Part shown: piece by piece, positions 1 through 64,000 of the stretch | How positions within the stretch are numbered: position 1 is the first letter of the stretch | How the letters are laid out: each line of letters begins with the position of its first letter | Assembly (NCBI GenBank): GCA_023396915.1 | Contig: JAEWUV010000001.1 | Span: forward strand, 21,206-85,205 | Length of the DNA: 64,000 nucleotides | From: Candidatus Parcubacteria bacterium | GTDB lineage: Bacteria; Patescibacteriota; Microgenomatia; UBA12405 | Direction of reading: 5' to 3' | The notes under the pieces: model-generated | Told to the model about the DNA's origin: nothing | What the model saw: only the letters and a program-made list of their open reading frames with translations | The model's database searches: none | Made by a program: the position numbers and the translations under genes

Positions 1-818
1 CTTCCTGCCATACTATAAAATGACACATCAGCTTCTCCGGCTACTGCTTTAGCCAACAAAGTTTTCCCCACTCCGCTTGGGCCGACTAACAACACTCCCT
101 TAGGCGCCCTGGCTCCCATTTTTTGATATTTTTCTGGGTGTTTCAAAAAATCAACCACTTCCATCAAATCATCCTTAGCCTCTTTTACCCCAGCCACATC
201 TTTAAAAGTCACATTTTGTTTACCTTTCACAAACAATTTTGCCGTTGATTTACCAAAACCAAACATTCCACCACCAGCTCCACCGGACTGCTTTCTAAAT
301 AACCACAAAATAAAAAGAATCGGAATTCCTATAGTCAGCAATATACTCAAAACATCCCCCATCATCTTCCAACCTTGTCGATTATTTACTTCCATATTTA
401 CTTTAGTCAAATCAATTCCTTCTCTTTGTAATATTTCTGTCAACGAAATCGTCGGTTCTTTGGAGGTTACCATTATTTTTTTATCATCCTTTAGTTGAGC
501 CACAATCTGATTATCCGAAACCATCAAACTCTCCACCTTGTCTTGTTTAATTGTATTTACCAACTCTGAAATAGAAACCTGATTTACTCCTGCCGATTCC
601 AACAAACCTCCCAAACTAGATAATAACCAAAAAATCAAAATCAAATAAATAAACCACTTAATTATTTGTTTTGGCCCAATTTCAATTTTTTTAATTTTTA
701 CCCCCGGTGGCAAATTTTTCAAAAAATCCTCTTCTAACTTCTTGTTTTTACCTATCTCTCCCTTATTTTTTATATCTTTACCCTCAGTTTTTTTCTTCAA
801 AACATCAAATATTTTCAT
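1..818 (-). CDS. ftsH: ATP-dependent zinc metalloprotease FtsH, N-terminal part (runs off the window at coordinate 1). TM segments plus the AAA Walker A motif.
   Basis: Reverse-strand translation from the ATG (complement of 816-818) gives [27 protein letters not shown]...[32 protein letters not shown], the classic FtsH N-terminus and AAA P-loop. Not in the ORF track because it is truncated by the window edge. Confidence 0.8.
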
Positions 819-861
819 CCTGTCATTATACCATCTCAACCAACGTCTATGAATTAATATT

Positions 862-945
862 TTGACGCAGACAATGTTTTTTGCAGGGCGCAGTCTCTGA
901 GTGGATATTACGATGGTTACAAGCCCGAAAAAAATATTGTCGAGT
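862..945. repeat. R2 repeat copy 1 (gcgcagtctctgagtggatattacgatggttacaagcccgaaaaaa core), about 44 nt upstream of the ftsH start.
   Basis: Near-identical to 7730-7830. The shared core is gggcgcagtctctgagtggatattacgatggttacaagcccgaaaaaa. Confidence 0.7.
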
Positions 946-1104
946 CAAAATAAATTTTCAAAATTCGTAACAAAAATTTAAATAAAATTATCTCCGCATT
1001 TTCTCCTTTTTTACTCCGCATCAATATTTTCAAACAAAACCTTCCTCCGGGTAAACCGGTATCCTCCCTTAAAAAAGGAGGAAGTATTCAAGCAAAAAAA
1101 AAGA

Positions 1105-1157
1105 CTGCTCCCTTTTTTAAGGGGAGCTGTCAAACGAAGTGAGACTGAGAGGTTTTT
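1105..1157. repeat. Composite GC-hairpin element, copy A: ctgctcccttttttaaggggagctgtc...gactgagaggttttt. On the minus strand it reads as a hairpin plus U-run, a possible terminator of the 95-aa gene.
   Basis: Same 5' half as the 7021-7077 copy. On the minus strand it reads gacagCTCCCCttaaaaaaGGGAGcagtcttttttttt. Further CCTCC...GGAGG and ccgggtaaaccgg hairpins lie at 1047-1082. Confidence 0.55.
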
Positions 1158-1164
1158 ACTTCAA

Positions 1165-1452
1165 TTAATACTTACTCAATTCTATCAACAAATCTTTATT
1201 ATCATTTCCTGCCGCTTCTACCCAAAAATGATGATTACAGTTCTCGCAATTATAAAAAATTCTAAATTTTCCATTTCGATATTCACTTCTGATCGGCCTC
1301 ATTAATCCTTTGCACATACTCGCCCTATCTCCTGGTATTTCTTCATCCACATGCTTTCCCCAAAGACACTTCGGACAATGATCAGTTGTCCCATTACCTA
1401 TCACTTTCTCCTCACACACTTCACAAACAAAATCTTCCACCACTTTTTTCAT
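1165..1452 (-). CDS. Small Cys-rich zinc-ribbon protein (RNHCP-like; CxxC x4).
   Basis: 95 aa with the pairs CEVC, CPKC, C...C and CENC. Resembles RNHCP-domain proteins. Confidence 0.45.
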   Translation of the reverse strand: MKKVVEDFVCEVCEEKVIGNGTTDHCPKCLWGKHVDEEIPGDRASMCKGLMRPIRSEYRNGKFRIFYNCENCNHHFWVEAAGNDNKDLLIELSKY

Positions 1453-1545
1453 ACCAAAATTATATCTTAAAATTTAAGTCTAAAACCACATTTTTATTTT
1501 TGACGAAGATATTTATTTTAAAAAATTCCATTTTTCACTTATAAA

Positions 1546-1626
1546 AATTCGAAGCTATAATTTTTCAACGAATTTCAACACGCCAGTATTGACTGAGGTG
1601 AAAAATTGATAGCAAGAATTTTAAGT
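1546..1626. repeat. R1 repeat copy 1 (~85 bp: aattcgaa..taatttttYRacgaatttcaacRcg.cagYattgactgagg..aaaaattc...agaattt).
   Basis: One of five copies of an ~85-bp family. It lies 94-174 nt upstream of the minus-strand 95-aa gene start. Confidence 0.75.
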
Positions 1627-1654
1627 AAAAAAAATAATAAATTTATTTTTAAAA

Positions 1655-4618
1655 TCATTTCCCCAACACCACTCCCATCTTCACATCCTCATCCAGTTTC
1701 AAATTAAACAACACCTTCCCCCCCACAATACTTGCTGTCGGTTCAACTTGTAATGGTTGCCAACTCTCGGGATATGATATCAGACTCACCAAACTCGTTT
1801 CTCCAGTCCCTGGCTGTTTTTGAATATACTTCATATAAGTAAACTCCTTCCCCGCACCAAAATCAAAATTACTATTGTATTTCACTTCTAAAATTCTTTT
1901 CTTCAAAACCGGTACTGTCATCAAAAACCCTACCTCTTTTTTCCCATCAACCTCCTTAATATTTATTTCGCTATTAACATAAACTTTTTTAACTGAAGTA
2001 TCATATCCATCAGCCACACTAATTTGACTTAATTCCACCTCTTTTGGCAAATAAATTCTCACATAATTCTTATAATCTCCTCCTGGCCAATTATCATTTT
2101 TAGCTGTATTTTCATAAGTCACCCGAATTGTTCTGTTTAAACTCGACTGAGTAATTTCGGTTACTTCTTCAATCCCCTTTTGAATAAAATAATTTGCCTT
2201 ATTTACACCTAAATTTGCTTCAACTAAATACCAAAAATCAGGGACACAATTTTCCCGAGCACATTTTCCATTATAAATTTTCCCATCCCATCCCAAATCA
2301 TTAATTTTCTTGGCCAAACCACTATTATTAACCGCTATCTGAATCTCATTTTTTTGAAGCAAGTCCAACATCGAATCAACCAATAACCCCATTTTTTCTA
2401 TATTTAAATTTTTAATTTCCTCAAACATCTGAGCCCCTAGCCCTCCCAAGAAACTCGCCTTTTGCACCGACCCTGGAAAAAATTTAGTCTCAGCATAAAA
2501 CTCTGCCTGTTCATAAAGATTGTCAGCCGATATTTTTTCATCAAAATCAGGTACGTGAACTTCCCCTATTACCCCCAACATCGACTTAGCCACCGCCAAA
2601 TCAATCCCTATAATTCCATCAACCTTCTGTCCTGTTTCTTTTTCCAAAAACCACTGAATGTCAGCCCCTGTCTTCACAAAATCCGCCTTCCAGTTAGCAT
2701 CTCTCATATACCAATTTGCCTCATTTAAATGACTTTTAATTTCCCAAGGAGGTTCTACATGACCCTCCAATTGACCATCTGCTTCATAAACATCTTTAAT
2801 TTTAAACTCTGTCAATTTTCCACCCTTAAAAGTTATCAACCCATAACTACCAATAAACCCTCCTGTCGGCCTCAACTCCGACTCGTTTTGAAATAAAATC
2901 ATATATTTTCTTTCCTTACCGTCTACCCCCAAAAATTCTGGCAATAAATTAACTGTCTCTTTCCCCAAAGTAATCTTCACCCTAGTCTCATCCAAAACTT
3001 TTTCACCTTTCTGCAAAGACGACCTCCAACCAGCCGGCAACCAACTATAATCCCCTGATAATCTCGCTTGTAATAAACCAATATTATTTTCTATGTCCCC
3101 AATTCCTGTTTTTAGTATATCCAATTCCGTTGTCCAGTCTATCTGATTTCCCTTAAAAATAGCATTATTAATTTCTTCTGCCGCTTTAACTGTTGTTGGT
3201 AAACTTTTTTCTAAAATCAAAAAATCCATCAAAACTTTTAACCCACTTTGATAATTTCTCCCTAAAACAAAACTATTTAAACCCAATTCGCTTATTCTAG
3301 TATCAATCTCCTCTAATCCTTTAAGTCTTTTATCTGCCAAAATCTCAACCTGATTATATTTTTTATCCTTTATCAATTCCGGTATTTCTTTAACACTCCT
3401 CATAGCTCTATTTGTCACCCAACCCCATCTCATTGGTTCAAACAACAAAACTATTAAAAAACACACTACTATCACCCACCAATATCTCCACCCTTTCCAC
3501 CTTTTTTGTTTCTTTACCTTTTTCTCATTCTTTGTCTCACCAAAGATTTCAGCGACAGCGGCCTCCTCACTTTCCTCTTCAATATAATCTTTTTCCTTTG
3601 TCTCCTTTGTCTCCTTTTTCCCTATCAACCTTGGTAAATCAAAATCGTCACTTTTTTCCTCATAAACTACCATTTTTGGTTCTACCTTCTCCTTTTCTTC
3701 GATTTTTTCCTTTGTCTCACCAAAACTTTCAACGAAAGTGGGTTTTTCCTCTACCATCTCATTTTCCTCAACTAAAATATCAAATAATTTTTCATGTGTA
3801 TCCTTTTTTATTTTTTCTTCCATTTTTTTATCCTGAGCTTGTCGAAGGACACTTGCTGTTTTTCGTCTATTCTCTTCATCCATTAAAGAAAAAAAATACT
3901 GCAAAGTTCCATCAATTCCTTTATTAAAATCCATTTCTGCTTTCCAACGTAATTGTCTTTCACTTTCATCAGCTAATTTTTCATTCCCTTGATTAATTTC
4001 TTGATTAACTTCCATCACTTTAAATCTCGTCATTTTTGCCTTATCCATCAAAACCTTAGCTAGTTGTTCAAAGGTTATCTCTTTGCCTAAAAGTAAAAAA
4101 TATTCATTAGCCGTCCCCGACAAAAAACAAGCTCTTAAAATAGCTTCCACTAAATCACTTACAGCCAATAATCTAATTGTTTTACCGGCTTCAGGTAGCT
4201 CTAAATTCTTATTTCGCACCGCCTCTTTTATAACCTTAGACAAAAAATTATTTTCACCCATTCTTTCTCCATAAACACCCAAAGCCTCTACAATTCGCCA
4301 ATCTCTATCCAAAGTAGTTGCTTCCCGACTCAAATAACTTTTTCTCGTTTCATTGTCCACTGAAACCAAAACCAGTTTCTCTCCTTTAATTTTCCCCCAA
4401 TCGTTTTTATCGCCATAGAAATCAAAAACATAATCAAATTCCCCCTCAACTTCATCCAAATTCATTGCCCATTCAAAATTTTTTAAATCAGACAATCCAT
4501 TTATCATCTCTCCCACCCCAACCACATGAATATCTTTTTCTACCAATTCTTCCGCCAATTTTTTTGCCACAAAATGATCAATTCCCAAAATTAATGCTGT
4601 TGGAACCCCATGACTCAT
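1655..4618 (-). CDS. Large membrane-anchored protein with an N-terminal Rossmann/epimerase-like domain, an E/K-rich low-complexity linker, one TM segment and a C-terminal DUF4012-like domain.
   Basis: N-terminus ALILGIDHFVAKKLAEELVEKDIHVVGVG is a Rossmann-like motif. TM segment at WVIVVCFLIVLLF. C-terminal region contains LRPTGGFIGSYGLITF, characteristic of DUF4012. Two FGETK(E/N)(K/E)K repeats sit in the linker. Confidence 0.55.
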   Translation of the reverse strand: MSHGVPTALILGIDHFVAKKLAEELVEKDIHVVGVGEMINGLSDLKNFEWAMNLDEVEGEFDYVFDFYGDKNDWGKIKGEKLVLVSVDNETRKSYLSREATTLDRDWRIVEALGVYGERMGENNFLSKVIKEAVRNKNLELPEAGKTIRLLAVSDLVEAILRACFLSGTANEYFLLLGKEITFEQLAKVLMDKAKMTRFKVMEVNQEINQGNEKLADESERQLRWKAEMDFNKGIDGTLQYFFSLMDEENRRKTASVLRQAQDKKMEEKIKKDTHEKLFDILVEENEMVEEKPTFVESFGETKEKIEEKEKVEPKMVVYEEKSDDFDLPRLIGKKETKETKEKDYIEEESEEAAVAEIFGETKNEKKVKKQKRWKGWRYWWVIVVCFLIVLLFEPMRWGWVTNRAMRSVKEIPELIKDKKYNQVEILADKRLKGLEEIDTRISELGLNSFVLGRNYQSGLKVLMDFLILEKSLPTTVKAAEEINNAIFKGNQIDWTTELDILKTGIGDIENNIGLLQARLSGDYSWLPAGWRSSLQKGEKVLDETRVKITLGKETVNLLPEFLGVDGKERKYMILFQNESELRPTGGFIGSYGLITFKGGKLTEFKIKDVYEADGQLEGHVEPPWEIKSHLNEANWYMRDANWKADFVKTGADIQWFLEKETGQKVDGIIGIDLAVAKSMLGVIGEVHVPDFDEKISADNLYEQAEFYAETKFFPGSVQKASFLGGLGAQMFEEIKNLNIEKMGLLVDSMLDLLQKNEIQIAVNNSGLAKKINDLGWDGKIYNGKCARENCVPDFWYLVEANLGVNKANYFIQKGIEEVTEITQSSLNRTIRVTYENTAKNDNWPGGDYKNYVRIYLPKEVELSQISVADGYDTSVKKVYVNSEINIKEVDGKKEVGFLMTVPVLKKRILEVKYNSNFDFGAGKEFTYMKYIQKQPGTGETSLVSLISYPESWQPLQVEPTASIVGGKVLFNLKLDEDVKMGVVLGK

Positions 4619-4942
4619 ATCAATATTTTAACCTGTTTTTACTCCTTACTACCAACCAATAACTAATAACTAAACAATACGGTAATATTTCGGTTTATTT
4701 GCGGTTATTAACTATTAAAAATGTATGAACAGCCATGAGAGGGAAGTATCAGAACGTGAAAAAACGTCATAACGTCAATATGTGTATCTGTATTTACAAA
4801 AAATTAAATTCCAAGCTAAAAATCTCAAAAACAAACAGTCTAATAATCAAAATTTACGTTCGAACCTGATTCCAAAGTTGTCAAAACAAAATCATATTTT
4901 GTACATATTCCAAAGCAAAAACAACATCAATAATTTTATATT

Positions 4943-5030
4943 TAAATTCGAAACTATAATTTTTTGACGAATTTCAACGCGACAGCATTGACTGAGGCAA
5001 AAAATTCGTAGTGAGAATTTAAAAAAACAA
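4943..5030. repeat. R1 repeat copy 2.
   Basis: aaattcgaaactataattttttgacgaatttcaacgcgacagcattgactgaggcaaaaaattcgtagtgagaattt. Followed by the shared tail aaaaaaacaaaattgttatcaggccaaaaaat. Confidence 0.75.
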
Positions 5031-5066
5031 AATTGTTATCAGGCCAAAAAATAAAATTATCCAAAC

Positions 5067-6284
5067 CTACTTTCTCTTTACCAACATCCCTGTCATCAAC
5101 ACTACCGCTATCAATTCTGTCAAAACCGTTATCCAAGCCGCTCCATTAATTCCAAAAGAGGGGATTAATAATAAGTTCCCCCCAATATTTACCACCAAAG
5201 AAACTAGACCTACCAACAAAACCTGTTTTTGTTTTCCTAAAGCAATCAAAGTAAAACCCACTAAATGCCCCAAATAAGCAAATATCATCGCTACCAACAA
5301 AATTCTCAAAACCAATACTGATTTTTCAAATCCATTTCCAGACAATACCCCAATAATCCACGGCGCCAAAAAATAAACCACCCCAGACACCACTATTGCT
5401 CCTAGAAACATCAAAACCCCGGTTTGCCAAAAAAGTCTCTTTCTGTCGTTTTGCTTATTCGACAGCATTGGAAATACACTGTTAATCAAATAATATGCTG
5501 GCTGAACCAAGTTCCCATAAATTTTGTACGCCAAACCATAAAAAGCCAAATCTCTTACCCCGATCAACTGTTTAATCAAAATCGAATCTACCGCCCTGTC
5601 GTAACCAGAAAACAAAATCATATACACCCCCATCGGCCACGACTGTTTCAAAAAATTTACCCAAAAAGTTTTATTAGGTCTAACTAGTTTTAACCTACCC
5701 AAAAGTTTACCTGTTAAACCCAAACCAACCCCCAAGCTAATAATCCGGGCTATCAAATAAACCCCAAAAACTCCAATTAAATTAACTTGGGCTTGCCAAC
5801 CGAATAACCAAACCACAAATATTAATGGGAATAAAATATCTATCCATACTTTTAACTCCATTCTCATTTCTGTTTGAAAAATTATTTCCAAACTTCCAGC
5901 CACAGCCGTAAACCCAACCATCAACAAACCCATTAACGCCTCTATTTCTATCCCATCAAAACCACTCCACAGTAAAATTACTCCCAATCCTACCAAAAAC
6001 ATTAGTAGGGAAGCAAACAACCTAAACCAAGCCACCTGAATATAAATTTCTTTTCTTTTTTCTTCGCTTTCTTTTGCTGCCTCCCTAACCCCCATCACTT
6101 TAGTTCCAAAATCAGCTGCCGAATCCAACAGTAGCCACATTGAACCAATCAACATATAATTTCCATAAACTTCCACCCCCAATTTTCTGGTCAAAATCGC
6201 TGTTGTTACCAAACTCAAACCCACAGTAATACATTTCCCCAACACTTGTACCAAGGTGTTCCAAATCGGTTTCTTCATCAACAT
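5067..6284 (-). CDS. Polysaccharide biosynthesis protein / oligosaccharide flippase (Wzx-like, MOP superfamily).
   Basis: Polytopic membrane protein. N-terminus LGKCITVGLSLVTTAILTRKLGVEVYGNYMLIGSMWLLLDSAADFG is typical of Wzx/PST-family flippases. Confidence 0.6.
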   Translation of the reverse strand: MLMKKPIWNTLVQVLGKCITVGLSLVTTAILTRKLGVEVYGNYMLIGSMWLLLDSAADFGTKVMGVREAAKESEEKRKEIYIQVAWFRLFASLLMFLVGLGVILLWSGFDGIEIEALMGLLMVGFTAVAGSLEIIFQTEMRMELKVWIDILFPLIFVVWLFGWQAQVNLIGVFGVYLIARIISLGVGLGLTGKLLGRLKLVRPNKTFWVNFLKQSWPMGVYMILFSGYDRAVDSILIKQLIGVRDLAFYGLAYKIYGNLVQPAYYLINSVFPMLSNKQNDRKRLFWQTGVLMFLGAIVVSGVVYFLAPWIIGVLSGNGFEKSVLVLRILLVAMIFAYLGHLVGFTLIALGKQKQVLLVGLVSLVVNIGGNLLLIPSFGINGAAWITVLTELIAVVLMTGMLVKRK

Positions 6285-6312
6285 AAATCTATTTTATCCT
6301 AAAATTTTTATT

Positions 6313-6400
6313 TAAATTCGAAATCGTAATTTTTTAACGAATTTCAACACGCCAGTATTGACTGAGGTAAAAAATTCATGATGAGAATTTAAAAAAATAT
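6313..6400. repeat. R1 repeat copy 3, 29-116 nt upstream of the flippase start.
   Basis: aaattcgaaatcgtaattttttaacgaatttcaacacgccagtattgactgaggtaaaaaattcatgatgagaattt, then tail aaaaaaatattaccaagccgaaaaat. Confidence 0.75.
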
Positions 6401-6418
6401 TACCAAGCCGAAAAATTT

Positions 6419-7690
6419 TTAAACCAGTGCTAATACCAAAGACAACAGCCACATGTTCTGGGGTAGGGTAAACCAATAATGATCTACCATCCCACTCATA
6501 AAAATTACCCCCAATACCACCCAACTCCATTTACCCAAGTCTCCCCATTTAATCTTTTTAGCCAATAACAAAATTGTTCCCATTAATCCCAAAATTCCTA
6601 CCTCTGACACCAAAAGCAAAAATATATTATGTACCGGTTGTAACCAAAAAGTATGGTTATTTTTTAAAACATTAGGCAAATTAGCCAAATAATTTCCCAG
6701 CCCTACTCCTACCCAAGGTGATTGTCGAATCATTTCTATTGCCGCTAAATTTAATTGACCTCTTTTGATCATTCCATTCTCATCCCACCCACCAAAAAAA
6801 TTACCCAAAGGATAATTAAAATCAACCAATTTTAATAAAAACAAAATTAAAATTAATCCCAATACTACAAATTTAATTTTATTTCTGATTTTCCAATCAT
6901 TTTGCCAAAACCAAAAACACATTACTCCCAAAGTTAAAAACCAAATTGTTCTACTTCCAGTCAAAAATATTCCCATCAATCCCAACCAAAATACCCCCCA
7001 CCATTTAATTTTTTCTAAGACTGCTCCCTTTTTTAAGGGGAGCTGTCCCGATTTATCGGGACTGAGAGGTTTGTTCCTTATCCACCACACCAACCCCACT
7101 AACAAAAAACCAGCCAAACTATTCGGGTGAGAAAAAGTTCCATAAGCCCTTACTAAACCTGTATTAACCACTGACATTTGAGCAATTCCTATTGTATTAA
7201 AATCAAATCTTCTTTCACCCAAAAACCACCACAAACCATTCAAACTTCCACCTTTAGATATTTGTCCCAATGCTAAAAGTGACTCAAGTATTATCCAATA
7301 GGGAATAACTTTAATCATAATATCTCCAACAATTCTCTTATTTTTTACTACCCAAAACCAAAAATAACCCAATTCCACCACTCTCAACCACTTATAAACC
7401 GCCACCCATTTATTAATCGACACTAAAATATTTATCCCCACAAAAACTAATCCCAATAAACACCAAAAACTAACCTCCCATTTCCTCTTCTTACTTTCTG
7501 CCAACAAATTAGTTATTAACCAAAGTACAAAGACTAAATCTACTAAATAAAAAGTCGGTGAAAAATAATCAATCCTTATTCCCAACACTGTCGACCAATC
7601 AAACCAAAAATGTTTTCCCAATTGTGTTGGAATTAACAAAATCAACCAAAACAACAAAATTTTTGTCACCTTACCCCAAAATCCTTTCAC
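6419..7690 (-). CDS. O-antigen ligase/polymerase-like (Wzy_C family) membrane protein carrying an in-frame hairpin-repeat insertion.
   Basis: C-terminal motif PVHNIFLLLVSEVGILGLMG (H-N...E.G..G) is typical of the O-antigen ligase family. Polytopic. Residues RNKPLSPDKSGQLPLKKGAV are encoded by repeat copy B at 7021-7077. Confidence 0.6.
   Translation of the reverse strand: MKGFWGKVTKILLFWLILLIPTQLGKHFWFDWSTVLGIRIDYFSPTFYLVDLVFVLWLITNLLAESKKRKWEVSFWCLLGLVFVGINILVSINKWVAVYKWLRVVELGYFWFWVVKNKRIVGDIMIKVIPYWIILESLLALGQISKGGSLNGLWWFLGERRFDFNTIGIAQMSVVNTGLVRAYGTFSHPNSLAGFLLVGLVWWIRNKPLSPDKSGQLPLKKGAVLEKIKWWGVFWLGLMGIFLTGSRTIWFLTLGVMCFWFWQNDWKIRNKIKFVVLGLILILFLLKLVDFNYPLGNFFGGWDENGMIKRGQLNLAAIEMIRQSPWVGVGLGNYLANLPNVLKNNHTFWLQPVHNIFLLLVSEVGILGLMGTILLLAKKIKWGDLGKWSWVVLGVIFMSGMVDHYWFTLPQNMWLLSLVLALV
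7021..7077. repeat. Composite GC-hairpin element, copy B (ctgctcccttttttaaggggagctGTCCCGATttaTCGGGACtgagaggtttgttcc), in frame inside the ligase-like CDS.
   Basis: First 27 nt are identical to copy A at 1105. The second hairpin CCCGAT-tta-ATCGGG is shared with the copies at 25641 and 19314. Confidence 0.7.
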
Positions 7691-7729
7691 AACCCAATCT
7701 TACCACAAAGCCAAAAGTTTAATTGTAAT

Positions 7730-7830
7730 TTTGGCGCAGATAATATTTTTGAAGGGCGCAGTCTCTGAGTGGATATTACGATGGTTACAAGCCCGAAAAA
7801 ATTGTTATCAAGCCAAAAAATTACAATAAA
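7730..7830. repeat. R2 repeat copy 2 plus the shared tail, about 40 nt upstream of the ligase-like gene start.
   Basis: ttttggcgcagataatatttttgaagggcgcagtctctgagtggatattacgatggttacaagcccgaaaaaattgttatcaagccaaaaaat. Confidence 0.7.
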
Positions 7831-7842
7831 AATATTATGTAC

Positions 7843-8313
7843 TTAAGCCTTTGGCTTAATCACCACATGCCTTTGTTCACCTTCGCCTTCCGACTCACTT
7901 ACCACCCCTTCCATTTCCGAAATCACCATATGACAAATCCGTCTTTCATAAGAACTCATATTAGCCAAAGCCACATCTTTATTGCTTACCAAACATTTCT
8001 CAGCCAGACCTCTCACCATATTTGTCAATCTTTCTTTTTGTTCATTTCGATAGTTATTAATATCAAGAAGAACTCTGACTTCTTCACCGACTTGATTCCG
8101 CACTATCAAAGCCAAAATTAACTGCACTGCCGCCAAGTTTCTTCCTCTAAAACCAATTAATCCTGCCGGATTAGCTACTGTAATTCCCACTAATACTTGA
8201 TTTTCTTCACCCTCAACGTCTTCCACAAAGGCTTTTTCCACTTCAAAATTGATCTGTGCCAAAAAATCACAAGTAAGTTGTAAGATTTTTTCATTTCTTT
8301 TTTTATTATCCAT
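7843..8313 (-). CDS. jag: Jag/KhpB-like RNA-binding protein (KH + R3H).
   Basis: R3H-like C-terminus (LTNMVRGLAEKCLVSNKDVALANMSSYERRICHMVI). Sits in the conserved yidC-jag position next to the origin. Confidence 0.7.
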   Translation of the reverse strand: MDNKKRNEKILQLTCDFLAQINFEVEKAFVEDVEGEENQVLVGITVANPAGLIGFRGRNLAAVQLILALIVRNQVGEEVRVLLDINNYRNEQKERLTNMVRGLAEKCLVSNKDVALANMSSYERRICHMVISEMEGVVSESEGEGEQRHVVIKPKA

Positions 8314-8354
8314 AGCCGCTATTTTAGCATAAAAATTTCCCGATAAAATAATAA

Positions 8355-8440
8355 ATTTAAATTTAGAAGTTATAATTTTTCAGCGAATTTCAACGCAAAG
8401 CATTGACTTAAGATGAAAAATTCGTAACAAGAAATTTAAA
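8355..8440. repeat. R1 repeat copy 4 (the most diverged), upstream of jag.
   Basis: aaatttagaagttataatttttcagcgaatttcaacgcaaagcattgacttaagatgaaaaattcgtaacaagaaattt. Confidence 0.65.
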
Positions 8441-8445
8441 TAGAA

Positions 8446-9228
8446 TTATTTTTTACTAAGTCTATTTACCAAAACCTGTTGGCCGACGGTTAATAGAGAC
8501 GTAGTAAACCAATACAACAACAAACCCAAAGCAAAATTCCAGCCAATAAAAATTGTCATCAATGGCATCATATAAAGTGATTGGGTTCTCATCGCCGCCA
8601 TCATATCATCACCTTTTTCCTTTGTAGTATCGGCAATATTTTCACTTACTTTAGGGCTAGGCATCATAATTTTTGCTGCTAAAAACTGTAAGGCTCCTGA
8701 ACCTAATAATAAAACTACTGCCATTATCAAATTCATTCCCATACCCTGAGCAAAAGCCTTTGATGGAGTCAAAGATAAATCACTCCCCAAAAAATTTAAA
8801 TTAAAATTAAAACCTTCCTCAATTCTAAAAGAGGGGATTAATTGGGCATTGATATCCGCCACACTACTTTTTTGTCCAGCTCTCGAAAAACCACTTACCA
8901 TATTAAAAGCCGAAAAGAAAAGCAATAGCACTACTATTTGTAAAATCTGTGGCAAACACCCCGACATTGGATTAACCCCTTCTTGTTTATATAAACTCAT
9001 CTGAGCCTGAGCCAAAGCTTGTTTATTAGTTCCATATTTCTCTTTTAATTTATTCAATTTAGGTTGTAATTCTCTTATTTTTCCGGCCGATTTTAAACTT
9101 GGCCAAATCAATGGAAAGAGTATTACTCTCAATAAAACTGTTACTGCTACAATCGACCAACCAAAATTCCCAAACCAATAATAAAAAGCAAACAATGCAT
9201 TAACAAATGGCGCTATTAATAAATTCAT
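8446..9228 (-). CDS. yidC: Membrane protein insertase YidC (short form).
   Basis: Motifs of the YidC/Oxa1 family (LLRVILFPL..., GCLPQILQIVVL) and the conserved origin-region gene order. Confidence 0.9.
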   Translation of the reverse strand: MNLLIAPFVNALFAFYYWFGNFGWSIVAVTVLLRVILFPLIWPSLKSAGKIRELQPKLNKLKEKYGTNKQALAQAQMSLYKQEGVNPMSGCLPQILQIVVLLLFFSAFNMVSGFSRAGQKSSVADINAQLIPSFRIEEGFNFNLNFLGSDLSLTPSKAFAQGMGMNLIMAVVLLLGSGALQFLAAKIMMPSPKVSENIADTTKEKGDDMMAAMRTQSLYMMPLMTIFIGWNFALGLLLYWFTTSLLTVGQQVLVNRLSKK

Positions 9229-9237
9229 AAGTAATAG

Positions 9238-9441
9238 TCATTTTAACAAATCAATTCCTTTTCCACCACCCGGCCTACACCTCAAAACCCGATTTAATCC
9301 CAACCATAAACCTTTTACAACTCCATATTTTTCTACCGCCTGATAGGTATATTCCGAACAAGAGGGGATAAATCTACATTGTTCACCCCTAGAAATATAT
9401 TTTTTATACCAAACCAACAACTTTAAAACTATTTTTTTCAT
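9238..9441 (-). CDS. yidD: Membrane protein insertion efficiency factor YidD.
   Basis: CRFIPSCSEY motif. 67 aa. Confidence 0.9.
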   Translation of the reverse strand: MKKIVLKLLVWYKKYISRGEQCRFIPSCSEYTYQAVEKYGVVKGLWLGLNRVLRCRPGGGKGIDLLK

Positions 9442-9773
9442 TAAAGCTTTGGGATTAACCTGTCCACCTCTTTTTCTAAATCAACCACACTTGCCTCTAA
9501 AGCTGCTTTTTTAACCAAAAACAATACCCTCAACCCACTCTGAAACTTATCCAACTTTTTACTTAAAACTACCATTAGTCTTCTCTTAATCTTATTTCTA
9601 TCAACCGCTCTTTTAGAAATCTTTTTAGAAATAATTACCCCAAATTTAAGTAATTTATCCTCTTTATCTTCCGTTACCACTCCAAAAAAAGGGGACGACA
9701 ACACCATTTTCCCTTTTTCTTTTAAATCCCCAAACTCCTTCCTTTTAGAAATCCTGTTTATCTTTTTCAGCAC
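9441..9773 (-). CDS. rnpA: RNase P protein component.
   Basis: Basic 110-aa protein immediately downstream of rpmH. Its stop overlaps the yidD start (ATGA). Confidence 0.8.
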   Translation of the reverse strand: MLKKINRISKRKEFGDLKEKGKMVLSSPFFGVVTEDKEDKLLKFGVIISKKISKRAVDRNKIKRRLMVVLSKKLDKFQSGLRVLFLVKKAALEASVVDLEKEVDRLIPKL

Positions 9774-9787
9774 AAGATAATTATACC

Positions 9788-9925
9788 TTAGGCACTAATC
9801 TTTTTTCGTCCCTTAGCCCTTCGTCTTTTCAAAACATTTCTGCCAGTAGCGCTTTTCATTCGCTTCAAAAATCCGTGAACCCGTGAATGTCTTTTACTTT
9901 TTGGTTGATATGTTCTTTTTGTCAT
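9788..9925 (-). CDS. rpmH: 50S ribosomal protein L34. Not in the ORF track because it is under 60 aa.
   Basis: Translation [45 protein letters not shown] is near-universal L34. Confidence 0.92.
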
Positions 9926-9954
9926 AAGTCGTATTTTAACATATAAAAAGTTAA

Positions 9955-10040
9955 TTATTATAAATTCGAAATCGTAATTTTTTGACGAATTTCAACACGC
10001 CAGTATTGACTGAGGCAAAAAATTCATGATAAGAATTTAT
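9955..10040. repeat. R1 repeat copy 5, 30-115 nt upstream of the rpmH start (minus strand).
   Basis: aaattcgaaatcgtaattttttgacgaatttcaacacgccagtattgactgaggcaaaaaattcatgataagaattt. Confidence 0.75.
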
Positions 10041-10051
10041 AAGTTTGCTTC

Positions 10052-10170
10052 AAATTATCCTCTTTCATTTTGTGGAAAACTCATTTATTATGATGTGGAT
10101 AACTCAAAAACAACTCCTCCGGTTGTTTGCAGTCCCGCTACTGCGGGATTATCCTTCCCCACACCACTGC
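10052..10170. promoter_or_regulatory. rpmH-dnaA intergenic region: DnaA boxes (TGTGGATAA at 10094-10102, TGTGGAAAA at 10071-10079, plus weaker ttatcctct/ttatccttc) and a palindromic hairpin TCCCGCtactGCGGGA (10133-10148).
   Basis: Direct read of 9-mers matching TTATCCACA or its reverse complement. The dnaA promoter and autoregulation region. Confidence 0.6.
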
Positions 10171-10213
10171 CTAATTTATTTTTTTAGTCATTAGAAGTTA
10201 GTTATTTTTATTT

Positions 10214-11554
10214 ATGGATTTAGATCGTCTTTGGAAAAATACTCAAGAAGAACTTAAAATTGTCATGGCTCCGGCTGTTTACCAAACATTTGTCAGTAAA
10301 ACCCAACTTATTAAATTAGAAAATAATCTTGCCATTCTAGCCTGTCCTAATTCCTATTTAGTAGATATCAACAAAAAACGCCATTATCAAACTTTTAAAC
10401 TAGCCCTAGATAACCAAACCAAAACAGATAATCATATTGAATTTACTATCCAGCAAACAGAAAAACAAAACACCTCAATAGACTCCTCTCCTTTATTTGA
10501 ATATTCTAAACAAAAAAACACTTTTCAGTCTGGTCTCCACCCAAAATACACTTTCGACACTCTTATTGTTGGTAATAGTAATAATTTTGCCTATGCTGCC
10601 GCCCAAGGTATTATCAAAAACCCCGGTCTGTCTTACAACCCTTTCTTTATTTGGGGTGGGGTAGGAGTCGGCAAAACCCATTTAATGCAAGCTATTGGTC
10701 ATGAGCTTTTAAAAAATAATCCTGATTATAAAATTTCTTATTTCCCCGCAGAAACTTTTGGTAATGAACTCATCGCCGCCCTTAAAAGCAAAACTATGAA
10801 CAAATTCAAAGATAAATACCGCAATCTTGATTGTATTTTAGTCGACGATATTCAATTCATTGCCGGAAAAGAATATATCCAAGAAGAGTTTTTCCACACT
10901 TTCAACAGTCTTCATATGAATGGCAAACAAGTAATTCTCACCTCTGACCGTAAACCCAGTGAAATTGACCACCTTGAAGACCGATTAGTTTCTCGTTTTA
11001 TGGGTGGATTAACCGTTGATATTCAACTTCCAGATTATGAAATGCGAACCGCTATTATTAACCAAAAAATAGAAGAAAAAGGCTTAAAAATTACCCCAGA
11101 AGCCGCTTCTTATTTAGCTAATAATATTGAATCAAATATTCGTGAAATTGACGGCAAATTACAACAAATAATTATTCAATCAATCGCCAATAAAACAGAA
11201 GAAATTGATATTAATTTTATTCACCAGTTTTATAGTCCCCAATCAAACTTTGGTTTTAATGACTCCAACCAAAACATTAACCCTCGTCATATTATTTCTG
11301 TTTGTGCCAAATTTTTTAATATTAAAACAGGGGATTTATGTGGTAAAAGCCGAAAAAAAGAACTTGTCCAAGCCCGTCATATTACCGCTTATCTTTTACT
11401 TAATGAAATTAATCTTCCACTTGAAGAGGTTGGTCGCCTTCTTGGGGGCCGTGACCACACCAGTATTATGCATGCCCGAGACAAAATCCACACTGACTTA
11501 TCCACTAATTCACAAATTAGCAAAGTTATTAACCAAATTAAATCTGCTTTTTAA
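10214..11554 (+). CDS. dnaA: Chromosomal replication initiator DnaA.
   Basis: AAA+ Walker A GGVGVGKTHLMQAIG and DnaA domain IV (ARHITAYLL...GGRDHTSIMHA). Confidence 0.95.
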   Translation: MDLDRLWKNTQEELKIVMAPAVYQTFVSKTQLIKLENNLAILACPNSYLVDINKKRHYQTFKLALDNQTKTDNHIEFTIQQTEKQNTSIDSSPLFEYSKQKNTFQSGLHPKYTFDTLIVGNSNNFAYAAAQGIIKNPGLSYNPFFIWGGVGVGKTHLMQAIGHELLKNNPDYKISYFPAETFGNELIAALKSKTMNKFKDKYRNLDCILVDDIQFIAGKEYIQEEFFHTFNSLHMNGKQVILTSDRKPSEIDHLEDRLVSRFMGGLTVDIQLPDYEMRTAIINQKIEEKGLKITPEAASYLANNIESNIREIDGKLQQIIIQSIANKTEEIDINFIHQFYSPQSNFGFNDSNQNINPRHIISVCAKFFNIKTGDLCGKSRKKELVQARHITAYLLLNEINLPLEEVGRLLGGRDHTSIMHARDKIHTDLSTNSQISKVINQIKSAF

Positions 11555-11833
11555 TCAAAATTTACTTATCCACAAAATTATTAGTTTATCCACCAACTTA
11601 TCCACAAAATTATTTTTCTTTTTCCCCCGAAACTTACCCCAACTCCATATTTATTTTATAAGATAATTAAAATCAAAAATAACCAAAATATCGCCAAATT
11701 TAGTTTTTAAACACAATTAATTTTCAAAAAACATGATTCTTACCACTTTTTCATCAAACTATTCCACTTATAAACCCCACCTAATAACTAACACTACTAT
11801 TTTTTTTATTAATTTATATCTATAATAAAGCCA
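11555..11833. promoter_or_regulatory. Candidate oriC between dnaA and dnaN. Three same-orientation DnaA boxes (TTATCCACA 11566-11574, TTATCCACC 11586-11594, TTATCCACA 11598-11606) are followed by an AT-rich putative unwinding element (about 11640-11830).
   Basis: Perfect consensus 9-mers read directly. The downstream stretch is extremely AT-rich with A/T tracts. Confidence 0.7.
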
Positions 11834-12949
11834 ATGAATCTCTCTCTTCTCCAGGAGAACCTCAACCTTGCCCTGACCAACGTTTCCCGTTTTGTTTCTT
11901 CTAAAAATCAACTACCAGTATTAAATAATATTTTATTGTCTACCAATCAGGGTCGTCTCAAGTTATCTGCCACTAATTTAGAACTAAGTATTAATTATTG
12001 GATTGGTGCCAAAATAGAAGAAGAGGGGAGTATCACTATCCCCTCAAAAGAAATCACCGAATTTGTTTCTTATCTACCAACAGGAAAAATTGACTTAGAA
12101 CTCAAAAACAACCTTTTAACTCTTTCTTCTGAAAAAACCAATTCCGAATTCACCACTACTCCAGCTACAGATTTCCCCGAGTTTCCTAAAATAAATCCTG
12201 AAACCATATTCGAAATTGATTTTGATCTTTTTACTCAAAGCATTAATCAAATTTCTTTTTCCGCTGCTCTTGATGACACTCGGCCTATTTTAACTGGTGT
12301 TTTATGTATTTTTGAAAAAAAATCTGTCAAATTTATTGCCACTGACGGTTTCCGTCTTTCTTTAAAAGAAATCAAATTAGAAATACCACTTGATATTAAA
12401 AAAGAATCTTTGAGTTTTTTGATTCCCGCTAAATCCTTAATAGAAGTCACTAAACTGGCTAAAAACGATTCAAAAATTAAAATAGGTCTTACATCTGATG
12501 AACACCAAGTAATATTCATTCTAGACGATATAGAACTAGTTTCTCGACTTATAGAGGGTGAGTTTCCGGATTATAAAAAATTAATTCCTGAAAACTACTC
12601 TACCAAAGTCTTTATAAATAAAGATGAATTATTCCAATCAGTTAAACTTGCCTCTGTTTTTGCCAGAGAGTCAGCTAATGTAGTTAAAATCAATATTAAA
12701 AATAATAATTTAGAATTAACCGCTAACGCCCCTCAGGTTGGCCAAAATTTAATTAAAATAGACTCAAAAACTGAAGGAGAGAACTTAGAAGTTGCTTTTA
12801 ATTATAAATTCCTAATCGATTTTCTTAATGTTTGCAAAAGTAATGAGATTCTAATTGAATTAAATGAGAGTCTCAGTCCTGTTTTTTTTCACGACCAATC
12901 CGACCCTTCCTTTACTCATATAATAATGCCAGTTCGTTTACAAGACTAA
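11834..12949 (+). CDS. dnaN: DNA polymerase III beta sliding clamp.
   Basis: MNLSLLQENLNLALTNVSRFVSS... beta-clamp N-terminus, about 370 aa, downstream of dnaA. Confidence 0.9.
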   Translation: MNLSLLQENLNLALTNVSRFVSSKNQLPVLNNILLSTNQGRLKLSATNLELSINYWIGAKIEEEGSITIPSKEITEFVSYLPTGKIDLELKNNLLTLSSEKTNSEFTTTPATDFPEFPKINPETIFEIDFDLFTQSINQISFSAALDDTRPILTGVLCIFEKKSVKFIATDGFRLSLKEIKLEIPLDIKKESLSFLIPAKSLIEVTKLAKNDSKIKIGLTSDEHQVIFILDDIELVSRLIEGEFPDYKKLIPENYSTKVFINKDELFQSVKLASVFARESANVVKINIKNNNLELTANAPQVGQNLIKIDSKTEGENLEVAFNYKFLIDFLNVCKSNEILIELNESLSPVFFHDQSDPSFTHIIMPVRLQD

Positions 12950-14688
12950 TTACTTGTCTCCACTGCATTTTCATCCCAGAATTGTGCTCCCTGAAAATAA
13001 CCTGGCCCAAAAACTTGTTGATTAGCAAGGAATAAGGACCCTGCTATAATTGCAATCAAAATTCCAGCCGACACTGCTACTGCCGCTTTTACTTTAAACC
13101 CTCCAATAGAAGAAAGTGCTCCCCCTAAACCATTAACTCCCTTCAAAAATCCACCTCCAAGCCTCGTAATTCCATTTCCCAACCCTTTTCTAATCCCTGG
13201 CCCTAATCTACTCCCTAAGTCTCCCAAAGATTTTTTCAAAAAACCACCTGTTGTTGCCGACAAGTTCTTTAATCCATTTGAAATATTTCCCATTAATCCC
13301 AATCTCATACCCCCTCCATTTGCCATACCAGCATAAACCCTCCCCATCGCATCACCAAGACTGTTCCCAGTAAACATTTTTATCGACCTTTCTATATTTT
13401 GATTTTGTTGGCTCCCAATTTTTCTTTGTCCGCCCATAAACCGGTACATATTTACTTTTGTTTCCCCAAAGAGAGCCCTTTTTCTTTGAATTCGCTCCAG
13501 TGCTCCTTTGACTTTCTCATCTTTTCTTAAAACCGCATTTACTCTGTCAAAAGCATCTAAATTAGAATCAGCTGGAATTTTTAAACCACCCAATACTACA
13601 TCTGCTTTTTCCGACTTTTCCAATATATCTCTTGTTTCTTTAGGAGATATATTTACATATCCCGCCGTTACATTAAAATTATCAACGGCAATTTTAGCTT
13701 TACCGGAAGGGTCTTTACTTAATATTGAATTTTCTTGATTTTTAATTTCATTGTCTAAATTAAGCACTTGACTAGATAATTTCTTTTTTACCCTTACAGC
13801 TTGTTTTTGCTCTTCGGTTATTTTCCCTCCATTTTCTTTTTTAACTTTTTCTACAAACCTTTCAGTCAAATAATTATCGACTGCCTCACGATGCTCAGAT
13901 GCCCATTTTTCTAACTCTAATGTTATCGCTTTAATTTTTACCTTATATTCCAATTGAGATATTTCTCCTTTAGCCACAGCTCTGGTTAAATCATTTATTT
14001 TTTCTTCATTACTCTTAATTTCTGACCCATCTATAATTCTTTCCATTTCAGTTTCAATTCTGCTTATTGTTTCCTTATCTACCTCACTCTTCCCGGATTC
14101 TTGAGCCAATTTTCTGCTTAAATCTTGAATTTTCCCCTTCACTAATTTCACATCTTCTTTAACTTTTTTATCAACAACTTCTTCCCTTACTACTGTCCCA
14201 TCTTCAGCCTTACTTTTATCTTCTGGTTTTTCCTCTATAACAACCCCTTCCTCCGCTTTAATTTTTTCACTTTTAAGTTTAGTTTGAGTCTCAATAAATC
14301 TTCTTATATTTTCATCAGCTAAACTTGGTTTTTTATCTAAAATATCTTGAATTTCTTTTAAAACAGCCTCACTACTATTATCATTTTTGGCTTGTTTTTC
14401 ATCAAACTCTTTTAATAATTCATCTAGTTTTTGCTTACTAATTTGCTCATCACCAATCTTTTTTTCCGCATCTGCTTTTCTTTCTAGACTATTGATTGCT
14501 TCGTCAACTTTGTCAGATATAACCCCTTTAACTAATTCATCGAGAGATTTTTTAAACTCACCATTTGGGTCTAACTCTCCTCCTAATTCTTTTAACTGTC
14601 GCAAATAAATTAAACCATCATCAAAAGAAATTACTTTTATACTATTCAAAAAAACAATTTGTCCTTCTCTGTCATTTGGTAACGCCAT
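12946..14688 (-). CDS. Hypothetical 580-aa protein: long coiled-coil N-terminal two-thirds, a Gly-rich (GxxG repeat) region and a C-terminal TM helix. Last gene of the VirB4 operon.
   Basis: E/K-rich heptad-like sequence, then GGGMRLGLMGNISNGLKN...GLGNGITRLGGGFLKGVNGLGGALSSIGG, then AAVAVSAGILIAIIAGSLFL. No recognisable catalytic motif. Confidence 0.4.
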   Translation of the reverse strand: MALPNDREGQIVFLNSIKVISFDDGLIYLRQLKELGGELDPNGEFKKSLDELVKGVISDKVDEAINSLERKADAEKKIGDEQISKQKLDELLKEFDEKQAKNDNSSEAVLKEIQDILDKKPSLADENIRRFIETQTKLKSEKIKAEEGVVIEEKPEDKSKAEDGTVVREEVVDKKVKEDVKLVKGKIQDLSRKLAQESGKSEVDKETISRIETEMERIIDGSEIKSNEEKINDLTRAVAKGEISQLEYKVKIKAITLELEKWASEHREAVDNYLTERFVEKVKKENGGKITEEQKQAVRVKKKLSSQVLNLDNEIKNQENSILSKDPSGKAKIAVDNFNVTAGYVNISPKETRDILEKSEKADVVLGGLKIPADSNLDAFDRVNAVLRKDEKVKGALERIQRKRALFGETKVNMYRFMGGQRKIGSQQNQNIERSIKMFTGNSLGDAMGRVYAGMANGGGMRLGLMGNISNGLKNLSATTGGFLKKSLGDLGSRLGPGIRKGLGNGITRLGGGFLKGVNGLGGALSSIGGFKVKAAVAVSAGILIAIIAGSLFLANQQVFGPGYFQGAQFWDENAVETSN

Positions 14689-14721
14689 TTACTAAATTAT
14701 AGCAACTAATTACTACGCAAA

Positions 14722-17007
14722 TTAAATTATTCCACTATCTAGTAAATCGTCAGGAGTAGGTTCGTTGCTGTTTGTTTTATTCTCAAACAAAGGCGTCGGT
14801 TTTTTTGCTAATTGTGGCGGTTGGGGAATATTGGTCTCTTCTGTTTTTACAAAAATCGGTTTTTGTTTTTGTTCTGGTTCTAGTACCTCCATTTTAGGTG
14901 GTACAAATCTGTCTTGTTTTTCTTGACTATCCAATCTAATCTCTCCTGATAAATTAGGCTTTTTAACCTCAGCTTTTTCTAACTCATCAATCTTTTTTTG
15001 AAGTATATCTTCTACTTCATTTTTTTGAACCTCTTTACTTTCCTCTGAACTTTCACTTTTTGGAGTTTCAGTCAGAGGCTGATTAACCACTGGCTGAGGA
15101 GCTGGAATTTCAGCTTTTGGTTGAGGAACTGGAGTCTCAGTCTTTGGCTGAGGAGTTGGAGTTTTTTCAAGTGTTTCCAATTTTCTTTTTCTCAAAACCT
15201 CTTCCGGGTCAGAAGTAATTAATTGATGTTCTTCCTCTGAAGCAATAACTTCTACTGCTACATGGTTCTGTCCAGCAAAAAAGAGACCTTGGCCTTTATC
15301 AGCGGTTAATAATAATTGTTTTTCTCCTTCACTTAAATAAAATACCTCACCCACCTGATCAATTGCCGCCGCGTGTTGTTTAAGTAAAATCTGAATCGAA
15401 CTATTAGTTACAATTTCTTTTCCGTAAGTACTCTTTAAAAAATCATTAACATCCTGAGTAATTGTAGTCACACCCAAATAATATTTTCTACCTCTTTTAA
15501 CTACCCCTCTTAAAAACTGAGCCGAATCTTCGTATTGCATCATATACCAAGCTTCATCTACCACTAAAATCCTTTTCTTTAATGTCTTTTTAACTATGGT
15601 CCAAATATAGTCCAAAATAATATGCATCGCTACTGGCCTCAAAGTTTCTTCTAGATTTTTTATCCCAAACACCACAAATTGATTGGTTAAATTAACTGTA
15701 GTTTTTTGATTAAAAATACCCGCAAACGACCCTTTAATATATTTTTCCATCCTAGCAGCTATCATTTGGGCTTTTTCTTCCTCTCTTCCTATTAAAGCTT
15801 TATAAACATCCTCAATCAAAGGTGGCTCTTTATTTTGGGTTTCTGGGTCTGGGGTTATCCCTTTTGCTTTATAAGCATCCATCAAAGCCTTATCTAAAAT
15901 AGACTCTTCCATTGGATCTAATGCCCCCAACATTACCTTCATTAATTTATGGACCGAAAGAGTTTTACTGTTCAAAGCATTCTCTCCTTCCTCTTCTACC
16001 AAAGACAAATCCATTGGGTTTATTTTCGACTCTTCATTGTAGCCAAAAGCAATATATTGCCCTCCGGCCGCATCGGCCAAGTCCTTATATTCGTTTTCAG
16101 GATCTATTACAATTACTTCTGTTCCAAACATCAAAGATCGCAATACTTCCAACTTAATCATATAAGACTTTCCTACGCCTGAGGTAGCAAAAACCACTGA
16201 GTTGTAGTTCGGCATGGAAAATCGGTCAAAAATTATTAACGATCCATTATGGGCATTAATCCCATACATTACTCCCTTATCGTCAGACAAATCAGAAGAT
16301 ACAAATGGAAAAGTTGTTGCCAACGAAGTGGTGTCCATATTTCTGGTTATTCCCAATCTGTCACTATTAGCCGGTAAACAAGTTATAAAACCATCTTCCA
16401 TCTGCAAAGTTGCTCTTTTACTCACTACCAACAAAGACCCTAATGCCGCCTCTAAATTTTTATTAATCCTATCCAAATCCTCTTTAGAATCTGCTGAAAT
16501 ATTTATATAAAGCCCAAACTGAAAAAACCTTTCTTCTCCTTTTACTAAATCTGCTTGTAAATTCAAAGCGTCTTCAAGCTTTGCTTGTGTTGCCGGATTT
16601 ACCAATCGACCACGTTGGATATCAGTACTTAATTCCGCCTCCATTTCTGTAATTTTGCGTCGTAAATCATCTAAAATCGCCTTGCCATCAGTTGGATAAA
16701 TATACATCGAGATATTCAGTGTCCAATCAAAATTAATCAAAGAAGACAGCCAATTCATCCCGACAAACCTTGGATAACCGGATACAAATAAGGTTCGAAA
16801 ATATTTATCACCAATTCTGACATGGTTAAAATCAACTTCCAAAGATGATGGGGCAATTATATCTTTAATCGAAACTAATCCATCGGAAAAATCTCTTTTT
16901 TTAGTATTATCAACAACTCCAGATTCCTCTGTTTTTTCCTTAGAATTACCCTTGTTTTCCACAGCCACAGTTTTTGGTTTTCTAATTATATTTTTCAATA
17001 AATCCAT
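14722..17007 (-). CDS. virB4: VirB4/TrsE/PrgJ-family type IV secretion ATPase (C-terminal 761-aa portion) with a P/Q/K/E-rich disordered tail.
   Basis: IAPSSLEVDFNHVRIGDKYFRTLFVSGYPRFVGMNWL is the CagE_TrbE_VirB N-region. Walker A is FATSGVGKS and Walker B is ILVVDEAWYMM. The tail has PTPQPKTETPVPQPKAEIPAPQP repeats. Confidence 0.85.
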   Translation of the reverse strand: MDLLKNIIRKPKTVAVENKGNSKEKTEESGVVDNTKKRDFSDGLVSIKDIIAPSSLEVDFNHVRIGDKYFRTLFVSGYPRFVGMNWLSSLINFDWTLNISMYIYPTDGKAILDDLRRKITEMEAELSTDIQRGRLVNPATQAKLEDALNLQADLVKGEERFFQFGLYINISADSKEDLDRINKNLEAALGSLLVVSKRATLQMEDGFITCLPANSDRLGITRNMDTTSLATTFPFVSSDLSDDKGVMYGINAHNGSLIIFDRFSMPNYNSVVFATSGVGKSYMIKLEVLRSLMFGTEVIVIDPENEYKDLADAAGGQYIAFGYNEESKINPMDLSLVEEEGENALNSKTLSVHKLMKVMLGALDPMEESILDKALMDAYKAKGITPDPETQNKEPPLIEDVYKALIGREEEKAQMIAARMEKYIKGSFAGIFNQKTTVNLTNQFVVFGIKNLEETLRPVAMHIILDYIWTIVKKTLKKRILVVDEAWYMMQYEDSAQFLRGVVKRGRKYYLGVTTITQDVNDFLKSTYGKEIVTNSSIQILLKQHAAAIDQVGEVFYLSEGEKQLLLTADKGQGLFFAGQNHVAVEVIASEEEHQLITSDPEEVLRKRKLETLEKTPTPQPKTETPVPQPKAEIPAPQPVVNQPLTETPKSESSEESKEVQKNEVEDILQKKIDELEKAEVKKPNLSGEIRLDSQEKQDRFVPPKMEVLEPEQKQKPIFVKTEETNIPQPPQLAKKPTPLFENKTNSNEPTPDDLLDSGII

Positions 17008-17009
17008 AG

Positions 17010-17708
17010 TTATTTGGTTGTGACCATTGGGCTGTAATAATTAACCTCTTTAAGTTTTTGGTTATCCGCTACTTCCGGGTTATATATTTTATAAAATAAT
17101 TCAGTTAACTCTTTGTTTTCCAAAAGTGAAACCTCCAAACCTAATCTCGAGAATAACCTTATCAAATGATCTTTTTTCGGTTCTAAACTCGCTTTCGCCT
17201 TTTCTAGAATATAACTTTTAGGATAAGGCAAACCAATATTTCTATCTTTTTTTATCAATCCTTTTAAACTTTGTTTACCCATACTCTTAATTCCCAATTC
17301 TGCCGAAGAAAACTTGACCACCACATAAAACGATTTAGATAAAACATCATTTCTTTTAACTATATCTTCGATAAACTTTCTATATTTTTTAATTCTCTCT
17401 TTCAACATTTTATTCTCCTGTTTTTCTTCCGCTTCATTCAACCTTTTCATATAAGACCCAATGTCTTTAGTGTCAGATTTAATTATTATTTGAACAGGAA
17501 AGTTTAAAGAATTTAAAATTCCACCGTAAGCCATTATCAACGCCGATTGTTCCCTCTCTGACAATAAATCAAAATTTACCGAAGAAACTCTTAATATTGA
17601 AACCGCTGAACCGTCTTTCAAAATAACTACATCCTCAATAATATCCTCAATCGGCAAATGCTCTTGAGTTGTACCTTTAATAGCTATTTTAAGAGGATCG
17701 TTTGGCAT
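17010..17708 (-). CDS. VirB4-family N-terminal domain fragment (232 aa). Probably the 5' part of the same virB4 gene, separated by a frameshift.
   Basis: LPIEDIIEDVVILKDGSAVSILRVSSVNFDLLSEREQSALIMAYGGILNSLNFPVQIII resembles the extreme N-terminus of Gram-positive VirB4 (PrgJ/TcpF-like). Its stop (17010-17012) lies 2 nt from the next ATG, which is in a different frame. Confidence 0.55.
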   Translation of the reverse strand: MPNDPLKIAIKGTTQEHLPIEDIIEDVVILKDGSAVSILRVSSVNFDLLSEREQSALIMAYGGILNSLNFPVQIIIKSDTKDIGSYMKRLNEAEEKQENKMLKERIKKYRKFIEDIVKRNDVLSKSFYVVVKFSSAELGIKSMGKQSLKGLIKKDRNIGLPYPKSYILEKAKASLEPKKDHLIRLFSRLGLEVSLLENKELTELFYKIYNPEVADNQKLKEVNYYSPMVTTK

Positions 17709-17722
17709 ATATTAATAATAAA

Positions 17723-18661
17723 CTAATTGTGAGCTATTATTCTAACTGGGTCAACAATTTCACCTTTCAAATCAATATTAACTCTATCAAAACCATAACC
17801 TTCCTTTTCGGCAATCAATAGATACCTTCCATTAGCCAGTGGAGTCGATATTTTAAACTGACCCAAAGCATTAGTTTTGATAACCCTAGTTGGATTCCCA
17901 TGCATGTCTTGAATTTCTATAATTACTCCATCAACTATCTTCCCTTCACTATCTGTCGCCATCCCTACAATTACATTGGAAATATCTGGTCTATTCGGCA
18001 TTGGAATACTGCCAAAAACTGCCTTTCCTGTGGCTTCCAATTTTTCTTTCTTTAAATTTAAATCAACTGTTTTCCTCTCTTGAATATTAATTTCCTCTAT
18101 TTTTTCTTCCGGTATCACTTCTGTTACTTTTCTGATTTCATCAGAAACAGGTTCAATTACTCTTTCTTTAACACTGTTTTGTTTTGGCTTTATTTCAATT
18201 GCCTCATTTTTTTTATTTTTAGCGATTTTAATTTTAAAATTACTCCCAACATTAGAAGTATTTGTTTGATCTATCTTTTTCTTAAAAACAATATCAGCGT
18301 TTTTATTTTCGTACAATTGAGCCGTTTCTTCCTCTTTTTTTTGAGGGCTACTTAATTCCAACCAGTCTTCATTTTTCTTCTTGTAAGTATATATTGTCGG
18401 AGCATAAATCGACTTTAGAAAAGCTATAGCCCATGTTTCCAAGGGCCTATCTTCAAAAGGAATAAAAGCCAACGCTAATCCTAAACCGCCGGTAGCAAAC
18501 ATTAACGGCCACTTAAATATCGCCAATAATTTCGTTTTATATATTAATATCGCAATTATTATGCCTCCGGCAGCTTTTGCAAACTGCTTTAACGTCATAT
18601 CTCCTACCAATTTAAATTCATAGGATGATATTTGTTGTGGAATCGGGTGTTGCATTTCCAT
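17723..18661 (-). CDS. PrgI-family (VirB3-like) T4SS membrane protein fused to a C-terminal carboxypeptidase-regulatory-like (CarboxypepD_reg) beta-sandwich domain.
   Basis: N-terminus QISSYEFKLVGDMTLKQFAKAAGGIIIAILIY...FIPFEDRPLETWAIAFLKSIYAPTIYTYKK matches PrgI family (PF12666) features. C-terminus GKIVDGVIIEIQDMHGNPTRVIKTNALGQFKISTPLANGRYLLIAEKEGYG matches the carboxypeptidase regulatory-like domain. Confidence 0.6.
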   Translation of the reverse strand: MEMQHPIPQQISSYEFKLVGDMTLKQFAKAAGGIIIAILIYKTKLLAIFKWPLMFATGGLGLALAFIPFEDRPLETWAIAFLKSIYAPTIYTYKKKNEDWLELSSPQKKEEETAQLYENKNADIVFKKKIDQTNTSNVGSNFKIKIAKNKKNEAIEIKPKQNSVKERVIEPVSDEIRKVTEVIPEEKIEEINIQERKTVDLNLKKEKLEATGKAVFGSIPMPNRPDISNVIVGMATDSEGKIVDGVIIEIQDMHGNPTRVIKTNALGQFKISTPLANGRYLLIAEKEGYGFDRVNIDLKGEIVDPVRIIAHN

Positions 18662-18670
18662 TACTAAATT

Positions 18671-19285
18671 CTACCGTAAAATCTCCGCCAGTTTCCAGTT
18701 TGATTTTTCATAATCACCTGGGTTATACCAATATGTTTGCCAACCCATTTGTTTAGGTATTTCTAAATTTTCCTGTTTATTATCTATGAACAAGATTTCA
18801 CTACTTTCAACCTCGGCTCTTTTTTGGGCAATTTCATAAATTTTTCTATCCGGCTTTCTGCATTTCTCTATTGACGAATCCGCAATCACATCCCAATTCA
18901 TGTTTGGAATCAATCCTTTTTCTTTAATCAAATTCAACATCCCTTCATACATATTTGTTAACAAACCCACTTTATATTTATTTTTAACACTATTTACTAT
19001 TTGCCAAATTCCTTCGTTTCTAACAAAAAAATTATTTACCATATCATCACCAATGGAATAATTATTCGGCAAATTAATCCCAAATCTATCTCTCATTATT
19101 AAGGGAAAATCTCTCAATTTTTTACCTTTTTCTAAATCTTTTTCAAAAATATCAAAAAAATCATCAAATTTTTGTTGTTGAGAATCCTTTAACCCTAGTT
19201 TTTTTAATAATACTTTCCAACCATTATCATCGTCACTCAAATCTTTTATCAATACCCCGCCAACATCAAAATAAACAAATTTCAT
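18671..19285 (-). CDS. HAD-superfamily hydrolase.
   Basis: FDVGGVL (DxG motif I), LLTN, KPD, FIDN motifs. Confidence 0.65.
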   Translation of the reverse strand: MKFVYFDVGGVLIKDLSDDDNGWKVLLKKLGLKDSQQQKFDDFFDIFEKDLEKGKKLRDFPLIMRDRFGINLPNNYSIGDDMVNNFFVRNEGIWQIVNSVKNKYKVGLLTNMYEGMLNLIKEKGLIPNMNWDVIADSSIEKCRKPDRKIYEIAQKRAEVESSEILFIDNKQENLEIPKQMGWQTYWYNPGDYEKSNWKLAEILR

Positions 19286-19313
19286 ATTTAATTCTACCTT
19301 AATCTATTTTTTA

Positions 19314-19365
19314 AGCCCTCCCTTTTTCAAGGGAGGGTGCCCGATAGGGCGGGTGGGTTTAATTC
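19314..19365. repeat. Composite GC-hairpin element, copy D (agCCCTCCCtttttcaaGGGAGGGtgCCCGatagggCGGGtgggtttaattc), immediately upstream of the 5'-3' exonuclease start.
   Basis: Shares hairpin-1 architecture and the gggtgggtttaatt tail with copy C at 25641. Confidence 0.65.
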
Positions 19366-19379
19366 TGCTAAACTACATC

Positions 19380-20270
19380 ATGTCTAAATTATTGATTATT
19401 GACGGTCATGCTGTTATTCATCGGGCTTACCATTCCATTCCTAACCTTACTGTCAATGGCCAACCAGTCAACGCTCTTTATGGGTTTTATTCCATGTTAC
19501 TTTCGGCCATTTCTCAAATTAACCCCAAATATTTAATTGTTTGCCTTGACTCTCCTGGTCCAACCTTTCGTCAATCAGAATTTGTTGGCTATCGGGCCAA
19601 ACGCAAAGCTCCAGACAGGGAATTAATTTCTCAACTTCCTCTTTTAGCCACCACTCTTGAACAATCTAATATCAAAACTTTTGCCATAGGTGGGTACGAA
19701 GCAGATGATCTTATTGGCACCATCGCTCGTAAGGCCTCAAAAAAGAAGTTTATCAGTGAAACTATAATTATCACTGGCGACAAGGATTTGATGCAATTAG
19801 TCGACTCTAAAACCCATTTACTTATGCCTCTTCGTGGTCTTTCAGAGACTAAATTATTTAAATCTCCAGATGTTGTCGAAAAATTAGGAGTAAAACCAGA
19901 CCAAGTCGTCGACCTTAAAGCTTTAATGGGGGACATGTCTGACTGCTATCCTGGCGTTGCCGGTATTGGTCCAAAAGCCGCGACAAATCTTTTATCTGAA
20001 TATCAAAATTTAGACAATATCTACTCTCACCTAGAAGAAATTAAACCAAGCATCAAAGAAAAATTAGCCAAAGAAAAAGACAATGCCTATCTTTCCCAAA
20101 AATTAGCCACTATTATTGACAACATCCCTCTTGATTTCAAATTCTCAGAAAGCAAATGGAGCCCGGAAATTATCTGTAGTCTCAAAAATATGTTTAAAAG
20201 TTATAATTTTAAATCTCTCATTTCTCGTCTCGACCAAGACACCAAACCCCAACAATCTTCTTTATTTTAA
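19380..20270 (+). CDS. 5'-3' exonuclease / FEN (Pol I N-terminal-like). The real start is likely the ATG at 19380 (MSKLLIIDGHAV...) rather than the track start at 19353.
   Basis: LLIIDGHAVIHRAYHS N-terminus and acidic metal-binding residues. The upstream in-frame codons lie within the hairpin element. Confidence 0.85.
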   Translation: MSKLLIIDGHAVIHRAYHSIPNLTVNGQPVNALYGFYSMLLSAISQINPKYLIVCLDSPGPTFRQSEFVGYRAKRKAPDRELISQLPLLATTLEQSNIKTFAIGGYEADDLIGTIARKASKKKFISETIIITGDKDLMQLVDSKTHLLMPLRGLSETKLFKSPDVVEKLGVKPDQVVDLKALMGDMSDCYPGVAGIGPKAATNLLSEYQNLDNIYSHLEEIKPSIKEKLAKEKDNAYLSQKLATIIDNIPLDFKFSESKWSPEIICSLKNMFKSYNFKSLISRLDQDTKPQQSSLF

Positions 20271-20271
20271 T

Positions 20272-21381
20272 ATGAAAAAAAATAACTTAAAAATTGCCCT
20301 TGTCCATGATTATTTAAACGAATTTGGTGGTGCTGAAAGAGTTTTGTCAGTTCTTTCAGAAATATATCCAAAAGCTCCAATTTATACCGCTTTTTACAAA
20401 AAAAACTCTACTGCTTACAACCACTTTAAAAATAAAAAAATAATTCCTTCATGGGTTCATTACATTCCTTTTTTTAGTTCAAAATTACACAGCCCTTTGC
20501 GGTTTTTAACTCCTTTAATTTGGGGAAGTTTTAATTTCTCAAAATATGATGTCATTATCGCCTCATCAAGCTGGTACATCACCAAAGGTTTTAAAAAAGG
20601 CCCAAATACCAAAGAAATTTGTTATTGTCACACTCCACCTCGTTGGCTTTATGGTTTTAAAACATCAGTTGGTTTTCAAAAATATTGGATAGTCAAACTT
20701 TATGCTATCGTCGTTGGTCATTTTATGCGTCTTTACGATTTTAAACAGGCCCAAAAAGTCGATATTTTTGTCGCCAATTCTAAAAATGTTGCCAATCGTA
20801 TCAAAAAATTTTATCGTCGTGATTCTGTTGTTATTTATCCACCAGTTTCTCTTTTACCAGTTCCAAAAGTTGAAAAAGAAGATTTTTATTTAATTATTTC
20901 TCGTATTGTTGGTGCCAAAGGTATTGATTTAGCCGTCAAAGCCGCCAATAAATTAGGAATTAATCTAAAAATTGTTGGCGAGCCAGCTGGTTATTATTCC
21001 GAATATAAGGAACTTCAAAAAATATCTGGCAACAATGTTGAATTTTTAGGCCGTCTTTCAGATGAAAATCTAGTTAAATATTATACCAAAGCTAAGGCGT
21101 TTTTAGCTTTATCAACCGATGAAGATTTCGGTATGACCCCAGTTGAATCAATGATGGCCGGTACTCCAGTAATTGCTTTTAAAGGTGGTGGTTATTTAGA
21201 AACTATTATTGATGGTAAAACTGGTGTCTTCTTTGACCAACCTACTGTTGAATCATTAATCTCTGCCATCAAACGATTTCAAAAATTAAATATAAAATCG
21301 TCAGATTGTATTTCTCAAGCTCAAAATTTTTCCAAAGCCAAATTTATTTCCAAAATTAAAAAATTGGTTTCACAAAAATAA
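20272..21381 (+). CDS. Glycosyltransferase family 4.
   Basis: MKKNNLKIALVHDYLNEFGGAERV, GT4 C-terminal E..G motifs (GEPAGY, FGMTPVESMMAGTPVIAF). The track ORF start at 20116 overlaps the exonuclease and was rejected. Confidence 0.85.
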   Translation: MKKNNLKIALVHDYLNEFGGAERVLSVLSEIYPKAPIYTAFYKKNSTAYNHFKNKKIIPSWVHYIPFFSSKLHSPLRFLTPLIWGSFNFSKYDVIIASSSWYITKGFKKGPNTKEICYCHTPPRWLYGFKTSVGFQKYWIVKLYAIVVGHFMRLYDFKQAQKVDIFVANSKNVANRIKKFYRRDSVVIYPPVSLLPVPKVEKEDFYLIISRIVGAKGIDLAVKAANKLGINLKIVGEPAGYYSEYKELQKISGNNVEFLGRLSDENLVKYYTKAKAFLALSTDEDFGMTPVESMMAGTPVIAFKGGGYLETIIDGKTGVFFDQPTVESLISAIKRFQKLNIKSSDCISQAQNFSKAKFISKIKKLVSQK

Positions 21382-21402
21382 TTATTTTTATATAATACAA
21401 GC

Positions 21403-22245
21403 ATGACTACTTTTAAAATAACCTGTCTTGCTGAAAATACCACCTATAGGCACAACTGTTTAGCTCAACACGGACAATCTTTTCTAATTGAAACTGATGG
21501 TTATAAATTACTTTTTGATGTTGGTGAAGTTCCTGGTGCCGTCGAATACAATCTTAATCAATTAGGAATTAGTTTAGATGAAATAAATGATGTTTTAATT
21601 TCTCACCGGCATATTGATCATGTGGGGGCATTAAACGAAATACTTCCAAAATTGAACAAACAACGTTTATTTTTACCAATACAACTTGGGGAAGATGATA
21701 TTAAAAACCACCCTTATAAATATAATTTTTTAAAGAAAGATAATGAGGATCAATATAATTTAGCGATTTCAAAAAAAGATTTATCGGTCATTGAAAACTA
21801 TCAATATAAAAATATCATTAGCAATGATGGCGTTGAATTACGCGATTCAATATTTTCAACCGGTTGTATCGGGGAACCAATGTCTGAACAAGCAGTAGTA
21901 ATTGACCAAGGCGATTTAGGTATCACTTTAATTTTAGGCTGTTCCCACCCAGGGGTGGAACCATTGATTAAAAAAGCTATGGAAGCAACGAAGAATAATA
22001 AACTTAGAGGAATTATTGGGGGAATGCATTATACTGATTTTTCAAATGAAGAAATGATAACCCACGCAACCAATTTAAAGCAACTTAACCCAGAGTTTAT
22101 CACTCCTGGTCACTGTACTACTATTCAAGGTTGTTCTGTTTTATCCGAGATCATCGGAAAATCTGTTATTCTATCAACAACAGGTTCTTTTGGAGCAGGT
22201 AATTCTGTTATCTTGGGAGAAAAAATTGAATTCGAATTCGTTTAA
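21403..22245 (+). CDS. MBL-fold metallo-hydrolase.
   Basis: HRHIDHVG (HxHxDH) motif. Confidence 0.75.
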   Translation: MTTFKITCLAENTTYRHNCLAQHGQSFLIETDGYKLLFDVGEVPGAVEYNLNQLGISLDEINDVLISHRHIDHVGALNEILPKLNKQRLFLPIQLGEDDIKNHPYKYNFLKKDNEDQYNLAISKKDLSVIENYQYKNIISNDGVELRDSIFSTGCIGEPMSEQAVVIDQGDLGITLILGCSHPGVEPLIKKAMEATKNNKLRGIIGGMHYTDFSNEEMITHATNLKQLNPEFITPGHCTTIQGCSVLSEIIGKSVILSTTGSFGAGNSVILGEKIEFEFV

Positions 22246-22246
22246 T

Positions 22247-23197
22247 TTATTCTTTTTCTAACCACTTCTCCGCATCCAGTGCCGCTCGACAACCTTCACC
22301 CGCCGCCACAATTGCCTGTTTATGTTTCACATTTACACAATCTCCGGCTGCAAAAATTCCTTCCATATTTGTCATCGTTACAAATTCACTATTTTTACCT
22401 GTCAATACCTGCCCGGTTTCCGATAAATCCACCAACCCTTCCAAAAATTTGGTTGCCGGTTGACTGCCAATAGCCACAAACAAACCATCTAAGACCAATT
22501 CTTTTTCTTCGTTAGTTTGATTATTAACCACTTTAATCGACTCTAGCATTTCTAGACCTTTTATTTCCTTCACTTCGCTATTCCATAAAATTTCTACATT
22601 TGGGTTATTCAAAACTTTTTTTTGTTCAGCTATTGACGCCCTAAATTGATCTCTTCGATGAATCAAATAAACTTTAGTACAAATCTTTGATAAAAAATTT
22701 GCCTCTTCACAGGCCGTATCTCCACCTCCAACCACCGCTACTGTTTTACCCCTAAAAAACATTCCATCGCAAGTGGCACAACCACTTACTCCGTGACCAA
22801 TTAATTTCTTTTCGTTTGGTAAATCCAACCATTTTACCGCCGCCCCTGTTGCCACAATTACTGCCTTACTTTCCAAAATTTCTCCGCTTTCCAACTCAAC
22901 CTTAAATTTCTCACTTATTTTTTTAACTAATCCCGATTTTATTTCCACTCCTAAATTCTTCACCTGTTGCTGCATATCCATCATTAACTTCACTCCACCA
23001 GTTCCAGTCGGAAACCCCGGCCAATTATCTACCAAAGTCGTAATTGTTAACTGTCCTCCCGGTTGATTTCCAGCAACTACTATTGTTTTTAAATCAGCCC
23101 TGGCATTATAAATTGCCGCCGTCAATCCAGCCGGCCCCGAACCAATAATTACTACATCATAAATTTGATTTTTTTCTTCCATAGATGATTTTAGCAT
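22247..23197 (-). CDS. trxB: Thioredoxin-disulfide reductase.
   Basis: FAD-binding IIGSGPAGLTAA, redox-active SGCATCDG, NAD(P)-binding VVGGGDTA. Confidence 0.9.
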   Translation of the reverse strand: MLKSSMEEKNQIYDVVIIGSGPAGLTAAIYNARADLKTIVVAGNQPGGQLTITTLVDNWPGFPTGTGGVKLMMDMQQQVKNLGVEIKSGLVKKISEKFKVELESGEILESKAVIVATGAAVKWLDLPNEKKLIGHGVSGCATCDGMFFRGKTVAVVGGGDTACEEANFLSKICTKVYLIHRRDQFRASIAEQKKVLNNPNVEILWNSEVKEIKGLEMLESIKVVNNQTNEEKELVLDGLFVAIGSQPATKFLEGLVDLSETGQVLTGKNSEFVTMTNMEGIFAAGDCVNVKHKQAIVAAGEGCRAALDAEKWLEKE

Positions 23198-23249
23198 TAC
23201 TTTTGGCTTTACTTTTTACTTCTTTAACCGGATAATTTAATAAACTGCC

Positions 23250-24170
23250 ATGATTAAAAAAACCAAAATTACCTTATTTTTAATTTTCAAGATTATCCAA
23301 GATAAGCCCCGTTTTTTGTTTTGGTTTTTTATTCGTTTTCTTTCCTCTCTTTTACCACTCCTAACCATTTATCTCTATTCCCGAGTTATTGAAAATATTG
23401 AAACTAAAGTAGTTTTTAGTACTCTTTTCTTTTTGATTCTTATTATCCTTCTGGTTCGTTTAGTAGATAATTTTCTGCGTTTAAAATCAATTTTTAAACT
23501 AGATGAGTGTATTAGTGATATTAGTTTTGATATTCATAATTTTTTTACCAAAGATCTCCATACCAAAGACAAAGAAGAACGCCATCAAAGCATTCAGGCC
23601 ATTAGAAACTTTTCCGATGCCAGCGCTATGACTTTAACTTTATTTCGGCAACCTGGAATCGACAGTATCGTTTCTTTGTCTATCATCCCTGCAATCTTGT
23701 GGTTTGTTGATCTTCGGGTATTTGTCTTAGAAATGGTTTACATCGTTATTTATATGATTATTGACTATTACACTACTCAAAAATATGTCAAACTCAGAGA
23801 TTTGCAAAACACTAAAACTGAAACTTATTATGGCAAATTACAAGAAAGTAATGATGTTGAATTAGAGCAAAAATCTTTTACCAGACATTTTACTCGTCTT
23901 TCAAACTGGAATTTTACAGAATGGTTTGTTCTCCAAAATGGTGCCGTTTTCTTTTATTGTCTTATTTTGGCTTATTCCATAATTGCTGTTTACTCTGGCA
24001 CAAAACAAATCTCGGACATAGTTTTAATCATGGGTTATGTTTCTTCCACCCAGACTTATCTTAATTCATTTTCAGATATCAAAGATAGTTTAGCTGACAT
24101 GACTGTTGCTGTCGATCACCTTGCTAAAAACAAAAGTATTTCCGTCATCGACCTCGACGATTTAGTCTAA
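23250..24170 (+). CDS. Membrane protein resembling an ABC-exporter transmembrane domain only (no nucleotide-binding domain encoded). Possibly a truncated or remnant gene.
   Basis: Six predicted TM helices. The N-terminus resembles ABC_membrane domain starts. The ORF ends where an NBD would begin. Confidence 0.35.
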   Translation: MIKKTKITLFLIFKIIQDKPRFLFWFFIRFLSSLLPLLTIYLYSRVIENIETKVVFSTLFFLILIILLVRLVDNFLRLKSIFKLDECISDISFDIHNFFTKDLHTKDKEERHQSIQAIRNFSDASAMTLTLFRQPGIDSIVSLSIIPAILWFVDLRVFVLEMVYIVIYMIIDYYTTQKYVKLRDLQNTKTETYYGKLQESNDVELEQKSFTRHFTRLSNWNFTEWFVLQNGAVFFYCLILAYSIIAVYSGTKQISDIVLIMGYVSSTQTYLNSFSDIKDSLADMTVAVDHLAKNKSISVIDLDDLV

Positions 24171-24171
24171 A

Positions 24172-24732
24172 TTAATTAAAAGGTTCATTAATTGCTGTAT
24201 CTACAATTAAATAAGCCTCGGTTGCTCCATGAATTAACATGTCTCTTTGTTCCGGTTCTTTACCTGCAGTTATTTTTGACATAAATTCTATAAACACCGG
24301 ATCAATCTCTCTAACTATTTCAATTTTTCTTTTAACAAAATCAACCAAATTCCCTGACATTTTCCCTTCCATATTTTTCGCAAGCCGTTTATCGACATCT
24401 TTATCCTTTATAGAAGGAAAAGGAAAGTTTCCATTACTAGTTTCAAAAGAATTCTTAATTAATTTTAATCCGAGATAAAAACCTTCTGTTATATCCCCAC
24501 GTTCTGTGTAATTAACCGTATTAACATCAGCAATACGACTTAATAATTTAATTAAACTCAAGTTTTCTTTTTTATTGGTAAAATCATACATTTCACGGCA
24601 CACCTGTGCCAAACCCCCAGAAGTAATTTCTACCAAAGTTCGTTCTGCGACATCTGTACTTATTGGCAAAGGAAGCCCGCTTCCTACTTTTTCCCCAATC
24701 ACCTTAAATTCTTTCATGGCGTATAGTAGCAT
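24172..24732 (-). CDS. Hypothetical protein (186 aa).
   Basis: Intact ORF with coding-like composition. No recognisable motifs. Confidence 0.4.
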   Translation of the reverse strand: MLLYAMKEFKVIGEKVGSGLPLPISTDVAERTLVEITSGGLAQVCREMYDFTNKKENLSLIKLLSRIADVNTVNYTERGDITEGFYLGLKLIKNSFETSNGNFPFPSIKDKDVDKRLAKNMEGKMSGNLVDFVKRKIEIVREIDPVFIEFMSKITAGKEPEQRDMLIHGATEAYLIVDTAINEPFN

Positions 24733-24796
24733 AAAGCTGTTTTTGGTTCTAGAGTTATACTAATAGCTACTTATTAATTAACTAGATTGCTAATTT

Positions 24797-25639
24797 ATGC
24801 CTGAGCTTCCCGAAGTCGAAACAGTCCGTCTCTTTTTAGACAGCCATATTTTAAATAAAACCATTTCTAATATCGAGATTTTAAACACTAAGTCTTTTGT
24901 CGGCGATCCAAAATTAGCTCTTAACCAAAAAATAATTTCTACATCCCGTCTAGGTAAACAACTTTCAATTCATCTAAAAAATGGTCTAATTCTTCTTTTC
25001 CATCTCAAAATGACCGGTCAGATTATTATTGGCGATTCAGTTTTAGGTCATCCTACCCCAAAAGAAAACAAGTCTCATCTACCCAATAAATCTACTCGTC
25101 TCATTTTCACCTTTTCCGATAGCACTAAACTATTTTTCAACGATCAACGCAAGTTCGGTTGGGTTAAATTATTTACTCAAACTGAATTAAAAAATTTTCA
25201 GAAAAATGTTGGTGTCGATATTTTGGATTCGGCATTTACTAATAATTATTTTTACAACCAAATCCAAAAAACCTCCCGAGCTATCAAATTAGTTTTACTT
25301 GATCAATCAAAATTTGCCGGCATTGGTAATATCTATGACAATGATGCTTTGTTTTTAAGCCATATTCACCCCGAAACTTCAGCCAATAAATTAACTAAAA
25401 ATCAATCTCAAAAACTTCATCAAAATTTAGTCGATTTAATGAAAGAATCACTGTTTCATGGTGGTTCTACCGCCAAAGATAATAAATATATTCACCCCGA
25501 CGGTTCTGTTGGTCAACATCAATATTTCTTTCGGGTTTATCAAAGAGCAGGGGAACCTTGTCTTGTCTGTAAAACGCCTATTAAACGAATAAAAATCGGT
25601 GGTCGGGGTACTTTCTTTTGTCCCCATTGTCAGAATTAA
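24797..25639 (+). CDS. mutM: Formamidopyrimidine-DNA glycosylase (Fpg/MutM).
   Basis: MPELPEVETVR N-terminus (catalytic Pro2, Glu3) and C-terminal zinc finger CLVCKTPIKRIKIGGRGTFFCPHCQ. Confidence 0.9.
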   Translation: MPELPEVETVRLFLDSHILNKTISNIEILNTKSFVGDPKLALNQKIISTSRLGKQLSIHLKNGLILLFHLKMTGQIIIGDSVLGHPTPKENKSHLPNKSTRLIFTFSDSTKLFFNDQRKFGWVKLFTQTELKNFQKNVGVDILDSAFTNNYFYNQIQKTSRAIKLVLLDQSKFAGIGNIYDNDALFLSHIHPETSANKLTKNQSQKLHQNLVDLMKESLFHGGSTAKDNKYIHPDGSVGQHQYFFRVYQRAGEPCLVCKTPIKRIKIGGRGTFFCPHCQN

Positions 25640-25640
25640 A

Positions 25641-25693
25641 AGCCTCCTTTTTTAAGGGAGGTCCCGATTTATCGGGGGTGGGTTTAATTTTCC
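25641..25693. repeat. Composite GC-hairpin element, copy C (agCCTCCttttttaaGGGAGGTCCCGATttATCGGGggtgggtttaattttcc), between mutM and the iscRS fusion.
   Basis: Two consecutive hairpins followed by the gggtgggtttaatt tail. May act as the mutM terminator and/or the isc leader. Confidence 0.65.
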
Positions 25694-25758
25694 TCATTGA
25701 CACATTTTTATTTTTTTAATAAAATCAATTCGGACAAGTTTAGTCCGATATAAACTAA

Positions 25759-27282
25759 ATGAAGTTATCTACTAAATCTCGTTATGCGCTTCGCGCTTTG
25801 GCCAACCTAATGGATCAAGGTTGTTGTTGCTCCGTCAAAAAAATTGCCCAAAATGAACATTTACCCTCTGATTATCTTGAAAAAATTTTTGCCAAACTAA
25901 AAAAAGTTGGAGTTCTTGAAGTCGAAAGAGGTGCGTCTGGCGGTTATATGCTTTCTCGTGACCCCAAAGATATTTCTCTAAAAGAGATTATTACCGCCCT
26001 AGAAAAACCGGAGTTTTCTTGCCCTGACGTCTGTCAGTGTCACACCAAAAATCTTTACCAACAAATTCAAACTGGATTTAATCAAGTTCTTAGTTCAATT
26101 AGTCTAGACTCTGTCGGTGATTCCAATAAAACAGTTTATTTAGATTATGCCGCCTCCACTCCAGTTGACCCCCAAGTTGTTTCCACTTTAGTTTCATATT
26201 TAAACCCTAAATACTCCGGTAATTCTTCTTCTCTTCATCAATTTGGTCTAAATGCGGCCCAGGTAGTCGAGGACAGTCGTACTGTTTTTGCTAAGATTTT
26301 AAATGCCAAAGAAGAGGAAATAGTTTTTACTTCTTCAGCTACCGAATCCAACAACACGGTTTTAAAAGGTGTTGCTTGGGCCAACTCTAAAAAAGGCAAA
26401 CACATTATAATTTCCAGTATTGAGCATGATTGTGTCAGAAATTCAGCCCAATGGTTAAAAACCCAAGGTTTTGAGATTACTCAAATTCCAGTAAATCAGC
26501 AAGGCTTTGTTGATATAGATTTTATAAAGTCCAGTATTCGTCCCGACACTGTTTTGGTTTCTGTCATTCATGGCAATAACGAAATTGGTACTGTTCAGGA
26601 TATCCGAAAAATCGGTGAAATTTGTCATAAACATGGAGCTTATTTCCATACAGATGCCGCTCAAAGTTTTTCAAAACTACCTATTGATGTCCAAAAAGAT
26701 AATATCGATTTTTTAACTATTTCCTCTCAAAAAATTTATGGCCCAAAAGGAGTTGCTCTTTTATATGTCAAATCTGGCTCAAAAATTACTCCACTACTTC
26801 ATGGTGGTGGTCATGAGTTTGGAATTCGTTCTTCCACGGTCAATGTGCCTTTAATCGCCGCCTTTACCAAGGCCGCCCAAATTGCTATTGATTCTATGGA
26901 TTCGGAGAACAAACGACTTACTCAACTTCGCGATTATCTTATTAAAAATATTTTAACCAAAATCCCAGATACTCATTTAAACGGTTCCGTCAAAAATCGT
27001 CTTTGTAATAATATCAATATTTCTTTTGACAAGATTGAAGGAGAGTCAATTTTACTTGATCTCGACATGAATGGCATTATTTGTTCTACTGGTTCCGCTT
27101 GCTCTTCACATTCTTTAGAACCAAGTCATGTTTTATTGGCTCTAGGCCAAAAACCAGAACAAGCCCACAGTTCCATTCGTTTTAGTCTTGGTCGTTTTAC
27201 TACCAAAGCCGATTTAGATTATTTGTTAAAAATTTTGCCTCAAACTATCAAAAAATTAAGGCAACTTTCACCCTTTAAATAA
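25759..27282 (+). CDS. iscS: Fusion protein: Rrf2/IscR-family transcriptional regulator (N-terminal, about 120 aa) plus cysteine desulfurase IscS/NifS (C-terminal).
   Basis: N-terminus MKLSTKSRYALRALANLM...GASGGYMLSRDP (Rrf2 HTH) and CPDVCQCH (3 Cys + His). Then VYLDYAASTPVDPQV...HGNNEIGTVQD...SSQKIYGPKGVALLYVK...STGSACSS (class V aminotransferase/IscS). Single continuous ORF. Confidence 0.8.
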   Translation: MKLSTKSRYALRALANLMDQGCCCSVKKIAQNEHLPSDYLEKIFAKLKKVGVLEVERGASGGYMLSRDPKDISLKEIITALEKPEFSCPDVCQCHTKNLYQQIQTGFNQVLSSISLDSVGDSNKTVYLDYAASTPVDPQVVSTLVSYLNPKYSGNSSSLHQFGLNAAQVVEDSRTVFAKILNAKEEEIVFTSSATESNNTVLKGVAWANSKKGKHIIISSIEHDCVRNSAQWLKTQGFEITQIPVNQQGFVDIDFIKSSIRPDTVLVSVIHGNNEIGTVQDIRKIGEICHKHGAYFHTDAAQSFSKLPIDVQKDNIDFLTISSQKIYGPKGVALLYVKSGSKITPLLHGGGHEFGIRSSTVNVPLIAAFTKAAQIAIDSMDSENKRLTQLRDYLIKNILTKIPDTHLNGSVKNRLCNNINISFDKIEGESILLDLDMNGIICSTGSACSSHSLEPSHVLLALGQKPEQAHSSIRFSLGRFTTKADLDYLLKILPQTIKKLRQLSPFK

Positions 27283-27283
27283 T

Positions 27284-27760
27284 ATGGCTCAACCCGTCGG
27301 TTATTCCAAAAAAGTTTTAGAACATTTCAGAAATCCACATAATTTTGGGGTTATTAAAAATGCCACTACTGTTGGCCAAGTAGGGAACCCCGCTTGTGGT
27401 GATGTTATGAAACTTTATTTAAAAATTGACAAAAATAAACAAGGTCAAGATTTTATTAAGGATGTTAAATTTGAAACCATGGGTTGTGCTGCCGCCATTG
27501 CCACCAGTAGTGTTGTTACCGATTTAGCTTTTAGTAAGACCATAGAAGATGCTCTAAAGTTGGACAATAAAGATGTTATCGAGGCGCTCGAATATCTTCC
27601 CGATATCAAGATTCATTGTTCTCTTTTAGCCATCGATGCTCTAAACGAAGCTATTTTTAATTATTACCAACAAATTAAACATTCCATTTCAGAGTCTCTT
27701 CAAAAGAAACACGATAGAATTACTGTTTGTCAAGCTAGGCTCCATGACCAACATCGATAA
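27284..27760 (+). CDS. iscU: Fe-S cluster assembly scaffold IscU/NifU-like, with a C-terminal extension.
   Basis: Three conserved Cys: GNPACGDVMKL, GCAAAIATSS, IHCSLLA. Confidence 0.88.
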   Translation: MAQPVGYSKKVLEHFRNPHNFGVIKNATTVGQVGNPACGDVMKLYLKIDKNKQGQDFIKDVKFETMGCAAAIATSSVVTDLAFSKTIEDALKLDNKDVIEALEYLPDIKIHCSLLAIDALNEAIFNYYQQIKHSISESLQKKHDRITVCQARLHDQHR

Positions 27761-28817
27761 ATTTTCTTGCCCAGATTGCCATCCTCAAAAGAAATCTAAC
27801 CTATTGTTTTTGGTTATTTTTATAGTTCTAGTTTTTTTCTTTTTTATCTTCAATCAATTTAATCTTCTTCCGTTACTTAGTCTTGATTTTCAAAGTTCTC
27901 TCCCTTTATTTTTTCTTCTGGGTGTTTTAGCCAGCCTTTCCAGTTGTAGCGCTATTATTGGCGGCCTATTGCTTTCAATTTCTAAAAATTGGTTGGATTT
28001 TAAATCACATTTATTTTTCAATTTATCCAGAATTATCACTTTTGTCCTTCTAGGTGGATTACTTGGACTAATTGGTTCTTTTATTAATATTTCTTCCTCA
28101 GTTTTTCCAATCATAATTACTACTATTTCCTTAATTATGATTTACTCTTCTTTACCACTTTTAGGGATTAACCTTCCAAAAATTTCTTTTCTCCCCAAAA
28201 AGTTTCTTAACAAAACATTTTCTCAAAATCTTTCACCAATTATTTTTGGTATTTTAACCTTTCTTCTCCCTTGTGGTTTTACTTTTACCGCCCAAAGTTC
28301 TGCTTTAATTTCAGCCAATCCGCTTAGAGGTTCTCTTATTCTTCTCTTCTTTGTTCTGGGTACTACCCCCAGTCTTTTATTAATCGGTTTTTTTAGTTCC
28401 AAACTTTTCAAAAACCCTGCTCTTTCTAAAAAATTTTCTCTTTTAGCTGGCTTTCTTATATTATTTTTCGCCTTATCCAACATTTTTATTCAGGCCAAAA
28501 ATCTATTCCCATCAAAAAACAGTTCATCGGTTGTCATCTCCGATCAAAAACAAATTATCAATATGACCGTGACCAACTCTGCTTATTCCCCCAGTTATTT
28601 TGAAGTCAAAACCAACACTCCAATTGTCTGGCAAATTACCCCAAAAGGTATTACTAGCTGTACCACCACTTTAGTCTCACCTTTAATTTTGGATAAACCA
28701 ATTAATCTTTCACCTTTTCAAAGTACAACCGTTGAATTTACTATCAAAAAGCCAGGAACATATAGTTTTTTCTGTTCTATGGGGATGGTTACTGGAATTA
28801 TCAAAGCAGTCGACTGA
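27744..28817 (+). CDS. Membrane protein with an N-terminal CxxC, a TauE/DsbD_2-like TM domain and a C-terminal cupredoxin-like domain. Putative metal handling.
   Basis: FSCPDCHP, LLGGLLGLIGS...LTFLLPCGFTF TM motifs. C-terminus TTVEFTIKKPGTYSFFCSMGM resembles cupredoxin-like domains, although His ligands are not evident. Confidence 0.45.
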   Translation: MTNIDKFSCPDCHPQKKSNLLFLVIFIVLVFFFFIFNQFNLLPLLSLDFQSSLPLFFLLGVLASLSSCSAIIGGLLLSISKNWLDFKSHLFFNLSRIITFVLLGGLLGLIGSFINISSSVFPIIITTISLIMIYSSLPLLGINLPKISFLPKKFLNKTFSQNLSPIIFGILTFLLPCGFTFTAQSSALISANPLRGSLILLFFVLGTTPSLLLIGFFSSKLFKNPALSKKFSLLAGFLILFFALSNIFIQAKNLFPSKNSSSVVISDQKQIINMTVTNSAYSPSYFEVKTNTPIVWQITPKGITSCTTTLVSPLILDKPINLSPFQSTTVEFTIKKPGTYSFFCSMGMVTGIIKAVD

Positions 28818-28842
28818 TTATTAATTTAAAGGGAGGCCACAT

Positions 28843-28929
28843 ATGGCAGCATCAAAAAAATGTAGCTGCGGTTGCACTAGCTGCAATTGCGGTCCAAAGT
28901 GTTCTTGCGGTTGTAATTCTAAAAAATAA
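28843..28929 (+). CDS. 28-aa Cys-rich metallothionein-like peptide (MAASKKCSCGCTSCNCGPKCSCGCNSKK). Not in the ORF track.
   Basis: Strong SD aaagggagg 7-15 nt upstream and 9 Cys in CxC/CxxC arrays like small fungal Cu-metallothioneins. Followed by a strong terminator hairpin. Confidence 0.55.
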   Translation: MAASKKCSCGCTSCNCGPKCSCGCNSKK

Positions 28930-28932
28930 ACC

Positions 28933-28972
28933 GCCCACAAGATAGCCCCGCTTTTAGGGGCTGTCTTGTTGT
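28933..28972 (+). terminator. Rho-independent terminator-like hairpin (ACAAGAtAGCCCCgctttta GGGGCTgTCTTGTtgtt) after the Cys-rich peptide gene.
   Basis: Near-perfect 12-bp inverted repeat with a T-rich tail. Confidence 0.6.
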
Positions 28973-28989
28973 TATAATTTAAACATCTT

Positions 28990-29448
28990 ATGTTTCTAGT
29001 AAAAGCTGCTTACGCTCAATGCCCGGTTTGTATTGTCACCGTTGGGGGGGGGATGATTTTGGCCAAAAAACTTGGTATTGATGATTTTTTGGTTTCTCTT
29101 TGGATTTCAGGACTCAACACGGCTATCTCTTTTTGGCTAGCTCAAAAAATAAAAAATAAATTTTTTGGCAATCCAATTATCTTGTCTGTTTTAATGTTGG
29201 GAGCCACCTTGTCTTATTTTATGTTTACTGACCAAACCGGTTCTGCCAGTAATCAATTGTTTGGTCTAGATAAAATTATTTTTGGCCAATCTTTAGGTTT
29301 ATTAATTTGGCTTTTGGGTATTTTTGTTGATCGTAAAACACGTGTTTTAAATGGTGGTAAAATTCTTTTCCCTTATCAAAAAGTTATTTTCCCTCTTGGA
29401 ATTTTAACTTTACTAACTATTTTATTTAAATTAATATTTAAGTTATAA
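28990..29448 (+). CDS. Hypothetical membrane protein (152 aa, 4 TM).
   Basis: Hydrophobic segments. No motif. Confidence 0.45.
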   Translation: MFLVKAAYAQCPVCIVTVGGGMILAKKLGIDDFLVSLWISGLNTAISFWLAQKIKNKFFGNPIILSVLMLGATLSYFMFTDQTGSASNQLFGLDKIIFGQSLGLLIWLLGIFVDRKTRVLNGGKILFPYQKVIFPLGILTLLTILFKLIFKL

Positions 29449-29502
29449 AACCCCATTCCCCGTCTTGTCAAAGAAGGGGTTAGGGGAAGATTGAATTAAA
29501 TT

Positions 29503-30036
29503 ATGAATTCAAAAGACCTTCAAAAATTTATCGACAAAGCCAAATCACTTGAAAAAGGTCATCAAATGGACTTATCTTCCGGTGAAGATTTATCCGTTGC
29601 TATCATGAATCTTATTGGAATTGAGGAACATATGTTTTTTACCTCTCAAAAACTAGGCGACACCAAGTATATTGATGTTTTAAATACTGCCCGAGAAATG
29701 AGAAAGGAGTTAATGAAAAAAATAGTCAAAGAAGGCCAAGGTGAAGTTTGGTGTACCAGTAAACACCTTTTATCAGCTTCTATGAGACTTATGGAAGTTG
29801 GCACAAAAAGTTTAACTAAAGGTGACAAAAAAGAGGCCAATGATTATTTCAAAAAATCTTTTGATCTTTATAATCTTTTTTGGAGTTTAAATTTAGGTTT
29901 AATCAAACCAGATAATTCTGTAGAGACGCATCATGATGCGTCTCTACCTGTAAAAGAAAAGCCACTACCAACCAAAGATTTTTTGGGTAAAGTCGGCCAG
30001 ACTATCAATAAAATTCTTGATTGCTGCCGAGAATAA
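29503..30036 (+). CDS. Hypothetical protein (177 aa).
   Basis: Intact ORF preceded by a hairpin and AT-rich leader. No motif. Confidence 0.4.
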   Translation: MNSKDLQKFIDKAKSLEKGHQMDLSSGEDLSVAIMNLIGIEEHMFFTSQKLGDTKYIDVLNTAREMRKELMKKIVKEGQGEVWCTSKHLLSASMRLMEVGTKSLTKGDKKEANDYFKKSFDLYNLFWSLNLGLIKPDNSVETHHDASLPVKEKPLPTKDFLGKVGQTINKILDCCRE

Positions 30037-30069
30037 TTACTTTTTAAAATATCATTTTAATATCCAAAC

Positions 30070-30738
30070 ATGTCAGGTGAGGGGGGCGAAAAACCACAAC
30101 CAAAAATTCACATAAAACACGGGCTTAATCAAACTCGTGCCGATCAAGTCCTTCAAACACCTCACCCTTATCAAGGTCCCTCTGTTATAGATACCGCCCA
30201 AAATATTTTTGATCATATAGAATCACTCAAAAAAATAATTGAAAGATTAAAAAATGAAAAGAAAATTAATTCACGGACCCAACTTCCTAATGAAGAGGCT
30301 CTAAATGAATTTATTAACATTTTTGATAATAAACCAGGTAGTATTATTGCCACCTATATAGATCTTAAAGGTTTTGGAGAAATTAACCGAACCGTTGGTC
30401 ATAATGCGGCCAATAAAAAAATTTATGAATTTGGTAATTTCTTTCAAGAAAAAATTAGAGAAAATGATCTATTGTTCCATTTACACGGGGATGAGTTTGT
30501 ATTACTTTCTACTTATAGAATTGACCCCAAGGAACCAAATAACCCACAAGAAGGTTTAAAAAATCACCTAGAATCTATAAACGGGGAATCAGAAGTTAAA
30601 TTTGATTTTGTTTCAGTTATTTATGATAAGAGTAAACACAAAAGTCTTATTGATACTGTAAAAGAAGCGGATAAAATCCTTATGGCAAAAAAAGAAGCTG
30701 CTCGGGAAGCTAGAAAAACAACCCCAAATTCATCCTAA
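30070..30738 (+). CDS. GGDEF-like domain protein with a degenerate HGDEF signature.
   Basis: YIDLKGFGEINRTVGHNAANKK...LLFHLHGDEFVLL follows the GGDEF domain pattern (D.K.F..iN...GH ... GGDEF) with the first Gly replaced by His. Confidence 0.55.
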   Translation: MSGEGGEKPQPKIHIKHGLNQTRADQVLQTPHPYQGPSVIDTAQNIFDHIESLKKIIERLKNEKKINSRTQLPNEEALNEFINIFDNKPGSIIATYIDLKGFGEINRTVGHNAANKKIYEFGNFFQEKIRENDLLFHLHGDEFVLLSTYRIDPKEPNNPQEGLKNHLESINGESEVKFDFVSVIYDKSKHKSLIDTVKEADKILMAKKEAAREARKTTPNSS

Positions 30739-30747
30739 CTCTAGTTT

Positions 30748-31992
30748 TCATAACTTCTCTAACTCATAAAACCTAATATTTTCATTTAAACTTTCCTCTC
30801 TTTTTACCTCAAACTTTCCAAAGGAATTCACTTCCCATACCGTTTCAATTTCTGGTGGTCGATCGACTGGCGCGACTAAAAATAATGTTTTTGCTTTTGG
30901 ATATTCTTCCACTCCCATCGGTTTACATCCTTTAATAATCAATAAAAATCTCAAATCATAAGATCTCGTATCACCCGTAAGAGTACTTGTTATGTTGTAA
31001 TTTTCAGGACATCCGTTTATTAAGATTTTATTTACTGCTTCTTTTTGTCTTAAATAATTCCATCCTTTTGGACTTTTATATGGCAAAGGATAATTAAGCA
31101 AACGCATTTGTATCAAACTAACTCCTATAATCATTACTAAACAAACTAAAAGTTTACCCTTTTTAATTTTATTTAATATCCAAGCCAATCCCCAAAAAAT
31201 AAAAATACCCAAGGAATGGGTAAAATAATATAGTTCTAAGTGTTCTTTACCTAAAGTTTGTCCCATTACCAAAAAGACTGTCTTTATATTGTAAAAATTA
31301 TTTCTAATTTCAAAAATAAACCAAGGTAAATCGCCTATTACAAAAAATAAAGAAACAATTAATATTTTCCAATTCAACAATTTTTTATTTTTCAATAAAA
31401 CTATTAACAATGGGATAGCCCAAAGTACGGATGAATAGTGGAACCCAAATGCTAACCCCCACAAAATACCAAAACCTAAAATATATTTAATTTTTTCAGT
31501 TTGAACATATTTATCCAACGCTACCACTGCCATTATTCCTAGTGGTAACAAAAAATGTGGGTTCCAAAAAAAACGACTATGCATAATAAAGTACTTTGAA
31601 AAAGATATTAATCCAAATATTGTCAACGCTTCCACCACCCCATATTTTTTACGTATCCAATTTACAAAATATACGAAAAATATTAATTCAATAAACAAAA
31701 AACTTAGGCTAATCAATATTGGATTCCATCTGGTCAATTGGCCAAAAATTGCCAAGACATAATAATATTGAGGTCCAATAAAAAACCCTCTATCCAAAAA
31801 CGTCTTTGAAGTCACCATTGGGCCAATCAGTCGAATATCTTTATTAGTCACCATTTCCCAAGTTTCTAATAATTGAAAACCTTGATCTAAACCAAAGGCT
31901 GTTTTTTCTTCAAACTTAAAAATCCGTAAAAATAAATAGATCCCTACTAAAGTCATTAACCCAATCACGAAAATTATTTTTTTACCTTTCAT
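30748..31992 (-). CDS. Polytopic membrane glycosyltransferase-like protein (GT39/GT83 ArnT/PMT-like).
   Basis: More than 10 TM helices and a conserved loop after the N-terminal TM helix. Weak family assignment. Confidence 0.4.
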   Translation of the reverse strand: MKGKKIIFVIGLMTLVGIYLFLRIFKFEEKTAFGLDQGFQLLETWEMVTNKDIRLIGPMVTSKTFLDRGFFIGPQYYYVLAIFGQLTRWNPILISLSFLFIELIFFVYFVNWIRKKYGVVEALTIFGLISFSKYFIMHSRFFWNPHFLLPLGIMAVVALDKYVQTEKIKYILGFGILWGLAFGFHYSSVLWAIPLLIVLLKNKKLLNWKILIVSLFFVIGDLPWFIFEIRNNFYNIKTVFLVMGQTLGKEHLELYYFTHSLGIFIFWGLAWILNKIKKGKLLVCLVMIIGVSLIQMRLLNYPLPYKSPKGWNYLRQKEAVNKILINGCPENYNITSTLTGDTRSYDLRFLLIIKGCKPMGVEEYPKAKTLFLVAPVDRPPEIETVWEVNSFGKFEVKREESLNENIRFYELEKL

Positions 31993-32017
31993 TAATTCTT
32001 AAGTTTATAATACATTA

Positions 32018-33748
32018 ATGCGTTGGTTGGCCAAAACTATTTTTATTTTTGTCTTATTTTTATTTCTTCACCAATCTACTCTCGCCAACGAAAAGTTTGT
32101 TACTATAGTCAACCCGGTCAGAAGTCGCGAGTTGTGGAAAGACAAGAGCTTAAAACCTCTAGATAATCAATATCAAATCATCGACAGGCTTCAACTCAAG
32201 GCCACCTGGTTACTCCAAAATGATGTTTTTAGTGACGTCGATTTAGTTTCTAAATTTAAAAAATTTAACTCCAATCAAGAATTCGGACTTTTTTTGGAAA
32301 TCAGTCCCCATTTAGCCACCAAAGCCAGAGTTTATTACCCCAGCCAAACTGAGTGGTATTCACCCAAGGCTGTTTTTCTTTCTGCCTATAATCCCACCGA
32401 CCGAAAAAAACTCATTGATCAGATAGTTTTAGATTTCAAAAATACTTTCGGCTTTATCCCAAAATCTGCCGGTGCTTGGTGGATTGACAGTTGGTCCCAA
32501 AATTATTTGGCTCAAAAGTACAAAATTTATTCATTAATGATTGTTGCTGACCAAAAAACCACCGATAATTACGGGGTTTGGGGACAGTGGTGGGGTTATC
32601 CTTACATTGCTTCATCTCAAAATATTTTAGTTCCCGGAAATTCTCAAACTGTTGTTATCCAATGGGCTCAGAGGGATTTAGAAAAAGCTTACAACGGTTC
32701 TGGACCTTTAGTTTCTAACTATTCACTCCAGGCCAATGATTATTTAAGTCAAAAGTTAGATTTTAACTATTTTAAAAATTTAGCTAGTCAATATTTATCA
32801 GTTGAACCATTGGGACAAATTACCGTTGGTTTAGAAACCGGTATGGAAAGTGTTGGTTATGAACAGGAATATAAAAAACAGTTAACCTGGATTTCAGAAA
32901 ATAAAATAAATCCTCTTACCATGAGTCAGTTTTCTGATGTTTACAAACAAATTTACAATAACCACAATCCATCAGAAATTAAGTTGGGGAATTGGTCATT
33001 AACTTCTCAATCACGTAGCAATCCAAATTTATCTGATGAAATTATTTATCAGCCAAATATTAGTTTTTCTGACAAATTTATTGCCGACCAAAATTCCTTT
33101 TTAAATCGGGATTTGAATAATTTATCAGCCAAAATTGAAATTTTTTATTTTCCTTTTTTTCTCTTATTAATCCCAGTTTTATGTTGGTACAGTAAAAGTT
33201 TTGTCCCGGTTATTTTTACTCTCATATTATATTTTCCTATTTTTAGATCATTTTATGGATCTGGTTGGAAAATATTTTATGGTCCGGTTCTAAATAATTT
33301 ATTACTTTGGCAGGTTTTAATCTTAATTATTTTTACAGTTTTAATTACTAAATTTAATCAAAAATTTAAAATTCACTGGACATCCTGGTTTTCTGTCTGG
33401 GTTTTGAATTTACTTCTTTTCACTGCTAGGTATTCAATTGTCGACGGTCAACGCTATTTTGGTTTTTTGCTCGATAAATTTAGGTTTATCGGAATTACTC
33501 TCGGAAATAGGGTTCACTTTTTTAACCAAGATTTATCCGGTTTGGTTGCTTCGTCTATGCTCAAATTTGACCCGAGTTGGATTTGGCAAAACTGGTGGTC
33601 CTGGACTTTGGTTTATCCAATCATGGAAATAATTTTAGTTTTAATAATTAACAAAATTATTCTCAAAAAGTTAAGATTTTTTATGTTTATTTTGTCAGGC
33701 TTATTTATAATTTACTTATTCAACCAAATTCCTTTATGGGTAAAGTAA
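32018..33748 (+). CDS. Hypothetical exported protein with a C-terminal multi-TM region (576 aa).
   Basis: Signal peptide or TM at the N-terminus, Trp-rich soluble domain, hydrophobic C-terminal third. Overlaps the next gene by 13 nt. Confidence 0.4.
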   Translation: MRWLAKTIFIFVLFLFLHQSTLANEKFVTIVNPVRSRELWKDKSLKPLDNQYQIIDRLQLKATWLLQNDVFSDVDLVSKFKKFNSNQEFGLFLEISPHLATKARVYYPSQTEWYSPKAVFLSAYNPTDRKKLIDQIVLDFKNTFGFIPKSAGAWWIDSWSQNYLAQKYKIYSLMIVADQKTTDNYGVWGQWWGYPYIASSQNILVPGNSQTVVIQWAQRDLEKAYNGSGPLVSNYSLQANDYLSQKLDFNYFKNLASQYLSVEPLGQITVGLETGMESVGYEQEYKKQLTWISENKINPLTMSQFSDVYKQIYNNHNPSEIKLGNWSLTSQSRSNPNLSDEIIYQPNISFSDKFIADQNSFLNRDLNNLSAKIEIFYFPFFLLLIPVLCWYSKSFVPVIFTLILYFPIFRSFYGSGWKIFYGPVLNNLLLWQVLILIIFTVLITKFNQKFKIHWTSWFSVWVLNLLLFTARYSIVDGQRYFGFLLDKFRFIGITLGNRVHFFNQDLSGLVASSMLKFDPSWIWQNWWSWTLVYPIMEIILVLIINKIILKKLRFFMFILSGLFIIYLFNQIPLWVK

Positions 33749-35076
33749 TTTCCCAAAAAATTAAAATTCTCTTTTTCTCCTTAGCCTTTATCATTTTATT
33801 TCTTTTGCCTGCCAAAACTTTTGATTCAATTGATGGGTTAATGTATTTAAACACAGCCAAAAGTATTGTTTATCAGGGTAATTTTTCAATCAATGAAAAA
33901 ATACCCAGTTTAATCAAGGGAGTTACCGGAGAATTCTATTCTGTTGGTGGTCTAGGTTGGACTATTTGTTTAGTAATTCCAATTTGGATTAATAAAATTG
34001 CTGGCGGAAATATTGAAAATATTCAACTTGTTGCCAATTTTACTAATCCGTTTTTATCTTTTTGTTTACTTATAGTTTTATATAAACTCTATTCACTTAT
34101 TTCTAAAAATCAAAAAATTGCTTTAATTGTCGCCGCTATCACTGTTTTTTCCACTAACTTATTACCCTTATCCAAGCATTCATTTGCCCACATGTTTTCA
34201 ATTTTAACCATAATTTCCAGTATTTATTTTGGGTTGAAATGCTCTTCACTTAAGAAAACTAAAAATCTGATTCTATCAGGAATCTTTTATGGATTATTTA
34301 TTCTTAGTTACAATTATAGTTTTGTTTTGGTTAGTTTTGTCTTATTTTTAGTCTTAATTTTCAAAAAAGTTCTTAATAAAAAAATTATCACTTACTGGTT
34401 TATTGGAGTAATCCCGTTTATCTCTCTCTTCTTCTTTTACAATTACTTCCGGTTCGGAAATATTTTTGAAACTGGTTATCTTGCCGGCAGCAGTACCAGT
34501 ACAGAAACCAATCTTAGAAATAGTTTTATCGACGGATTTTGGGGGTTACTCTTAAGTCCTGGTAAAAGTATTTGGGTTTATAGCCCTATTCTGATTTATA
34601 GTTTTTATTTAAGTCTTAAAAATATCAAAAAAAACTGGGTTTATGCCCTGTTTGTAAGTTTCCTCACCTTAAACACTATTTTCTATGCCAGACTGGCTTT
34701 TTGGAGTGGAGAACTAAGTTATGGCCCTCGATATTTTGCCATACTTATTCCATTTGGTGGTTTAGTTTTGGTTCAGCATTGGCACCAAATTAATAAAAAA
34801 ATCTTGACTGGTTTAGTGCTACTTGGGCTATGGGTTCAGTTTGTTGGAGTATCAATCCCTTATACAAAACAGTACCAATGGTACGATATGGAATTTATGT
34901 GTGTTGGCAGTCAAGGCCTAAGTCGTCAAGGCGAGTTTGATTATTGGTCTATTGGCCAATTTATTCCTCGATATTCTCCTCCATATAGGCTTAAAAAAGA
35001 ATTATTTCAAAGATGGAATAATCTAATTTTTAAACGAAATGGGGATCTTCCTGATTTTTGGTGGGTAAAAGACTAA
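33736..35076 (+). CDS. Polytopic membrane protein, GT39/ArnT-like glycosyltransferase family (tentative).
   Basis: More than 10 TM helices. Gene context with the other envelope glycosylation genes. Confidence 0.4.
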   Translation: MGKVISQKIKILFFSLAFIILFLLPAKTFDSIDGLMYLNTAKSIVYQGNFSINEKIPSLIKGVTGEFYSVGGLGWTICLVIPIWINKIAGGNIENIQLVANFTNPFLSFCLLIVLYKLYSLISKNQKIALIVAAITVFSTNLLPLSKHSFAHMFSILTIISSIYFGLKCSSLKKTKNLILSGIFYGLFILSYNYSFVLVSFVLFLVLIFKKVLNKKIITYWFIGVIPFISLFFFYNYFRFGNIFETGYLAGSSTSTETNLRNSFIDGFWGLLLSPGKSIWVYSPILIYSFYLSLKNIKKNWVYALFVSFLTLNTIFYARLAFWSGELSYGPRYFAILIPFGGLVLVQHWHQINKKILTGLVLLGLWVQFVGVSIPYTKQYQWYDMEFMCVGSQGLSRQGEFDYWSIGQFIPRYSPPYRLKKELFQRWNNLIFKRNGDLPDFWWVKD

Positions 35077-35684
35077 CTCTTAAACTTTTCTCCCCACGCC
35101 TCTACCAACGAATAACAACAACCGCAATAATTTTGCTTATAGAACCCGCTGGTTTTTAAATCTTTTACAACTTTTTTCGGTATCAAAAATTTTATTCCAT
35201 ATTCTTTTTCTAGCGTCTTTCCGATTTCCTCAATTTTATTTTTATTCTGATAATGACTGGTTAATAGGGTAGTTGAAACCGCCTCAAAATTATTTTTAGA
35301 TGCATACTCAAACGTCTTTCTTAATCTCAACTCCCAACACCCATCGCATCTGGTTTTACTTTTTAATGGCTCCATTTCATCAAGGGGAGCTGTCCGCAGG
35401 ACTGAGGGGTTTTGTTTTAAAGTCTCCCTTTCTTCAAAGGGAGAAGCGGCGTAGCCGAGAGGGATTTTAGAAAACCATTCTCTTGGGCTCCAATCAGCCA
35501 CCACCAATTTAATTTTATTCTCTTCCGCTATTTTTTGAATCGCTTTTAATCTGGATAAATATTCTGCTCTCGGATGAATATTTGGATTATAAAAATAAGC
35601 CGTTACTTCAATGTCTTCATTCTTCAATGACGCCACCATTTTTACCAAACAATCCGCACAACAAGCATGAATTAGAACCTTCAT
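35073..35684 (-). CDS. queH: Epoxyqueuosine reductase QueH (DUF208) containing an in-frame insertion of about 34 codons derived from tandem hairpin repeats.
   Basis: HACCADC, YFYNPNIHPRAEYLSRL, RCDGCWELRLRKT, TTLLTSHYQNK are QueH hallmarks. The insert is GYAASPFEERETLKQNPSVLRTAPLDEMEPLKSK. Confidence 0.75.
   Translation of the reverse strand: MKVLIHACCADCLVKMVASLKNEDIEVTAYFYNPNIHPRAEYLSRLKAIQKIAEENKIKLVVADWSPREWFSKIPLGYAASPFEERETLKQNPSVLRTAPLDEMEPLKSKTRCDGCWELRLRKTFEYASKNNFEAVSTTLLTSHYQNKNKIEEIGKTLEKEYGIKFLIPKKVVKDLKTSGFYKQNYCGCCYSLVEAWGEKFKS
35369..35470. repeat. Two tandem copies of the composite GC-hairpin element (copies E1 and E2) inside queH, in frame.
   Basis: E1 is gGCTCCatttcatcaaGGGGAGCtGTCCgcaGGACtgaggggtttt. 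E2 is gtCTCCCtttcttcaaaGGGAGaagCGGCgtaGCCGagagggatttt. Confidence 0.7.
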
Positions 35685-36841
35685 TTTTTTGCCAAAAGCT
35701 CCCTTATTCCTTCTAACCCTTCTTTTGCCTCTCCGCTTTCAAAATGTTTTCTGGCCGGCTCTAACTTTTCAATCAACCAATCAGCCAAGCCATTTTTTAA
35801 ATCTAATGGGAATAATTCTCCTGATTTATAGTCTTCAATTAATTTATTAACGTTTGTATACAACAAATCACCTCCAAATTTTTCTGGTCTAGAAATTTTA
35901 AATTCACCCGTTTTTTCTCCCCAAAAGACTAAGGTTTCTACCCAATTTATTAATGGGTTAAACTCAATTTCTTGTGGTGGTCCGTATGCTTTTCTCACTT
36001 TATCCCTAATTTCATCAGGTGTGTCATGAATAAAAATTGCACTATTTGGCTTTGATTTACTCATTTTCAAACTTTCTTCAACTGCAATTTCTCTGTTTTC
36101 TTCAACTGCTTTTTTATCTTGTTTAATTTCAAAAGCTTTATCTGGTCCAGTTAATCCCGCAATCAAATTTTGGTGAATTGCAATTGGAGCAATTACTTCA
36201 CCTTTTTTATTTCTAAGTGGGTTAATAGTTAGTTTTTTGGCCACATCTCGGGCAATCACATGGGCCTTTCTTTGGTCCATTCCTGCATGAGCAATGTTTG
36301 CTTTTAAGGTAAAAATATCGGCCACTTGCAGTGGAGGATAAAACAGTGTTGACATATTTACGTCTGTCCCTTGAGTCTTACCCATAATCGAAATTGACCG
36401 TAAATTTCTGGATAAAGTTACATTACTACCTACTTCCATAAATGTTTCCCAGTGAATCAAGTTGTTTTCATATAAATCTCGTCCCATCACAAATTCAACC
36501 TGATTTTCTTCCACTCCAAAACATTTTAACGAGGCAATTAACCCTTGTTTAAAGTAATGCTCAGTTGCCCAGCGAATATTTTCCCAGTTCCCTCCAAGTT
36601 TGTTATTTAAATAAGAATGGAAATCTGCCAAAAATATCTTACATTTAATCCCAGCTTTTATAAAATCAGCAATTTTCCCCATCGACATTAATCCTGTGCC
36701 TAAGTGAATTAATCCTGAAATTTCAAATCCAATATAATGATTTATTTCAGTTCCAGATTCAATTAGCTTCCTTAAATCTTCTTCGGTCAAAACTTCCTGA
36801 CAGTTTCTGGTTATCAAATGGATTTTTTCTTCAGTAGTCAT
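35681..36841 (-). CDS. tyrS: Tyrosyl-tRNA synthetase, archaeal/eukaryal type. Probable start is MTTEEK at 36841; the track start is at 36895.
   Basis: YIGFEISGLIHLG (HIGH-like), KMSKS, RPEKFGGDL and LDLKN align closely to M. jannaschii-type TyrRS. Confidence 0.85.
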   Translation of the reverse strand: MTTEEKIHLITRNCQEVLTEEDLRKLIESGTEINHYIGFEISGLIHLGTGLMSMGKIADFIKAGIKCKIFLADFHSYLNNKLGGNWENIRWATEHYFKQGLIASLKCFGVEENQVEFVMGRDLYENNLIHWETFMEVGSNVTLSRNLRSISIMGKTQGTDVNMSTLFYPPLQVADIFTLKANIAHAGMDQRKAHVIARDVAKKLTINPLRNKKGEVIAPIAIHQNLIAGLTGPDKAFEIKQDKKAVEENREIAVEESLKMSKSKPNSAIFIHDTPDEIRDKVRKAYGPPQEIEFNPLINWVETLVFWGEKTGEFKISRPEKFGGDLLYTNVNKLIEDYKSGELFPLDLKNGLADWLIEKLEPARKHFESGEAKEGLEGIRELLAKK

Positions 36842-36852
36842 ATTTTTTAGCC

Positions 36853-37338
36853 TTATTTTTTGTAGTATTCCTTTACTTGGAACAAGACATACCAACTTAA
36901 CCCGGTTCCGATAATTAATTTTCCTAAATCCATACTCAAAAGTGCCCCGACTGCATTAATTAAAGACATCCAAAACATTATTTTCCAAACTCTTTTTTCT
37001 CTTTTAAATAATCCCGGAATAATTATTACTGCCAAAATTGCTCCTACCAACAAAAATAATATTGAAAGTGAATAAGTCAGACCAAAATGCATCCCTCTCA
37101 TAAAGTAAAACGGAGTCAACATCGAGAAACCCAAAAGTGCTAAAACCATTGGAATAGTTACTATCAAACTTAAAATCACCAAATAAGGGGCAATTTTAAC
37201 TATTACTTCCCGTACTTTTTTAGGTAATTGCCAAACTTTTTTGGTAAAAAACTCATCTAATTTTTTCTCTAAATTATTAACCATCTCGACAAAACCAGTT
37301 GCTTTTTTATTTGTTTCTTTTTTTACTTCTTTTTTCAT
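36853..37338 (-). CDS. Hypothetical membrane protein (161 aa, about 4 TM).
   Basis: Hydrophobic helices. No motif. Confidence 0.45.
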   Translation of the reverse strand: MKKEVKKETNKKATGFVEMVNNLEKKLDEFFTKKVWQLPKKVREVIVKIAPYLVILSLIVTIPMVLALLGFSMLTPFYFMRGMHFGLTYSLSILFLLVGAILAVIIIPGLFKREKRVWKIMFWMSLINAVGALLSMDLGKLIIGTGLSWYVLFQVKEYYKK

Positions 37339-37393
37339 ATAACCGATTTTATCATTCTTTTCTTGTTTTTATAAAAATATTGGTTTATAGTAA

Positions 37394-38779
37394 ATGACTC
37401 TTACCCCTATGTTTACCAAAACCAAAGCTATTATCAAAAAACCCATCTTTAAATCGTTAATTAGTCTTTCTATTCCCATAATTTTAGCTAACCTTTTTCA
37501 GGTTATGTATCAGATGACCGATTCTTTTTGGCTAGGTCGTCTAGGCGGTGCTGCTTTGGCTTCAGTTTCAATTTGTTCCCCAATTATTTTTTTAACTGTA
37601 GCCTTGGGAATTGGCTTTGCTATCGCCGGATCAACTTTAGTGGCTCAATATTTCGGTGCCAAAAATTATCACATGGTTTCTCATTCAGCCGCTCAAACCC
37701 TTTTAATGATTACTGCTACCTCATTAGTTTTTAGTACTCTTGGTTTTATTTTTGCTCCTCAAATTCTTCATTTTATGGGAGCCAATAGTGAAATATTTCC
37801 CTCTGCCCTCGGATTTTTAAGAGTTTCATTCTTGGCCATTATCTTTAATTTTTCTTTTTTCATGTTTCAATCTATTATGCGGGGGATTGGTCGACCCCAG
37901 ATTCCAGTTTACATTGTTGTTGGTACCGTTTTGCTCAATTTTTTTCTTGACCCATTGTTTATTTTTGGTTGGAAATCAATTCCTGCTTTGGGAGTTTTAG
38001 GAGCCGTTATTGCCACTATTATTACCCAAGGAATTGCCGCCATAATTGGCTTAGCTATTCTTTTTGGTGGTAAATATGGAGTCGATTTAAAAATAAAACA
38101 TTTTATTCCTGATTTTAAATTCATTAAAAAATCGTTTTTTATTGGATTGCCAGCATCAATTGAACAATCCAGTCGTAATTTAGCCATGGCTTTCATGATT
38201 TCTTTGGTTGCTGGTTTTGGTACCACCGCCGTCGCTTCTTATGGTGCCGGATCAAACATTATCCAAGTAGCCATTTTCATTGGTATGGGTTTAGCAGTTG
38301 CTAATGGTACTTTAGTTGGTCAAAATATTGGCGCAAATCAAATCGACGAGGCAGTTAAAGTTTCCAAACTTAGTGCTGTAATCTCTTTTTTAGTTTTATC
38401 CCTCCTCGGTGTTGTTACTTTTATTTTTTCCAAAAACTTAGTTTCCTTTTTTATTCCAAACGACTCAAATGTTATTCAAAGTGGTTCAATTTTTATAAAA
38501 ATTGTTGCCCTAAGTTTTGGTTTTATTGGACTTCATATGTCTTTTGGAAATGTTTTTTCAGCCGCCGGTCTTACTCGAGTTCCTATGTTTTTAACCATTG
38601 CTTCCCAATGGCTTTTCCAAATTCCTTTGTCTTTTATTCTTTCTAAATATACTTCTCTTGGTCTTTATGGTGTTTGGCTCTCTATCCCTTTTACTAATAT
38701 CCTCGTTTCTTCGATTGCCTTTATTTTATACGCCCGTGGTTCTTGGAAAAAAGTTCGACTTATCGAAGATCATAAATAA
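37394..38779 (+). CDS. MATE-family efflux transporter.
   Basis: 12 TM helices. N-terminus PIILANLFQVMYQMTDSFWLGRLG is typical of MATE. Confidence 0.8.
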   Translation: MTLTPMFTKTKAIIKKPIFKSLISLSIPIILANLFQVMYQMTDSFWLGRLGGAALASVSICSPIIFLTVALGIGFAIAGSTLVAQYFGAKNYHMVSHSAAQTLLMITATSLVFSTLGFIFAPQILHFMGANSEIFPSALGFLRVSFLAIIFNFSFFMFQSIMRGIGRPQIPVYIVVGTVLLNFFLDPLFIFGWKSIPALGVLGAVIATIITQGIAAIIGLAILFGGKYGVDLKIKHFIPDFKFIKKSFFIGLPASIEQSSRNLAMAFMISLVAGFGTTAVASYGAGSNIIQVAIFIGMGLAVANGTLVGQNIGANQIDEAVKVSKLSAVISFLVLSLLGVVTFIFSKNLVSFFIPNDSNVIQSGSIFIKIVALSFGFIGLHMSFGNVFSAAGLTRVPMFLTIASQWLFQIPLSFILSKYTSLGLYGVWLSIPFTNILVSSIAFILYARGSWKKVRLIEDHK

Positions 38780-38820
38780 TTTTTCAGCTTCTTTTCAGTT
38801 TCCGGACTATAATAATACTT

Positions 38821-39489
38821 ATGAAAATACTTGTTATCGAAGACGAACATTTAATCGCCACTTCACTCAAAAAAGGTCTAGAGCAAGAGCACTATACTGT
38901 TGATGTCGCTTTTGATGGTATCGAAGGTTATGATTTGGCCTCAGCCGAAAATTATGATCTTATTCTTCTTGACCTCATGCTTCCGGGTATGGACGGACTT
39001 TCTATTTGTAAAAAATTACGAGAAGACAAAAATAATACCCCAATTTTAATGCTAACTGCCAAAAGCCAATTAGAAGATAAAGTTAATGGTCTAAATTGTG
39101 GTGCTGACGATTATCTAACCAAACCTTTTGCTTTCGAAGAATTATTAGCCAGAATTCGTGCCCTTAGTCGTCGTCCTCAACAAAGTACGGGTAAAGCACT
39201 AATCGTAGGCGACTTAACCCTTGATACTACTTCTTATCAAGTTAAACGAGCTAACAAAGAAATTCGTTTATCTAGCAAAGAATATTCCCTTCTCGAGTGT
39301 CTCATGCGTCATTCCGGCCAAATTTTAAACAAAGATCAACTTATTCAATATGTCTGGAGTTATGAATCTGACATCCTCCCCAACACTGTCGAAGTTTATA
39401 TTAGAAATCTCCGTCAAAAAATCGACAAAAATTTCAAGAAAAAGTTAATCCAAACCATTCGTGGTTTCGGTTACAAATTAAGTGAATAA
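38821..39489 (+). CDS. OmpR-family two-component response regulator.
   Basis: Receiver DLILLDLMLPGMDG and a winged-helix C-terminus. Confidence 0.9.
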   Translation: MKILVIEDEHLIATSLKKGLEQEHYTVDVAFDGIEGYDLASAENYDLILLDLMLPGMDGLSICKKLREDKNNTPILMLTAKSQLEDKVNGLNCGADDYLTKPFAFEELLARIRALSRRPQQSTGKALIVGDLTLDTTSYQVKRANKEIRLSSKEYSLLECLMRHSGQILNKDQLIQYVWSYESDILPNTVEVYIRNLRQKIDKNFKKKLIQTIRGFGYKLSE

Positions 39490-39523
39490 TATAAATACTA
39501 AAAAATTTTTTGAATTAATATTT

Positions 39524-39570
39524 CTCCCTTTCATCAAGGGGAGATATCAATTTATTGACAGAGGGGTTTT
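39524..39570. repeat. Composite GC-hairpin element, copy F (CTCCCtttcatcaaGGGGAGatATCAATttaTTGAcagaggggtttt), ending 3 nt before the kinase ATG.
   Basis: Hairpin1 + hairpin2 + AGAGGGG SD-like tail, then tttaa and ATG. Confidence 0.65.
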
Positions 39571-39572
39571 AA

Positions 39573-40589
39573 ATGTTTAAACAAGCCCGTCTTAAATTAA
39601 CTGCCTGGTACCTTTTAATCATCACTGTCATTAGTTTATTTTTTAGTTTTTTAATTTATAATCTTGCCGACAAAGAAATTAATCGTTTTGCCGCTTCTCA
39701 ACGAAATCGAATTGAGCGTCGTTTGGTTATCCTTAACCCGGAATTACCGCCCCAACCAGTTACTATCGTCGATCAAGATCTCATTAACGAAAGTCGAGAG
39801 CGCCTTAAATTAAGCCTTTTAATAATTAATGGAATCATTATATTTTTATCCGGCAGTCTTTCTTATTTTTTGGCAGGTCTTACTCTTAAACCAATCCAAG
39901 AAATGTCCGAAGACCAAAAGCGTTTTATTTCCGATGCTAGTCATGAATTAAAAACTCCGATTACCGCCTTAAAATCTCTTTTTGAAGTTACTCTTCGTGA
40001 TAAAAAACTAAGTCTAAAAGAAGCCCAAAATGCTCTTAAATTAGGTATTGACCAAAGTAATCGTCTTACCAATCTCTCCAATTCTCTTTTAGAGCTTAGC
40101 CGTCTTGAAATAAATCATATTGCCAGTCAATTTTCACTTCTTGATCTAAAGAAAATAATTTCTGAATCCATCTCTCAAATCAAACCACAAGCTGACAAAA
40201 AAAAGATAAAAATTATTTCTCGCCTTACCTCTTCAAAAGTCAAAGGAGATCAAAACAGACTTGTTGAACTTTTTACTATCTTTCTTGATAACGCCATCAA
40301 ATATAGTCCCCAAAAAACTACCATAAAAATCATTTCTGAAAACAAAAACAAACAAGTATCGATAAAAATTATTGATCACGGTATAGGTATTGACCAAAAA
40401 GATTTAAATAAAATTTTTGATCGTTTTTATCAAATAGACAATTCTCGAACTAAAGTAAATAATTCTGGTTATGGCCTAGGACTTGCCATTGCCAAAAAAA
40501 TTATCAGCTCACACCACGGTTCCATCAAAGTTTTTAGTAAACTCAACCAAGGAAGTAAATTTATTATTACCTTGCCTCTTTTCAGTTAG
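39573..40589 (+). CDS. Sensor histidine kinase.
   Basis: 2 TM helices, H-box FISDASHELKTPITAL, G-box GYGLGLAIAKKII. Confidence 0.9.
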   Translation: MFKQARLKLTAWYLLIITVISLFFSFLIYNLADKEINRFAASQRNRIERRLVILNPELPPQPVTIVDQDLINESRERLKLSLLIINGIIIFLSGSLSYFLAGLTLKPIQEMSEDQKRFISDASHELKTPITALKSLFEVTLRDKKLSLKEAQNALKLGIDQSNRLTNLSNSLLELSRLEINHIASQFSLLDLKKIISESISQIKPQADKKKIKIISRLTSSKVKGDQNRLVELFTIFLDNAIKYSPQKTTIKIISENKNKQVSIKIIDHGIGIDQKDLNKIFDRFYQIDNSRTKVNNSGYGLGLAIAKKIISSHHGSIKVFSKLNQGSKFIITLPLFS

Positions 40590-40619
40590 TCTTCAGTTTA
40601 GAATCCTAAACTCCCGATT

Positions 40620-42005
40620 ATGAAAGCTATCAAAACTTTTTTTGCCACTTTTTTGGCAAAATTTACCTCTTTACCAAAGTTTTTAAGAATTTTAATTATC
40701 ATTGTTTTGGCCGGCGGAATCGCTTTTTTTACCTACTCTAAAATTCATAATTCAGGTAAATCTCAAACCAGTTACAAAACTACTACTGTTGAAAAAGGCA
40801 CCTTAATTACCTCAATTTCTGCCACTGGTACCATCACTTCCAGCAACAAAACCGCCATTACTACCGGAGCTACCGGTACTATCAAAAAAGTTTATGTTAA
40901 AAATGGCGACACTGTCACCAAAGGTCAAAAAATTGCCGATATTACTCTAGATGATGATGGTATTTATAATCAAACCACTGCTTGGGCCAACTACACTTCC
41001 ATGCTTGAAAAACAGCAACAAGCCATTGCTGATCAGACCAGTGCTGATATTCAAATGTGGAATGATCGTCAAAGCCTTTTAGATGCCGAAAAAGAATATA
41101 ACAAGATGATTGCCGGCGCTTGGAACGATAAAACCAAAGCCGAATACACTTATAACGAAAAGGCCATTGTCACCAAGACTTTTGAATTAGCCAAAGAAAA
41201 ATTTACCACCGATGAAACTACTTTTAATAACTATAACGCCGTTATTGCCAAAGCCAAACAACAAACTAGTAATGCCTATAATAACTACAAAAAAGTTTCT
41301 TCGGTTATTTATGCCCCTGTATCTGGTGTTATTAGCAATTTAAGTCTCGCCGAAGGTGTCATTATCAGTAATTCTTCCACCTCTATTACTGTTTCTACTG
41401 GCACCAATAGCAGTGAAAATTCATCTTCTGTTACCTCTCATACTGTTGGTAGTATCACTAATCCAAAAGGTCAATATCAATCAACCTTAAGCCTGACCGA
41501 ATCGGAAATTGTCAAAATCAAATCTGGTCAAAAAGTTACTATGACTTTAGATGCCTTTTCGGATGCTACCTTTACTGGTGAAGTTTTATCAGTTGATGTC
41601 GCTGGGTCCACCAATTCCGGGGTTACTTCTTACTCGGTTGTGGTTTTACTTGACGATACCGACAAAGAAATTTATACCAATATGGCCGTAACTGCCACTA
41701 TTATTATTAACTCTCAATCAGACGTTTTATTAATTCCATCCACTGCCATTGATACTGACGCCAATGGAAATTCTACAGTCCAGTTAATCAAAGACGGAGT
41801 AACTTCTAGCGTTATTATTACTGTTGGCTCTACTAATGACAGTCAAACCGTAGTTACTCAAGGCCTAAGTGAAGGCGACACTATTATTGCTTCATCCGTT
41901 ACCAATCAGGCCAAATCCAACAATAATACTTCCTCTGACTTCAGTTCTAGCAACAACAGAAGTGGTGCTGGATTTATTATGGGTGGTGCTCCTTTGGGAA
42001 GATAA
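40620..42005 (+). CDS. HlyD/MacA-family periplasmic adaptor (membrane fusion protein).
   Basis: N-terminal TM helix, lipoyl-like KGQKIADI hairpin, beta-barrel C-terminus. Sits upstream of the MacB-type ABC pair. Confidence 0.7.
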   Translation: MKAIKTFFATFLAKFTSLPKFLRILIIIVLAGGIAFFTYSKIHNSGKSQTSYKTTTVEKGTLITSISATGTITSSNKTAITTGATGTIKKVYVKNGDTVTKGQKIADITLDDDGIYNQTTAWANYTSMLEKQQQAIADQTSADIQMWNDRQSLLDAEKEYNKMIAGAWNDKTKAEYTYNEKAIVTKTFELAKEKFTTDETTFNNYNAVIAKAKQQTSNAYNNYKKVSSVIYAPVSGVISNLSLAEGVIISNSSTSITVSTGTNSSENSSSVTSHTVGSITNPKGQYQSTLSLTESEIVKIKSGQKVTMTLDAFSDATFTGEVLSVDVAGSTNSGVTSYSVVVLLDDTDKEIYTNMAVTATIIINSQSDVLLIPSTAIDTDANGNSTVQLIKDGVTSSVIITVGSTNDSQTVVTQGLSEGDTIIASSVTNQAKSNNNTSSDFSSSNNRSGAGFIMGGAPLGR

Positions 42006-42007
42006 TT

Positions 42008-42748
42008 ATGTCCAAAACCAAGGCAATTATTGTTGTTAAAAATCTTTCCAAGATTTATCAAACCGACATGCTAAAAACGGTTGCTGTCGATAATGTTTCC
42101 TTCCAAATTAACCAAGGTGAATTTGTGGCCATTATGGGTCCATCCGGTTCTGGTAAATCAACCTTAATGCATATTTTAGGTGCTTTAGACAAACCCACCT
42201 CTGGTCAATATATTCTTGACGGCAAAGATGTTAGTCATCTTTCCGAAGATGACTTAGCTGACATCAGAAACCGTAAAATTGGTTTTATCTTTCAGGCATT
42301 TAATCTTTTACCTCGTACTTCAACTCTAAAAAATGTTATGTTGCCCATGTCTTATGCCGGCATTCCCAAAGAAGAACGTGAAGCCACTGCCACTAAATTT
42401 TTAAAAATGGTTGGGCTAGGGGATCGCCTCAATCACACCAGTAATCAAATTTCGGGCGGTCAACAACAACGGGTCGCTATTGCCCGATCTTTAGTTTTAA
42501 ATCCAGCCCTAATCTTAGCCGACGAACCCACCGGTAATATCGCCACTTCTCAGGCCGACGAAATTATGGAAATTTTTGAAAAGTTAAACGACGACGGCCA
42601 CACCATTGTCATGATTACTCACGAACCCGATATTGCCGAGCACGCCAAAAGAATTATTTTTATTCGAGACGGCAAAATTGTCAAAGACAGTATCAACCAC
42701 CAACGTCGTGGTTCCTCAATCAAAAAGGAGGTTGCCAAAAATGACTGA
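42008..42748 (+). CDS. ABC transporter ATP-binding protein (MacB/LolD-like).
   Basis: Walker A GPSGSGKST, signature LSGGQQQRVAIARSL, Walker B ILADEPTGN. Confidence 0.95.
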   Translation: MSKTKAIIVVKNLSKIYQTDMLKTVAVDNVSFQINQGEFVAIMGPSGSGKSTLMHILGALDKPTSGQYILDGKDVSHLSEDDLADIRNRKIGFIFQAFNLLPRTSTLKNVMLPMSYAGIPKEEREATATKFLKMVGLGDRLNHTSNQISGGQQQRVAIARSLVLNPALILADEPTGNIATSQADEIMEIFEKLNDDGHTIVMITHEPDIAEHAKRIIFIRDGKIVKDSINHQRRGSSIKKEVAKND

Positions 42749-43964
42749 ATTTTGGGAATTACTCAAAGAAAGTTTTTTAAGTCTTAAACTCAACAAAATG
42801 AGAACTGGCCTAGCTATGCTGGGCATTATTATTGGTATTGGATCAGTCATTGGTCTTATTTCTATTGGTGAATCATCAAAAAAATCCATCACTTCTCAAA
42901 TCGAGGCCTTGGGTTCTAATCTAATTACTGTTTCGCCTGGTTCTCAGCGTTCCGGTATGGTTCGAAGTTCTAGTACTGTCAAAACTCTCACTCTAGCCGA
43001 TGCTCAAGCCTTAGAAAAGGAAAATTTATCAGCCATTTCTTTAGTTTCTCCAGAATATTCAAATCGTTACCAAGTTGTTGCCGGTGACGCTAATACCAAT
43101 ACCACCATTTATGGGGTTACCTCCGCCTATACCACTGTTCATAATCTCAAGGTCAGCAGTGGTCGTTTTATTACTGACAGTGACAATAATTCCAATTCTC
43201 ATGTAGCTGTTATTGGGCCCGATACCGTTTCCGAACTTTATGGTGATGCCAATTACAATTGTCTAGGGCAAACCATTCGTATTAATGGTCAAAATTTTAC
43301 CATCATTGGTATTACTGTCGCCAAAGGAACCACTGGTATGAGCAGTACCGACAGTGCTATTTATATTCCGCTTTCAACGGGGCTAAAACAGCTTTTTGGA
43401 GTTAATTATTTAACTTCTTTATCCATCCAGTCTGCTAGTAGTGATGTTATTATTCAGGCCCAAAATCAAGTTGGTTATTTTCTTCTTGCTCGTCACCAAA
43501 TTAGTGATCCATCCAGTGCCGATTTTTATATTCGATCTTCTGCCGAAATGTTAGAAACTGTCAATAGTGTTACCGGCACTTTTACCTCTCTTTTATCCGG
43601 CGTTGCCGCTATATCACTAATTGTCGGCGGTATCGGTATTATGAATATTATGTTAGTGACCGTCACTGAACGTACCCGCGAAATTGGTCTTCGCAAAGCT
43701 CTTGGTGCCAAGAAAAAAACCATTATCACTCAATTTTTAACCGAGTCAGTTATCCTTACATTTGGCGGAGGCGTCATTGGGGTAGTCTTAGGAATTGCCC
43801 TATCTTATGGTTATTCTATTTACAATTCGTCCATTTTCACTATTTCTATCAACTCTGTTTTATTAGCCTTTTTTGTCTCTGTCGGTATTGGAATTCTTTT
43901 TGGTTGGTATCCTGCCAAAAAAGCTTCATCTCTTCAACCCATCGAAGCCCTAAGATACGAGTAA
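42741..43964 (+). CDS. ABC transporter permease (FtsX/MacB-type). The start at 42741 overlaps the previous stop (ATGACTGA); the longer track ORF start was rejected.
   Basis: MTEFWELLKESFLSLKLNKMRTGLAMLGIIIGIGSV N-terminus and four FtsX-type TM helices. Confidence 0.88.
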   Translation: MTEFWELLKESFLSLKLNKMRTGLAMLGIIIGIGSVIGLISIGESSKKSITSQIEALGSNLITVSPGSQRSGMVRSSSTVKTLTLADAQALEKENLSAISLVSPEYSNRYQVVAGDANTNTTIYGVTSAYTTVHNLKVSSGRFITDSDNNSNSHVAVIGPDTVSELYGDANYNCLGQTIRINGQNFTIIGITVAKGTTGMSSTDSAIYIPLSTGLKQLFGVNYLTSLSIQSASSDVIIQAQNQVGYFLLARHQISDPSSADFYIRSSAEMLETVNSVTGTFTSLLSGVAAISLIVGGIGIMNIMLVTVTERTREIGLRKALGAKKKTIITQFLTESVILTFGGGVIGVVLGIALSYGYSIYNSSIFTISINSVLLAFFVSVGIGILFGWYPAKKASSLQPIEALRYE

Positions 43965-44079
43965 TTTTTTTAGTTTAAATAGGTCGAATTTTGAAGCATA
44001 GCATCAAAATTTGCCTATTTACACAATCCCGCTACTGCGGGACAAAACACATTATTAATTAATTATTAATTAAAAAAAT

Positions 44080-44565
44080 ATGACAGAAAAAAATAAAAAA
44101 TATATTCTTCCCGTCTCTTTGTCCGTCGTCTTTTTAGTTGTTGGTTTTGGTCTAGGCATTCTTTATCAAAACAATCATATTAAATCTACTTTCACCTCTC
44201 GCATGGGTCAATTTCAAACCGGTGAAGGCTTAGGTAATCGCACCGGCACTGTTCGTAACAATACTGGCACCAGAGGTACTGGTATGGGTCTTCGGGATGG
44301 TTCTGGTAGTGGTGCCACTTTTGGTGAAGTTACCAAATTGGACGACTCTTCTTTAACCATCAAAACCGCCGATGGTAGTTCCAAAATTATTTTACTTTCC
44401 GATAGCACTGTTTTTAACCAATCTATTACCGCCGCCAAAACTGACTTAAAAGTTGGCGATCAAGTCCGAGTTGATGGTACTACTGACAGCAATACCGGCA
44501 GTGTTAATGGCGAAACTATTGAAATAAATCCCGCCAGAATCGGTCAAGATACCCCTCAACAATAA
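44080..44565 (+). CDS. Hypothetical membrane-anchored Gly/Thr-rich protein.
   Basis: N-terminal TM, then GNRTGTVRNNTGTRGTGMGLRDGSGSG. Confidence 0.45.
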   Translation: MTEKNKKYILPVSLSVVFLVVGFGLGILYQNNHIKSTFTSRMGQFQTGEGLGNRTGTVRNNTGTRGTGMGLRDGSGSGATFGEVTKLDDSSLTIKTADGSSKIILLSDSTVFNQSITAAKTDLKVGDQVRVDGTTDSNTGSVNGETIEINPARIGQDTPQQ

Positions 44566-44581
44566 TAAATTCTTAAAATAT

Positions 44582-44625
44582 TTCCCCTCCTTTCCTCAAA
44601 GGAGGGGAATAAGTGGTAGATTTTG
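44582..44625. repeat. GC-hairpin element copy G (CCCCTCCtttcctcaaaGGAGGGGaataagtggtagatttt). Likely a terminator for the upstream + gene.
   Basis: 7-bp GC stem with a U-rich loop, followed by a T-rich tract. Confidence 0.55.
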
Positions 44626-44675
44626 ATTTATTTTATTCTAAATCTGACTAACTGATTAACTGAAAAGCTGACAAT

Positions 44676-44969
44676 CTAATTTTTATTTTTCCCCGCCCAC
44701 AAATTCAACCCACCAATCACCATCGCCGGCATATAAATTACCCACGCTTCCAAACTCATCACCATAAAAGCTATTTCCAAAACCAGCCACAAAATCCCTC
44801 CCAAAACCTCTTTCTTCCACGAAATTATTGTCACTATTATCAATACAAAACTCGGTATCAAATGCATCATCAACGCCACCAACCATTGTTCTTCTCCAAC
44901 CACATCCACCACAAACAAACTAATAAACAAAATAAAAACTATCGATAATATCCTAGTTATTTTCTTCAT
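44676..44969 (-). CDS. Small membrane protein (97 aa, 3 TM). Last gene of the island operon.
   Basis: Hydrophobic helices. Overlaps the fic stop region. Confidence 0.4.
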
Positions 44970-45819
44970 AATAATAAGAATAATCTATTCCTTTCATAAA
45001 TATTTCCCGACTATTAATTTTATTAGTTAAAGCCTTTTTTAATAATTTTTTTATTTCACTATTATCTTTCGGGCTTTGTATCATCGCTTTTAGATAATCA
45101 TTTTTGCCTATTTTGCTCCAGTCAACGCATTTTTTTAGCTGTTTTTTAAAAATCAAATCCAACCAGATCCGGGTAGTTCTACCGTTACCTTCCATAAATG
45201 GATGAGCCAGATTCATCTCCACATATTTATCGGTAATTTGGTTAAAAGTATCTTGAGGCATTTGCTCAATCTGTTTTAGAGTATTGTCTAAAAATTGAGC
45301 CATGGCAAATTGAAACCCGCCTTTTGATATATTTTTTTGCCTGATTTGCCCGGCAAAATTATATAATCCACCAAACAAATAAGCATGGATCTGTTGCAAA
45401 CCTTTAATTGTACCGATTTCTATTTCATCTATTAAATTACTTTCAAACAAAGCATAAGCTTTTTTCTTGCTTTGCCCATCAATAGTATTGTCACTATAAG
45501 TAAACCAATCAAGAAACGACATAGATTTTTTACTCGGAATTGCTTTTACCACCTCAACAATGTCATCTTGTGAAAAACAATCAGTAGCGTATTTTTTCCC
45601 ATCTGATGCGACTAATTTCAGTTGCCTACATTTTGTAGTCAACTGATTTCCTTCTTTTTTTAATCGTGTTTTCAACACACTCCAATATTTTCGTGGATTC
45701 GCACTTTCCGTCAAAGCAGCCACGATATCAAGAACTGAAAACCACCACTTATTTTTCTCTTCATCCCAAACCGCCCGCACTTCTTTATCATCAAAAAACC
45801 GAATTGATATTTTATCCAT
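44953..45819 (-). CDS. Fic/DOC-family protein with an N-terminal BRO-N/DinD-like domain.
   Basis: Fic motif [12 protein letters not shown] (HPFx[DE]GNGR). N-terminus [34 protein letters not shown] resembles BRO-N/RhuM-N. Confidence 0.8.
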
Positions 45820-45845
45820 AATTATTCTTTAACCTATCTTAACAT

Positions 45846-46607
45846 TTATTTAATCTTTTCAACTGCCTTCACATAATTGCAGTAATCACAATCAGCACTA
45901 GATTCAGGAATTTCTTTGCTATTCAAACACTTATAAATATCCTTAATCGTTTGCTCAATCCAATCAGTCTTGCCAGTATAAGGTAGTAATTTAATATCAA
46001 ATTCCAATTTTCCATCAAAAGCCACTCTATCAGTTTTCCCGTTACAATAGACAAAATAGCCAGTATCCGACACCTCAAAACCATTTTTTCTAAATAGCCA
46101 CTGATACACTTCCATCTGTCTTTTGTATCCATCTTGCCATTCCGCATCCAAGTTTACTTCACTTTCTTTTGATGTCGATTTGTAATCTACAATTATCAAT
46201 TCATTTTTTGAATTAATCCAAACATCATCGACTGCTCCAGTAATTAACAAATTAGTTTCTGGATCCAAATAGGTAATTCCTTTAAAATTTTCTCGCCATT
46301 CATCCATTTTTGGATGTTCAAAAGGTACTGCATCCAATCCATAAGCTTTCATCAATGGGTGAGTTGTATGTTTATTTCTATGAATATCAAATTCTTTTTT
46401 AAGCAGCTTATCAACCGCTGAATTTAATGAAAAGGGGAATCCTGGTGGTTGGGCAATTCCAAGCACTCGATCCAAATAAAAACACCTTGGACATTTTATA
46501 AACAAATCAATCTTCGACCGACTTATCTTAAACGCTTGTCGGCCTGTGGCCGAGTTTTTTCCTTCATACAATCCCAGTTGTCTGTTTGGCTTATAGTATT
46601 GCGACAT
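45846..46607 (-). CDS. PD-(D/E)xK nuclease with a 4-Cys (Fe-S) cluster, Cas4/AddB-nuclease-like.
   Basis: N-terminal CPRCFYL, core IIVDYKS (D...(D/E)xK), C-terminal CDYCNY. This is the Cas4-type Cx(n)CxxC arrangement. Confidence 0.65.
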   Translation of the reverse strand: MSQYYKPNRQLGLYEGKNSATGRQAFKISRSKIDLFIKCPRCFYLDRVLGIAQPPGFPFSLNSAVDKLLKKEFDIHRNKHTTHPLMKAYGLDAVPFEHPKMDEWRENFKGITYLDPETNLLITGAVDDVWINSKNELIIVDYKSTSKESEVNLDAEWQDGYKRQMEVYQWLFRKNGFEVSDTGYFVYCNGKTDRVAFDGKLEFDIKLLPYTGKTDWIEQTIKDIYKCLNSKEIPESSADCDYCNYVKAVEKIK

Positions 46608-46662
46608 AAGCTATTTTACTCTAAGAACAAATCGTATCAAAAAATAGTTGTTAAAGATTACT

Positions 46663-47541
46663 CTAAGCAATCCTAAAAATTGCAGTATCCGAAGGCTGGA
46701 ACTCACTGTGTTTAATGTATTTCTTTAATGAAAAAAAATCTTCATTATTTGATGACAATATTTTTGGTGTAATTGTACCTTCTTTGATATGTACATCAAT
46801 ATTTTTATCTTTGCAAAATTTTATTACGTAATTTACCATAGAATTATAAAACTCTTTGACACCAACTTGATTAGAAATCATACTATTATAATTCCATCTA
46901 CCAAACACAATTTTATCCACAAATGAAATCGACTCCAAGATAGTCTTAATGTCTTGCTTTACTATATTTGATGTTGGATATGGTTCCATACTAACCCATG
47001 TTTTTAACCCAGATTTATGTAGCTCTTTTAGAGACTCTATTCTCTTTTTAATCGGAGCAGCTCCAGGTTCAAATTTCTTCCTATATTCTTCTGATAACGA
47101 AACTATTGTTGAACCATATTCGTTTAAAGAATTATATTTACTAGCGTTAATTAATTCTTTTGGATATATCCCTTTTGTTATTATTGTTGACCTTATACCA
47201 TAAGTATTTAATTTTTCTAGTATTTTCAACGTCAATTTAATAACTTCTAGTTGTTTATACATAAATGGATCAGATGAAAAACACAAAAACACACAGTGGA
47301 TTTTATTTTTTAGTCTTGGAAGTTCTTTATCCAATAATTCCATTGCATTTCCAACAATTTTTGGGGATATCCACTCATTATAACTTTTAACGACTCCACA
47401 TCTTTTTTTCATCATGTATGCATAACAGGGAAATTTACATCCATGAGAACAACCTTCGATATGATTCAATCCATAATCCGCATATTCGACATTACTTTTG
47501 TATAGAAGTGATTTACGATTTATTTTAGGTAAACTTTTCAC
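46663..47541 (-). CDS. Three-Cys-motif (CSHGCKFPC = Cx3Cx3C) radical-SAM-like protein.
   Basis: GCSHGCKFPCYAY near the N-terminus. Paired with the RlmJ/TcmP-like gene 21 nt upstream. Confidence 0.45.
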   Translation of the reverse strand: MKSLPKINRKSLLYKSNVEYADYGLNHIEGCSHGCKFPCYAYMMKKRCGVVKSYNEWISPKIVGNAMELLDKELPRLKNKIHCVFLCFSSDPFMYKQLEVIKLTLKILEKLNTYGIRSTIITKGIYPKELINASKYNSLNEYGSTIVSLSEEYRKKFEPGAAPIKKRIESLKELHKSGLKTWVSMEPYPTSNIVKQDIKTILESISFVDKIVFGRWNYNSMISNQVGVKEFYNSMVNYVIKFCKDKNIDVHIKEGTITPKILSSNNEDFFSLKKYIKHSEFQPSDTAIFRIA

Positions 47542-47562
47542 TTATTTAGTTTAGCAGTATTT

Positions 47563-48486
47563 TTACTTTGGAGTATAGTCTTCTTTATCAAACATATACA
47601 TTTGTCCTGTGTATGTGGATTTATCTTTATTTTTAAATATATGGTCTATTATTTTTTTTGCACTTGGACATCTTGATGCAAATAAAAGAAAATAGGAGGT
47701 TTCATTTTTATTCGGTCTTAACATTTGGTATACAGATAATTGATTTAATTTTGAATCAGCAAATATTTCTTTAATAATCATCAACATTAAATCTTTGTCT
47801 TTTTTACTAAAACTATCAGTTAATGATTCAATCTCATGAAGCGATTTTACAGAATTTAATAGTTTTTCTATTTTTTCTTTATTTCCATTGTTACTAATTA
47901 ATTTCTTTACATAAGCCAAAACTCTCGATGTTCCACAAATATAGTTTAATATCAAATCATTAGGGCTTTTCTCTCCACGGCTTACTATTTGTTTTATTGT
48001 TTCTTTCTTTATTTCTTTTGGTCCCCACGGATCAATAAAAAATAAAACTGGTCTATATTTTATTTTTTCAATAATATTTCCAATTTCTATATTAATATCA
48101 CCCAGTATAAGATCAATATTAACAAATTTTCTGTAAGGTTCACAAAAATTCTCCAATTCTTTAACTGATTTTTTATTTTTTTCAACAAAAATACAATTCA
48201 GCTTTACAGTTCCAGAGTGTTTCAAATAAAGAGATTTTGCATATTCTAAGGCAATTAATGGAGATCCATTTATCGAATCCATTATTCCATTATTGTGATA
48301 CATTCCTCTCCCAGCATAACAGTCTATATAATAAGCAGTTTTTGCCCATTGTTTTTGATGATTTAGATATTGAGCAAAAATAATAGTAGCCCATTTATTA
48401 AGATATTCTTTTAAAATTTCCAATTTTCTTTTAGTATGGGGTCTATTTGTTATATCCCAATAATTACTTTTATTCATAAAACACAA
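47563..48486 (-). CDS. RlmJ-like / TcmP-like protein (putative N6-adenine methyltransferase fold; 'three-Cys-motif partner protein').
   Basis: YIDCYAGRGMY, GSPLIALEYAK and LFFIDPWGPKE parallel RlmJ motifs (YLDTHAGAGRY, GSPLIA, LIDPPYE). Its start is 1 nt after the upstream RM-like gene stop. Confidence 0.5.
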   Translation of the reverse strand: MCFMNKSNYWDITNRPHTKRKLEILKEYLNKWATIIFAQYLNHQKQWAKTAYYIDCYAGRGMYHNNGIMDSINGSPLIALEYAKSLYLKHSGTVKLNCIFVEKNKKSVKELENFCEPYRKFVNIDLILGDINIEIGNIIEKIKYRPVLFFIDPWGPKEIKKETIKQIVSRGEKSPNDLILNYICGTSRVLAYVKKLISNNGNKEKIEKLLNSVKSLHEIESLTDSFSKKDKDLMLMIIKEIFADSKLNQLSVYQMLRPNKNETSYFLLFASRCPSAKKIIDHIFKNKDKSTYTGQMYMFDKEDYTPK

Positions 48487-48487
48487 T

Positions 48488-51400
48488 CTATTTTACATTT
48501 TCTTCTGTAATTTTAATTTCTTCCTCAATTTTTAAATATACTTTATCAATTCTAATTTGAATTTCTTTTGTTAATTTTAATACTGTCACCACCCTACAAT
48601 AATGTCGAATATCTTCATCTGATAAAGTTTTTTCCACCCTATCTTTAAGCCACTTATCTAATACTTGATATCCGCCAATATAATAATTCCAAATCTCAGG
48701 AGTAACATCATCAAAATATTGAGAATCATTTATATAAACACGATTGTTTTCTAGATCGTATTTTCTTTTGTTAACTTTTCCTTCTCCCTGACCAAAAAAT
48801 CTTGTAGAAGGGTTATCTAATTCTGATGAATTTAATAAATGTAGATTTATTAAATCTTCACCTAAAGAAGATAGTAATTGAAAAGTTTCTAAGTTTTCTG
48901 TAAAAGGAATCCTAGGAAAATCTATTTTTAAAAATTCTTTGTATTTCTCTCGATAGATATTTGAATAAAGAATCGCATAAATATAATAAAAAATTGCCTC
49001 ATTTGTTTGAATAAAATTACCTGATATTTTTGATGCGAATGATGGAACTTGTTGGATAAAATTTGGTAACTTTGACCAGTTGTAATTTGACGACCTAATT
49101 TTTGATTCCGACAACTCTTGTTGAGAACTGTAAATATAAAGTGGAAATGTATATGCCGAATCTTGAGCATTATCTAAATAATGAAAATCGGTTATGGTAT
49201 TTGTTATACCAAAATAATTTAAACTTAACTGACGGTTTCTTTTAGCAGATATTAATATCAAATTGTTCCGCATAAAAATATGTTTTGTAACTTCATTGCG
49301 TACTCTCCATATAGCAGATGGATGATTGAATATCCAACGATTATCAAATGGTCTATAACTGTAGTTTGAATAATATTTATTAATATTCTCAAGATTTTTT
49401 AATTTCAATTTTGTTTCAGGAATTCGTTCAGAATAAATCTTACTTAATTTAAAAGTATTTTTAATAAATTCATCATCACCAACACTGTTTATAAAACTAT
49501 TAATTTTTGTTTCGAGTTTATGTTTATCAAAATCAATCACAAAGTTATCATTCGCGGTTAGAATACCAGTACTATAAATATTAAAAATATCCGTTAAAGG
49601 TATAAACTTTTGGTATTTTTCATTACCTTCTTCATTTCTTGGAACTAAGAAATAATAAGGTTTAGATGGAATTAATTTTTGCCATTTTGTTGTTGTAATA
49701 TCATTTGATTCAAGCCATTTATATTTATCTTCACGTAAACCCCATTGATCACAATAGAATATTTGTTTAGTTTTAACAGGTGTCTTACATAATAAAACAA
49801 TAGATACTCCAGTTTGAATATCAAAAACATTTTCGTCTTTTTTACCTTCAGGTGTCTTTTCCTTTTTAAGGATACTACCGTGTAAATTAACAACATATAT
49901 TTCATTAAAAGTATTTAACATGGAATATCTCATACCACGGAAAGTTGGATTATCAAGCCAAGCATGATTAGTAATAAATCCTAAAATTCCCTGTTTATTT
50001 TGTTCAATCTTCCATTGAGAAAATCTGAAAAATTTTACATAATCATCTTGCAACCAATCTTTTTTTTCATTTAATTTTTCTCCCTCAATCTGGCGATATT
50101 CATTAATTTCCCCCAGTATCCAATCTCCTTTATTTGTAGAAACAGCTGAATAGGGTGGATTACCCATAATAACCATTACCTTTTTATTTTTTTTAACATC
50201 ATTAGCTTGACGAGATTCTTCTGATAAATCAGAAAATAATGGAAGATCCATGTGTGGAAGATTATTCAAATCAAGCGTATTAGTTAAAAAAAGATTAAAT
50301 CGTTCATACTGCCCTAATTTATATTTGTGTTCATCAAAAATCAAAGATGCTTTAATGTGTCCTAAAACATAAGGTGACATCATTAATTCAAAAGCAAAAA
50401 AATGAGGGATAATATGATTTTTTATCAAATTATTAATTCCTCCATCACCATATCTGTTTTTATATTCATCTATGGCTACTTTAATTGCTTCAATCGGAAA
50501 GGTTAATGTACCAGCAGCAGGATCAAGTAAAGTTACTGAATTACTAGCTAATCCATCCGGTCTTTTAAATTTTTTTTGAAGAATTTTATGAACTGAATTT
50601 ACTATATATTTAACTACTGGCTCCGGTGTGTAATATACTCCTCTTTTTGCCCTCTCTTTTGGATCATACTCAGCAAGAAAAGTTTCATAAAAATGGATAA
50701 TAGGATCATTACCCTTACCATTTAAATAATAATTATCAACAATCTTTGTAACATCCGTGTTTTTAAGTAATTCGGCAATATCGTCAATAATCCATTCCAT
50801 ATTTTTAGGTAAATCGTTAGATGAAATGAAACGAAATATGCTTCTTAAAACTCCAATTGTAGATGGAATAGTTTTAAAAGCATTTAAACGATTAAAATCT
50901 GATGATGATCGAAGACGAGCTGCGAATAAACCAAAAGTAATGGTTTGAGAAAACAAATTTGCAAAATCATCAAGATTTAAAGAGGATATTAAATATTCTT
51001 TGAACAGTTTATAAATTCCCTCAAGTGTTTGAGTTCCAGTTTGTGTTTCCTCTTTTAACTCCTCAATAATGCAGTTTTCTTTAAGAAAACTAGTTCTTTT
51101 AGCAAGTTCTATTGCTAAAGTTTTAGCTGTATTGATTTTTGGAGTAGAAAAAGAGAAAAATTCAGCTAATAACTTTTGGAGATATAACTCATTTTCTACC
51201 GGCGGAACAATCCCAAGCTGATTAAGGATAACAGGACGACCTATCATTACTTTATCTATTTGTTCTCCGTTGCGGTAAAGTCTAAATTCGAGAAAATTTG
51301 TCAAAATCAAATTAGGGAAAGTTTTAAGGTATCTTTGTAGTTGTTCTGTTTGTTCTATAGCGTCGAGGTTTTCAATATTTGGTTCTTTTGCTTCTATATA

Positions 51401-51607
51401 ACCAATAAGTTGATATTTCTGAGTTTGAATTCTGAAATCAGGATTTCCTGCTTCAGTTTTTTTAGGCAAAATAGTTACACTAATTTCTTTTTTATTTTGG
51501 ATTGCATAAGCCTCAATTAATTTTTTCAGATCTGGGTAATAACTTTCTTCACGAACATCTCCAGCGTTAGTAGTCGCAGACAAATCAGATAAATATTCTT
51601 TAAACAT
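48488..51607 (-). CDS. MmeI-like type IIL/IIG restriction-modification enzyme: N-terminal PD-ExK nuclease, gamma-class N6-adenine methyltransferase, C-terminal target-recognition region.
   Basis: NPDFRIQ...GYIEAKEP (PD...ExK), MTase motif I LLDPAAGTLTF, motif IV MGNPPYS. 1039 aa. Very AT-rich codon usage. Confidence 0.75.
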   Translation of the reverse strand: MFKEYLSDLSATTNAGDVREESYYPDLKKLIEAYAIQNKKEISVTILPKKTEAGNPDFRIQTQKYQLIGYIEAKEPNIENLDAIEQTEQLQRYLKTFPNLILTNFLEFRLYRNGEQIDKVMIGRPVILNQLGIVPPVENELYLQKLLAEFFSFSTPKINTAKTLAIELAKRTSFLKENCIIEELKEETQTGTQTLEGIYKLFKEYLISSLNLDDFANLFSQTITFGLFAARLRSSSDFNRLNAFKTIPSTIGVLRSIFRFISSNDLPKNMEWIIDDIAELLKNTDVTKIVDNYYLNGKGNDPIIHFYETFLAEYDPKERAKRGVYYTPEPVVKYIVNSVHKILQKKFKRPDGLASNSVTLLDPAAGTLTFPIEAIKVAIDEYKNRYGDGGINNLIKNHIIPHFFAFELMMSPYVLGHIKASLIFDEHKYKLGQYERFNLFLTNTLDLNNLPHMDLPLFSDLSEESRQANDVKKNKKVMVIMGNPPYSAVSTNKGDWILGEINEYRQIEGEKLNEKKDWLQDDYVKFFRFSQWKIEQNKQGILGFITNHAWLDNPTFRGMRYSMLNTFNEIYVVNLHGSILKKEKTPEGKKDENVFDIQTGVSIVLLCKTPVKTKQIFYCDQWGLREDKYKWLESNDITTTKWQKLIPSKPYYFLVPRNEEGNEKYQKFIPLTDIFNIYSTGILTANDNFVIDFDKHKLETKINSFINSVGDDEFIKNTFKLSKIYSERIPETKLKLKNLENINKYYSNYSYRPFDNRWIFNHPSAIWRVRNEVTKHIFMRNNLILISAKRNRQLSLNYFGITNTITDFHYLDNAQDSAYTFPLYIYSSQQELSESKIRSSNYNWSKLPNFIQQVPSFASKISGNFIQTNEAIFYYIYAILYSNIYREKYKEFLKIDFPRIPFTENLETFQLLSSLGEDLINLHLLNSSELDNPSTRFFGQGEGKVNKRKYDLENNRVYINDSQYFDDVTPEIWNYYIGGYQVLDKWLKDRVEKTLSDEDIRHYCRVVTVLKLTKEIQIRIDKVYLKIEEEIKITEENVK

Positions 51608-51656
51608 ATCCCTATTTTACCTCAAACCTCATCTTTTCTCGCGCTATACTTTACCT

Positions 51657-52178
51657 ATGGAATATTTAATTATCATTGTTTTAATGGTTGTACTTTTTAA
51701 GATTTTTTATAAACGCATTTTTATACAAGATGAATCAGAAAGTCATAATAAAAAATTTTCAAATTCATCCAAAATCACTCCAGGCAATTTTCGACTTCGT
51801 CCATCACTTTTAAATAGTAATGAACGAGTCTTTTTTGAACAACTCAAATTAGCAGTAGGGAATCAATACGATATCTATCCTCAAACTTCTTTAAGTGCTA
51901 TTTTTGAACCAATTGAACATTGGAATAACTGGGGTGATCTAAGTCGTTTGAACAAAAGAATTGATTTTGTTTTGTTTGACAAAAATACTCAAACTCCAAA
52001 GATTGCTATCGAGCTAGACGGTGACTCCCATTCTAAGTTTAAAAGTATTAAACGTGATGAATTTGTTGGCGATCTTTTTGAAAAATTTAATATTCCTTTA
52101 GTCCGCTTTAATAATGGCAATTATTCTGCCGAAGAGATTAAAAACAAACTTTCTATTTTTCAATTACTTTCTTTTTAA
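51657..52178 (+). CDS. DUF559/Vsr-like PD-(D/E)xK endonuclease-domain protein with an N-terminal TM helix.
   Basis: RIDFVLFDKNTQTPKIAIELDGDSHS...KRDEF...NIPLVRF is the DUF559/DUF2726 signature. Convergent with, and overlapping, the RhuM gene's 3' end. Confidence 0.55.
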   Translation: MEYLIIIVLMVVLFKIFYKRIFIQDESESHNKKFSNSSKITPGNFRLRPSLLNSNERVFFEQLKLAVGNQYDIYPQTSLSAIFEPIEHWNNWGDLSRLNKRIDFVLFDKNTQTPKIAIELDGDSHSKFKSIKRDEFVGDLFEKFNIPLVRFNNGNYSAEEIKNKLSIFQLLSF

Positions 52179-53163
52179 CTTTTTTCTCTACTGCTTTGAT
52201 ACTTTCCAAATAATCTTCTTCCACCGGTGACAGAGTTTTTATTTGATATTTTTTATATTCTGCCAAGGCTTTTACTTCAGCTTCAATTTTGCTGATTTTA
52301 CCGGCATTTTGTAATACAGTTCTGTCCATTGAAACCACCAACTTATCCAATTGATTTATATAATCTTCCATAGTTGTCTGTATTCCGTCAATTGCCCTCA
52401 ATTCGGCGATGTCAAAATAAGCCGATACTATATTATTTAATTTTTTAAGTTCCTGTTCGGTCAAATAATTTTTAGCCACAGTTATATCGGATTTTCTGAC
52501 TCCGTCTTTTGAAAAAGTCATCAATCCCATAAATGGTTTATCTGCATCAGCCCGTTCAGAAATTAATTCAGATGCTGTTTTTCCGTTGGCAGCATAATGA
52601 AGTTTATTTTGTACTATGGCAAAAAACTTTTTCGATTCCTGACTTTGTGGATTGTAATCAATACTGGTGGCATACAAATCTAATACTTGTCTGTACAAAA
52701 CCTTTTCACTACTACGAATATCCCGAATTCTATCCAAAAGCTCTTTCCAATAATTTCCACCACCATTATTTTTTAGTCGCTCATCATCCAAAGTAAAACC
52801 TTTAACAATATACTCGCGAAGTCGTGCCGTTGCCCATTGGCGAAAACGAGTCCCTTCTATTGAACTAACCCTATACCCAACAGAAATGATAACGTCCAAA
52901 TTGTAATGTTTTACGACATATTCTTTACCATCAGATCCAGTCCGTCGGAATTCCCGACATACTGAATTTTCTTCCAATTCTCCTTCATTAAAAATATTTA
53001 AAATGTGTTCAGTAATAGTAGATCGACCTTTATTAAACAGTTCAGCAAGCTGATCCTGATTAAGCCATACTGTTTCACTCTCTATTCGTACCTCAATTTT
53101 CGGCTGACCGCCGTCTCCTTGATAAATAATTATTTGGTTATCCGGTTGTTTATTTTTATCCAT
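52153..53163 (-). CDS. RhuM-family (DinD-like) protein.
   Basis: KIEVRIESETVWLNQDQLAELFNKGRSTITEHILNIFNEGEL...YNLDVIISVGYRV...FRQWATARLREYIVKGF matches RhuM-family hallmarks. Confidence 0.8.
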   Translation of the reverse strand: MDKNKQPDNQIIIYQGDGGQPKIEVRIESETVWLNQDQLAELFNKGRSTITEHILNIFNEGELEENSVCREFRRTGSDGKEYVVKHYNLDVIISVGYRVSSIEGTRFRQWATARLREYIVKGFTLDDERLKNNGGGNYWKELLDRIRDIRSSEKVLYRQVLDLYATSIDYNPQSQESKKFFAIVQNKLHYAANGKTASELISERADADKPFMGLMTFSKDGVRKSDITVAKNYLTEQELKKLNNIVSAYFDIAELRAIDGIQTTMEDYINQLDKLVVSMDRTVLQNAGKISKIEAEVKALAEYKKYQIKTLSPVEEDYLESIKAVEKKVKKKVIEK

Positions 53164-53241
53164 GTTTTATTTATAACCCAAATAAAACCCGAAATCAATC
53201 ACTATTGCTAATTTTTTTTATTTACTTCTATAATTAACCAA

Positions 53242-53628
53242 ATGCTTAAACAATTTTTTGTGGCTTTGGGGAGTTTTTTAGTTGTTGATGGTCTGTGGCT
53301 TACCCTAATTGCCAAAAATTTTTATAACAAACACCTTGGTTTTTTGATGGCTAAAACCCCAAATTTAATTGCCGCCGGCATTTTTTACCTCATCTACGTT
53401 TTTGCCATGGTATTTTTTGTTGTTTCCCCGGGAATTGAAAAAGGTTCTTTTTGGTCCACTGTTTTAAGTGGTGCTTTGTTTGGTTTAGTTTGCTATGCCA
53501 CTTATGATTTAACTAACCTGGCCACTGTCCAGGGTTGGCCGTTAGTCGTCACTATTGTTGATTTAATCTGGGGAACTTTTTTGTCGGCCACTATTGCCGC
53601 TATTAGTTTTTTGATTTTTCAAAAATAA
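53242..53628 (+). CDS. DUF2177-like small membrane protein.
   Basis: 4 TM. GSFLVVDGLWLTLIAKNFY...ATYDLTN pattern. Confidence 0.45.
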   Translation: MLKQFFVALGSFLVVDGLWLTLIAKNFYNKHLGFLMAKTPNLIAAGIFYLIYVFAMVFFVVSPGIEKGSFWSTVLSGALFGLVCYATYDLTNLATVQGWPLVVTIVDLIWGTFLSATIAAISFLIFQK

Positions 53629-53630
53629 AT

Positions 53631-54497
53631 TTATCTCGACAACCCTAGTGCTCCTAAAATCATCACTGCTGCTGCCGCAAATCGAACTATATATACTTTG
53701 ACTGTATGTTTTTCCAATAAATCCGGTTTCCAAAAAACAAAAAATAACGACAATACCATCGATAATGGCAAGCTAAAAATTATTGACGACACCCCAACAT
53801 TCCCTTCATATGCCTTGTATACTGCCAAATCACTTAATCCTCCAAAAATTGCCAACAACACCACCCCACTATAATCCTTTATTTTTGTCTTTTTTAAATC
53901 TTTATAAAATCGCGGGTAGTTTATCCCAAAAGAAAAAATAATGGATATAATCACCATCCACATCATCCCGGTCCAATAACTGTTTTGACTTAAGGCTCTG
54001 TTAATCAAAAGTACTTGGATTGAAGCAAAAAACATTAAAAATATCCCTAACATTATATTTTTATTCAAAAATGACTTTAAACTAAAACGTTCATCCATAG
54101 TGGCAAAAATTCCGGCTACCACCACCACTCCTATCAAAACCATCATTCTGGTTGTTAATATTTCACCCAAGAAAAAATATCCCAATAAAACTGTCGCCAC
54201 CGATTTTAAATTAAATAAAGGGGACAAGACTGTCACGTCTAATTTTTTAACTACTATCAGATAAATTAAGTTACTAATGGCCAAAAATAACCCGGCCAAA
54301 ATAATGAAAGTCCAATTTTTTGGCCACCCGGCTCCATTTAATAACGCCATTCCGATAGTGATAAATCCTCCAAATAAAGTGGCAAAAAAAGAAAATTGAG
54401 ACGGATTAGTAATCTTATATTTTCCCGTTAGTTTGGCAATAATCGCATAAAATCCCAGCAAAAGTGTTCCTACCCAAGCATAAACATAATAAGGCAT
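53631..54497 (-). CDS. EamA/DMT-family transporter.
   Basis: 10 TM helices in two EamA-like halves. Confidence 0.55.
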   Translation of the reverse strand: MPYYVYAWVGTLLLGFYAIIAKLTGKYKITNPSQFSFFATLFGGFITIGMALLNGAGWPKNWTFIILAGLFLAISNLIYLIVVKKLDVTVLSPLFNLKSVATVLLGYFFLGEILTTRMMVLIGVVVVAGIFATMDERFSLKSFLNKNIMLGIFLMFFASIQVLLINRALSQNSYWTGMMWMVIISIIFSFGINYPRFYKDLKKTKIKDYSGVVLLAIFGGLSDLAVYKAYEGNVGVSSIIFSLPLSMVLSLFFVFWKPDLLEKHTVKVYIVRFAAAAVMILGALGLSR

Positions 54498-54535
54498 GAA
54501 GTGATTTTAGTACAAATCAATAACCACCACAATGA

Positions 54536-55060
54536 TTGGAATTTTACACATTTTTGCTACTATTAAATATGTCTCTTAAAATTAATCCAGATTATTTTCG
54601 CAGTATTGTTTTTGGTTGCCAAGATGCTTTGGTTTCTACCACCGGTGTTGTCGTTGGTATCAGTGTTGGTGTTCAAAATCGTCAATTTATTATTCTTTCG
54701 GGTTTAGTCACCATTGCCGTCGAAGCTTTGTCCATGGGTGTCGGCCAATATTTATCCGAAAAATCAGTTCATCAATTACCTGGAAGTAACCACAAAGACA
54801 ATTTAATTACCGGGGGAGTATTGATGTTTTTATTTTATCTTATCGGTGGTTTTGTCCCTCTTTTACCAATATTTTTTACTCTACCTCCATTTAGCTCACT
54901 TTTATCTGTTGCTTTTGCTTTTGTCGGTTTATTTACCTTAGGTTTTTTCAAAGCCAAATTATTTGCCAGTCATATTTGGCGCAGTGCTTTTGAAATGTTA
55001 GTCCTTGGTGGTTTAGCTACCTTAATTGGTCTGGCTGTCGGTCTTATTTTCAAAATTTAG
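54536..55060 (+). CDS. VIT1/CCC1-family (DUF125) metal transporter. Alternative start at 54569.
   Basis: GCQDALVSTTGVVVGIS...LSMGVGQYLSEKS signature. Confidence 0.65.
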   Translation: MEFYTFLLLLNMSLKINPDYFRSIVFGCQDALVSTTGVVVGISVGVQNRQFIILSGLVTIAVEALSMGVGQYLSEKSVHQLPGSNHKDNLITGGVLMFLFYLIGGFVPLLPIFFTLPPFSSLLSVAFAFVGLFTLGFFKAKLFASHIWRSAFEMLVLGGLATLIGLAVGLIFKI

Positions 55061-55467
55061 TTTTTCTTTTCCAATATTTCCAAAATCTTATTTAGTTTTT
55101 CGTTTTCAATTCTAGCCAAAGATTTTTGCAAATCTTCAATTTCCCGCTTGGCTGCTTTATTTGTATCAAAATCACTTTTTGCCTGTACTCTATCGCGCTG
55201 ATTTTGTCGGTTTTGAGCCATCATGATAATTGGTGCCGCATAAGCCGCTTGAGTCGAGAATAATAAATTAAGCAAAATAAACGGATATGGATCCCAATGA
55301 TTAATATAAGCGGTCAAGTTAAAGGCTATCCAAACCAAAATCATCACTGTTTGGGCGATTATAAAAGCCCAACTTCCCATAACCCTAGTTATTTCATCAG
55401 CAATTTTTTGTCCGGGGGTTAATTTTTGACGATGTTGTTGATGCCAATCTAAAGTATTTTCATCCAT
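55057..55467 (-). CDS. DUF1003 family membrane protein.
   Basis: GSWAFI...WDPYPFILLNLLFSTQAAYAAPIIMMAQNRQNQRDR is the DUF1003 signature. Confidence 0.75.
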   Translation of the reverse strand: MDENTLDWHQQHRQKLTPGQKIADEITRVMGSWAFIIAQTVMILVWIAFNLTAYINHWDPYPFILLNLLFSTQAAYAAPIIMMAQNRQNQRDRVQAKSDFDTNKAAKREIEDLQKSLARIENEKLNKILEILEKKN

Positions 55468-55528
55468 AACTTAACTATACACTATATTTTTTTAGCGTTT
55501 ATAGCTTTAATGTTAAAATAGGCTATCT

Positions 55529-56026
55529 ATGAAACAAAAAAGAATTGCCGTTTATGCCGGTACTTTTGACCCTCCTACCAATGGTCATCTTTGGATGATT
55601 CAAAAAGGAGCCTCTCTTTTTGACCAGCTTATTGTCGCCATCGGTAGCAATCCTGACAAAAAAGCTGTTTTTACAGTTGAGCAACGCCTGGAGATGCTCA
55701 AAGCCTTAGGAAAAAATATTAAAAATATTACTTTGACCCATTTTGATAATCAATATTTGGTTGATTTTGCCAAAACCACCAAAGCTAATTTTATTCTTCG
55801 CGGTGTTCGCAGTCAGTCAGATTTCCTTTACGAGCAAGAAATGTGCAATATTAATCAGGATATAAACAAAAATATTACCACCGTATTTTTAATGCCCCCC
55901 AGAAAACTTTGTGAAGTCAGTTCCAGTATGGTCAAAGGCCTGGTTGGTCCCGCTAGTTGGCCGGAAAATGTCAGCAAATATGTCCCTTCTGCAGTTCTTG
56001 ATCAAATGGTCAAAAAATTCAAATAA
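55529..56026 (+). CDS. coaD: Phosphopantetheine adenylyltransferase.
   Basis: IAVYAGTFDPPTNGHLWMI (T/HxGH). Confidence 0.9.
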   Translation: MKQKRIAVYAGTFDPPTNGHLWMIQKGASLFDQLIVAIGSNPDKKAVFTVEQRLEMLKALGKNIKNITLTHFDNQYLVDFAKTTKANFILRGVRSQSDFLYEQEMCNINQDINKNITTVFLMPPRKLCEVSSSMVKGLVGPASWPENVSKYVPSAVLDQMVKKFK

Positions 56027-56028
56027 TT

Positions 56029-56610
56029 TTACAAAACCAATTTTGCCTTCGTCGGTTTCATTAAGTATTTGTATAATTTTTCTGTTTTTTCTTCTAATTC
56101 TTTCAAACTACATTCCGTATCAATTACCACATCCGCTTTTTTCTTTATCAAACTTTCTTTACTTTGGTTTTTAATCCTTAAATTAATCTCTTTATCAGTC
56201 AAATTATTTCTCTTTTTTATTCTCTTTTTTCGTTCATCAATTTCACAAACTGTCACTATATTTTTTACCATGTCCTTGTTTTTGCCGGTTTCAAACAAAA
56301 TCGCTGTTTCCACTAAAACTATTTTTTCTTCACTTAGTTTTTTAATTAATTTATCTAATTTTAACCATACCTTAGGGTGAATTAAACTTTCAACCTCTTT
56401 TTTCTTTTTTGAATTTTTAAAAATAATTTCTTTATTTTTTCCCCAAATTTTTTCCAAGCTTTTTTTAATTTTACTTATTTTACTTATTTTTTTTGCCTCT
56501 GCATCACAGTCAAAAACTACTATATTAGAATATTTTTTTTGTAACATTTTTGCCACCGTACTTTTTCCACTTCCAATTCCACCAGTTAACCCAAAAATTT
56601 TTTTAGTCAT
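56029..56610 (-). CDS. coaE: Dephospho-CoA kinase. Start taken at MTKKIFGLTGG; the track extends to 56652.
   Basis: P-loop GLTGGIGSGKST. Confidence 0.8.
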   Translation of the reverse strand: MTKKIFGLTGGIGSGKSTVAKMLQKKYSNIVVFDCDAEAKKISKISKIKKSLEKIWGKNKEIIFKNSKKKKEVESLIHPKVWLKLDKLIKKLSEEKIVLVETAILFETGKNKDMVKNIVTVCEIDERKKRIKKRNNLTDKEINLRIKNQSKESLIKKKADVVIDTECSLKELEEKTEKLYKYLMKPTKAKLVL

Positions 56611-57700
56611 TTTTATAAAAAGCGGCGATAGCCACTCCCTGAGCACAGGCATTAATACTCATGTCATCGCCACACAAAACCGGTTGTTCTCCTTTTGCTT
56701 TATCTATTATTTGACTAACTCTATTCATTACTCCCGGCACTCTAAAACCACCACCATGGTAGGCTACTACTGTGTCTCCGGCTTTAGTCATTAAATTATT
56801 AATGTTAGCCACTCCAACTATTCCACAAGCGAGCAATATTGCCGAATTTTCATAAAGTTTTTTGGCCAGTTCATCACCTTGTTGGTATTTATTACTTATT
56901 TCTATTCCACTCAAACTCTCTCCGGTTATTTTTTTATAAATACTTTCCACTCCGGCTCCACTAGCCGCCACTCTTTCAATACAAACATAATCTCGTCCCA
57001 ACAAACCACATGGGGTATCTTGTTTATGCCAATTTAGTTCATCTGCCAATCTGGTATGACCCACTTCAGTGGCAATGATTTTATTGTTTTTTATAAACGC
57101 TAACCCAAATCCACCCCCATCTATTACAAATTCCAACGACCCGTTTTCTTTCATTTTGCCGCTTATTCTGGCTTCTACTGCCGCAGTTTTAATTCCCGCC
57201 TGAGCATCATTATTAACTGCTTTTAAAGTCGGGAACAAATTGGCAAAATCTCCATTATATTTTCTGTCTAAATCAGCTTTAAAATCAGTCGCATTGGGGA
57301 TTCCCTGAGGGCATGTTCCTGTCAAAGGTCCAGCAAAAGAAATTGCTACATTCATTTTTCTTACTCTTGCTTCCTCAGCCGCTTTTTCAAAAAATTCTGT
57401 ATAGTTAGCTCCCTTATCTATTTTTTTAACTCTTTCAATTGAATTAGTGTCGGCTACCAATCGTCCCTTAATTATTTTCCAAAAAATCCTAGTTACCTTA
57501 TCTCCACCCATATCTACTGTTAACAATTCGGCTCCTTCATTATCTTGAATTAATCTTATCGCCTTATCCGGATTAAACTCTTCCACTTCCTGTTGAAATA
57601 CATTCTCAGGTACAAATAATTTCATCTGTTCATCGGGCAAATTTGGCACTTCTGCCAAAGTCAATAAATCTTTTCCCAAAGACGTATCTATGCAATGCAT
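56603..57700 (-). CDS. ASKHA-superfamily sugar kinase (ROK/BadF-like, N-acetylglucosamine-kinase-like).
   Basis: VDMGGDKV, DGGGFGLAF, HGGGF gly-rich ATPase motifs. Confidence 0.5.
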   Translation of the reverse strand: MHCIDTSLGKDLLTLAEVPNLPDEQMKLFVPENVFQQEVEEFNPDKAIRLIQDNEGAELLTVDMGGDKVTRIFWKIIKGRLVADTNSIERVKKIDKGANYTEFFEKAAEEARVRKMNVAISFAGPLTGTCPQGIPNATDFKADLDRKYNGDFANLFPTLKAVNNDAQAGIKTAAVEARISGKMKENGSLEFVIDGGGFGLAFIKNNKIIATEVGHTRLADELNWHKQDTPCGLLGRDYVCIERVAASGAGVESIYKKITGESLSGIEISNKYQQGDELAKKLYENSAILLACGIVGVANINNLMTKAGDTVVAYHGGGFRVPGVMNRVSQIIDKAKGEQPVLCGDDMSINACAQGVAIAAFYKND

Positions 57701-57775
57701 AAAGTCATTATAGCAACCCTCGTCAAATTAAAATTATCAAATTCAAAATTTAGTAATTTTGTATTATAATTCCCT

Positions 57776-59128
57776 GTGACTAAAAAAACTTTTGACGTTG
57801 TTGTCGTCGGTGCCGGTCCGGCTGGAATTTTTGCCTGTTATCAACTTATCCAAAAAAACAAAAAACTCAAGATCGCTTTAATTGATCGAGGTAATCGAAT
57901 TGAAAATCGCAAAGCTAATGAAATCATGTTTGGTTTTGGTGGTGCCGGAGCTTATTCCGACGGCAAACTTCACTTCACCCCTAAACTTTCTCACGAACGA
58001 ACCTTTGATATTATCGACCCCGAAGATTATGCCAAAATCCTTGATCAAGTAGATAAGATTTTTATGGATTTTGGAGTTGATACCCCGGAATTTCCCAAAA
58101 ACAAAGCCGAAGTTAATCAGTTAGTTGAAGAAGCCCAAATCCACGACATTGAATTAGTTGTCAGAAGAGCCAAACACGTTGGTACCGACAAACTAAAAAT
58201 CGTTATGGAAAAATTCCAAAAATATTTAGAGAAAAATGGCGTCACTTTTTTTGATAAAACCGAAGTAACCGATTTAATTGTCAAAAACAAAGAACTTACT
58301 GGTGTTAAAACCGAAAAGTTTGATTTATTTGCCAAAAAAGTTTTACTTGCCCCGGGGCGGGGAATGGCTCGATGGTTTCAAATCATGTCTGATAAATACA
58401 AAATCCAATACACCTATGATATGGTCGAAGTTGGTGTCAGAGTCGAATTTCCTGCTTATGTTATGCGCCGTCATGCCGAAGCCTTGTATGAAGTCGTTTT
58501 TAAGATTAGAACCAAAACTTTTGACGATATTATCCGAACCTTTTGTAGTTGTCCTAACGGTTATGTTGCCAAAGAAGATTACGCTGGTTATGTTTGTGTC
58601 AACGGCCATTCACTTTCTGACCACGCTTCACCCAATTCTAATTTTGCCTTTGTTTGTGAAGTTCATTTAACCGAACCGGTCGAAAATTCATTACTTTACG
58701 CCCGATCTATTGCCGAATTAGCTACTACCATTGGTGGTGGTAAACCTGTTCTTCAGCGCCTTGCCGATTTAAAAATGGGTCGCCGCACTACTGTTTCTCG
58801 TCTCCGAAAATCCATGGTTACTCCTTCATTAAAAGATGTTACCCCGGGGGATATTTCTATGGCCCTACCTCATCGTATTGTTACCGACATCCTCGAAGGT
58901 TTAGAACAACTAGACAAAGCTATGCCGGGAATTAACTCTGGTTCAACTTTATTGTATGCTCCCGAAGTTAAATTTAGATCTACCAAAGTCAAAGCTGATT
59001 CTAATATGCAAGCCAATATTAAAAATTTATTTATTGCCGGTGATGCTTCTGGTATGGCTGGTTCAATTACTGGTGCCGCCGCTACCGGTATCATGGCCGC
59101 TGATGGTATTCTTAACACTTTAAAGTAA
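57776..59128 (+). CDS. FAD-dependent oxidoreductase (COG2509-like).
   Basis: VVVGAGPAGIFA dinucleotide-binding motif at the N-terminus and GDASGMAG near the C-terminus. Confidence 0.6.
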   Translation: MTKKTFDVVVVGAGPAGIFACYQLIQKNKKLKIALIDRGNRIENRKANEIMFGFGGAGAYSDGKLHFTPKLSHERTFDIIDPEDYAKILDQVDKIFMDFGVDTPEFPKNKAEVNQLVEEAQIHDIELVVRRAKHVGTDKLKIVMEKFQKYLEKNGVTFFDKTEVTDLIVKNKELTGVKTEKFDLFAKKVLLAPGRGMARWFQIMSDKYKIQYTYDMVEVGVRVEFPAYVMRRHAEALYEVVFKIRTKTFDDIIRTFCSCPNGYVAKEDYAGYVCVNGHSLSDHASPNSNFAFVCEVHLTEPVENSLLYARSIAELATTIGGGKPVLQRLADLKMGRRTTVSRLRKSMVTPSLKDVTPGDISMALPHRIVTDILEGLEQLDKAMPGINSGSTLLYAPEVKFRSTKVKADSNMQANIKNLFIAGDASGMAGSITGAAATGIMAADGILNTLK

Positions 59129-59137
59129 AATTAGTTA

Positions 59138-60544
59138 ATGAAACAAACATCTGTTGTTGATTTTTCTTCTTATACCTCTCCTTTTACTTGGCGTTACTCC
59201 TCTCCCGAAATGCGTTTTCTCTTTAGTGAAGAATATAAATTCAAAACCTGGCGTCAACTTTGGGTGGCTTTAGCCGAATCTCAATACAAATTAGGTCTAA
59301 TTAGTAAACAAGAATTTTTAGATTTAAAAAATAATCAAGACAATCTCGACATCGACAGAATTTTAGAAATCGAAAAAGAAACCAAACACGATGTGGTTGC
59401 CGCTATCAAAGAATTTAGCGAAAAAGCCACAGTCGGTGGGGGGAAGATTCATTTAGGGGCTACCAGTATGGACATTAATGATAATGCCGAAACTTACCGC
59501 ATTAAACAAGCCTTAGATTTAATCGAAAGCAAAGTAAAAGATATTCTCAAACTTTTTTCCCAAAAAATTAATGAATTTATTGATGTTCCTTGCATTGGTT
59601 ATACTCATCTTCAACCAGCCGAACCAACCACTATTGGTTACCGCTTTGCTCTTTATGCTCAAGATTTATTAATCGATTTTAATTTCCTTCAATTTGTCAA
59701 AAAAGAATTAAAGACCAAAGGTTTTAAAGGCGCTGTTGGCACTGCCGCCAGTTATGACGAACTATTTAATCACAAACATTCTGACACTCAAAAAATGGAA
59801 GATTTAATTATGAAATCTCTCGGACTCGAGGCTTTTTTAATTACTTCCCAAACCTCTACCAGAAAAATTGATTACCTTCTTCTATGTCTCCTTTCATCAA
59901 TTGCCTCAACTCTTGCTAAATTTTCTGGTGATCTTCGAATTCTCCAATCACCTAACAATGGCGAATGGCAAGAACCTTTTTCATCAACTCAAGTTGGATC
60001 TTCAGCCATGCCTTTCAAAAAAAATCCCATAAGTTCCGAAAAAATTTGTTCTTTAGCTCGTTATATTAGTACTCTTCCTCAAGTCGCTCTCGAAAATGCT
60101 ACCCTTTCGTATCTCGAGCGAACTCTTGATGATTCAGCTAATCGCCGCATTATTATTTCTGAAAGCTTTCTAGCTCTTGATGAAATTTTAATTACCGCCC
60201 AAAAAAATATTTCCGGGCTTATTATTAACAAAACCAAAGTCCAACAAAACTTTGACAATTTTGCTCCTTTTGCCGCTACCGAATCAATTATTATCGAATC
60301 AGTCAAAAAAGGTGCCAATCGCCAGGAAATGCACGAAACCCTCAGACAATTATCTCTAACTGCTTGGGCCGAAATCCAACAAGGCAAATCAAATCCGCTC
60401 AAAGAACTTATTATTAACAACCCCGAAATTAAAAAATATTTATCAGAAATTGAAATAAATAGTCTTTTTAATCTGAATTCTCACTTGGGGACTGCTACTA
60501 TTCGTTCCCAAAAACTAGTCAAACTTATCAATCAAATCCTCTAA
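59138..60544 (+). CDS. purB: Adenylosuccinate lyase.
   Basis: Fumarate-lyase family (GATSMDINDN, SSAMPFKKNP signature region). Confidence 0.85.
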   Translation: MKQTSVVDFSSYTSPFTWRYSSPEMRFLFSEEYKFKTWRQLWVALAESQYKLGLISKQEFLDLKNNQDNLDIDRILEIEKETKHDVVAAIKEFSEKATVGGGKIHLGATSMDINDNAETYRIKQALDLIESKVKDILKLFSQKINEFIDVPCIGYTHLQPAEPTTIGYRFALYAQDLLIDFNFLQFVKKELKTKGFKGAVGTAASYDELFNHKHSDTQKMEDLIMKSLGLEAFLITSQTSTRKIDYLLLCLLSSIASTLAKFSGDLRILQSPNNGEWQEPFSSTQVGSSAMPFKKNPISSEKICSLARYISTLPQVALENATLSYLERTLDDSANRRIIISESFLALDEILITAQKNISGLIINKTKVQQNFDNFAPFAATESIIIESVKKGANRQEMHETLRQLSLTAWAEIQQGKSNPLKELIINNPEIKKYLSEIEINSLFNLNSHLGTATIRSQKLVKLINQIL

Positions 60545-61477
60545 CCAGGATTCTCCGTAACCACCTAAACTTATCGAGGCTAATTTTGTTCCAATTTGTG
60601 CTGCCTCTTCAATAGTTTTATTTTTAATCATCCCATACAAAAACCCGGCCGCAAAAGTATCTCCCGCTCCAGTACTATCAATAATTTTTTTTGGTTTAAC
60701 CGAAGGCATTTTAAATTGTTTTTCAGCCGTTGTTATCAAAACTCCATCACTCCCCAAAGTACAAACCACTATTTTAGGGCCATATTCTAGCAGTTTTTTA
60801 CTTTCATAAACAAAATCTTTGGTTTCATTCAATCTTTCCATTTCCCATTTATTAGAAAAATATACTTCTGTTTTTTTTAGTATTGGTTTTAATTTATTTA
60901 ATCCATAACCAACATATGTGGCCGAAGGGGTAAAAGTAATTTTTGGTCCTTTAATTTCATCCACTAAATCAACTACTTTTTCAAAAGTAACTTCCATATC
61001 TTTAGTAAAAAATGGCGACAAATGAATAAATTTAGACTGGTTTATATAATCCATATTAATCTTATTAAAGACATTATCTTCTTTTTTATTTGCATAAACT
61101 ACAAAAGTTCTTTCTTGCCCTTTATTAGTTATTAGGCAAAAACATTTAGCCGTTTCTCCTCCGCTTATGACTTCATCGATATCAATACTTTTTATTTTTT
61201 CGCGAACAAATTTCCCATCACTATCATTACCAATAATTCCCAAAGTACCGCATTTTAATCCTAATTTAGACAAAACCATTATCGTATTTACGGTCATTCC
61301 TCCCAGACTTTTAGTTTTTAATTTCAATCCTTTTAAAAACAATTTTTGATTTTTTTTAAATTTATCTTCCCACAGACAGTCTTCTTCTATCGTTAGACCA
61401 ACTTTTTTTAAGTGATCTACTTCAGTTTCAAAAAAATAATCAACAAAAATTGATCCTAAGCCGACGACATCAAGCAT
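60515..61477 (-). CDS. PfkB-family carbohydrate/ribo-kinase.
   Basis: [16 protein letters not shown] signature. Confidence 0.85.
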
Positions 61478-62036
61478 GCCTTTATGTTATCATCAATTTA
61501 TCATGAATAATCCAACTATTAGCATCATTATGGGTTCAGATTCCGATTTGCCTATAATGCAAGACGCCGCTACTTTTTTAGAAGAAATGGGAATTAGTTG
61601 TGAAGTTTCGGTAATTTCAGCTCATCGTACTCCGGATTTAGCCTTTGATTACGCCAAAAAAGCCAAAGACAGGGGAGTTAAAGTTATCATTGCCGGTGCC
61701 GGCTACGCTGCACATCTTCCTGGTGTCATTGCCGCTTTAACCACTTTACCGGTTATTGGCGTTCCTATCATGAGTAAATCCCTCCAGGGACTAGATGCTC
61801 TTTTATCAATTGTTCAAATGCCTTCCGGTATTCCTGTGGCTACTGTCGGTATCGACAATGCCAAAAATGCCGCTATTTTAGCCGCCAAAATTTTAGCTCT
61901 TAACAACCAAGATTTACACCAAAAACTGGTTGAATTCCAACAACAATTAGCTACTAAAGTTTCTGAAAAAAATACTAAACTTCAACAAATTGGTTACCAA
62001 CAATATGTTAATGATTTACTTAAGGATAAAAAATAA
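61476..62036 (+). CDS. purE: N5-carboxyaminoimidazole ribonucleotide mutase PurE.
   Basis: [14 protein letters not shown]...VISAHRTP. Confidence 0.9.
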
Positions 62037-63002
62037 ATGGTCTCAGAGTTAGATGTCAAAAATGCTTTAGACAATGTTTTAAAAACAGTCGATCTCCCTT
62101 TTTTGGGCGAAAAACACCAAGGTAAGGTTCGTGATTTTTATATGGTTGGGGATAAAAGAGTTTTAATCACCACCGACCGCCAATCAGCTTTTGACGTAAT
62201 TTTAGGACATATCCCTTACAAAGGTACCGTTTTAAATTTACTAACTCAATTTTGGCTCGAAAATACCAAAGACATTGTTCAAAACCATATGGTTTCTGTT
62301 CCTGACCCAAACGTTATGATCAGTCAAAATTGTGGCCTTATTCCTATCGAAATGATTGTCCGAGGTTACATTACTGGCGTTACCAACACTTCTATTTGGA
62401 CTGCTTATCAAAAAGGGGAAAGAGTTTTTTGTGGCAATGTTCTTCCTGAAGGTTTAGTTAAAAATCAAAAACTAGAAAAACCCATTATTACTCCTTCAAC
62501 TCACGCCGAAGCCGGAGCCCACGACGTCAATATGAGTCGAGCCGAAATTATTGAGCAAGGAATTGTCAGTGAGGATATTTATTCCCAAATGGAAACAGCC
62601 GCTCTAAAATTATTCGCTCGTGGTACTGAAATTTGTCAACAAAAAGGCTTAATTTTAGTTGATACTAAATACGAATTTGGATTGCTTAATGGAGAATTGA
62701 TATTAATTGACGAAATTCATACTCCGGACTCTTCTCGTTTCTGGAAACTTGATTCTTACCAAGATAGATTATCCCAAGGCCTAGAACCAGAAAATTTTGA
62801 CAAAGAATTTATCCGTCTTTGGTATGTTGATCATGGTTACAAAGGCGACGGGGAACCTCCCAAAATGCCCATAGAGTTGGCTGTCGCCGCTTCTCAAAGA
62901 TATGTTGGAAATTATGAGCTTATAACAGGGAATGAATTTAAACCTTACCAATATCCTATCAATCAACGCATCATCGACAATCTAAAAGATTTGAAGATTT
63001 AA
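62037..63002 (+). CDS. purC: SAICAR synthetase (long form).
   Basis: GKVRDFYMVGDKRVLITTDRQSAFD. Confidence 0.85.
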   Translation: MVSELDVKNALDNVLKTVDLPFLGEKHQGKVRDFYMVGDKRVLITTDRQSAFDVILGHIPYKGTVLNLLTQFWLENTKDIVQNHMVSVPDPNVMISQNCGLIPIEMIVRGYITGVTNTSIWTAYQKGERVFCGNVLPEGLVKNQKLEKPIITPSTHAEAGAHDVNMSRAEIIEQGIVSEDIYSQMETAALKLFARGTEICQQKGLILVDTKYEFGLLNGELILIDEIHTPDSSRFWKLDSYQDRLSQGLEPENFDKEFIRLWYVDHGYKGDGEPPKMPIELAVAASQRYVGNYELITGNEFKPYQYPINQRIIDNLKDLKI

Positions 63003-63003
63003 T

Positions 63004-63405
63004 TTATCTTTTGTCTCCACATTTGAGACAAAAATCTCTGTGAACACAAAGTAATTCCCAACACTTTTTACACGTCCATTTCTTTTTCTGATTATCAAAA
63101 AACTTTTTAAGCCCCAACTTTTTAATATTTTCCAAATTTTCAATCATACTCATTTGATATTTTGTTCTGTATCTTTTATCTAAATCTTTTAGTCGTTTAC
63201 ATGGATATTTTTCACATTTACTCGAACAAAATTCCATTTTATTGTCTTTTAAAATCTGACAACTTCTAATAATACATTTTCTCCCATAACTACTCTCATA
63301 GGCGTCTCTTTTTTTACATCCCGGACATCTATTTTTTTCTCTTTGATACCCCAAACAAAGTCGACAATCCATTCCGCACGGTGCAATTAAGTTTTTATTT
63401 GTCAT
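63004..63405 (-). CDS. DUF3795-like Cys-rich protein.
   Basis: CGMDCRLCLGY...CPGC...C arrays. Confidence 0.5.
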   Translation of the reverse strand: MTNKNLIAPCGMDCRLCLGYQREKNRCPGCKKRDAYESSYGRKCIIRSCQILKDNKMEFCSSKCEKYPCKRLKDLDKRYRTKYQMSMIENLENIKKLGLKKFFDNQKKKWTCKKCWELLCVHRDFCLKCGDKR

Positions 63406-63424
63406 ATACAGTTATAATACCAAT

Positions 63425-64000
63425 ATGAAAGCAAAGAGGGTGATTATCGTTACCAATGGGGTATTAGACCAAGATTTTATTAAAGATATAAAAGCATCTG
63501 ATTTTATTATTGGCGTTGACCATGCCGCTTATTGGCTAATCAAACACAACATTACCCCTAACCTGGCTATTGGCGATTTTGACTCTACCACCAAAAAAGA
63601 ATTACTCGATATAAAAAAATCTTGTCCAAATACTCAAATTTTTTCATCCAAAAAAGATTTCACTGACACTGAGTTAGCTGTTAAAAAAGCCATTAAACTA
63701 AACCCTCAAAGTGTTATAATTTACGGGGCCATAGGTAACAGAATAGACCATACATTAGGCAATATTTTACTTTTAGAAAAACTACTAAAAAAAGGAATAG
63801 TCACCTCTATTAAAAATTCAAACAACCAAATTTATTTAATTGATAAAACTTTAATTTTAGACAAAGACAAAAATTTTCCTTATCTTTCCATTTTGCCGCT
63901 TACTAAATCTATTAATATTTCCTTAACTGGTTTTGCATATAATCTAAACCACAAAATCATTACCCGCGGCCAATCTATTGGTGTTAGTAATCAGATCACA
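63425..64000 (+). CDS. Thiamine pyrophosphokinase (5' partial; runs off the window).
   Basis: MKAKRVIIVTNGVLD...AIGDFDST...TDTELAV...YGAIGNRIDHTLGN are TPK motifs. Confidence 0.7.
   Translation, partial: MKAKRVIIVTNGVLDQDFIKDIKASDFIIGVDHAAYWLIKHNITPNLAIGDFDSTTKKELLDIKKSCPNTQIFSSKKDFTDTELAVKKAIKLNPQSVIIYGAIGNRIDHTLGNILLLEKLLKKGIVTSIKNSNNQIYLIDKTLILDKDKNFPYLSILPLTKSINISLTGFAYNLNHKIITRGQSIGVSNQIT

Follow-up and report, generated by a model that had tools for sequence, protein, structure and literature searches.

A two-hairpin repeat in frame in a Wzy_C-family gene of a Parcubacteria bacterium belongs to a dispersed family that brackets DUF559 nuclease genes

Background

A repeat of 54 nt, made of two hairpins and a G-rich tail, lies antisense and in frame in a gene of the Wzy_C (O-antigen-ligase) family in Candidatus Parcubacteria bacterium. 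Here we present an analysis of this repeat, copy B, within a 64,000-nt stretch of DNA referred to as the window (assembly GCA_023396915.1, contig JAEWUV010000001.1, positions 21,206 to 85,205 of the forward strand). In the account that we consider likely, a dispersed two-hairpin repeat has left a solitary, non-autonomous copy, copy B, in a protein loop, and the repeat is selfish DNA resembling RPE and REP elements, spread by the DUF559 nuclease whose gene it flanks. Judged from the orthologous proteins, the loop that joins the two transmembrane helices was short and Lys-rich in its ancestral state, and copy B is an insertion in it. The loop is itself a hot spot of insertion, in which element subfamilies replace one another. 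The element is probably served by the DUF559 nuclease rather than by a RAYT transposase.

The element in the Wzy_C gene

The host gene and the parts of copy B are as follows.

6419 to 7690, minus strand: host gene of the Wzy_C (O-antigen-ligase) family, 423 aa, polytopic, intact and co-linear with its orthologs
7019 to 7072, plus strand: element copy B, a 54-nt two-hairpin repeat, antisense and in frame in the host gene (59 bits, E=4e-16 with a covariance model whose 39 training rows, mostly copies from other phyla, include copies A and B)
7023 to 7043, plus strand: hairpin P1 of copy B, GCTCCCTTT/TTT/AAGGGGAGC, 9 pairs, one of them a T-G wobble on the plus strand
7045 to 7062, plus strand: hairpin P2 of copy B, GTCCCGA/TTTA/TCGGGAC
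7063 to 7072, plus strand: G-rich conserved 3' tail of copy B, TGAGAGGTTT (family consensus TGAGGGGTT)

The reading frame of the host gene stays open, as stated earlier. The host protein matches Pfam PF04932 over residues 233-371 with 56 bits (cut-off 31.7; E=5e-15) and shares the Wzy_C domain with more than 2000 homologs. AlphaFold predicts about 12 helices. Searches of the PDB gave no sequence match at E<=0.1, and Foldseek gave none at E<=0.001 for a model whose mean pLDDT is only 69. The surrounding gene order, dnaA-rnpA-yidD-yidC-R3H-WzyC-Polysacc_synt-DUF4012-RNHCP-ftsH, is conserved.

An earlier model-made reading of the letters (the sequence-only reading) had described a 57-nt element at 7021-7077, identical over its first 27 nt to an intergenic copy at 1105. 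The element is indeed present at that place, with 7019-7072 as its best-supported boundaries. The exact block shared with the intergenic copy, copy A, is longer than had been noted and starts earlier: 31 nt (AAGACTGCTCCCTTTTTTAAGGGGAGCTGTC) at 1101-1131 and 7017-7047, with 0 matches expected in shuffles. A second block of 13 nt (GACTGAGAGGTTT) is identical at 1143-1155 and 7060-7072. The peptide that had been quoted for the element, RNKPLSPDKSGQLPLKKGAV, reads exactly as given and corresponds to residues 205-224. Copy B itself contributes 18 codons, K207-V224 of the host protein (KPLSPDKSGQLPLKKGAV), and because the insert is a multiple of three and free of stops in the gene frame, these 18 extra loop residues are translated.

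Both hairpins of copy B fold on either strand (z about -3.8 to -4 against shuffles), the mRNA strand being the less stable, with 6 pairs in P1 versus 9 on the other strand. The 3' strand of P1, AAGGGGAGC, is the conserved box of the element family, and the P2 interior, CCGATTTATCGG, recurs at three other loci (L130, L146 and L235). A terminator test on the transcribed strand found no terminator-like site in copy B, where AGUCUUAGAAAAAA comes after the hairpin, and simple terminator and promoter scans left copies A and B both unflagged. An assembly artefact is unlikely, since a separate, shorter ENA contig has yielded a protein identical to the host protein, and a 906-kb ENA scaffold matches 3.6 kb from another part of the window without a single base difference.

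Insertion hot spots in Wzy_C and QueH

The AlphaFold model places a coil (207-220) between two helices (189-206 and 221-244), with pLDDT <50 for residues 211-221, and the loop is probably cytoplasmic in this topology because its flanks are rich in Lys and Arg. Measured in 114 orthologs, the stretch that separates the two flanking Trp-rich helices has 11-15 residues in 23 and 18-41 in the other 91; WWKYKNEIKNKIYW is an example of the short Lys-rich form, which we term basal. Excising 7019-7072 from the gene yields WIRN-LEKIKW, like basal loops such as WWKNKEEIKNKIWW, and one ortholog inspected as DNA (P0008) has the loop site without a hairpin. Alignment and predicted topology thus both agree with the tolerated in-frame loop insertion that the sequence-only reading had suggested.

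At one and the same codon position, the DNA of orthologs carries canonical, C2-type, E-type and decayed forms of the element. All four element-bearing orthologs read as DNA share one orientation, and the peptide cassettes of the remaining orthologs begin at the same place in the loop. The occupant in P0018 is decaying. In P0026 the loop, of the 'ALLRSTSYGRV' type, shows no hairpin, and this type may have an origin other than the element. Of the orthologs with other cassettes, P0002 and P0003 are the closest. Ten loop classes placed on a 110-taxon tree need 49 changes, a rough count given that most cassettes of the query type were classed as 'other'. A closely related pair of empty and filled sites for copy B was looked for among the orthologs and none was found.

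The element is better conserved than its own host gene: between the query and the ortholog P0013, 50 of 54 nt of the element are identical, while identity is 71.7% over the remainder of the gene and 56% in third codon positions. P0013 is one of three distant orthologs with the same residues, the others being P0020 and P0057 (identical PLSPDKSGQLPLKKGAV in P0057). The sequence-only reading had held that such residues in genomes lacking the repeat family would speak against an insertion; in the one genome that could be checked, that of P0013, the family is present elsewhere (locus L104, same assembly CAZCFJ01). Its further suggestion of a recent insertion not yet purged is right only in part: copy B is no one-off accident but an occupant of a long-lived hot spot with subfamily turnover.

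Searched with the covariance model, the window yields 8 copies, all with E below 0.006. Besides copy B, they and the second host gene are as follows.

1036 to 1088, minus strand: copy G, inverted relative to copy A and 12 nt apart from it (E=0.005)
1103 to 1155, plus strand: copy A, intergenic, same subfamily as copy B, beginning 10 nt past the RNHCP stop (56 bits)
19310 to 19361, plus strand: copy E, divergent subfamily, in the divergent intergenic region upstream of a 5'-3' exonuclease gene (E=7e-4)
25637 to 25687, plus strand: copy F, intergenic, E-like subfamily, P2 interior as in copy B (E=0.004)
35073 to 35684, minus strand: QueH gene, second host gene in the window, its Pfam match split in two
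35363 to 35413, plus strand: copy C1, antisense and in frame in QueH (38.6 bits)
35417 to 35468, plus strand: copy C2, of another subfamily, in tandem with C1 and in frame in QueH (E=0.004)
39517 to 39570, plus strand: copy D, intergenic, with its tail GAGGGGTTTTAA adjoining the ATG at 39573 (30 bits)

Copies B, C1 and C2 lie in intact ORFs and copies A, D, E, F and G are intergenic, a distribution like that of RPEs. Copies G and A form a tail-out doublet (1036-1156) with the geometry seen for two elements bracketing DUF559 genes, and the subfamily of copy D is that of the copies flanking the DUF559 gene of the same genome. At the place orthologous to copy E, other contigs (L125, L146 and L204) have canonical copies. 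Together C1 and C2 encode residues 73-107 of QueH, a 35-aa segment that replaces 9 residues of T. maritima QueH (7LC5). The loops of orthologs have between 0 and 3 cassettes in tandem, with the same peptide types, so that QueH too presents a hot spot, occupied by different subfamilies, by decayed or tandem copies, or by none.

The common position of the Wzy_C cassettes bears on another history, in which a single ancient insertion, in an ancestor of these Microgenomates, was never followed by a new one at the site; non-allelic gene conversion would later have overwritten the occupant, and some lineages would have lost it. This history accounts for the codon position and orientation shared by the four orthologs read as DNA, for the start of the other cassettes at that same place, and for an element far better conserved than the silent sites of its gene; P1 and the tail, which otherwise different subfamilies have in common, could seed the conversion. 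Against it stand basal loops scattered over several separate parts of the ortholog tree and the QueH arrays of two to three tandem cassettes, which require additions and not overwriting alone. Moreover, the element has colonised further loops of this protein and loops of other proteins, and has done so in some lineages only. We regard a single ancient insertion as unlikely, though as an explanation to be taken seriously.

Conservation of nucleotides beyond the neutral expectation, and a loop occupied in about 80% of orthologs, might also be read as signs of a domesticated module, whose mRNA hairpin or 18-residue peptide benefits the host through a translation pause between transmembrane helices, mRNA stability or binding by the loop. 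Intergenic copies are often found just past stop codons, and copy A is terminator-like on the transcribed strand, where an extended P1 is directly followed by nine U (U9, minus strand); both would suit such a role. Against a host benefit stand the roughly 20% of orthologs without the element, occupants that vary in sequence and length and in some cases decay, and the fact that unrelated proteins contain the same elements, which can point either way with respect to the gene. The encoded loop is also predicted to be disordered and the mRNA has the less stable strand. Domestication therefore strikes us as improbable.

The repeat family

The family has a common layout: the P1 hairpin, GCTGTC, a variable P2 hairpin and GACTGAGRGGTT, with GAGCTGTC and GACTGAGGGGTT as its conserved flanks. 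The base of P2 (GTC...GAC) is conserved, while its interior varies and covaries across the family, with 74 cells changed on both sides compared with 27 in shuffles and 0 of 500 shuffles reaching as high. Members were found in at least 120 loci in each of two public collections, on contigs of 30-70% GC from several phyla, at a density of about one copy per 4-8 kb. On AT-rich contigs 13 of 62 copies are inside long ORFs. Orientation is biased, 7 to 1 in the window and 37 to 12 on the C-rich strand of skewed AT-rich contigs. Inverted neighbours, reminiscent of REPIN or BIME doublets, occur in the G/A pair and at four further loci (L010, L075, L110 and L003).

Around 257 copies, no direct repeat of at least 3 nt stands out in the flanks at any offset that would indicate a target-site duplication. 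The flanks of element copies show no motif, and the two ends of the element are not complementary, that is, there are no terminal inverted repeats. Rfam 15 gave no match in the window at gathering scores, nor did any of its models match the element at E<=1 when six loci with many canonical copies were searched. A scan for tRNA and tmRNA found none. An apparent likeness of GAGCTGTCCGA to the D-arm of tRNA-Ser was dropped because the P2 interior is variable. Riboswitch, ribozyme, attC, CRISPR-repeat, KOPS and translational-bypass readings were set aside because copies are found within ORFs in either orientation, as tandem arrays and flanking a nuclease gene. The literature searched (sequence strings, REP or MITE in CPR, DUF559) holds no description of the family or of its link to DUF559; Deinococcus SNR repeats were considered by name only.

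Association with DUF559 nuclease genes

All 18 of the DUF559 (Vsr-like nuclease) genes examined are bracketed by elements. Fifteen of them come from loci selected by the element, each gene being bracketed, and at one of these loci (L003) a span of 1.6 kb contains at least 17 copies. The other three loci were picked by the DUF559 protein alone, and there the sole matches to the model adjoin the gene. One of these three (P0283) lies on the window's own 906-kb scaffold and is annotated PF04480; the window itself contains no DUF559 gene. Four representatives of the proteins match DUF559 (PF04480) with 94-126 bits against a cut-off of 20.6.

Clustering of the ORFs within 2.5 kb of elements, a survey of the local neighbours at about 240 loci, yielded DUF559 recurrently and always immediately flanked by elements, and no Y1 transposase. 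The first neighbour cluster (18 loci) was discounted as having no meaning, since single linkage had only pooled the ABC-ATPase superfamily.

This neighbourhood weighs on the idea of a REP/REPIN or IS200-like element that a Y1 (HUH) transposase mobilises in single-stranded form, DUF559 being a bystander. The hairpin architecture, the inverted doublets, the strand-orientation bias and the lack of target-site duplication are what such an element would show, as are GNA/GNNA loops such as GCGAAGC, which are very stable in single-stranded DNA. However, it is DUF559 and not Y1 that recurs beside the elements, the GTAG/CGTC tag of REP superfamilies is absent, and REP sequences are normally lineage-specific rather than common to several phyla. 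We give a Y1-driven element little credence.

Finally, loops between transmembrane helices do vary in length, but the view that this is an ordinary fast-evolving loop with no insertion, its intergenic look-alikes arising by chance or copied from the gene, is already refuted and has next to no chance given 31 and 13 bases identical to an intergenic copy with 0 expected, the E-value of copy B against a model built mostly from other phyla, and the same element in QueH and at least 240 unrelated loci.

Discussion

The reading that we prefer is thus that of selfish DNA of the REP/RPE kind. The DUF559 protein, by its predicted activity a Vsr-like PD-(D/E)XK nuclease, would drive both the spread of the element and its copy-by-copy replacement. 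The likely route would be a cut at or beside the hairpins that is then repaired with other copies as templates (homing or gene conversion), a cut-and-paste step being the alternative. Selection would retain copies that are in frame, free of stops and placed in tolerant A-rich (Lys/Asn-coding) loops or in intergenic spacers, and would therefore create hot spots. The core may be conserved across hosts of 30-70% GC because recognition by the nuclease requires it. A mechanism linked to single-stranded DNA or to replication would likewise be in keeping with the orientation bias. DUF559 could, on the other hand, be cargo or a preferred target of the element and not the mobilising enzyme.

Several known systems offer points of comparison. 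RPEs (Ogata et al. 2000, summarised in PMC10969869 and PMC3733652) are palindromic repeats of about 100-150 bp, found only in Rickettsia and relatives and without a known cognate enzyme, many of which lie in frame in functional genes and are translated as surface or loop peptides compatible with the fold. Our element likewise consists of palindromic repeats dispersed in a small genome, in frame in genes and translated as an extra loop peptide. It differs in its length of about 50 nt, in a two-hairpin core conserved across phyla, in the reuse of the same loops and in its link to DUF559. The likeness that we claim is one of behaviour and not of sequence; homology to the Rickettsia RPEs is not expected in a CPR bacterium and for an element a third of their length.

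REP, BIME and REPIN repeats form REPtrons together with RAYT transposases (PMC3116915, PMC3733652, PMC3479197), and REPs have a GTAG or CGTC tetranucleotide at one end and some copies inside genes (PMC3733652). Shared with these are short GC-rich hairpins, mostly just downstream of genes, that occur singly, as inverted doublets or clustered, leave no target-site duplication, flank one small nuclease-type gene and in some copies sit inside genes. In contrast to REPtrons, the flanked gene encodes a DUF559/Vsr-like PD-(D/E)XK protein and not a Y1 HUH transposase, and the tetranucleotide tag is missing; in contrast to the lineage-specific REPs, the element has two different hairpins and a G-rich tail, with a core common to 30-70% GC hosts in different phyla. 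MITEs such as Correia, ERIC and Nezha are recognised by their terminal inverted repeats and by target-site duplications that DDE transposases produce (PMC10969869). They resemble the element as small non-autonomous repeats that can give in-frame fusions on landing in genes, whereas solitary element copies have neither of these marks.

A precedent for the proposed mechanism is I-Bth0305I (PDB 3r3p), a Vsr-family homing endonuclease of the VSR/DUF559 clade that resides in a group I intron of a phage gene (PMC3424549). It belongs to the same nuclease fold family and spreads itself by cleavage and templated repair, as we propose for the element. The DUF559 gene described here is, unlike I-Bth0305I, free-standing and bracketed by hairpin repeats, its nuclease activity being a prediction.

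A broader proposal, which we put somewhat short of an even chance, is that a DUF559 (Vsr-like PD-(D/E)XK) clade has the two-hairpin element as its cognate DNA and that the two jointly make up an undescribed REPtron-like selfish system present in several phyla. Its autonomous unit would be a nuclease gene bracketed by inverted elements, from which solitary copies would be spread and overwritten via nuclease-triggered templated repair, and the Lys-rich loops of essential proteins would be continually rewritten in gene-dense CPR genomes. If this is true, DUF559 would gain a function, and the conservation of the element across phyla would be explained.

Conclusions

In-frame palindromic insertions, so far mostly a Rickettsia curiosity, now extend to CPR bacteria with small, tightly packed genomes. 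Here they occupy clear hot spots, in which one loop carries varied subfamilies, decayed copies, tandem copies or none in related genomes. Such hot spots offer a natural system for studying how selfish DNA makes new peptide segments and which positions in a protein tolerate them. On the practical side, annotated proteins of CPR and gut Clostridia recurrently contain spurious peptides, and vary in length, on account of these elements. The association provides a lead on two problems, namely what moves REP-like hairpins where there is no RAYT and what role the widespread DUF559 'endonuclease-like' proteins play. The bracketing of DUF559 genes in hosts of 30-70% GC is directly testable with purified protein and synthetic hairpins.

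An element copy inserted in a loop of the Wzy_C protein

The window carries a hairpin element in frame within a Wzy_C-like gene, just as the sequence-only reading had described it. The copies and host genes that enter the analysis are as follows.

6419-7690, minus strand: Wzy_C-family gene, 423 aa, with a Pfam Wzy_C match
7019-7072: copy B, 54 nt, two hairpins, inside the Wzy_C gene
1103-1155, plus strand: copy A, intergenic
1036-1156: doublet of copies G (minus) and A (plus), inverted and tail-out, 12 nt apart
19310-19361: copy E, about 18 nt upstream of a 5'-3' exonuclease gene (ATG at 19380)
35073-35684, minus strand: QueH gene
35363-35413 and 35417-35468: copies C1 and C2, in tandem inside QueH
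39517-39570, plus strand: copy D, intergenic

The element had been placed at 7021-7077 (57 nt); its best boundaries are 7019-7072. Its identity with the intergenic copy A also stands, the exact block being 31 nt (AAGACTGCTCCCTTTTTTAAGGGGAGCTGTC, 7017-7047 and 1101-1131) instead of the 27 nt first counted, and 0 of 100 shuffles gave a match like it. A second common block, GACTGAGAGGTTT, lies at 7060-7072 and 1143-1155, and between the blocks the two copies diverge (CCGATTTATCGG in B versus AAACGAAGTGA in A). The coding strand from 7072 to 7019 reads AAA CCT CTC AGT CCC GAT AAA TCG GGA CAG CTC CCC TTA AAA AAG GGA GCA GTC, an open frame corresponding to K207-V224. Both strands of copy B fold into two adjacent hairpins (z near -4), better as the plus strand, on which the first hairpin (P1) has 9 pairs, one of them a T-G wobble, versus 6 on the mRNA strand.

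The Wzy_C protein has more than 2000 homologs, which belong, where named, to Woesebacteria or Shapirobacteria. Those examined share the window's gene order (dnaA, rnpA, yidD, yidC, R3H, Wzy_C, Polysacc_synt, DUF4012, RNHCP, ftsH) and are true orthologs. When 31 sequences are aligned, the W203-W230 stretch is the sole poorly conserved part of the protein; it measures 11-15 residues in 23 of 114 orthologs (for example WWKYKNEIKNKIYW) and 18-41 in the rest. In P0008, an ortholog with an empty site, the DNA consists there of A/T-rich Lys and Asn codons alone and forms no hairpin, and removing 7019-7072 from the window's gene leaves a loop of this basal type. AlphaFold, run with the ortholog alignment, predicts helices at 189-206 and 221-244 joined by a coil at 207-220, with pLDDT below 50 for 211-221. 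Because the flanks are Lys/Arg-rich, the positive-inside rule makes the loop probably cytoplasmic. The segment is thus an insertion relative to homologs and lies in a loop, so that the proposed tolerated in-frame insertion is borne out: copy B is a member of the repeat family that has entered a tolerant loop and is translated in frame.

Element-like peptides also occur in another variable loop rich in Lys, which follows the second helix (alignment A1 columns 86-105), in the orthologs P0020 (e.g. KPSVLRTSPLKRA), P0092, P0018, P0037 and P0052; the window's protein has none there.

The loop is repeatedly occupied in relatives

The expanded Wzy_C loops fall into recurrent peptide types, each starting right after the same Lys. 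Further types exist besides those named here.

Peptide types of expanded loops in Wzy_C orthologs
PLSP..GQLPLKKGAV: type of the window's protein, present with all 17 residues identical in P0057, whose overall identity is about 56%
SLSAxPLLPLTKGRLL
NPSLDRxGL
PSALRAPPLTGRL
PTLPSLEKGGL
QNPLSLDxLGTFPLKRA

Four element-bearing loops were read as DNA. The loop of P0013 holds a canonical element, that of P0007 the subfamily of copy C2, that of P0107 the subfamily of copy E, and that of P0018 a copy with an intact second hairpin (P2) and a decaying P1; orientation is the same in all four. The SLFRSSNYQRV type of P0026, also read as DNA, lacks a hairpin and perhaps has another origin than the element. 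Proteins with 71% or more identity to the window's show at least four different loop states. In a neighbour-joining tree that left the loop out, ten loop classes, roughly classified, need 49 changes versus 72 with shuffled labels. The Wzy_C loop is thus a site repeatedly occupied in relatives.

Between the window and P0013 the element is identical at 50 of 54 positions, versus 71.7% for the remaining gene and 56% at third codon positions. This leaves three readings of the occupant: it is much younger than the divergence of the gene, conversion keeps it uniform, or it is under constraint. A single ancient insertion held canonical by conversion is a serious variant. A host function for the element, which constraint would fit, is possible but less likely, since a fifth of the orthologous loops have no occupant and some of the occupants present are decaying.

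Copies in QueH and in other genes

Repeated occupancy of one site recurs in QueH, whose Pfam match is split. Residues 3-72 and 108-196 align with Thermotoga maritima QueH (7LC5), and residues 73-107 replace 9 residues of that protein. These 35 codons are exactly window positions 35364-35468, the pair C1 and C2 (35363-35468), which belong to different subfamilies and stand in frame just ahead of the RC..C motif. Measured up to this motif, the stretch has 4-7 residues in 25 of 115 orthologs; most others carry one to three cassettes, with peptide types as in Wzy_C (NPSVLRTAPLD.., PFPNPSLDRAG, PTLPSLKKGG, SPFDKRETL). In a related genome (locus L246) two copies (8655-8708 and 8784-8834) sit within the DUF4012 gene, which encodes 999 aa; the window's DUF4012 gene (1655-4618) has no significant one. 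Of 62 copies in AT-rich contigs, 13 fall within long ORFs, in both orientations.

Distribution and anatomy of the element family

Searching a collection with one genome per species for a pattern based on copy B (AAGGGGAGCTGTC, 3-20 nt, GACTGAGRGGTT) gave at least 120 loci, where we estimate about 0.04 by chance. The matches listed are mostly from gut Clostridia, the other labels being Deinococcus, Calditrichia, WOR-3, Sumerlaeota, Desulfohalobiaceae, Parcubacteria and Bacteroidales; isolate genomes with the element are Vescimonas fastidiosa and, on megaplasmids, two Deinococcus species. Four AT-rich contigs (L104, L064, L066, L096) are titled 'uncultured Gammaproteobacteria'. This label is wrong for L104, which comes from the same assembly (CAZCFJ01) as the Microgenomates contig encoding P0013, and the other three look similar to it. 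A second pattern, P1 plus CTGTC only, again matched at least 120 loci in a metagenome collection; among the matches listed, host contigs range from 30 to 70% GC and nearly all go on with a further hairpin and GACTGAGGGGT.

The family consensus is (T/G)GCTCCCCT, loop, AAGGGGAGC, T, GTC[stem-loop]GAC, TGAGGGGTT. The three inner pairs of P2 covary strongly, and its loop is GNA or GNNA in most copies, one class having tandem G-A pairs. In a few copies (L137, L141, L158, L161, L180, L225, L236) P2 carries 40-50 nt of A-rich sequence, inserted between GCTGTC and GACTGAGGGG, which shows that this hairpin can accommodate additional sequence. Elements occur singly, in inverted pairs and in tandem arrays. 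No Rfam model covers the family. We found no target-site duplication, and the only flank motif is T at -1 and TT at +1 and +2.

Eight copies in the window, seven of them on the plus strand, are hits of a covariance model (R1) that was trained on A and B together with 37 copies from other organisms. Orthologous loci totalling 73 kb contain 17 hits, of which 13 have the corresponding orientation. The plus strand is the window's C-rich one: GC skew is strongly negative throughout 1-64000 (-0.08 to -0.50), without a sign change at dnaA (10214), resembling the unusual one-directional skew reported for UBA1400 Microgenomates (PMC7143001). The orientation bias may be related to this skew.

Intergenic copies often start a few bases from a stop codon, and copy A on the transcribed strand forms a terminal hairpin followed by nine U. 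In L121 a canonical copy lies in the RNHCP-ftsH spacer, which is orthologous to the site of the G/A doublet. Canonical copies stand at the position of copy E before the orthologous exonuclease gene (AAACTAC..ATG TCT AAA) in L125, L146 and L204, so intergenic sites too are reused or long-lived.

Two other repeats were noted in the window. Five intergenic copies of a 96-nt repeat, 64-86% identical to a reference copy, lie at:

1533-1628
4932-5027
6302-6397
8348-8443
9950-10045

As each is upstream of a minus-strand gene, the repeat may serve these genes as a common promoter or leader; within it stands TTGACTGAGG, reminiscent of the hairpin element's tail box. A 73-nt direct repeat (878-950 and 7746-7818, 92% identical) has one copy just upstream of the Wzy_C gene start and the other near the A/G pair, probably upstream of ftsH.

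Elements bracket DUF559 genes

Clustering all ORFs within 2.5 kb of elements at about 240 loci yielded a small protein of about 120-140 aa, a clear member of DUF559 (PF04480). It was found by tblastn in 15 loci of 32-63% GC, in all of which elements, often in clusters, immediately bracket the gene; these loci had been selected by element. In three loci fetched by the DUF559 protein alone, the only R1 matches in 6-12 kb adjoin both gene ends. The element family thus brackets DUF559 genes, in 18 of 18 loci examined. Dense arrays in gut Clostridia all surround such genes: L003 (4115-5739, at least 17 copies in 1.6 kb, alternating in orientation), L085 (4212-4369, 52-nt tandem period) and L117 (2765-3693).

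The DUF559 protein P0283 is encoded on ENA scaffold LEMO22-1_SAMN17215431_METAG-scaffold_1 (906,714 bp), a 3.6-kb stretch of which is identical to window 33,573-37,184, so that the window's own genome has an element-flanked DUF559 gene. This gene (L247 5928-6415, at about 862.9 kb) lies between two inverted tail-out elements of the copy D subfamily, the downstream one supplying its last codons. The G/A doublet has the same geometry with 12 nt in the gene's place; tblastn found no DUF559 gene within the window.

Discussion

Among PD-(D/E)XK nucleases, DUF559 falls in the Vsr clade, of which a homing endonuclease is also a member (PMC3424549); titles and abstracts of literature mentioning DUF559 show no apparent connection with repeats. 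We propose that the DUF559 nuclease would recognise the conserved core and trigger spread or overwriting by templated repair. Such a mechanism would account for subfamilies replacing one another at a single position, for arrays that grow in tandem, for the lack of target duplications and for a core conserved across very different genomes. Hot spots would then reflect a double filter: A-rich DNA is preferred or tolerated, and purifying selection removes copies that are out of frame, contain stops or fall outside loops. In the coding-strand orientation of copy B the conserved boxes have no stop in any frame, and in the opposite orientation TGA always occurs in one frame.

Rickettsia palindromic elements (RPE) and intragenic REPs represent the same phenomenon as the in-frame copies here (PMC10969869, PMC3733652). 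REP/REPIN systems are closest in anatomy, and the G/A doublet resembles a REPIN; however, two features that define those systems are missing here, since the element has no GTAG/CGTC tag and no RAYT gene came up among the ORFs clustered around it. We therefore file it as an in-frame hairpin element of RPE/REP-like type, whose candidate partner enzyme is a different one and whose host range is unusually broad. It lacks the defining features of a MITE. Hot-spot turnover and the association with DUF559 make the finding more interesting than a single tolerated insertion.

Follow-up and report, generated by a model that had tools for sequence, protein, structure and literature searches.

This locus raises two questions: what a type IV secretion system (T4SS) core without a relaxase does on a chromosome directly beside dnaN, and what the 580-amino-acid protein encoded at its end (p580) represents. 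The window analyzed (the whole stretch of 64,000 nucleotides) belongs to a Shapirobacteria-like genome of ~0.9 Mb. A preliminary description recognized a Gram-positive-type core here, consisting of only VirB3-like and VirB4 components plus a novel coiled-coil protein, and discussed it in a Saccharibacteria-like framework. The closest relatives are, however, Candidatus Shapirobacteria (Microgenomatia), not Saccharibacteria. An ORF check found four minus-strand ORFs at 12946-18661, with the coordinates first noted and all real; the TrsD-like one (17010-17708) had been missed. The features of the locus are as follows.

11555..11833, no strand: gap between dnaA and dnaN holding clustered DnaA boxes, oriC-like by box matches (context)
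11834..12949, plus strand: dnaN, convergent with the module, context rather than part of the system
12946..14688, minus strand: gene for p580, a tail-anchored protein of 580 aa with homology to post-virB4 proteins
14722..17007, minus strand: VirB4 ATPase, 761 aa (NF045971, PF19044, 4AG5)
17010..17708, minus strand: TrsD-like protein, 232 aa (NF041427, NF045975, PF26593)
17723..18661, minus strand: PrgI/VirB3-like membrane protein, 312 aa (PF12666, PF13620)
18671..19285, minus strand: HAD-family phosphatase gene (PF00702 and TIGR02247 matches)
19286..19352, no strand: divergent intergenic region of 67 bp between the HAD gene and a 5'-3' exonuclease gene, candidate promoter region

The intramodule gaps measure 9, 14, 2, and 33 nt, and the 67-bp region is the sole sizeable gap 5' of the module; it contains a weak sigma-70-like site (19330-19301, minus strand; 9/12 matches), which is a consensus match only. 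The genes (HAD)-PrgI/VirB3-TrsD-VirB4-p580 probably form a single transcription unit reading towards dnaN, with the HAD phosphatase gene probably as its first gene. This gene is co-oriented with the module, is separated from the PrgI-like gene by 9 nt, and has a dN/dS of 0.28. Its position is kept in the short-tail subclade described below (L005 and the P0004 context), not in other relatives, and membership of the phosphatase in the T4SS module is uncertain. At the other end, the module converges with dnaN as first described, the dnaN stop (TAA, 12947-12949) and the p580 stop (CTA, i.e., TAG on the minus strand, 12946-12948) overlapping within the four nucleotides common to both genes (12946-12949); this abutment is also present in the P0004 context. 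The placement at the origin stood in part. Of the four perfect TTATCCACA DnaA boxes that the window contains, one (10094) precedes dnaA and two (11566 and 11598) fall in the dnaA-dnaN gap, which also has a box with a single mismatch at 11586; the GC skew, by contrast, does not change sign at the dnaA/dnaN region. Across the whole 64 kb, no relaxase, VirD4 coupling protein, VirB6, or VirB2 family was found, in agreement with the earlier statement on the first three.

The VirB4 call held in profile searches. Its best curated model is that of the CD1110 VirB4 family (NF045971; 391 bits, curated cutoff 325), with further matches to PF19044 (97 bits) and, at E 8.5e-47, to a VirB4 ATPase domain of solved structure (PDB 4AG5). 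Walker A (ATSGVGKS, read in the translation) and Walker B (ILVVDE, residue 480) are retained, and the protein ends in a low-complexity tail rich in P, E, and K (aa 585-761). Since the match covers only positions 179-733 of NF045971, the N-domain is supplied by TrsD. This 232-aa protein matches NF045975 (VirB4_plasma) over model positions 103-287 (E 3.9e-11), carries a precomputed PF26593 TraC-like annotation, and matches NF041427 (TrsD; E 4.8e-11) at 42.8 bits, far short of the 200-bit curated cutoff and thus as a distant relative only; by these profile matches, it is a homologue of the N-terminal domain of VirB4 that exists as a separate protein. Its gene is a separate ORF in 77 loci, and in the window only 2 nt separate its stop (TAA) from the virB4 ATG. 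VirB4 is, hence, an intact ATPase of the MPF-FATA type whose N-terminal domain is encoded apart. The PrgI-like protein itself scores below the Pfam cutoff for PF12666 (E 5e-5; 24.2 bits, cutoff 27), but 61 of its 63 orthologues match this family, so that the PrgI call, judged by profile, holds at family level. A CarboxypepD_reg match (PF13620; E 6e-7) recurs in 57 of the 63. The PrgI-like protein comprises an N-terminal hydrophobic hairpin (~aa 27-69) and, at its C-terminus, a CarboxypepD_reg-like beta-sandwich (aa 231-293), joined by a K/E-rich linker and with near-invariant residues in both domains; the position of prgI is always 5' of trsD-virB4. This protein is a VirB3-type membrane partner with a conserved C-terminal beta-sandwich. 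The region is a chromosomal, relaxase-less T4SS core of the monoderm (Gram-positive, MPF-FATA) type, as first proposed.

The fourth protein, p580, gave no matches in Pfam and NCBIfam. Its first 430 residues are all-alpha. A basic segment rich in Gly (aa 431-535; 27% Gly), a single transmembrane (TM) helix (~aa 536-556), and a 24-aa tail ending in a W-D-E-N-A-V-E-T motif follow, so that the Gly-rich, tail-anchored C-terminal build described earlier holds. The TM helix has Lys residues on its N-terminal side and acidic ones on its C-terminal side; aa 1-430 are predicted to be cytoplasmic and the tail external. The AF2 model (pLDDT 67) is all-alpha, the Gly-rich/TM part being of very low confidence.

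Homologues of p580 were nevertheless retrieved. A phmmer search of the whole database yielded P0003 (1e-52), and composition-corrected BLASTP against proteins encoded directly after virB4 yielded L006 (2e-40), L007 (3e-20), L012 (3e-13), and L008 (7e-12). An all-versus-all BLASTP joined L008 to the M23-bearing L013 (2e-56) and the NlpC/P60-bearing L010 (4e-27). Homology of p580 to post-virB4 proteins was also recovered by an iterated HMM, and hhalign aligned the p580 family to the M23-bearing group over 410 columns (99.7% probability, E 1e-26). These alignments show, at the sequence level, that p580 is homologous to post-virB4 proteins across the cytoplasmic helical region, the Gly-rich segment, and the TM helix. 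After this helix, the relatives carry a domain of 200-400 aa that matches M23, NlpC/P60, CHAP, C39-like, or VanY families, the heads matching CwlO, RipC, and LdcB. Hydrolase domains occurred in 10 of the 25 global representatives of the family, and a set of 49 T4SS-adjacent large TM proteins gave 38 hydrolase-family hits, 28 of these to M23. Some matches were weak (L006, C39_2, E 0.0016; L007, NlpC/P60, E 0.006; L080, CHAP, E 0.056), and the 253-aa tail of L012 gave no domain match. The type of catalytic head varies among close relatives, and no family member showed an SLT or muramidase domain. The post-virB4 relatives are, therefore, predicted to be T4SS-adjacent, membrane-anchored peptidoglycan hydrolases. 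Proteins of the Paceibacteria-type upstream arrangement share the M23 domain alone with this family and not the body, as judged by hhalign.

The window protein belongs to a short-tail clade (representatives P0001, P0002, P0004, and P0005) that ends ~25 residues past the TM helix. These four are <50% identical to each other, share the tail motif, and are complete ORFs, the other three representatives sharing the gene context of the window; an identical p580 was found on 16 contigs from several samples. In a VirB4 neighbour-joining tree, hydrolase-bearing lineages surround this clade, and the absence of the hydrolase domain is thus shown by the sequence comparison to be a derived loss. Instead of a novel coiled-coil protein, p580 is, from its alignments, an ectodomain-less member of a T4SS-adjacent family of membrane-anchored wall hydrolases.

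We, therefore, consider it probable (about 0.7) that the locus is a chromosomal, relaxase-less Patescibacteria T4SS core in which p580 is retained as a non-catalytic membrane subunit. Conserved adjacency and homology suggest its tie to VirB4, TrsD, and PrgI. Within this T4SS, the p580 family may fill the role of the VirB1/PrgK-type subunit that opens the wall; its anchoring would be N-in/C-out and, like PrgK, it would have a long intracellular domain. The short-tail clade would have kept the non-catalytic body alone, which may have a structural or scaffolding role as a subunit at the membrane complex of VirB4, TrsD, and PrgI. Cutting of the wall may then be performed by an enzyme encoded elsewhere, or the need for cutting may have gone. 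By analogy with Southlakia, the whole machine may serve an epibiotic lifestyle instead of conjugation; such a non-conjugative role in host interaction, raised in the preliminary description, is consistent with published work (PMC12102498, PMC10633639).

A first alternative, which we regard as unlikely, is that the T4SS died after the loss of ectodomain and accessory genes, p580 drifting towards a pseudogene. Indeed, the ectodomain is gone, and neither the accessory genes of ~300 aa or ~130 aa nor VirB6 or pilins were found in the window. In addition, genomes in which dnaA, dnaN, and VirB4 are 95-97% identical and neighbouring genes overall 91-97% encode p580 proteins of only 52% identity, and the Gly-rich, TM, and tail part of p580 (C-terminal 150 residues) has a dN/dS of 0.5-0.7; relaxed constraint after function loss could account for this low identity. 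However, p580 as a whole has a dN/dS of ~0.27, well short of 1, with 0.19-0.20 for the cytoplasmic region (rough estimates, as dS is ~1, near saturation), and its ORF is intact, with a conserved tail motif, in four lineages. Furthermore, VirB4 keeps both Walker motifs and 95% identity with the L005 orthologue, and dN/dS is 0.036 for TrsD and 0.10 for PrgI (versus L005). All four module genes are intact and under purifying selection, p580 included, although the latter evolves much faster than its neighbours. The earlier wording, partial or degenerate, is thus apt for the ectodomain and downstream accessory genes, which are missing compared with close relatives, and not for the genes that remain.

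Secondly, p580 might have nothing to do with the T4SS and be an origin-proximal coiled-coil membrane protein, acting for instance in chromosome tethering or cell division, which seems improbable. Both dnaN and the cluster of DnaA boxes are indeed its neighbours, many cytoskeletal tethers are likewise helical and charged, and its cytoplasmic domain showed no structural or sequence match to known T4SS subunits. Yet, its homologues are always encoded 3' of virB4, in the same orientation and across short gaps, and their secreted wall-hydrolase domains fit a machine spanning the envelope rather than a tether for the chromosome. Similarly, clusters located upstream of dnaA keep an M23-bearing large TM protein together with prgI-trsD-virB4.

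Equally improbable in our view is a third alternative, in which the Gly-rich segment and TM helix oligomerize as a glycine-zipper pore that replaces VirB6. This would account for the scarcity of VirB6 homologues in Microgenomatia (PMC12102498). The region aligned to the Gly-rich segment has two to four predicted TM segments in relatives, the corresponding region of L008 gave a weak TrbL/VirB6 Pfam match (E 0.053), and the Gly-rich/TM part is what the most distant family members match. However, that TrbL match is far under threshold and occurred once, VirB6 proteins are polytopic with at least five TM helices where the window protein has one clear helix, and the region concerned combines the highest dN/dS with the very low AF2 confidence.

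Finally, although VirB4, PrgI, and TrsD derive from monoderm conjugation machinery, the cluster is most unlikely to be part of an integrated conjugative or mobilizable element, as neither relaxase, coupling protein, integrase, nor repeats were found near it, its GC content equals that of the flanks, p580 has no plasmid homologue, and the gene order of the cluster recurs among 80 related loci within the core synteny rnpA-yidC-dnaA-dnaN, in dozens of Microgenomatia genomes and across many species.

Among known systems, coiled-coil-plus-hydrolase regulators such as CwlO, RipC, PcsB, and EnvC are controlled by the FtsEX ATPase, their coiled coil being extracellular and docking on FtsX. The p580 family resembles them in its long helical region, its NlpC/P60, CHAP, or M23 heads, and the adjoining ATPase complex; the match to CwlO and RipC was computed for the catalytic domains only. 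In contrast, the helical region of the p580 family lies N-terminal to the TM helix, with a predicted cytoplasmic location, and no homology was found between the helical parts. The family as a whole also resembles in architecture PrgK of pCF10 (a DELTA-class VirB1-like hydrolase of a Gram-positive T4SS), TraG of pIP501, and CwlT of ICEBs1, which are also T4SS-encoded and membrane-anchored. PrgK combines an intracellular N-terminal domain, one TM segment, and extracellular enzymes, with LytM/M23 and CHAP or NlpC/P60 types shared with the p580 family (PMC12857230). The likeness to PrgK is one of described architecture; in sequence and fold, the intracellular part of the p580 family showed no detectable similarity to anything on plasmids or in the PDB. 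The family further differs in lacking SLT/muramidase domains and in changing its catalytic head between close relatives, and the window protein in the complete absence of the extracellular domain. Similarly, a small separate ORF for the VirB4 N-terminus directly upstream of virB4 is shared with TrsD/TrsE of pGO1/pSK41 (PMC12102498), to which the window TrsD is only distantly related.

Relaxase-less PrgI-TrsD-VirB4 clusters beside dnaA/dnaN have been described in Microgenomatia and Paceibacteria by Quinonero-Coronel et al. 2025 (PMC12102498), and the T4SS of the cultured Saccharibacterium Southlakia epibionticum (SEML1_0006-0019) is essential, as are the peptidase and lysozyme homologue encoded after its virB4 (Wang et al. 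2023, PMC10633639). The window shares with these Patescibacteria systems a virB4 on the chromosome, MPF-FATA in ancestry and with genes for TrsD and PrgI/VirB3 alongside, the absence of a relaxase, and the location beside dnaA/dnaN, which was reported to be typical of Microgenomatia and Paceibacteria; it differs in that a VirB2-like pilin array, VirB6, and coupling protein are absent within 64 kb, and in a post-virB4 protein without an enzyme domain. Published work (PMC12102498) reported virB4 association as rare for VirB3 in Microgenomatia and as absent for VirB1 outside Paceibacteria; here, PrgI adjoins in almost every related locus and a hydrolase-bearing protein does so in most. As the cluster type and its location had already been published, the module is of a known kind; what is added here is the identity of p580, a modest variation on it.

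The window carries a T4SS ATPase module, comprising a VirB3-like protein and a split VirB4, together with the body of a protein family that elsewhere bears a cell wall hydrolase. The four ORFs of this module are separated by gaps of 14, 2 and 33 nt, and are arranged with their neighbours as follows.

18671-19285, minus strand: gene for a HAD-family phosphatase, 9 nt upstream of the module
17723-18661, minus strand: ORF for the PrgI/VirB3-like protein, 312 aa
17010-17708, minus strand: ORF for the TrsD-like protein, 232 aa
14722-17007, minus strand: ORF for VirB4, 761 aa
12946-14688, minus strand: ORF for the tail-anchored protein p580, 580 aa
11834-12949, plus strand: dnaN, left of the module
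10214-11554: dnaA, left of the module and next to dnaN
further left than dnaA, minus strand: rnpA, yidD, yidC and jag

The ATG of virB4 comes 2 nt after the stop codon of trsD, and upstream, the sole real intergenic gap (19286-19352) is bounded on its other side by a divergent gene for a 5'-3' exonuclease. The preliminary description was essentially correct in its observations, including the overlap between the stop codons of dnaN (TAA, 12947-12949) and p580 (TAG, read as CTA at 12946-12948), but its set of ORFs was incomplete, the 232-aa TrsD-like ORF having been overlooked. Scanning the window for promoters and terminators returned consensus-level matches only, and neither a tRNA nor an Rfam scan of it gave any match. 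Of the four perfect DnaA boxes of the window, three are grouped around dnaA (10094, 11566 and 11598). Throughout positions 1-64000, plus-strand GC skew stays below zero (-0.5 at the left end to about -0.1 at the right end), with no change of sign at dnaA/dnaN (9774-11833); either this genome has its skew minimum elsewhere than at dnaA, or something besides replication dominates the skew. Further to the right, a region of low GC content (44953-53163; 0.26-0.30 versus about 0.34) encodes, besides DUF2726 and RhuM proteins, a Fic/Bro-N protein, a PD-(D/E)XK nuclease, a radical SAM protein and a Type ISP restriction-modification enzyme of 1039 aa, and looks like a horizontally acquired defence island.

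Judged by its profile matches, the 761-aa protein is VirB4, the T4SS ATPase, of the MPF-FATA/CD1110 type. It scored 391.1 bits against NCBIfam NF045971 (CD1110 family; cutoff 325) and 97 bits against PF19044 (cutoff 25.8), its residues 238-598 match the solved VirB4 ATPase domain 4AG5 (E 8.5e-47), and it contains a Walker A motif (ATSGVGKS) and a Walker B motif (ILVVDE, at residue 480). The VirB4 profile match begins at model position 179, and the absent N-terminal domain is separately encoded by the 232-aa ORF. The latter matches positions 103-287 of the full-length VirB4 model VirB4_plasma, as well as the TraC-like family PF26593, and scored 42.8 bits (E 4.8e-11) against NF041427 (TrsD), under the curated cutoff of 200; by these matches it is clearly homologous to the VirB4 N-domain, yet no TrsD equivalog. 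The C-terminal tail of VirB4 (aa 585-761; 14722-15252) consists of 177 low-complexity residues rich in P, E, K and Q, and is specific to the Shapirobacteria-like group, in which VirB4 measures 740-912 aa versus about 600-700 aa elsewhere. Among the related loci, L005, L010 and L052 have a virB4 reading frame that is interrupted close to the 3' end, and L024 and L039 one that is interrupted close to the 5' end, which may reflect frameshifts or assembly errors.

The 312-aa protein scored 24.2 bits (E 5e-5) against PF12666 (PrgI), for which the gathering score is 27, and 61 of its 63 orthologues match this family (best 2.7e-12). Its hydrophobic segments, at about aa 27-42 and 51-69, form a small N-terminal hairpin, and in about 70 loci prgI precedes trsD-virB4. 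In these Patescibacteria (L005-L086), the length of the PrgI/VirB3-like proteins is 280-460 aa and not about 100. At its C-terminus (aa 231-293), the protein carries a CarboxypepD_reg-like beta-sandwich that is common to 57 of the 63 orthologues; the charge distribution gives no membrane side for it. No mention of a fusion between PrgI and a CarboxypepD_reg-like domain was found in the literature searched, and the conserved beta-sandwich carried by the PrgI proteins of these lineages is a new increment.

The best 80 genomic relatives of VirB4 are all Patescibacteria MAGs, belonging to Candidatus Shapirobacteria, Woesebacteria and other Microgenomates, then to Paceibacteria-like MAGs, and the organism is therefore a member of the Microgenomatia and no Saccharibacterium. 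The interpretation in the preliminary description, which had likened the organism to Saccharibacteria, was right in part only. An identical 580-aa protein occurs on a single-scaffold metagenome assembly of 906,714 bp, and again on 15 further contigs. Many contigs of Patescibacteria MAGs, among them those of the related loci L007, L009, L010, L012, L013 and others, are titled 'uncultured Gammaproteobacteria' or 'uncultured Pseudomonadales'; since their gene content is a CPR-type T4SS adjoining dnaA/dnaN, these titles are placeholders or errors. It has been described that Patescibacteria VirB4 proteins form a monophyletic clade nested in MPF-FATA, that the TrsD and PrgI genes adjoin virB4, that relaxases are generally absent, and that the T4SS adjoins dnaA/dnaN, chiefly in Microgenomatia and Paceibacteria (Quinonero-Coronel et al. 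2025, PMC12102498). A homologous cluster is essential to the epibiotic growth of the Saccharibacterium Southlakia epibionticum (Wang et al. 2023, PMC10633639). As these two studies describe the cluster, the core finding was already known: the cluster type, the absence of a relaxase and the origin-proximal site were published earlier, and the window adds nothing new on the core.

The protein p580 had no match in Pfam or NCBIfam. Its first part (aa 1-430) is helical and charged, and is followed by a basic segment of 27% Gly (aa 431-535), a single TM helix (aa 536-556) and a tail of 24 aa after this helix; Lys residues before the helix and acidic residues after it imply an N-in/C-out orientation. 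Its gene starts 33 nt past virB4, so that a membrane anchor and a location within the T4SS cluster are combined. The protein is very rare, as only 25 relatives turned up when 1.84 billion representatives were searched exhaustively with a profile. AF2 prediction with a 3-sequence alignment was unusable (pLDDT 38), and 25 sequences raised the pLDDT to 67; no known relative of the cytoplasmic fold was found, and matches of the family profile to PDB sequences were confined to the hydrolase heads of the relatives, i.e. the domains that follow the TM helix.

In related loci, the gene right after virB4 encodes a protein of 600-1170 aa with 1-4 TM segments. Composition-corrected BLASTP with p580 retrieved such proteins from L006 (2e-40), L007 (3e-20), L012 (3e-13) and L008 (7e-12), which all-vs-all BLASTP ties to the remaining family. 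Similarly, an iterated HMM aligned residues 97-557 of p580 to the post-virB4 proteins, and hhalign of the family against the ~1000-aa proteins of more distant Microgenomatia gave a probability of 99.7% over 410 non-catalytic columns. By these alignments, the post-virB4 proteins of the relatives are homologues of p580. Within the family, the short-tailed P0004 (397 aa) and the head-bearing P0007 (731 aa) are 28% identical overall and share their first 13 residues (MANQATAKKGEEF), which may point to recombination or to a conserved signal at the N-terminus.

After the TM region, the relatives possess 200-400 further residues that are assigned by sequence matches to peptidoglycan hydrolase families, namely M23 in L013, L015, L017, L018 and L021 (E 1e-12 to 1e-14), NlpC/P60 in L010 (E 1.3e-8) and VanY in L020 (E 1e-10), with weaker CHAP and C39-like matches in others. 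Their heads also match CwlO, RipC and LdcB. C39_2, NlpC/P60, VanY or CHAP domains were present in 10 of the 25 global representatives, and 49 large TM proteins adjacent to a T4SS gave 38 matches to hydrolase families (M23 in 28 cases). In p580, no extracellular peptidoglycan-degrading domain was found, the 24 residues after the TM helix giving no hydrolase match; the protein is thus a homologue of the body of the family and not a hydrolase. Tails as short as that of p580 occur in P0002 (573 aa), P0004 and P0005 (519 aa). The short-tail proteins have a terminal motif in common (W-[DE]-x-[NT]-A-x-E-[ST]), and their ORFs are all complete and all located in a HAD-PrgI-TrsD-VirB4-X-dnaN context. 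Because the p580 gene overlaps dnaN, there is no room for a head remnant, and tblastn of the ectodomains of ten relatives against the window found none. A VirB4 tree built by neighbour joining has the short-tail pair nested within lineages that bear a hydrolase, indicating that the loss of the head is derived. The protein previously called novel is, as far as these comparisons go, an ectodomain-less member of a family of T4SS-linked, membrane-anchored hydrolases. This is a new increment, as are the different catalytic heads that related members appear to carry on the same body.

Across the 64 kb, none of the called genes has a Pfam assignment to a relaxase, coupling protein, VirB6, pilin or wall hydrolase. 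The Gly-rich/TM segment of p580 might substitute for VirB6, as suggested by one TrbL match in one relative (E 0.053) and by the extra TM segments of relatives; p580, however, has one TM helix only, versus the five or more required of a VirB6, and matched no TrbL/VirB6 or PrgH profile. Other candidates were rejected too. The 9-TM and 4-TM neighbours in some relatives had no Pfam match among those scanned, and the 4-TM ones are YidC-like by their N-terminal sequence and their matches to yidC of the window. Public gene calls at 27744-28817 include two small minus-strand genes (27890-28114 and 28223-28483), considered as VirB2 pilins; they are antisense within a 357-aa plus-strand ORF, favoured by the sequence, for a polytopic membrane protein that ends in a soluble domain, and are probably a gene-calling error of the source record. 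Many relatives have extra genes between that of the hydrolase-bearing protein and dnaN, which the window lacks. One encodes a ~300-aa N-terminally anchored protein with Big_2 Ig-like domains in L007 (8140-9018) and L052 (12923-13813), similar ORFs occurring in L015, L017, L018, L021 and L022; one or two others encode ~90-130-aa N-terminal-TM proteins. These extra proteins are possible adhesin or pilin-like accessories. A phmmer search of the window with 738 ORFs flanking the T4SS in relatives, including Big_2 surface proteins, small N-terminal-TM proteins and 9-TM proteins, matched housekeeping genes only.

It could also be argued that p580 is an origin-proximal tether unrelated to the T4SS, but its invariant linkage to virB4 and the secreted hydrolase heads of its relatives speak against this. 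Neither does the T4SS appear defunct and decaying, given its intact motifs and low dN/dS ratios. Compared with the L005 genome (Nei-Gojobori), these were 0.017 for dnaA (97% amino acid identity), 0.031 for dnaN (95%), 0.036 for TrsD (91%), 0.10 for PrgI (83%) and 0.28 for HAD (66%), VirB4 being 95% identical. For p580 (52% identity), dN/dS was 0.27, with 0.19-0.20 for the cytoplasmic part, 0.50 for the Gly-rich part and 0.71 for the TM helix and tail, all approximate as dS is about 1; these values indicate that p580 is kept by selection, though its rate of evolution is roughly tenfold that of its partners. An integrated conjugative element was excluded, as no feature supports it, Pfam families of all genes of the 64 kb include no integration module near the T4SS, and the module does not differ from its surroundings in GC content.

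The body of the p580 family may be a structural subunit that places the head at the secretion site. In the short-tail clade, this body would persist alone as a scaffold, wall opening being either supplied in trans or not needed, and the machine would be used for host interaction and not for conjugation. A farther-reaching reading, to which we give about one chance in eight, is that the post-virB4 protein is an unrecognised core subunit of the Microgenomatia T4SS, of which the conserved cytoplasmic body would dock on VirB4, TrsD and PrgI, and of which the exchangeable extracellular head (M23, NlpC/P60, CHAP, C39-like, VanY or NAGPA by lineage) would target the wall of the host and not that of the bacterium itself. 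If so, head swapping would follow host wall chemistry, and the headless clade would have hosts that lack peptidoglycan or whose wall is opened in some other way, or would use the Gly-rich/TM segment as a conduit.

The T4SS of Patescibacteria is among the few machines shown to be essential to epibiotic life, and the short-tail clade offers a natural dissection of its wall-hydrolase partner, as a whole clade keeps the body and anchor under selection and drops the enzyme. This argues that the body has its own job in the machine, and the different catalytic heads on the same body in close relatives suggest that the interface between cells adapts rapidly; the two points are an incremental advance. 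A tblastn search of p580 against 72,556 plasmids gave no match, so that p580 could not be linked to plasmid proteins of the PrgK or TraG type. The head-bearing relatives of p580 have the architecture that a 2025 review ascribes to Gram-positive VirB1 homologues (PMC12857230); among these it is PrgK, with its intracellular part, membrane anchor and LytM/CHAP-type domains outside the cell, that comes closest.

Follow-up and report, generated by a model that had tools for sequence, protein, structure and literature searches.

The closest described counterparts of the locus studied here are the T4SS of Patescibacteria, in which TrsD is the most abundant component (Quiñonero-Coronel et al. 2025, PMC12102498). 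That study counted 2,272 TrsD homologues, of which 1,664 were associated with VirB4. The gene usually adjoins virB4, often near dnaA, and dnaA, dnaN and rnpA are common near virB4 in Microgenomatia; a TrsD homologue is also reported there to be essential in Ca. Southlakia epibionticum, whose T4SS comprises SEML1_0006-0019 (Wang et al. 2023, PMC10633639). A separate trsD gene upstream of virB4 is, then, an arrangement already described in Patescibacteria. The 2025 paper further states that TrsD and the N-terminal portion of VirB4 are remote homologues, and cites Guglielmini et al. 2014 (PMC4027160) on this point; since the main text of the latter does not contain the word TrsD, we credit the statement to the 2025 paper alone. 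In the R388 structure, VirB3 wraps round the N-terminal domain of VirB4 (PMC9259494).

The window (the whole 64,000-nucleotide stretch of DNA analysed) belongs to a Patescibacterium of Microgenomates/Shapirobacteria-like affiliation, and its T4SS is chromosomal. The block is read on the minus strand and starts with a gene for a PrgI/VirB3-like membrane protein of 312 amino acids (17723..18661), which is followed by a 232-aa ORF (17010..17708, ORF A) and a 761-aa ORF (14722..17007, ORF B). In the PrgI-like protein, PF12666 (PrgI) was found at residues 6-89 with an E-value of 5.2e-05, under the gathering score, and the C-terminal region resembles a CarboxypepD_reg beta-sandwich (PF13620, residues 231-293, E 6e-07, 30.2 bits against a gathering score of 32.3). 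A gene for a 580-aa protein (12946..14688) lies on the same strand after a gap of 33 nt, and gene calls on further contigs with the same sequence also place it after virB4; it is probably the last gene of the operon, and its product had no match in the Pfam and NCBIfam scans. The origin-of-replication context of the block is given by dnaA (10214-11554, Bac_DnaA 3e-66) and dnaN (11834-12949, DNA_pol3_beta domains) on the plus strand, with rnpA, yidC and jag further upstream. We consider it very probable that ORF A and ORF B represent a conserved two-gene trsD-virB4 arrangement within a PrgI-TrsD-VirB4 operon, in which the N-proximal segment of VirB4 is made as a separate polypeptide.

Judged by its sequence, ORF A is clearly homologous to the TrsD/TraD family, of which it is a distant member: NF041427 matches it with an E-value of 4.8e-11 and 42.8 bits, against an NCBI curated cut-off of 200. 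We read the domain of this model as the same as Pfam PF26593 ('TraC-like'). The latter is present in the precomputed annotations of the exact ORF A protein and of all 120 listed homologues (unmarked, E<=1e-5) and was seen only there, as the local Pfam copy gave no match to ORF A. Concerning VirB4 models, ORF A matches positions 103-287 of 894 in NF045975 and 9-139 of 792 in TIGR00929, in agreement with the initial annotation, which had taken the 232-aa ORF for the extreme N-terminal portion of VirB4. ORF A is thus homologous to the N-proximal part of the VirB4 N-terminal domain, in a stand-alone form. In a comparison of its predicted fold with known structures, R388 VirB4 clearly ranked first. 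It is only through fold comparison that this relation shows; the sequence search of PDB chains returned matches at chance level only (a TetR regulator at E 0.009, CagA at E 1.1). Across 54 sequences, with identities down to 36%, ORF A has 11 invariant and 22 nearly invariant positions. The starts of ORF A and ORF B contain similar-looking beta-strand motifs, which prompted a test of ORF A as an internal duplicate of the N-terminal region of ORF B; this was rejected (best BLASTP E 24).

ORF B, on the basis of profile matches and motifs, is assigned to the VirB4-family ATPases. It scores 391 bits against NF045971 (conju_CD1110), over the curated cut-off of 325, along profile positions 179-733 of 752, and aligns with positions 266-893 of 894 in NF045975. 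A P-loop ATPase domain is indicated by the Pfam domains PF19044, PF12846 and PF01935, by the match to the VirB4 C-terminal domain structure 4AG5 (E 8.5e-47), and by Walker A-like (GVGKS) and Walker B-like (VVDEAW) motifs in the translation. The conserved VirB4 body spans residues ~51-608 and is followed by a tail rich in Pro, Glu and Lys (~610-761). The TrsD-equivalent N-terminal segment is absent: positions 1-178 of NF045971 and 1-265 of NF045975 have no counterpart in ORF B and are supplied by ORF A.

The two ORFs can be compared directly with a natural TrsD-VirB4 fusion of 787 aa from another Patescibacterium (P0184), a form which PMC12102498 does not mention and which we found here. Its cluster contains three further sequences of 787 aa and one of 772 aa, on separate contigs, and it covers positions 3-735 of the 752 in the CD1110 model (NF045971). 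Residues 10-210 of ORF A align to residues 6-199 of the fusion (47% identity) and residues 51-608 of ORF B to residues 213-771 (63% identity). The ORFs therefore fit the fusion end to end, ORF A then ORF B, with 13 residues left between the aligned parts. The contiguity which the initial annotation had proposed to check against a full-length homologue was found, and its suggestion that both ORFs taken together add up to a complete VirB4 of the Gram-positive type is borne out. The interrupted sequence is a linker: residues 218-232 of ORF A are predicted to be disordered, and the ORF B N-terminus (~50 residues) is hydrophilic and does not align to the fusion. The TrsD domain is at or near the N-terminus in all of the 150 best representatives at 50% clustering. 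Among six of the longest representatives scanned, P0184 is the only fusion with an ATPase; P0179, P0223, P0208 and P0156 (598-715 aa) and P0145 (548 aa) were rejected as fusions because they lack an ATPase domain, and the extension of P0179 is a Q/N-rich low-complexity tail.

The junction itself (17005..17012, minus strand) consists of the TAA stop of ORF A (17012-17010), which closes the 232 codons running from 17708, a CT spacer (17009-17008) and the ATG of ORF B (17007-17005). These positions, the coordinates of both ORFs and the stretch of 11 codons (33 nt, LLQPNGHNQIT-M) that is open in the ORF B frame 5' of its ATG and overlaps the end of ORF A are all as first annotated. The description as a 'frame change within about 33 nt' is misleading; this is an ordinary close-packed operon boundary (stop, 2 nt, start), and its geometry suggests that the two genes are probably translationally coupled. 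No Shine-Dalgarno-like motif is found just upstream of the virB4 ATG, and no minus-strand terminator-like site anywhere in 12800-19500. Promoter-like matches are frequent in the AT-rich DNA of this region and are uninformative on the separation of the two genes.

The geometry of the junction, with a frame open before the ATG and two parts that add up to about a full-length VirB4, is also what a 1-nt sequencing or assembly error near 17008-17045 would give, by artificially breaking a single virB4. This has practically no chance of being correct. Five further contigs, which come from five different sample accessions, carry exactly the same 123 nt round the junction, and the exact ORF A is present in 19 contigs. 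Among 721 homologues of ORF A, each of the 120 best is a protein on its own, 230-254 aa long (66-91% identity), and relatives have a stop at the same place, yet with different junction sequences and frames. Genuine errors look different: one locus (L029) has a gap inside virB4, and in another (L006) virB4 lies in three frame pieces.

Looking at related genomes, the gene order (PrgI-)A-B is found in 20 of 24 loci, and in 19 of the 24 a conserved PrgI-like N-terminus precedes the ORF A homologue. The feature is not a chance one, because the same pair recurs in those 20 loci; the comparison with orthologous loci suggested by the initial annotation thus shows the small gene and virB4 to be neighbours in most of them. 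The ORF A homologue has its own stop in all of the 19 readable junctions, and the nearest virB4 start lies between 38 nt before and 121 nt after the end of that stop. Relative frames of 0, +1 and +2 all occur, including an in-frame TAA-ATG, and in several junctions the spacer is A/T-rich and 22 to over 100 nt long. In three loci from Peribacteria and Gracilibacteria (L019, L022, L023) no virB4 is detectable after the ORF A homologue, so TrsD can be encoded away from virB4; PMC12102498 reports the same exception for Gracilibacteria.

These junctions also bear on a programmed -1 ribosomal frameshift within the last 11 codons of ORF A, which would yield some A-B fusion beside the two separate products. 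The ORF B frame lies at -1 (or +2) relative to ORF A and is open for the 33 nt that overlap its end, and a fused protein would be functional in principle, as the natural fusion indicates. Nevertheless, such a frameshift is highly improbable: inspection of 17012-17045 revealed no slippery heptamer (X_XXY_YYZ), the junction RNA folds no better than shuffled sequences (z 0.15), and the variable frames and long spacers of the orthologues mean that a conserved frameshift cannot exist. Of the features that mark the dnaX, prfB and IS3-type cases, neither a slippery site, nor a structure, nor a conserved frame relation is present.

The existence of a fused form within Patescibacteria implies that fused and split states interconverted at some point, and a fused virB4 could have been broken lately by a frameshift in this lineage. 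Such recent pseudogenisation is almost certainly not what happened. Besides Shapirobacteria and Woesebacteria, other Microgenomates share the split, as do Patescibacteria further removed, with identities as low as ~30%; ORF A retains its invariant and nearly invariant positions, ORF B has kept its Walker motifs and scores 391 bits against the CD1110 model, and ORF B orthologues have a conserved start of their own (M-x-L-F/L...). In a frameshifted pseudogene or an assembly error the break is private and the orthologues are uninterrupted, but here essentially all relatives have the break. From the four causes initially put forward, the two-part VirB4 is the one retained, and the indel, the pseudogenisation and the programmed frameshift are set aside. 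A 232-aa protein that is universally a separate gene in homologues, with a function of its own, had been named as an argument against a virB4 split by a frame change; the separate gene is essentially what the homologues show.

Taking the two-gene arrangement as the preferred reading, both ORFs are homologous to fused VirB4 and fit it end to end, the split is conserved, and the junction geometries vary. The end-to-end alignment with the fusion and the fold match to R388 VirB4 support the view that TrsD is the N-terminal piece which VirB4 lacks in these systems. On this reading the trsD-like gene encodes what, in fused VirB4 ATPases, is the N-proximal stretch of the N-terminal domain, and the virB4 directly following it lacks that stretch. 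Coupled translation across the stop/2-nt/ATG junction could provide roughly equal amounts of both proteins; the TrsD-like protein may then bind the VirB4 body in trans and rebuild the complete N-terminal domain, through which the ATPase hexamer would dock on the VirB3/PrgI membrane subunit.

Within the same loci, the evolution of TrsD is faster than that of VirB4. In other lineages TrsD has long Q/N-rich tails of up to ~480 aa, and these would fit an additional role. A rival reading, in which the TrsD-like protein derives from the VirB4 N-terminus but has come to work without VirB4, for instance as a chaperone-like protein or adaptor for substrates or pilins, is distinctly unlikely. Against it are the adjacency and close-packed junctions in the 20 loci, the gene order PrgI-TrsD-VirB4, which mirrors the domain order, the linker of only 13 residues in the natural fusion, and the clear lead of VirB4 among the structural matches. 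Within the two-gene arrangement, we also suggest, as an unlikely idea, that the split is functional and not neutral: with a detachable TrsD, Patescibacteria might control or modify how the VirB4 hexamer docks onto PrgI/VirB3, the lineage-specific disordered tails of TrsD (Q/N-rich) and VirB4 (P/E/K-rich here) serving as substrate or pilin adaptors. The rare fusion and the unlinked trsD of Gracilibacteria would then be different regulatory states of the same machine.

For annotation, the trsD/virB4 boundary in Patescibacteria or in pSK41/pIP501-type systems is not to be flagged as a frameshift or pseudogene, and the two ORFs should not be merged by gene callers or readers. The natural fusion aligned end to end and the fold match to R388 VirB4 are additions to the published statement of remote homology, and they offer a concrete hypothesis for a protein reported to be essential in the one genetically tractable Patescibacterium.

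Compared with known systems, the locus resembles those of TrsD (pSK41/pGO1) and TraD (pIP501) with their VirB4 partners TrsE and TraE: a small stand-alone protein (~200-230 aa), remotely homologous to the VirB4 N-terminal portion (PMC12102498), is encoded in a monoderm (MPF_FATA) T4SS cluster, and the gene for a VirB4-type ATPase directly follows. It differs in being chromosomal, beside dnaA/dnaN in a Patescibacterium, whereas theirs are conjugative plasmids of Firmicutes, and the match of ORF A to that family is distant, as its score far below the cut-off indicates. Unlike the fused VirB4 of the CD1110 family (NF045971), the Mycoplasma ICEs (NF045975) and R388 (TrwK, PDB 7o42), which are single polypeptides, the first ~200 residues of VirB4 are here a separate gene product. 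With the patescibacterial T4SS (PMC12102498; PMC10633639) it shares the component set and the order PrgI/VirB3-like, TrsD, VirB4, as well as, with those of PMC12102498, the proximity to dnaA/dnaN/rnpA seen in Microgenomatia and the adjacency of TrsD to virB4 found in most genomes. Nothing material differs from these systems, and the window is another instance of them.

Both reading frames lie on the minus strand. ORF A (17708..17010, 232 aa) encodes a TrsD-like protein and stops with TAA at 17012-17010; after a spacer of 2 nt (CT), ORF B (virB4, 761 aa) starts with the ATG at 17007-17005 and ends at 14722. Relative to ORF A, ORF B is in frame -1/+2, and upstream of the ATG this frame is open for 11 codons. 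Re-reading of both ORFs confirmed all the coordinates of the initial annotation, which had described virB4 as split by a frame change and had offered four explanations: a sequencing indel, a recent pseudogenisation, a programmed frameshift or a genuinely two-part VirB4. Only the last of these is retained; trsD and virB4 are, very probably, two separate genes.

Judged by its sequence, ORF B is a VirB4-family ATPase. It matches the Pfam domains P-loop_TraG, AAA_10 and DUF87, the C-terminal domain of Thermoanaerobacter VirB4 (4AG5, E 8.5e-47) and CD1110-family VirB4 (NF045971, 391 bits, cut-off 325), the latter over profile positions 179-733 of 752 only; in the Mycoplasma-ICE VirB4 model (NF045975, 894 positions) its match spans positions 266-893. 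The N-terminal VirB4 positions missing from ORF B are matched by ORF A (NF045975: 103-287; TIGR00929: 9-139 of 792). With significance equal to that of these VirB4-model matches, ORF A matches the TrsD/TraD family NF041427 (E 4.8e-11) of small stand-alone conjugative-transfer proteins. That ORF A duplicates ORF B's own N-terminal region was rejected by comparison of the two.

The two ORFs are contiguous with a full-length VirB4, as seen in the alignment of both with P0184, a natural TrsD-VirB4 fusion of 787 aa (NCBI MEK7091100.1, "Patescibacteria group bacterium") drawn from the best 150 homologue representatives at 50% clustering. Its cluster contains three more 787-aa sequences and one of 772 aa, on separate contigs, and it matches CD1110 model positions 3-735 of 752. 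Residues 6-199 of the fusion align with ORF A residues 10-210 (47% identity) and residues 213-771 with ORF B residues 51-608 (63% identity), leaving a gap of only 13 residues. This gap corresponds to the C-terminal tail of ORF A (residues 218-232, pLDDT <50, predicted disordered) and the first ~50 residues of ORF B, which are hydrophilic; the break is thus placed in an inter-subdomain linker. ORF B also has a ~150-aa Pro/Glu/Lys-rich C-terminal tail (residues ~610-761; 14722-15180, minus strand), which is absent from the fusion.

A sequencing indel is rejected, since the exact ORF A is found on 19 contigs, and five contigs, each from a different sample accession (ENA or Logan assemblies), agree in every base over the 123 nt spanning the junction. 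Recent pseudogenisation is contradicted by the conservation of the split, by stand-alone homologues and by selection on ORF A, which has 11 invariant and 22 nearly invariant positions among 54 sequences (down to 36% identity). At E<=1e-3, 721 homologues of ORF A are found, the best 120 of which are all 230-254 aa long (66-91% identity); in an exhaustive search (2,101 representatives at E<=1e-3), the domain lies at or near the N-terminus in the best 150. Six of the longest representatives were scanned and only P0184 contains the ATPase; the other five have tails without it, Q/N-rich and of low complexity in the one read. In 20 of 24 loci of GTDB species representatives, a homologue of ORF B comes right after that of ORF A, a PrgI-like gene being upstream in 19 of the 20. 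This PrgI-TrsD-VirB4 order parallels that in the VirB3-VirB4 fusions of other systems.

Concerning the programmed frameshift, in all 19 readable junctions of these orthologous loci the ORF A homologue ends at its own stop codon, in varied forms: TAA+1 nt+ATG, TAA+2, TAA+5, ATGA overlap, in-frame TAAATG, spacers of 22 to >100 nt, and overlaps with the candidate start of B placed 8 to 38 nt upstream of the last base of A's stop. All three relative frames are represented, and such variable geometries make a conserved programmed frameshift impossible. At the window junction, no slippery heptamer was found and RNA structure showed no excess over shuffles (z 0.15). True frameshifts or assembly errors are seen elsewhere: a 1-nt gap truncates virB4 in locus L029 (1106-1628), and in L006 (5756-7477, Candidatus Shapirobacteria UBA1435) virB4 lies in three frame pieces. 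Both contrast with the clean trsD/virB4 boundary.

Each of the two genes specifies one of two successive portions of a protein that is a single chain in other systems; their separation is ancient and has been maintained. The junction spacing (2 nt in the window; -4 to +5 nt is typical of close relatives) suggests co-transcription and termination-reinitiation coupling, which would yield near-equal amounts of TrsD and VirB4. TrsD may bind the VirB4 body and complete its N-terminal domain, a reconstitution in trans that we consider somewhat favoured. As the main alternative, TrsD could have drifted away from VirB4 and now serve independently as an adaptor or chaperone-like protein. For this speak its faster evolution than VirB4 in the same loci (L001-L018, L024; identity 80 vs 87% in L001 and 42 vs 59% in L015), the tails of up to ~480 aa in other lineages (P0179, 705 aa), which are Q/N-rich and of low complexity, trsD genes that in some classes are not linked to virB4, and, in the fold comparison, second-tier matches to chaperones of type III secretion. 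In R388, cryo-EM shows VirB3 wrapped about residues 15-400 of VirB4, its N-terminal domain (PMC9259494); docking of the ATPase on the membrane subunit PrgI/VirB3 is therefore likely to be the task of the domain that TrsD would complete.

The PrgI/VirB3-like membrane protein is encoded upstream of ORF A (18661..17723, minus strand). Its C-terminal CarboxypepD_reg-like beta-sandwich (residues 231-293, E 6e-07, under the Pfam gathering score) is preceded by a long charged linker, is unusual among VirB3-type subunits and might be extracellular or wall-facing. Directly downstream of virB4 is a 580-aa ORF (12946-14688, minus strand) without a match in Pfam or NCBIfam. Its product is rich in coiled coils and contains a Gly-rich region and, at the C-terminus, one hydrophobic segment; this ORF and the convergent dnaN share 4 nt at their 3' ends. 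The protein might represent a divergent part of the T4SS; VirB6 is reportedly scarce in Microgenomatia. The Patescibacteria-type PrgI-TrsD-VirB4 locus is also present (41-80% identity) in several MAG records of GTDB species representatives titled 'uncultured Gammaproteobacteria/Pseudomonadales bacterium' (L001-L003, L005, L010, L012-L014, L016, L017, L024), titles that probably reflect a placeholder or wrong taxonomy.

The arrangement is already known from a survey of Patescibacteria, in which Gracilibacteria are the exception to trsD-virB4 adjacency (Quiñonero-Coronel et al. 2025, PMC12102498); the exception is reproduced here in L019, L022 and L023 (Peribacteria and Gracilibacteria), where trsD is not followed by virB4. 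In that survey TrsD is the commonest T4SS component and a remote homologue of the N-terminal part of VirB4; of its 2,272 homologues, 1,664 are associated with VirB4. The T4SS cluster of Ca. Southlakia epibionticum ML1, SEML1_0006-0019, is essential according to Wang et al. 2023 (PMC10633639), and the TrsD homologue adjoining virB4 there is listed as such (PMC12102498). The survey also finds dnaA, dnaN and rnpA commonly near virB4 in Microgenomatia and Paceibacteria. The window fits these findings exactly: jag, yidC, rnpA, dnaA (10214-11554) and dnaN (11834-12949), the origin-of-replication neighbourhood (7843-12949), lie directly beside the T4SS block. It is therefore a further instance of the described arrangement, to which our analysis makes two small additions, a natural TrsD-VirB4 fusion within Patescibacteria and a fold match to TrwK, the fused full-length VirB4 of R388; both strengthen the published statement of remote homology.

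Follow-up and report, generated by a model that had tools for sequence, protein, structure and literature searches.

A PrgI/VirB3-like subunit with a C-terminal beta-sandwich in a chromosomal T4SS locus of Candidatus Shapirobacteria

The gene described here encodes the VirB3/PrgI subunit of a chromosomal, oriC-proximal T4SS of Ca. Shapirobacteria, an ultrasmall Microgenomates-group Patescibacterium, and carries in the same reading frame a transthyretin-like beta-sandwich at its C-terminus. This fusion is genuine, widespread and previously undescribed. The T4SS itself was already known, as were database labels giving one domain name or the other; new are the conserved two-module architecture and its breadth, which are undiscussed in the literature searched, where no description of a PrgI-sandwich fusion was found. 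By analogy with characterised VirB3 proteins, the sandwich may be tethered at the cytoplasmic side of the membrane as a docking module for a conserved partner, a reading to which we assign a probability of about 0.5. Only one cultivated Patescibacterium is genetically tractable, and its epibiotic growth requires the T4SS (PMC12102498, PMC12857230). A conserved extra VirB3 domain across a large CPR radiation, always in the core operon at oriC, provides a concrete, testable handle: a cytoplasmic sandwich would point to a new site of docking or recruitment where substrates enter the channel, an external one to a new envelope-spanning element. Unless a related locus is named, coordinates refer to the window, the whole stretch of 64,000 nucleotides that was analysed, and those of the main features are given in Table 1.

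Table 1. Coordinates of the fusion gene, of the parts of its product and of the genes that follow it in the operon
Feature	Coordinates	Strand	Basis
Whole ORF, PrgI/VirB3-like with C-terminal beta-sandwich	17723..18661	-	312 aa; stop codon 17723-17725
PrgI/VirB3 module, residues 1-95: conserved N-tail, TM hairpin, C-terminal amphipathic helix	18377..18661	-	Pfam, AF2, conservation
TM helix 1, about residues 27-42	18536..18583	-	Hydropathy; AF2 pLDDT 97-98
TM helix 2, about residues 47-69	18455..18523	-	Hydropathy, AF2, conservation
C-terminal helix of the PrgI module, residues 74-86, conserved	18404..18442	-	AF2, conservation
Disordered, hypervariable, K/E-rich linker, residues 96-221	17999..18376	-	AF2 block-mean pLDDT 44-65 over residues 91-220
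Transthyretin-like / CarboxypepD_reg beta-sandwich, residues 222-312	17726..17998	-	Pfam, AF2, fold search
TrsD-like/TraC-like protein, 232 aa, free-standing VirB4 N-terminal domain	17010..17708	-	NCBIfam, PF26593, BLASTP
VirB4-like ATPase, CD1110 type, 761 aa	14722..17007	-	NCBIfam NF045971, E = 1e-116; Pfam P-loop_TraG, AAA_10
K/E-rich protein, 580 aa, Gly-rich C-terminal TM region, last operon gene	12946..14688	-	33 nt after virB4

Domain architecture of the fusion protein

Counted from the first ATG of the ORF, the protein comprises 312 aa in three parts: a PrgI/VirB3 module, a disordered linker and a beta-sandwich. An identical public protein (P0001, 310 aa) begins at Met3 of the same ORF and is present on 14 contigs, the longest of 906,714 bp. 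Searched alone against Pfam, the 312-aa protein matched PrgI (PF12666; E = 5e-5, 24.2 bits against a GA of 27, residues 6-89) and CarboxypepD_reg (PF13620; E = 6e-7, 30.2 bits against a GA of 32.3, residues 231-293). As both matches fall slightly below the curated cut-offs, the domains were checked family-wide using A3, an alignment of 141 relatives of the fusion protein, in which PF12666 was matched by 139 sequences (best E = 3.4e-8) and PF13620 by 131 (best E = 2.3e-9). A structural model was built with AF2 on a diverse alignment (31-83% identity); with a shallower one of 116 sequences (identity 55% or more) the pLDDT of the C-terminal domain was below 50. A VirB3/PrgI protein fused to a CarboxypepD_reg-like domain had been proposed in the preliminary description of this DNA, and HMMs, structure prediction and fold search bear this out.

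In the model, helices span residues 12-42, 47-66 and 74-86, and the block-mean pLDDT over residues 21-90 is mostly 81-98, down to 70 at residues 71-80. [quoted passage not shown] Its best-conserved segments are the two flanks of the hairpin, those expected to grip TrsD/VirB4. The nearly invariant K25 adjoins TM helix 1 on its N side, K50-W51-P52, likewise nearly invariant, precedes TM helix 2, and E70-D71-R72-P73 directly follows it. Going by the VirB3 literature (PMC9259494, PMC12857230), the helix of residues 74-86 would be the expected contact to the VirB4 N-terminal domain or TrsD. Alignment of the family profile with the single pCF10 PrgI sequence in hhalign gave no signal, so that the homology to PrgI rests on the Pfam HMM and the gene order. 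At 312 aa, the protein exceeds the VirB3-like norm of 10-15 kDa with short terminal extensions, and this extra length is the respect in which it departs from the PrgI/VirB3 family.

Disorder was predicted by AF2 for residues 87-221, and the linker (residues 96-221) measures about 125 aa instead of the roughly 200 aa first estimated. Across A3 its length is 83-222 aa, and in other members it reaches roughly 450 aa. Mean pairwise identity of the linkers is 22% in A3, and 7.8% for the 312-aa protein against distant members, in which the linkers are P/T/S-rich; some linkers contain short conserved motifs. The final ~20 linker residues (LNLKKEKLEATGKAVFGSIPMP) are conserved. Despite its conservation, the stretch EKLEATGKAVFGSIPMP (residues 198-217, 18011..18070) has low confidence in the model, a combination that a docking peptide would be expected to show. 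This pre-sandwich stretch also resembles the Met-ligand region of cytochrome c (2d0s, E = 0.8), a likeness attributed to chance because a CXXCH motif is missing; the same cytochrome c stretch ('G..VWG.VPMPP', E = 0.8), likewise taken as chance, was the best hit when the PDB was searched by sequence with the family profile, which yielded no significant match.

The sandwich was modelled at residues 222-310 with a pLDDT of 94-97 (AF2, diverse alignment). It is a seven-stranded Greek-key beta-sandwich that superposes on the transthyretin-like domain of carboxypeptidase D. Foldseek matched it in the PDB, with a probability of 1.0, to the transthyretin-like domains of carboxypeptidases N, D and M (2nsm, 3mn8, 5aq0) as well as to CnaB2 (8bdw), 3e8v, SusC NTE and SlaB. 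AF2 and Foldseek thus agree on a CarboxypepD_reg/Ig-like fold, on which the preliminary description had made its proposal depend. Nearly all structural neighbours are extracytoplasmic (pilins, CnaB adhesins, the S-layer protein SlaB, secreted carboxypeptidases, SusC NTE, and the ER-lumenal NOMO and EMC7), and only a few are cytoplasmic (the small subunit of pyrogallol transhydroxylase, HIU hydrolases and catechol dioxygenases). The sandwich shares its fold with the carboxypeptidase D/N/M and CnaB domains at a sequence identity of just 16-23%, and differs from them in that only here is it attached to a T4SS inner-membrane subunit. Assignment as a CnaB-like isopeptide domain was rejected, as only the fold (8bdw) agrees and the conserved residues do not fit: neither the first-strand Lys nor the last-strand Asn/Asp needed for a CnaB isopeptide bond was found among the invariant columns. 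HIUase is characterised by a C-terminal YRGS-type motif, which is absent from the sandwich. A signal peptide, an LPXTG/sortase motif and Cys pairs are absent from the fusion protein.

Occurrence and conservation

A word-indexed search returned more than 1,000 homologues, the best 120 of which are all near full length (276-330 aa); those with names come from Ca. Shapirobacteria and are labelled either 'PrgI family protein' or 'carboxypeptidase-like regulatory domain-containing protein'. In an exhaustive HMM search of 1.84 billion representatives of clusters at 50% identity, 2,227 proteins reached E <= 1e-3, and 1,043 of them E <= 1e-30. Among the top 150, almost every match spans both modules, and a few short entries (e.g. 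P0148, P0130, P0132, P0265) cover just one end. Matched proteins are 151 to 647 aa long and full-length members 255-647 aa. The two-module architecture is shared by more than 1,000 clusters (50% identity) from Shapirobacteria, Woesebacteria and other Microgenomates, the range beyond the first two being drawn from a few source names. A scan of the GTDB species representatives with a narrow pattern identified 164 genomes, mostly of Shapirobacteria and some of Woesebacteria, Microgenomates or Patescibacteria, and a profile search that included distant members added names from Woesebacteria and the 'Patescibacteria group'. The fusion, whose spread among related genomes had been left to be checked, is hence not a one-off.

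Mean pairwise identity in A3 is 68% for the PrgI module and 60% for the sandwich. By motif count, the sandwich is doubled in 9 of 283 members (e.g. P0189, P0229), and it is always terminal on the T4SS subunit.

Separate N-terminal or C-terminal pieces exist in the databases (P0128, P0148, P0265), which would be in line with a mis-called or chimeric ORF uniting two separate genes, but these split copies come from an error-rich contig (L086), on which neighbouring genes are fragmented too, or from contig ends. The intact ORF, by comparison, is found on 14 contigs as an identical protein and in hundreds of independent assemblies, and we give an artefact next to no credence. P0128 was considered as a stand-alone sandwich gene and rejected; it is not a natural split, because its contig is riddled with frameshifts. 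A search with the C-terminal 117 aa only returned 21 proteins, all of them fragmentary.

The secretion locus

The fusion gene heads a tight block of genes on the minus strand in the order prgI-trsD-virB4, with the TrsD-like gene beginning 14 nt downstream of it and virB4 a further 2 nt past the TrsD-like gene. The TrsD-like protein matched the NCBIfam model TrsD (NF041427, 4.8e-11), the TraC-like family PF26593 and, in BLASTP, TrsD of pSK41 (E = 6e-7), and the positions at which it matches the VirB4 N-terminal model support its identity as the N-terminal domain. VirB4 is accordingly split, its N-terminal domain being a separate TrsD/TraC-like gene and the ATPase matching the CD1110 model only from position 179. 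Beyond the operon follow dnaN and then dnaA (10214..11554). No relaxase or T4CP was found near the fusion locus, and tblastn with the proteins of relatives detected no relaxase, pilin, VirB6-like or Big_5 genes in the 64-kb window. The locus shows the hallmarks of the chromosomal T4SS of Patescibacteria: it lacks a relaxase, lies close to dnaA, and has TrsD and PrgI near a VirB4 apparently of the Patescibacteria/MPF_FATA-related type.

Among about 80 related loci, 74 VirB4-like ORFs were recovered downstream of the fusion gene. The same operon is present in locus L003 and in the distant loci L087-L089, and in L087 and L088 (CP055308.1) its three core genes are embedded in a larger locus with VirB2-like pilin arrays, a 543-aa polytopic protein, large secreted proteins and a Big_5 protein. 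The polytopic protein of L088 is likely VirB6-like and has no Pfam match, in keeping with reports of VirB6 as 'missing' from Microgenomatia. Next to it, the proteins and domains of L088 that are predicted to be extracellular (1888..5986 and 11595..14318) are Cys-rich. In L003, the counterpart of the last operon gene (14094-16886) encodes 930 aa with a C-terminal NlpC/P60 hydrolase (VirB1-like role); the 580-aa copy appears to have lost this domain, the similarity between the two sequences being weak (23% identity).

Comparison with characterised VirB3 proteins

The founding member of PF12666, PrgI of the Enterococcus faecalis plasmid pCF10, is the VirB3 homologue of the Gram-positive MPF_FATA T4SSs. 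It aligns to this Pfam model in the register of the fusion protein (residues 8-91, against 6-89) with E = 1.2e-7, and has the same two-TM hairpin with a subsequent helix. Its gene lies immediately upstream of a CD1110-type VirB4; the fusion gene is virB4-adjacent as well, with the TrsD-like gene in between. pCF10 PrgI, however, has 117 aa and stops after the helix, whereas the fusion protein continues for 217 residues, and it has an acidic loop with K/R-rich flanks, in contrast to the basic loop residue and the E-D after TM helix 2 of the fusion family. The gene order VirB3-like / TrsD / VirB4 ATPase is that of trsC-trsD-trsE on pSK41/pGO1 of Staphylococcus aureus, and TrsC of pSK41 shares the 'RP' motif straight after TM helix 2; unlike the fusion protein, TrsC has 135 aa and is without a C-terminal domain. 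pSK41 is moreover a conjugative plasmid with relaxase and T4CP, while the fusion locus is chromosomal, adjoins dnaA and has neither nearby.

[quoted passage not shown] The fusion protein would likewise work as a small VirB4-wrapping hairpin, but the family has no sequence-level match to solved structures. That the C-terminus of VirB3 can bear a large cytoplasmic domain is known from VirB3-VirB4 fusions (e.g. Campylobacter, CagE; PMC9259494, PMC12624023, PMC12102498), from which the present protein differs in that the appended part is a beta-sandwich on a disordered tether and not VirB4.

The locus resembles the Patescibacteria T4SS described by Quinonero-Coronel et al. (2025; PMC12102498) in its apparently MPF_FATA-related VirB4, its TrsD and PrgI/VirB3, its place beside dnaA and the absence of a relaxase, as well as in the VirB2-like pilin arrays of its distant relatives. 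That paper mentions no C-terminal domain on PrgI, and the word 'carboxypeptidase' occurs in it 0 times. It reports only 22.6% of Microgenomatia VirB3 hits near virB4, whereas in the loci examined here the fused prgI lies directly upstream of trsD-virB4. The presence of the extra domain also suggests that the PrgI module of Microgenomatia may have been partly missed in earlier HMM surveys, or may have been the point at which these stopped.

Membrane topology and proposed function

Hydropathy analysis identified exactly two hydrophobic segments in the 312-aa protein, and a third TM segment was found in none of the 283 full-length family members; the sandwich, and with it the C-terminus, therefore lies on the side of the N-terminus. 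Known VirB3 proteins have two TM helices and a C-terminal helix, extend a short way into the cytoplasm at both ends and wrap the VirB4 N-terminal domain (PMC12857230, PMC9259494, PMC12624023). Over the family, the K+R counts are 2.0 in the N flank and 2.5 in the C flank (total 4.5) against 1.2 in the loop, which favours an in/in arrangement. In four Firmicute comparators (pCF10 PrgI, two enterococcal relatives and pSK41 TrsC) the flanks are rich in K/R and the loop is acidic or neutral, a pattern that is unambiguously N-in/C-in, and K25 and R72-P73 have counterparts in Firmicute PrgI/TrsC. The net-charge rule weakly favours N-out/C-out, because K50 lies in the loop and E70-D/E71 right after TM helix 2. 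We consider the odds for a cytoplasmic sandwich to be even or marginally better, and those for a sandwich outside the membrane to fall somewhat short of even. The earlier proposal of a placement at the outer face is unsupported by this topology, the VirB3/PrgI precedent being cytoplasmic.

In the arrangement we propose, modelled on VirB3 structures, the hairpin would reside in the membrane and its two cytoplasmic flanks would clasp TrsD/VirB4, thereby anchoring the ATPase hexamer, with six copies per machine by analogy with R388. Given two TM helices and the N-in/C-in topology of VirB3, the sandwich would be tethered at the cytoplasmic face within reach of the VirB4/TrsD base and the channel entrance, where it could capture and dock a conserved partner by fly-casting, the partner being either part of the machine or a substrate or adaptor. 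On this reading the sandwich would have no function as a host-specific adhesin. Pilin arrays of the Patescibacteria T4SS average 25% identity (PMC12102498), compared with 60% for the sandwich, which therefore points to a machine-intrinsic or universal ligand, whichever side it is on, rather than to a host-specific adhesin. An adhesin-like fold outside the membrane, possibly relevant to host attachment, had been suggested beforehand. With a mean pairwise identity of 60% the sandwich is unlike a host-adaptive adhesin, and the suggestion finds no support here, although an outside location keeps a fair probability given the extracytoplasmic neighbours of the fold and the atypical charges around the hairpin.

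The C-terminal tail of VirB4 was considered as the partner. This tail is disordered and comprises ~170 aa (residues ~590-761; 14722..15240, minus strand). It is hypervariable, but two short motifs are kept in most of the 74 VirB4 ORFs (loci L003-L083): (I/V)PQPPQL(A/S)KK and a second one, DYD(K/D)LFG(N/D)GIV, which ends the protein or lies close to its C-terminus. The VirB4 of the present operon has IPQPPQLAKK together with a degenerate ...PDDLLDSGII. Binding of the sandwich to the conserved C-terminal motif was rejected family-wide: the tail is missing from the VirB4 proteins of the distant loci L087-L089 (629-672 aa), whose fusion proteins keep the sandwich, and a motif confined to the Shapirobacteria clade cannot be the family-wide partner.

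The hairpin of the same T4SS subunit might instead be oriented N-out/loop-in/C-out, with the sandwich displayed outside on a wall-spanning stalk. An exported sandwich could be a structural element of the channel or pilus, replacing VirB8-like or adhesin parts, or a binder of the cell wall or host surface. A TM anchor followed by a P/T/S/Q-rich linker and CarboxypepD_reg is an architecture typical of extracytoplasmic modules, and both this architecture and the overwhelmingly extracytoplasmic structural neighbours of the sandwich speak for export, but the protein offers no signal peptide, LPXTG motif or Cys pairs. The P/T/S-rich linkers of distant members point the same way, yet VirB4 itself bears a P/T-rich disordered tail (TPTPTP..., PQPPQL) that is demonstrably cytoplasmic, so that such tails can be cytoplasmic here. 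In the charge pattern, the conserved loop Lys and the E-D/E after TM helix 2 are inverted with respect to Firmicute PrgI and the N-tail is poor in positive charges, to be set against the K+R count, which favours in/in, and the invariant K25 abutting the N side of TM helix 1. In Patescibacteria, VirB8 and adhesins of the PrgB type mostly escape detection, and VirB6 is rarely found in Microgenomatia (PMC12102498), leaving room for an exported sandwich. Such a placement, however, requires inverting a topology shared by every characterised VirB3/PrgI/TrsC protein and would move the two best-conserved, VirB4-facing segments away from TrsD/VirB4, and the conservation of the sandwich is higher than a host-adaptive adhesin should show. 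We regard this orientation as plausible, with the balance of probability against it. More tentatively still, a flipped VirB3 hairpin or exported tail in Microgenomates would surround each machine with a ring of stalked beta-sandwiches outside the cell, an unrecognised extracellular or wall-spanning T4SS element in which the sandwiches would stand in for the unfound VirB8-like and adhesin parts, built from the subunit that anchors the ATPase.

Both the cytoplasmic docking module and its exported counterpart presuppose a role of the sandwich in secretion. Alternatively, it could be a neutral or lineage-specific add-on, such as one that lends the protein stability, promotes its oligomerisation or binds a small molecule, with the PrgI module doing all the T4SS work. 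Transthyretin-like domains do include small-molecule binders and enzymes, e.g. HIU hydrolase, but the YRGS-type motif of the latter is missing here, a sandwich identity of 60% has been kept across more than 1,000 clusters (50% identity), and where the domain is duplicated, in a minority of members, it still sits at the end of the T4SS subunit. We consider such an add-on improbable.

Other features of the region

GC skew is negative in every 2-kb bin of the window (1..64000), with its lowest value of -0.53 at 2-4 kb, and does not change sign at dnaA, which would be unexpected were the origin beside this gene. No tRNA, tmRNA or Rfam families were detected in the whole 64 kb. At 25759..27282 on the plus strand lies the gene of a 507-aa protein in which an N-terminal Rrf2 (IscR-like) regulator domain is fused to a cysteine desulfurase (Aminotran_5), with NifU next; the Rrf2-cysteine desulfurase fusion also occurs in the related loci L001 and L003. 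A patch of low GC content (0.26-0.30) at 45846..51607 on the minus strand encodes a 1,039-aa Type ISP restriction-modification enzyme (Type_ISP_C and N6_Mtase), a radical SAM protein and a PD-(D/E)XK/Cas4-like nuclease, and is probably a defence island.
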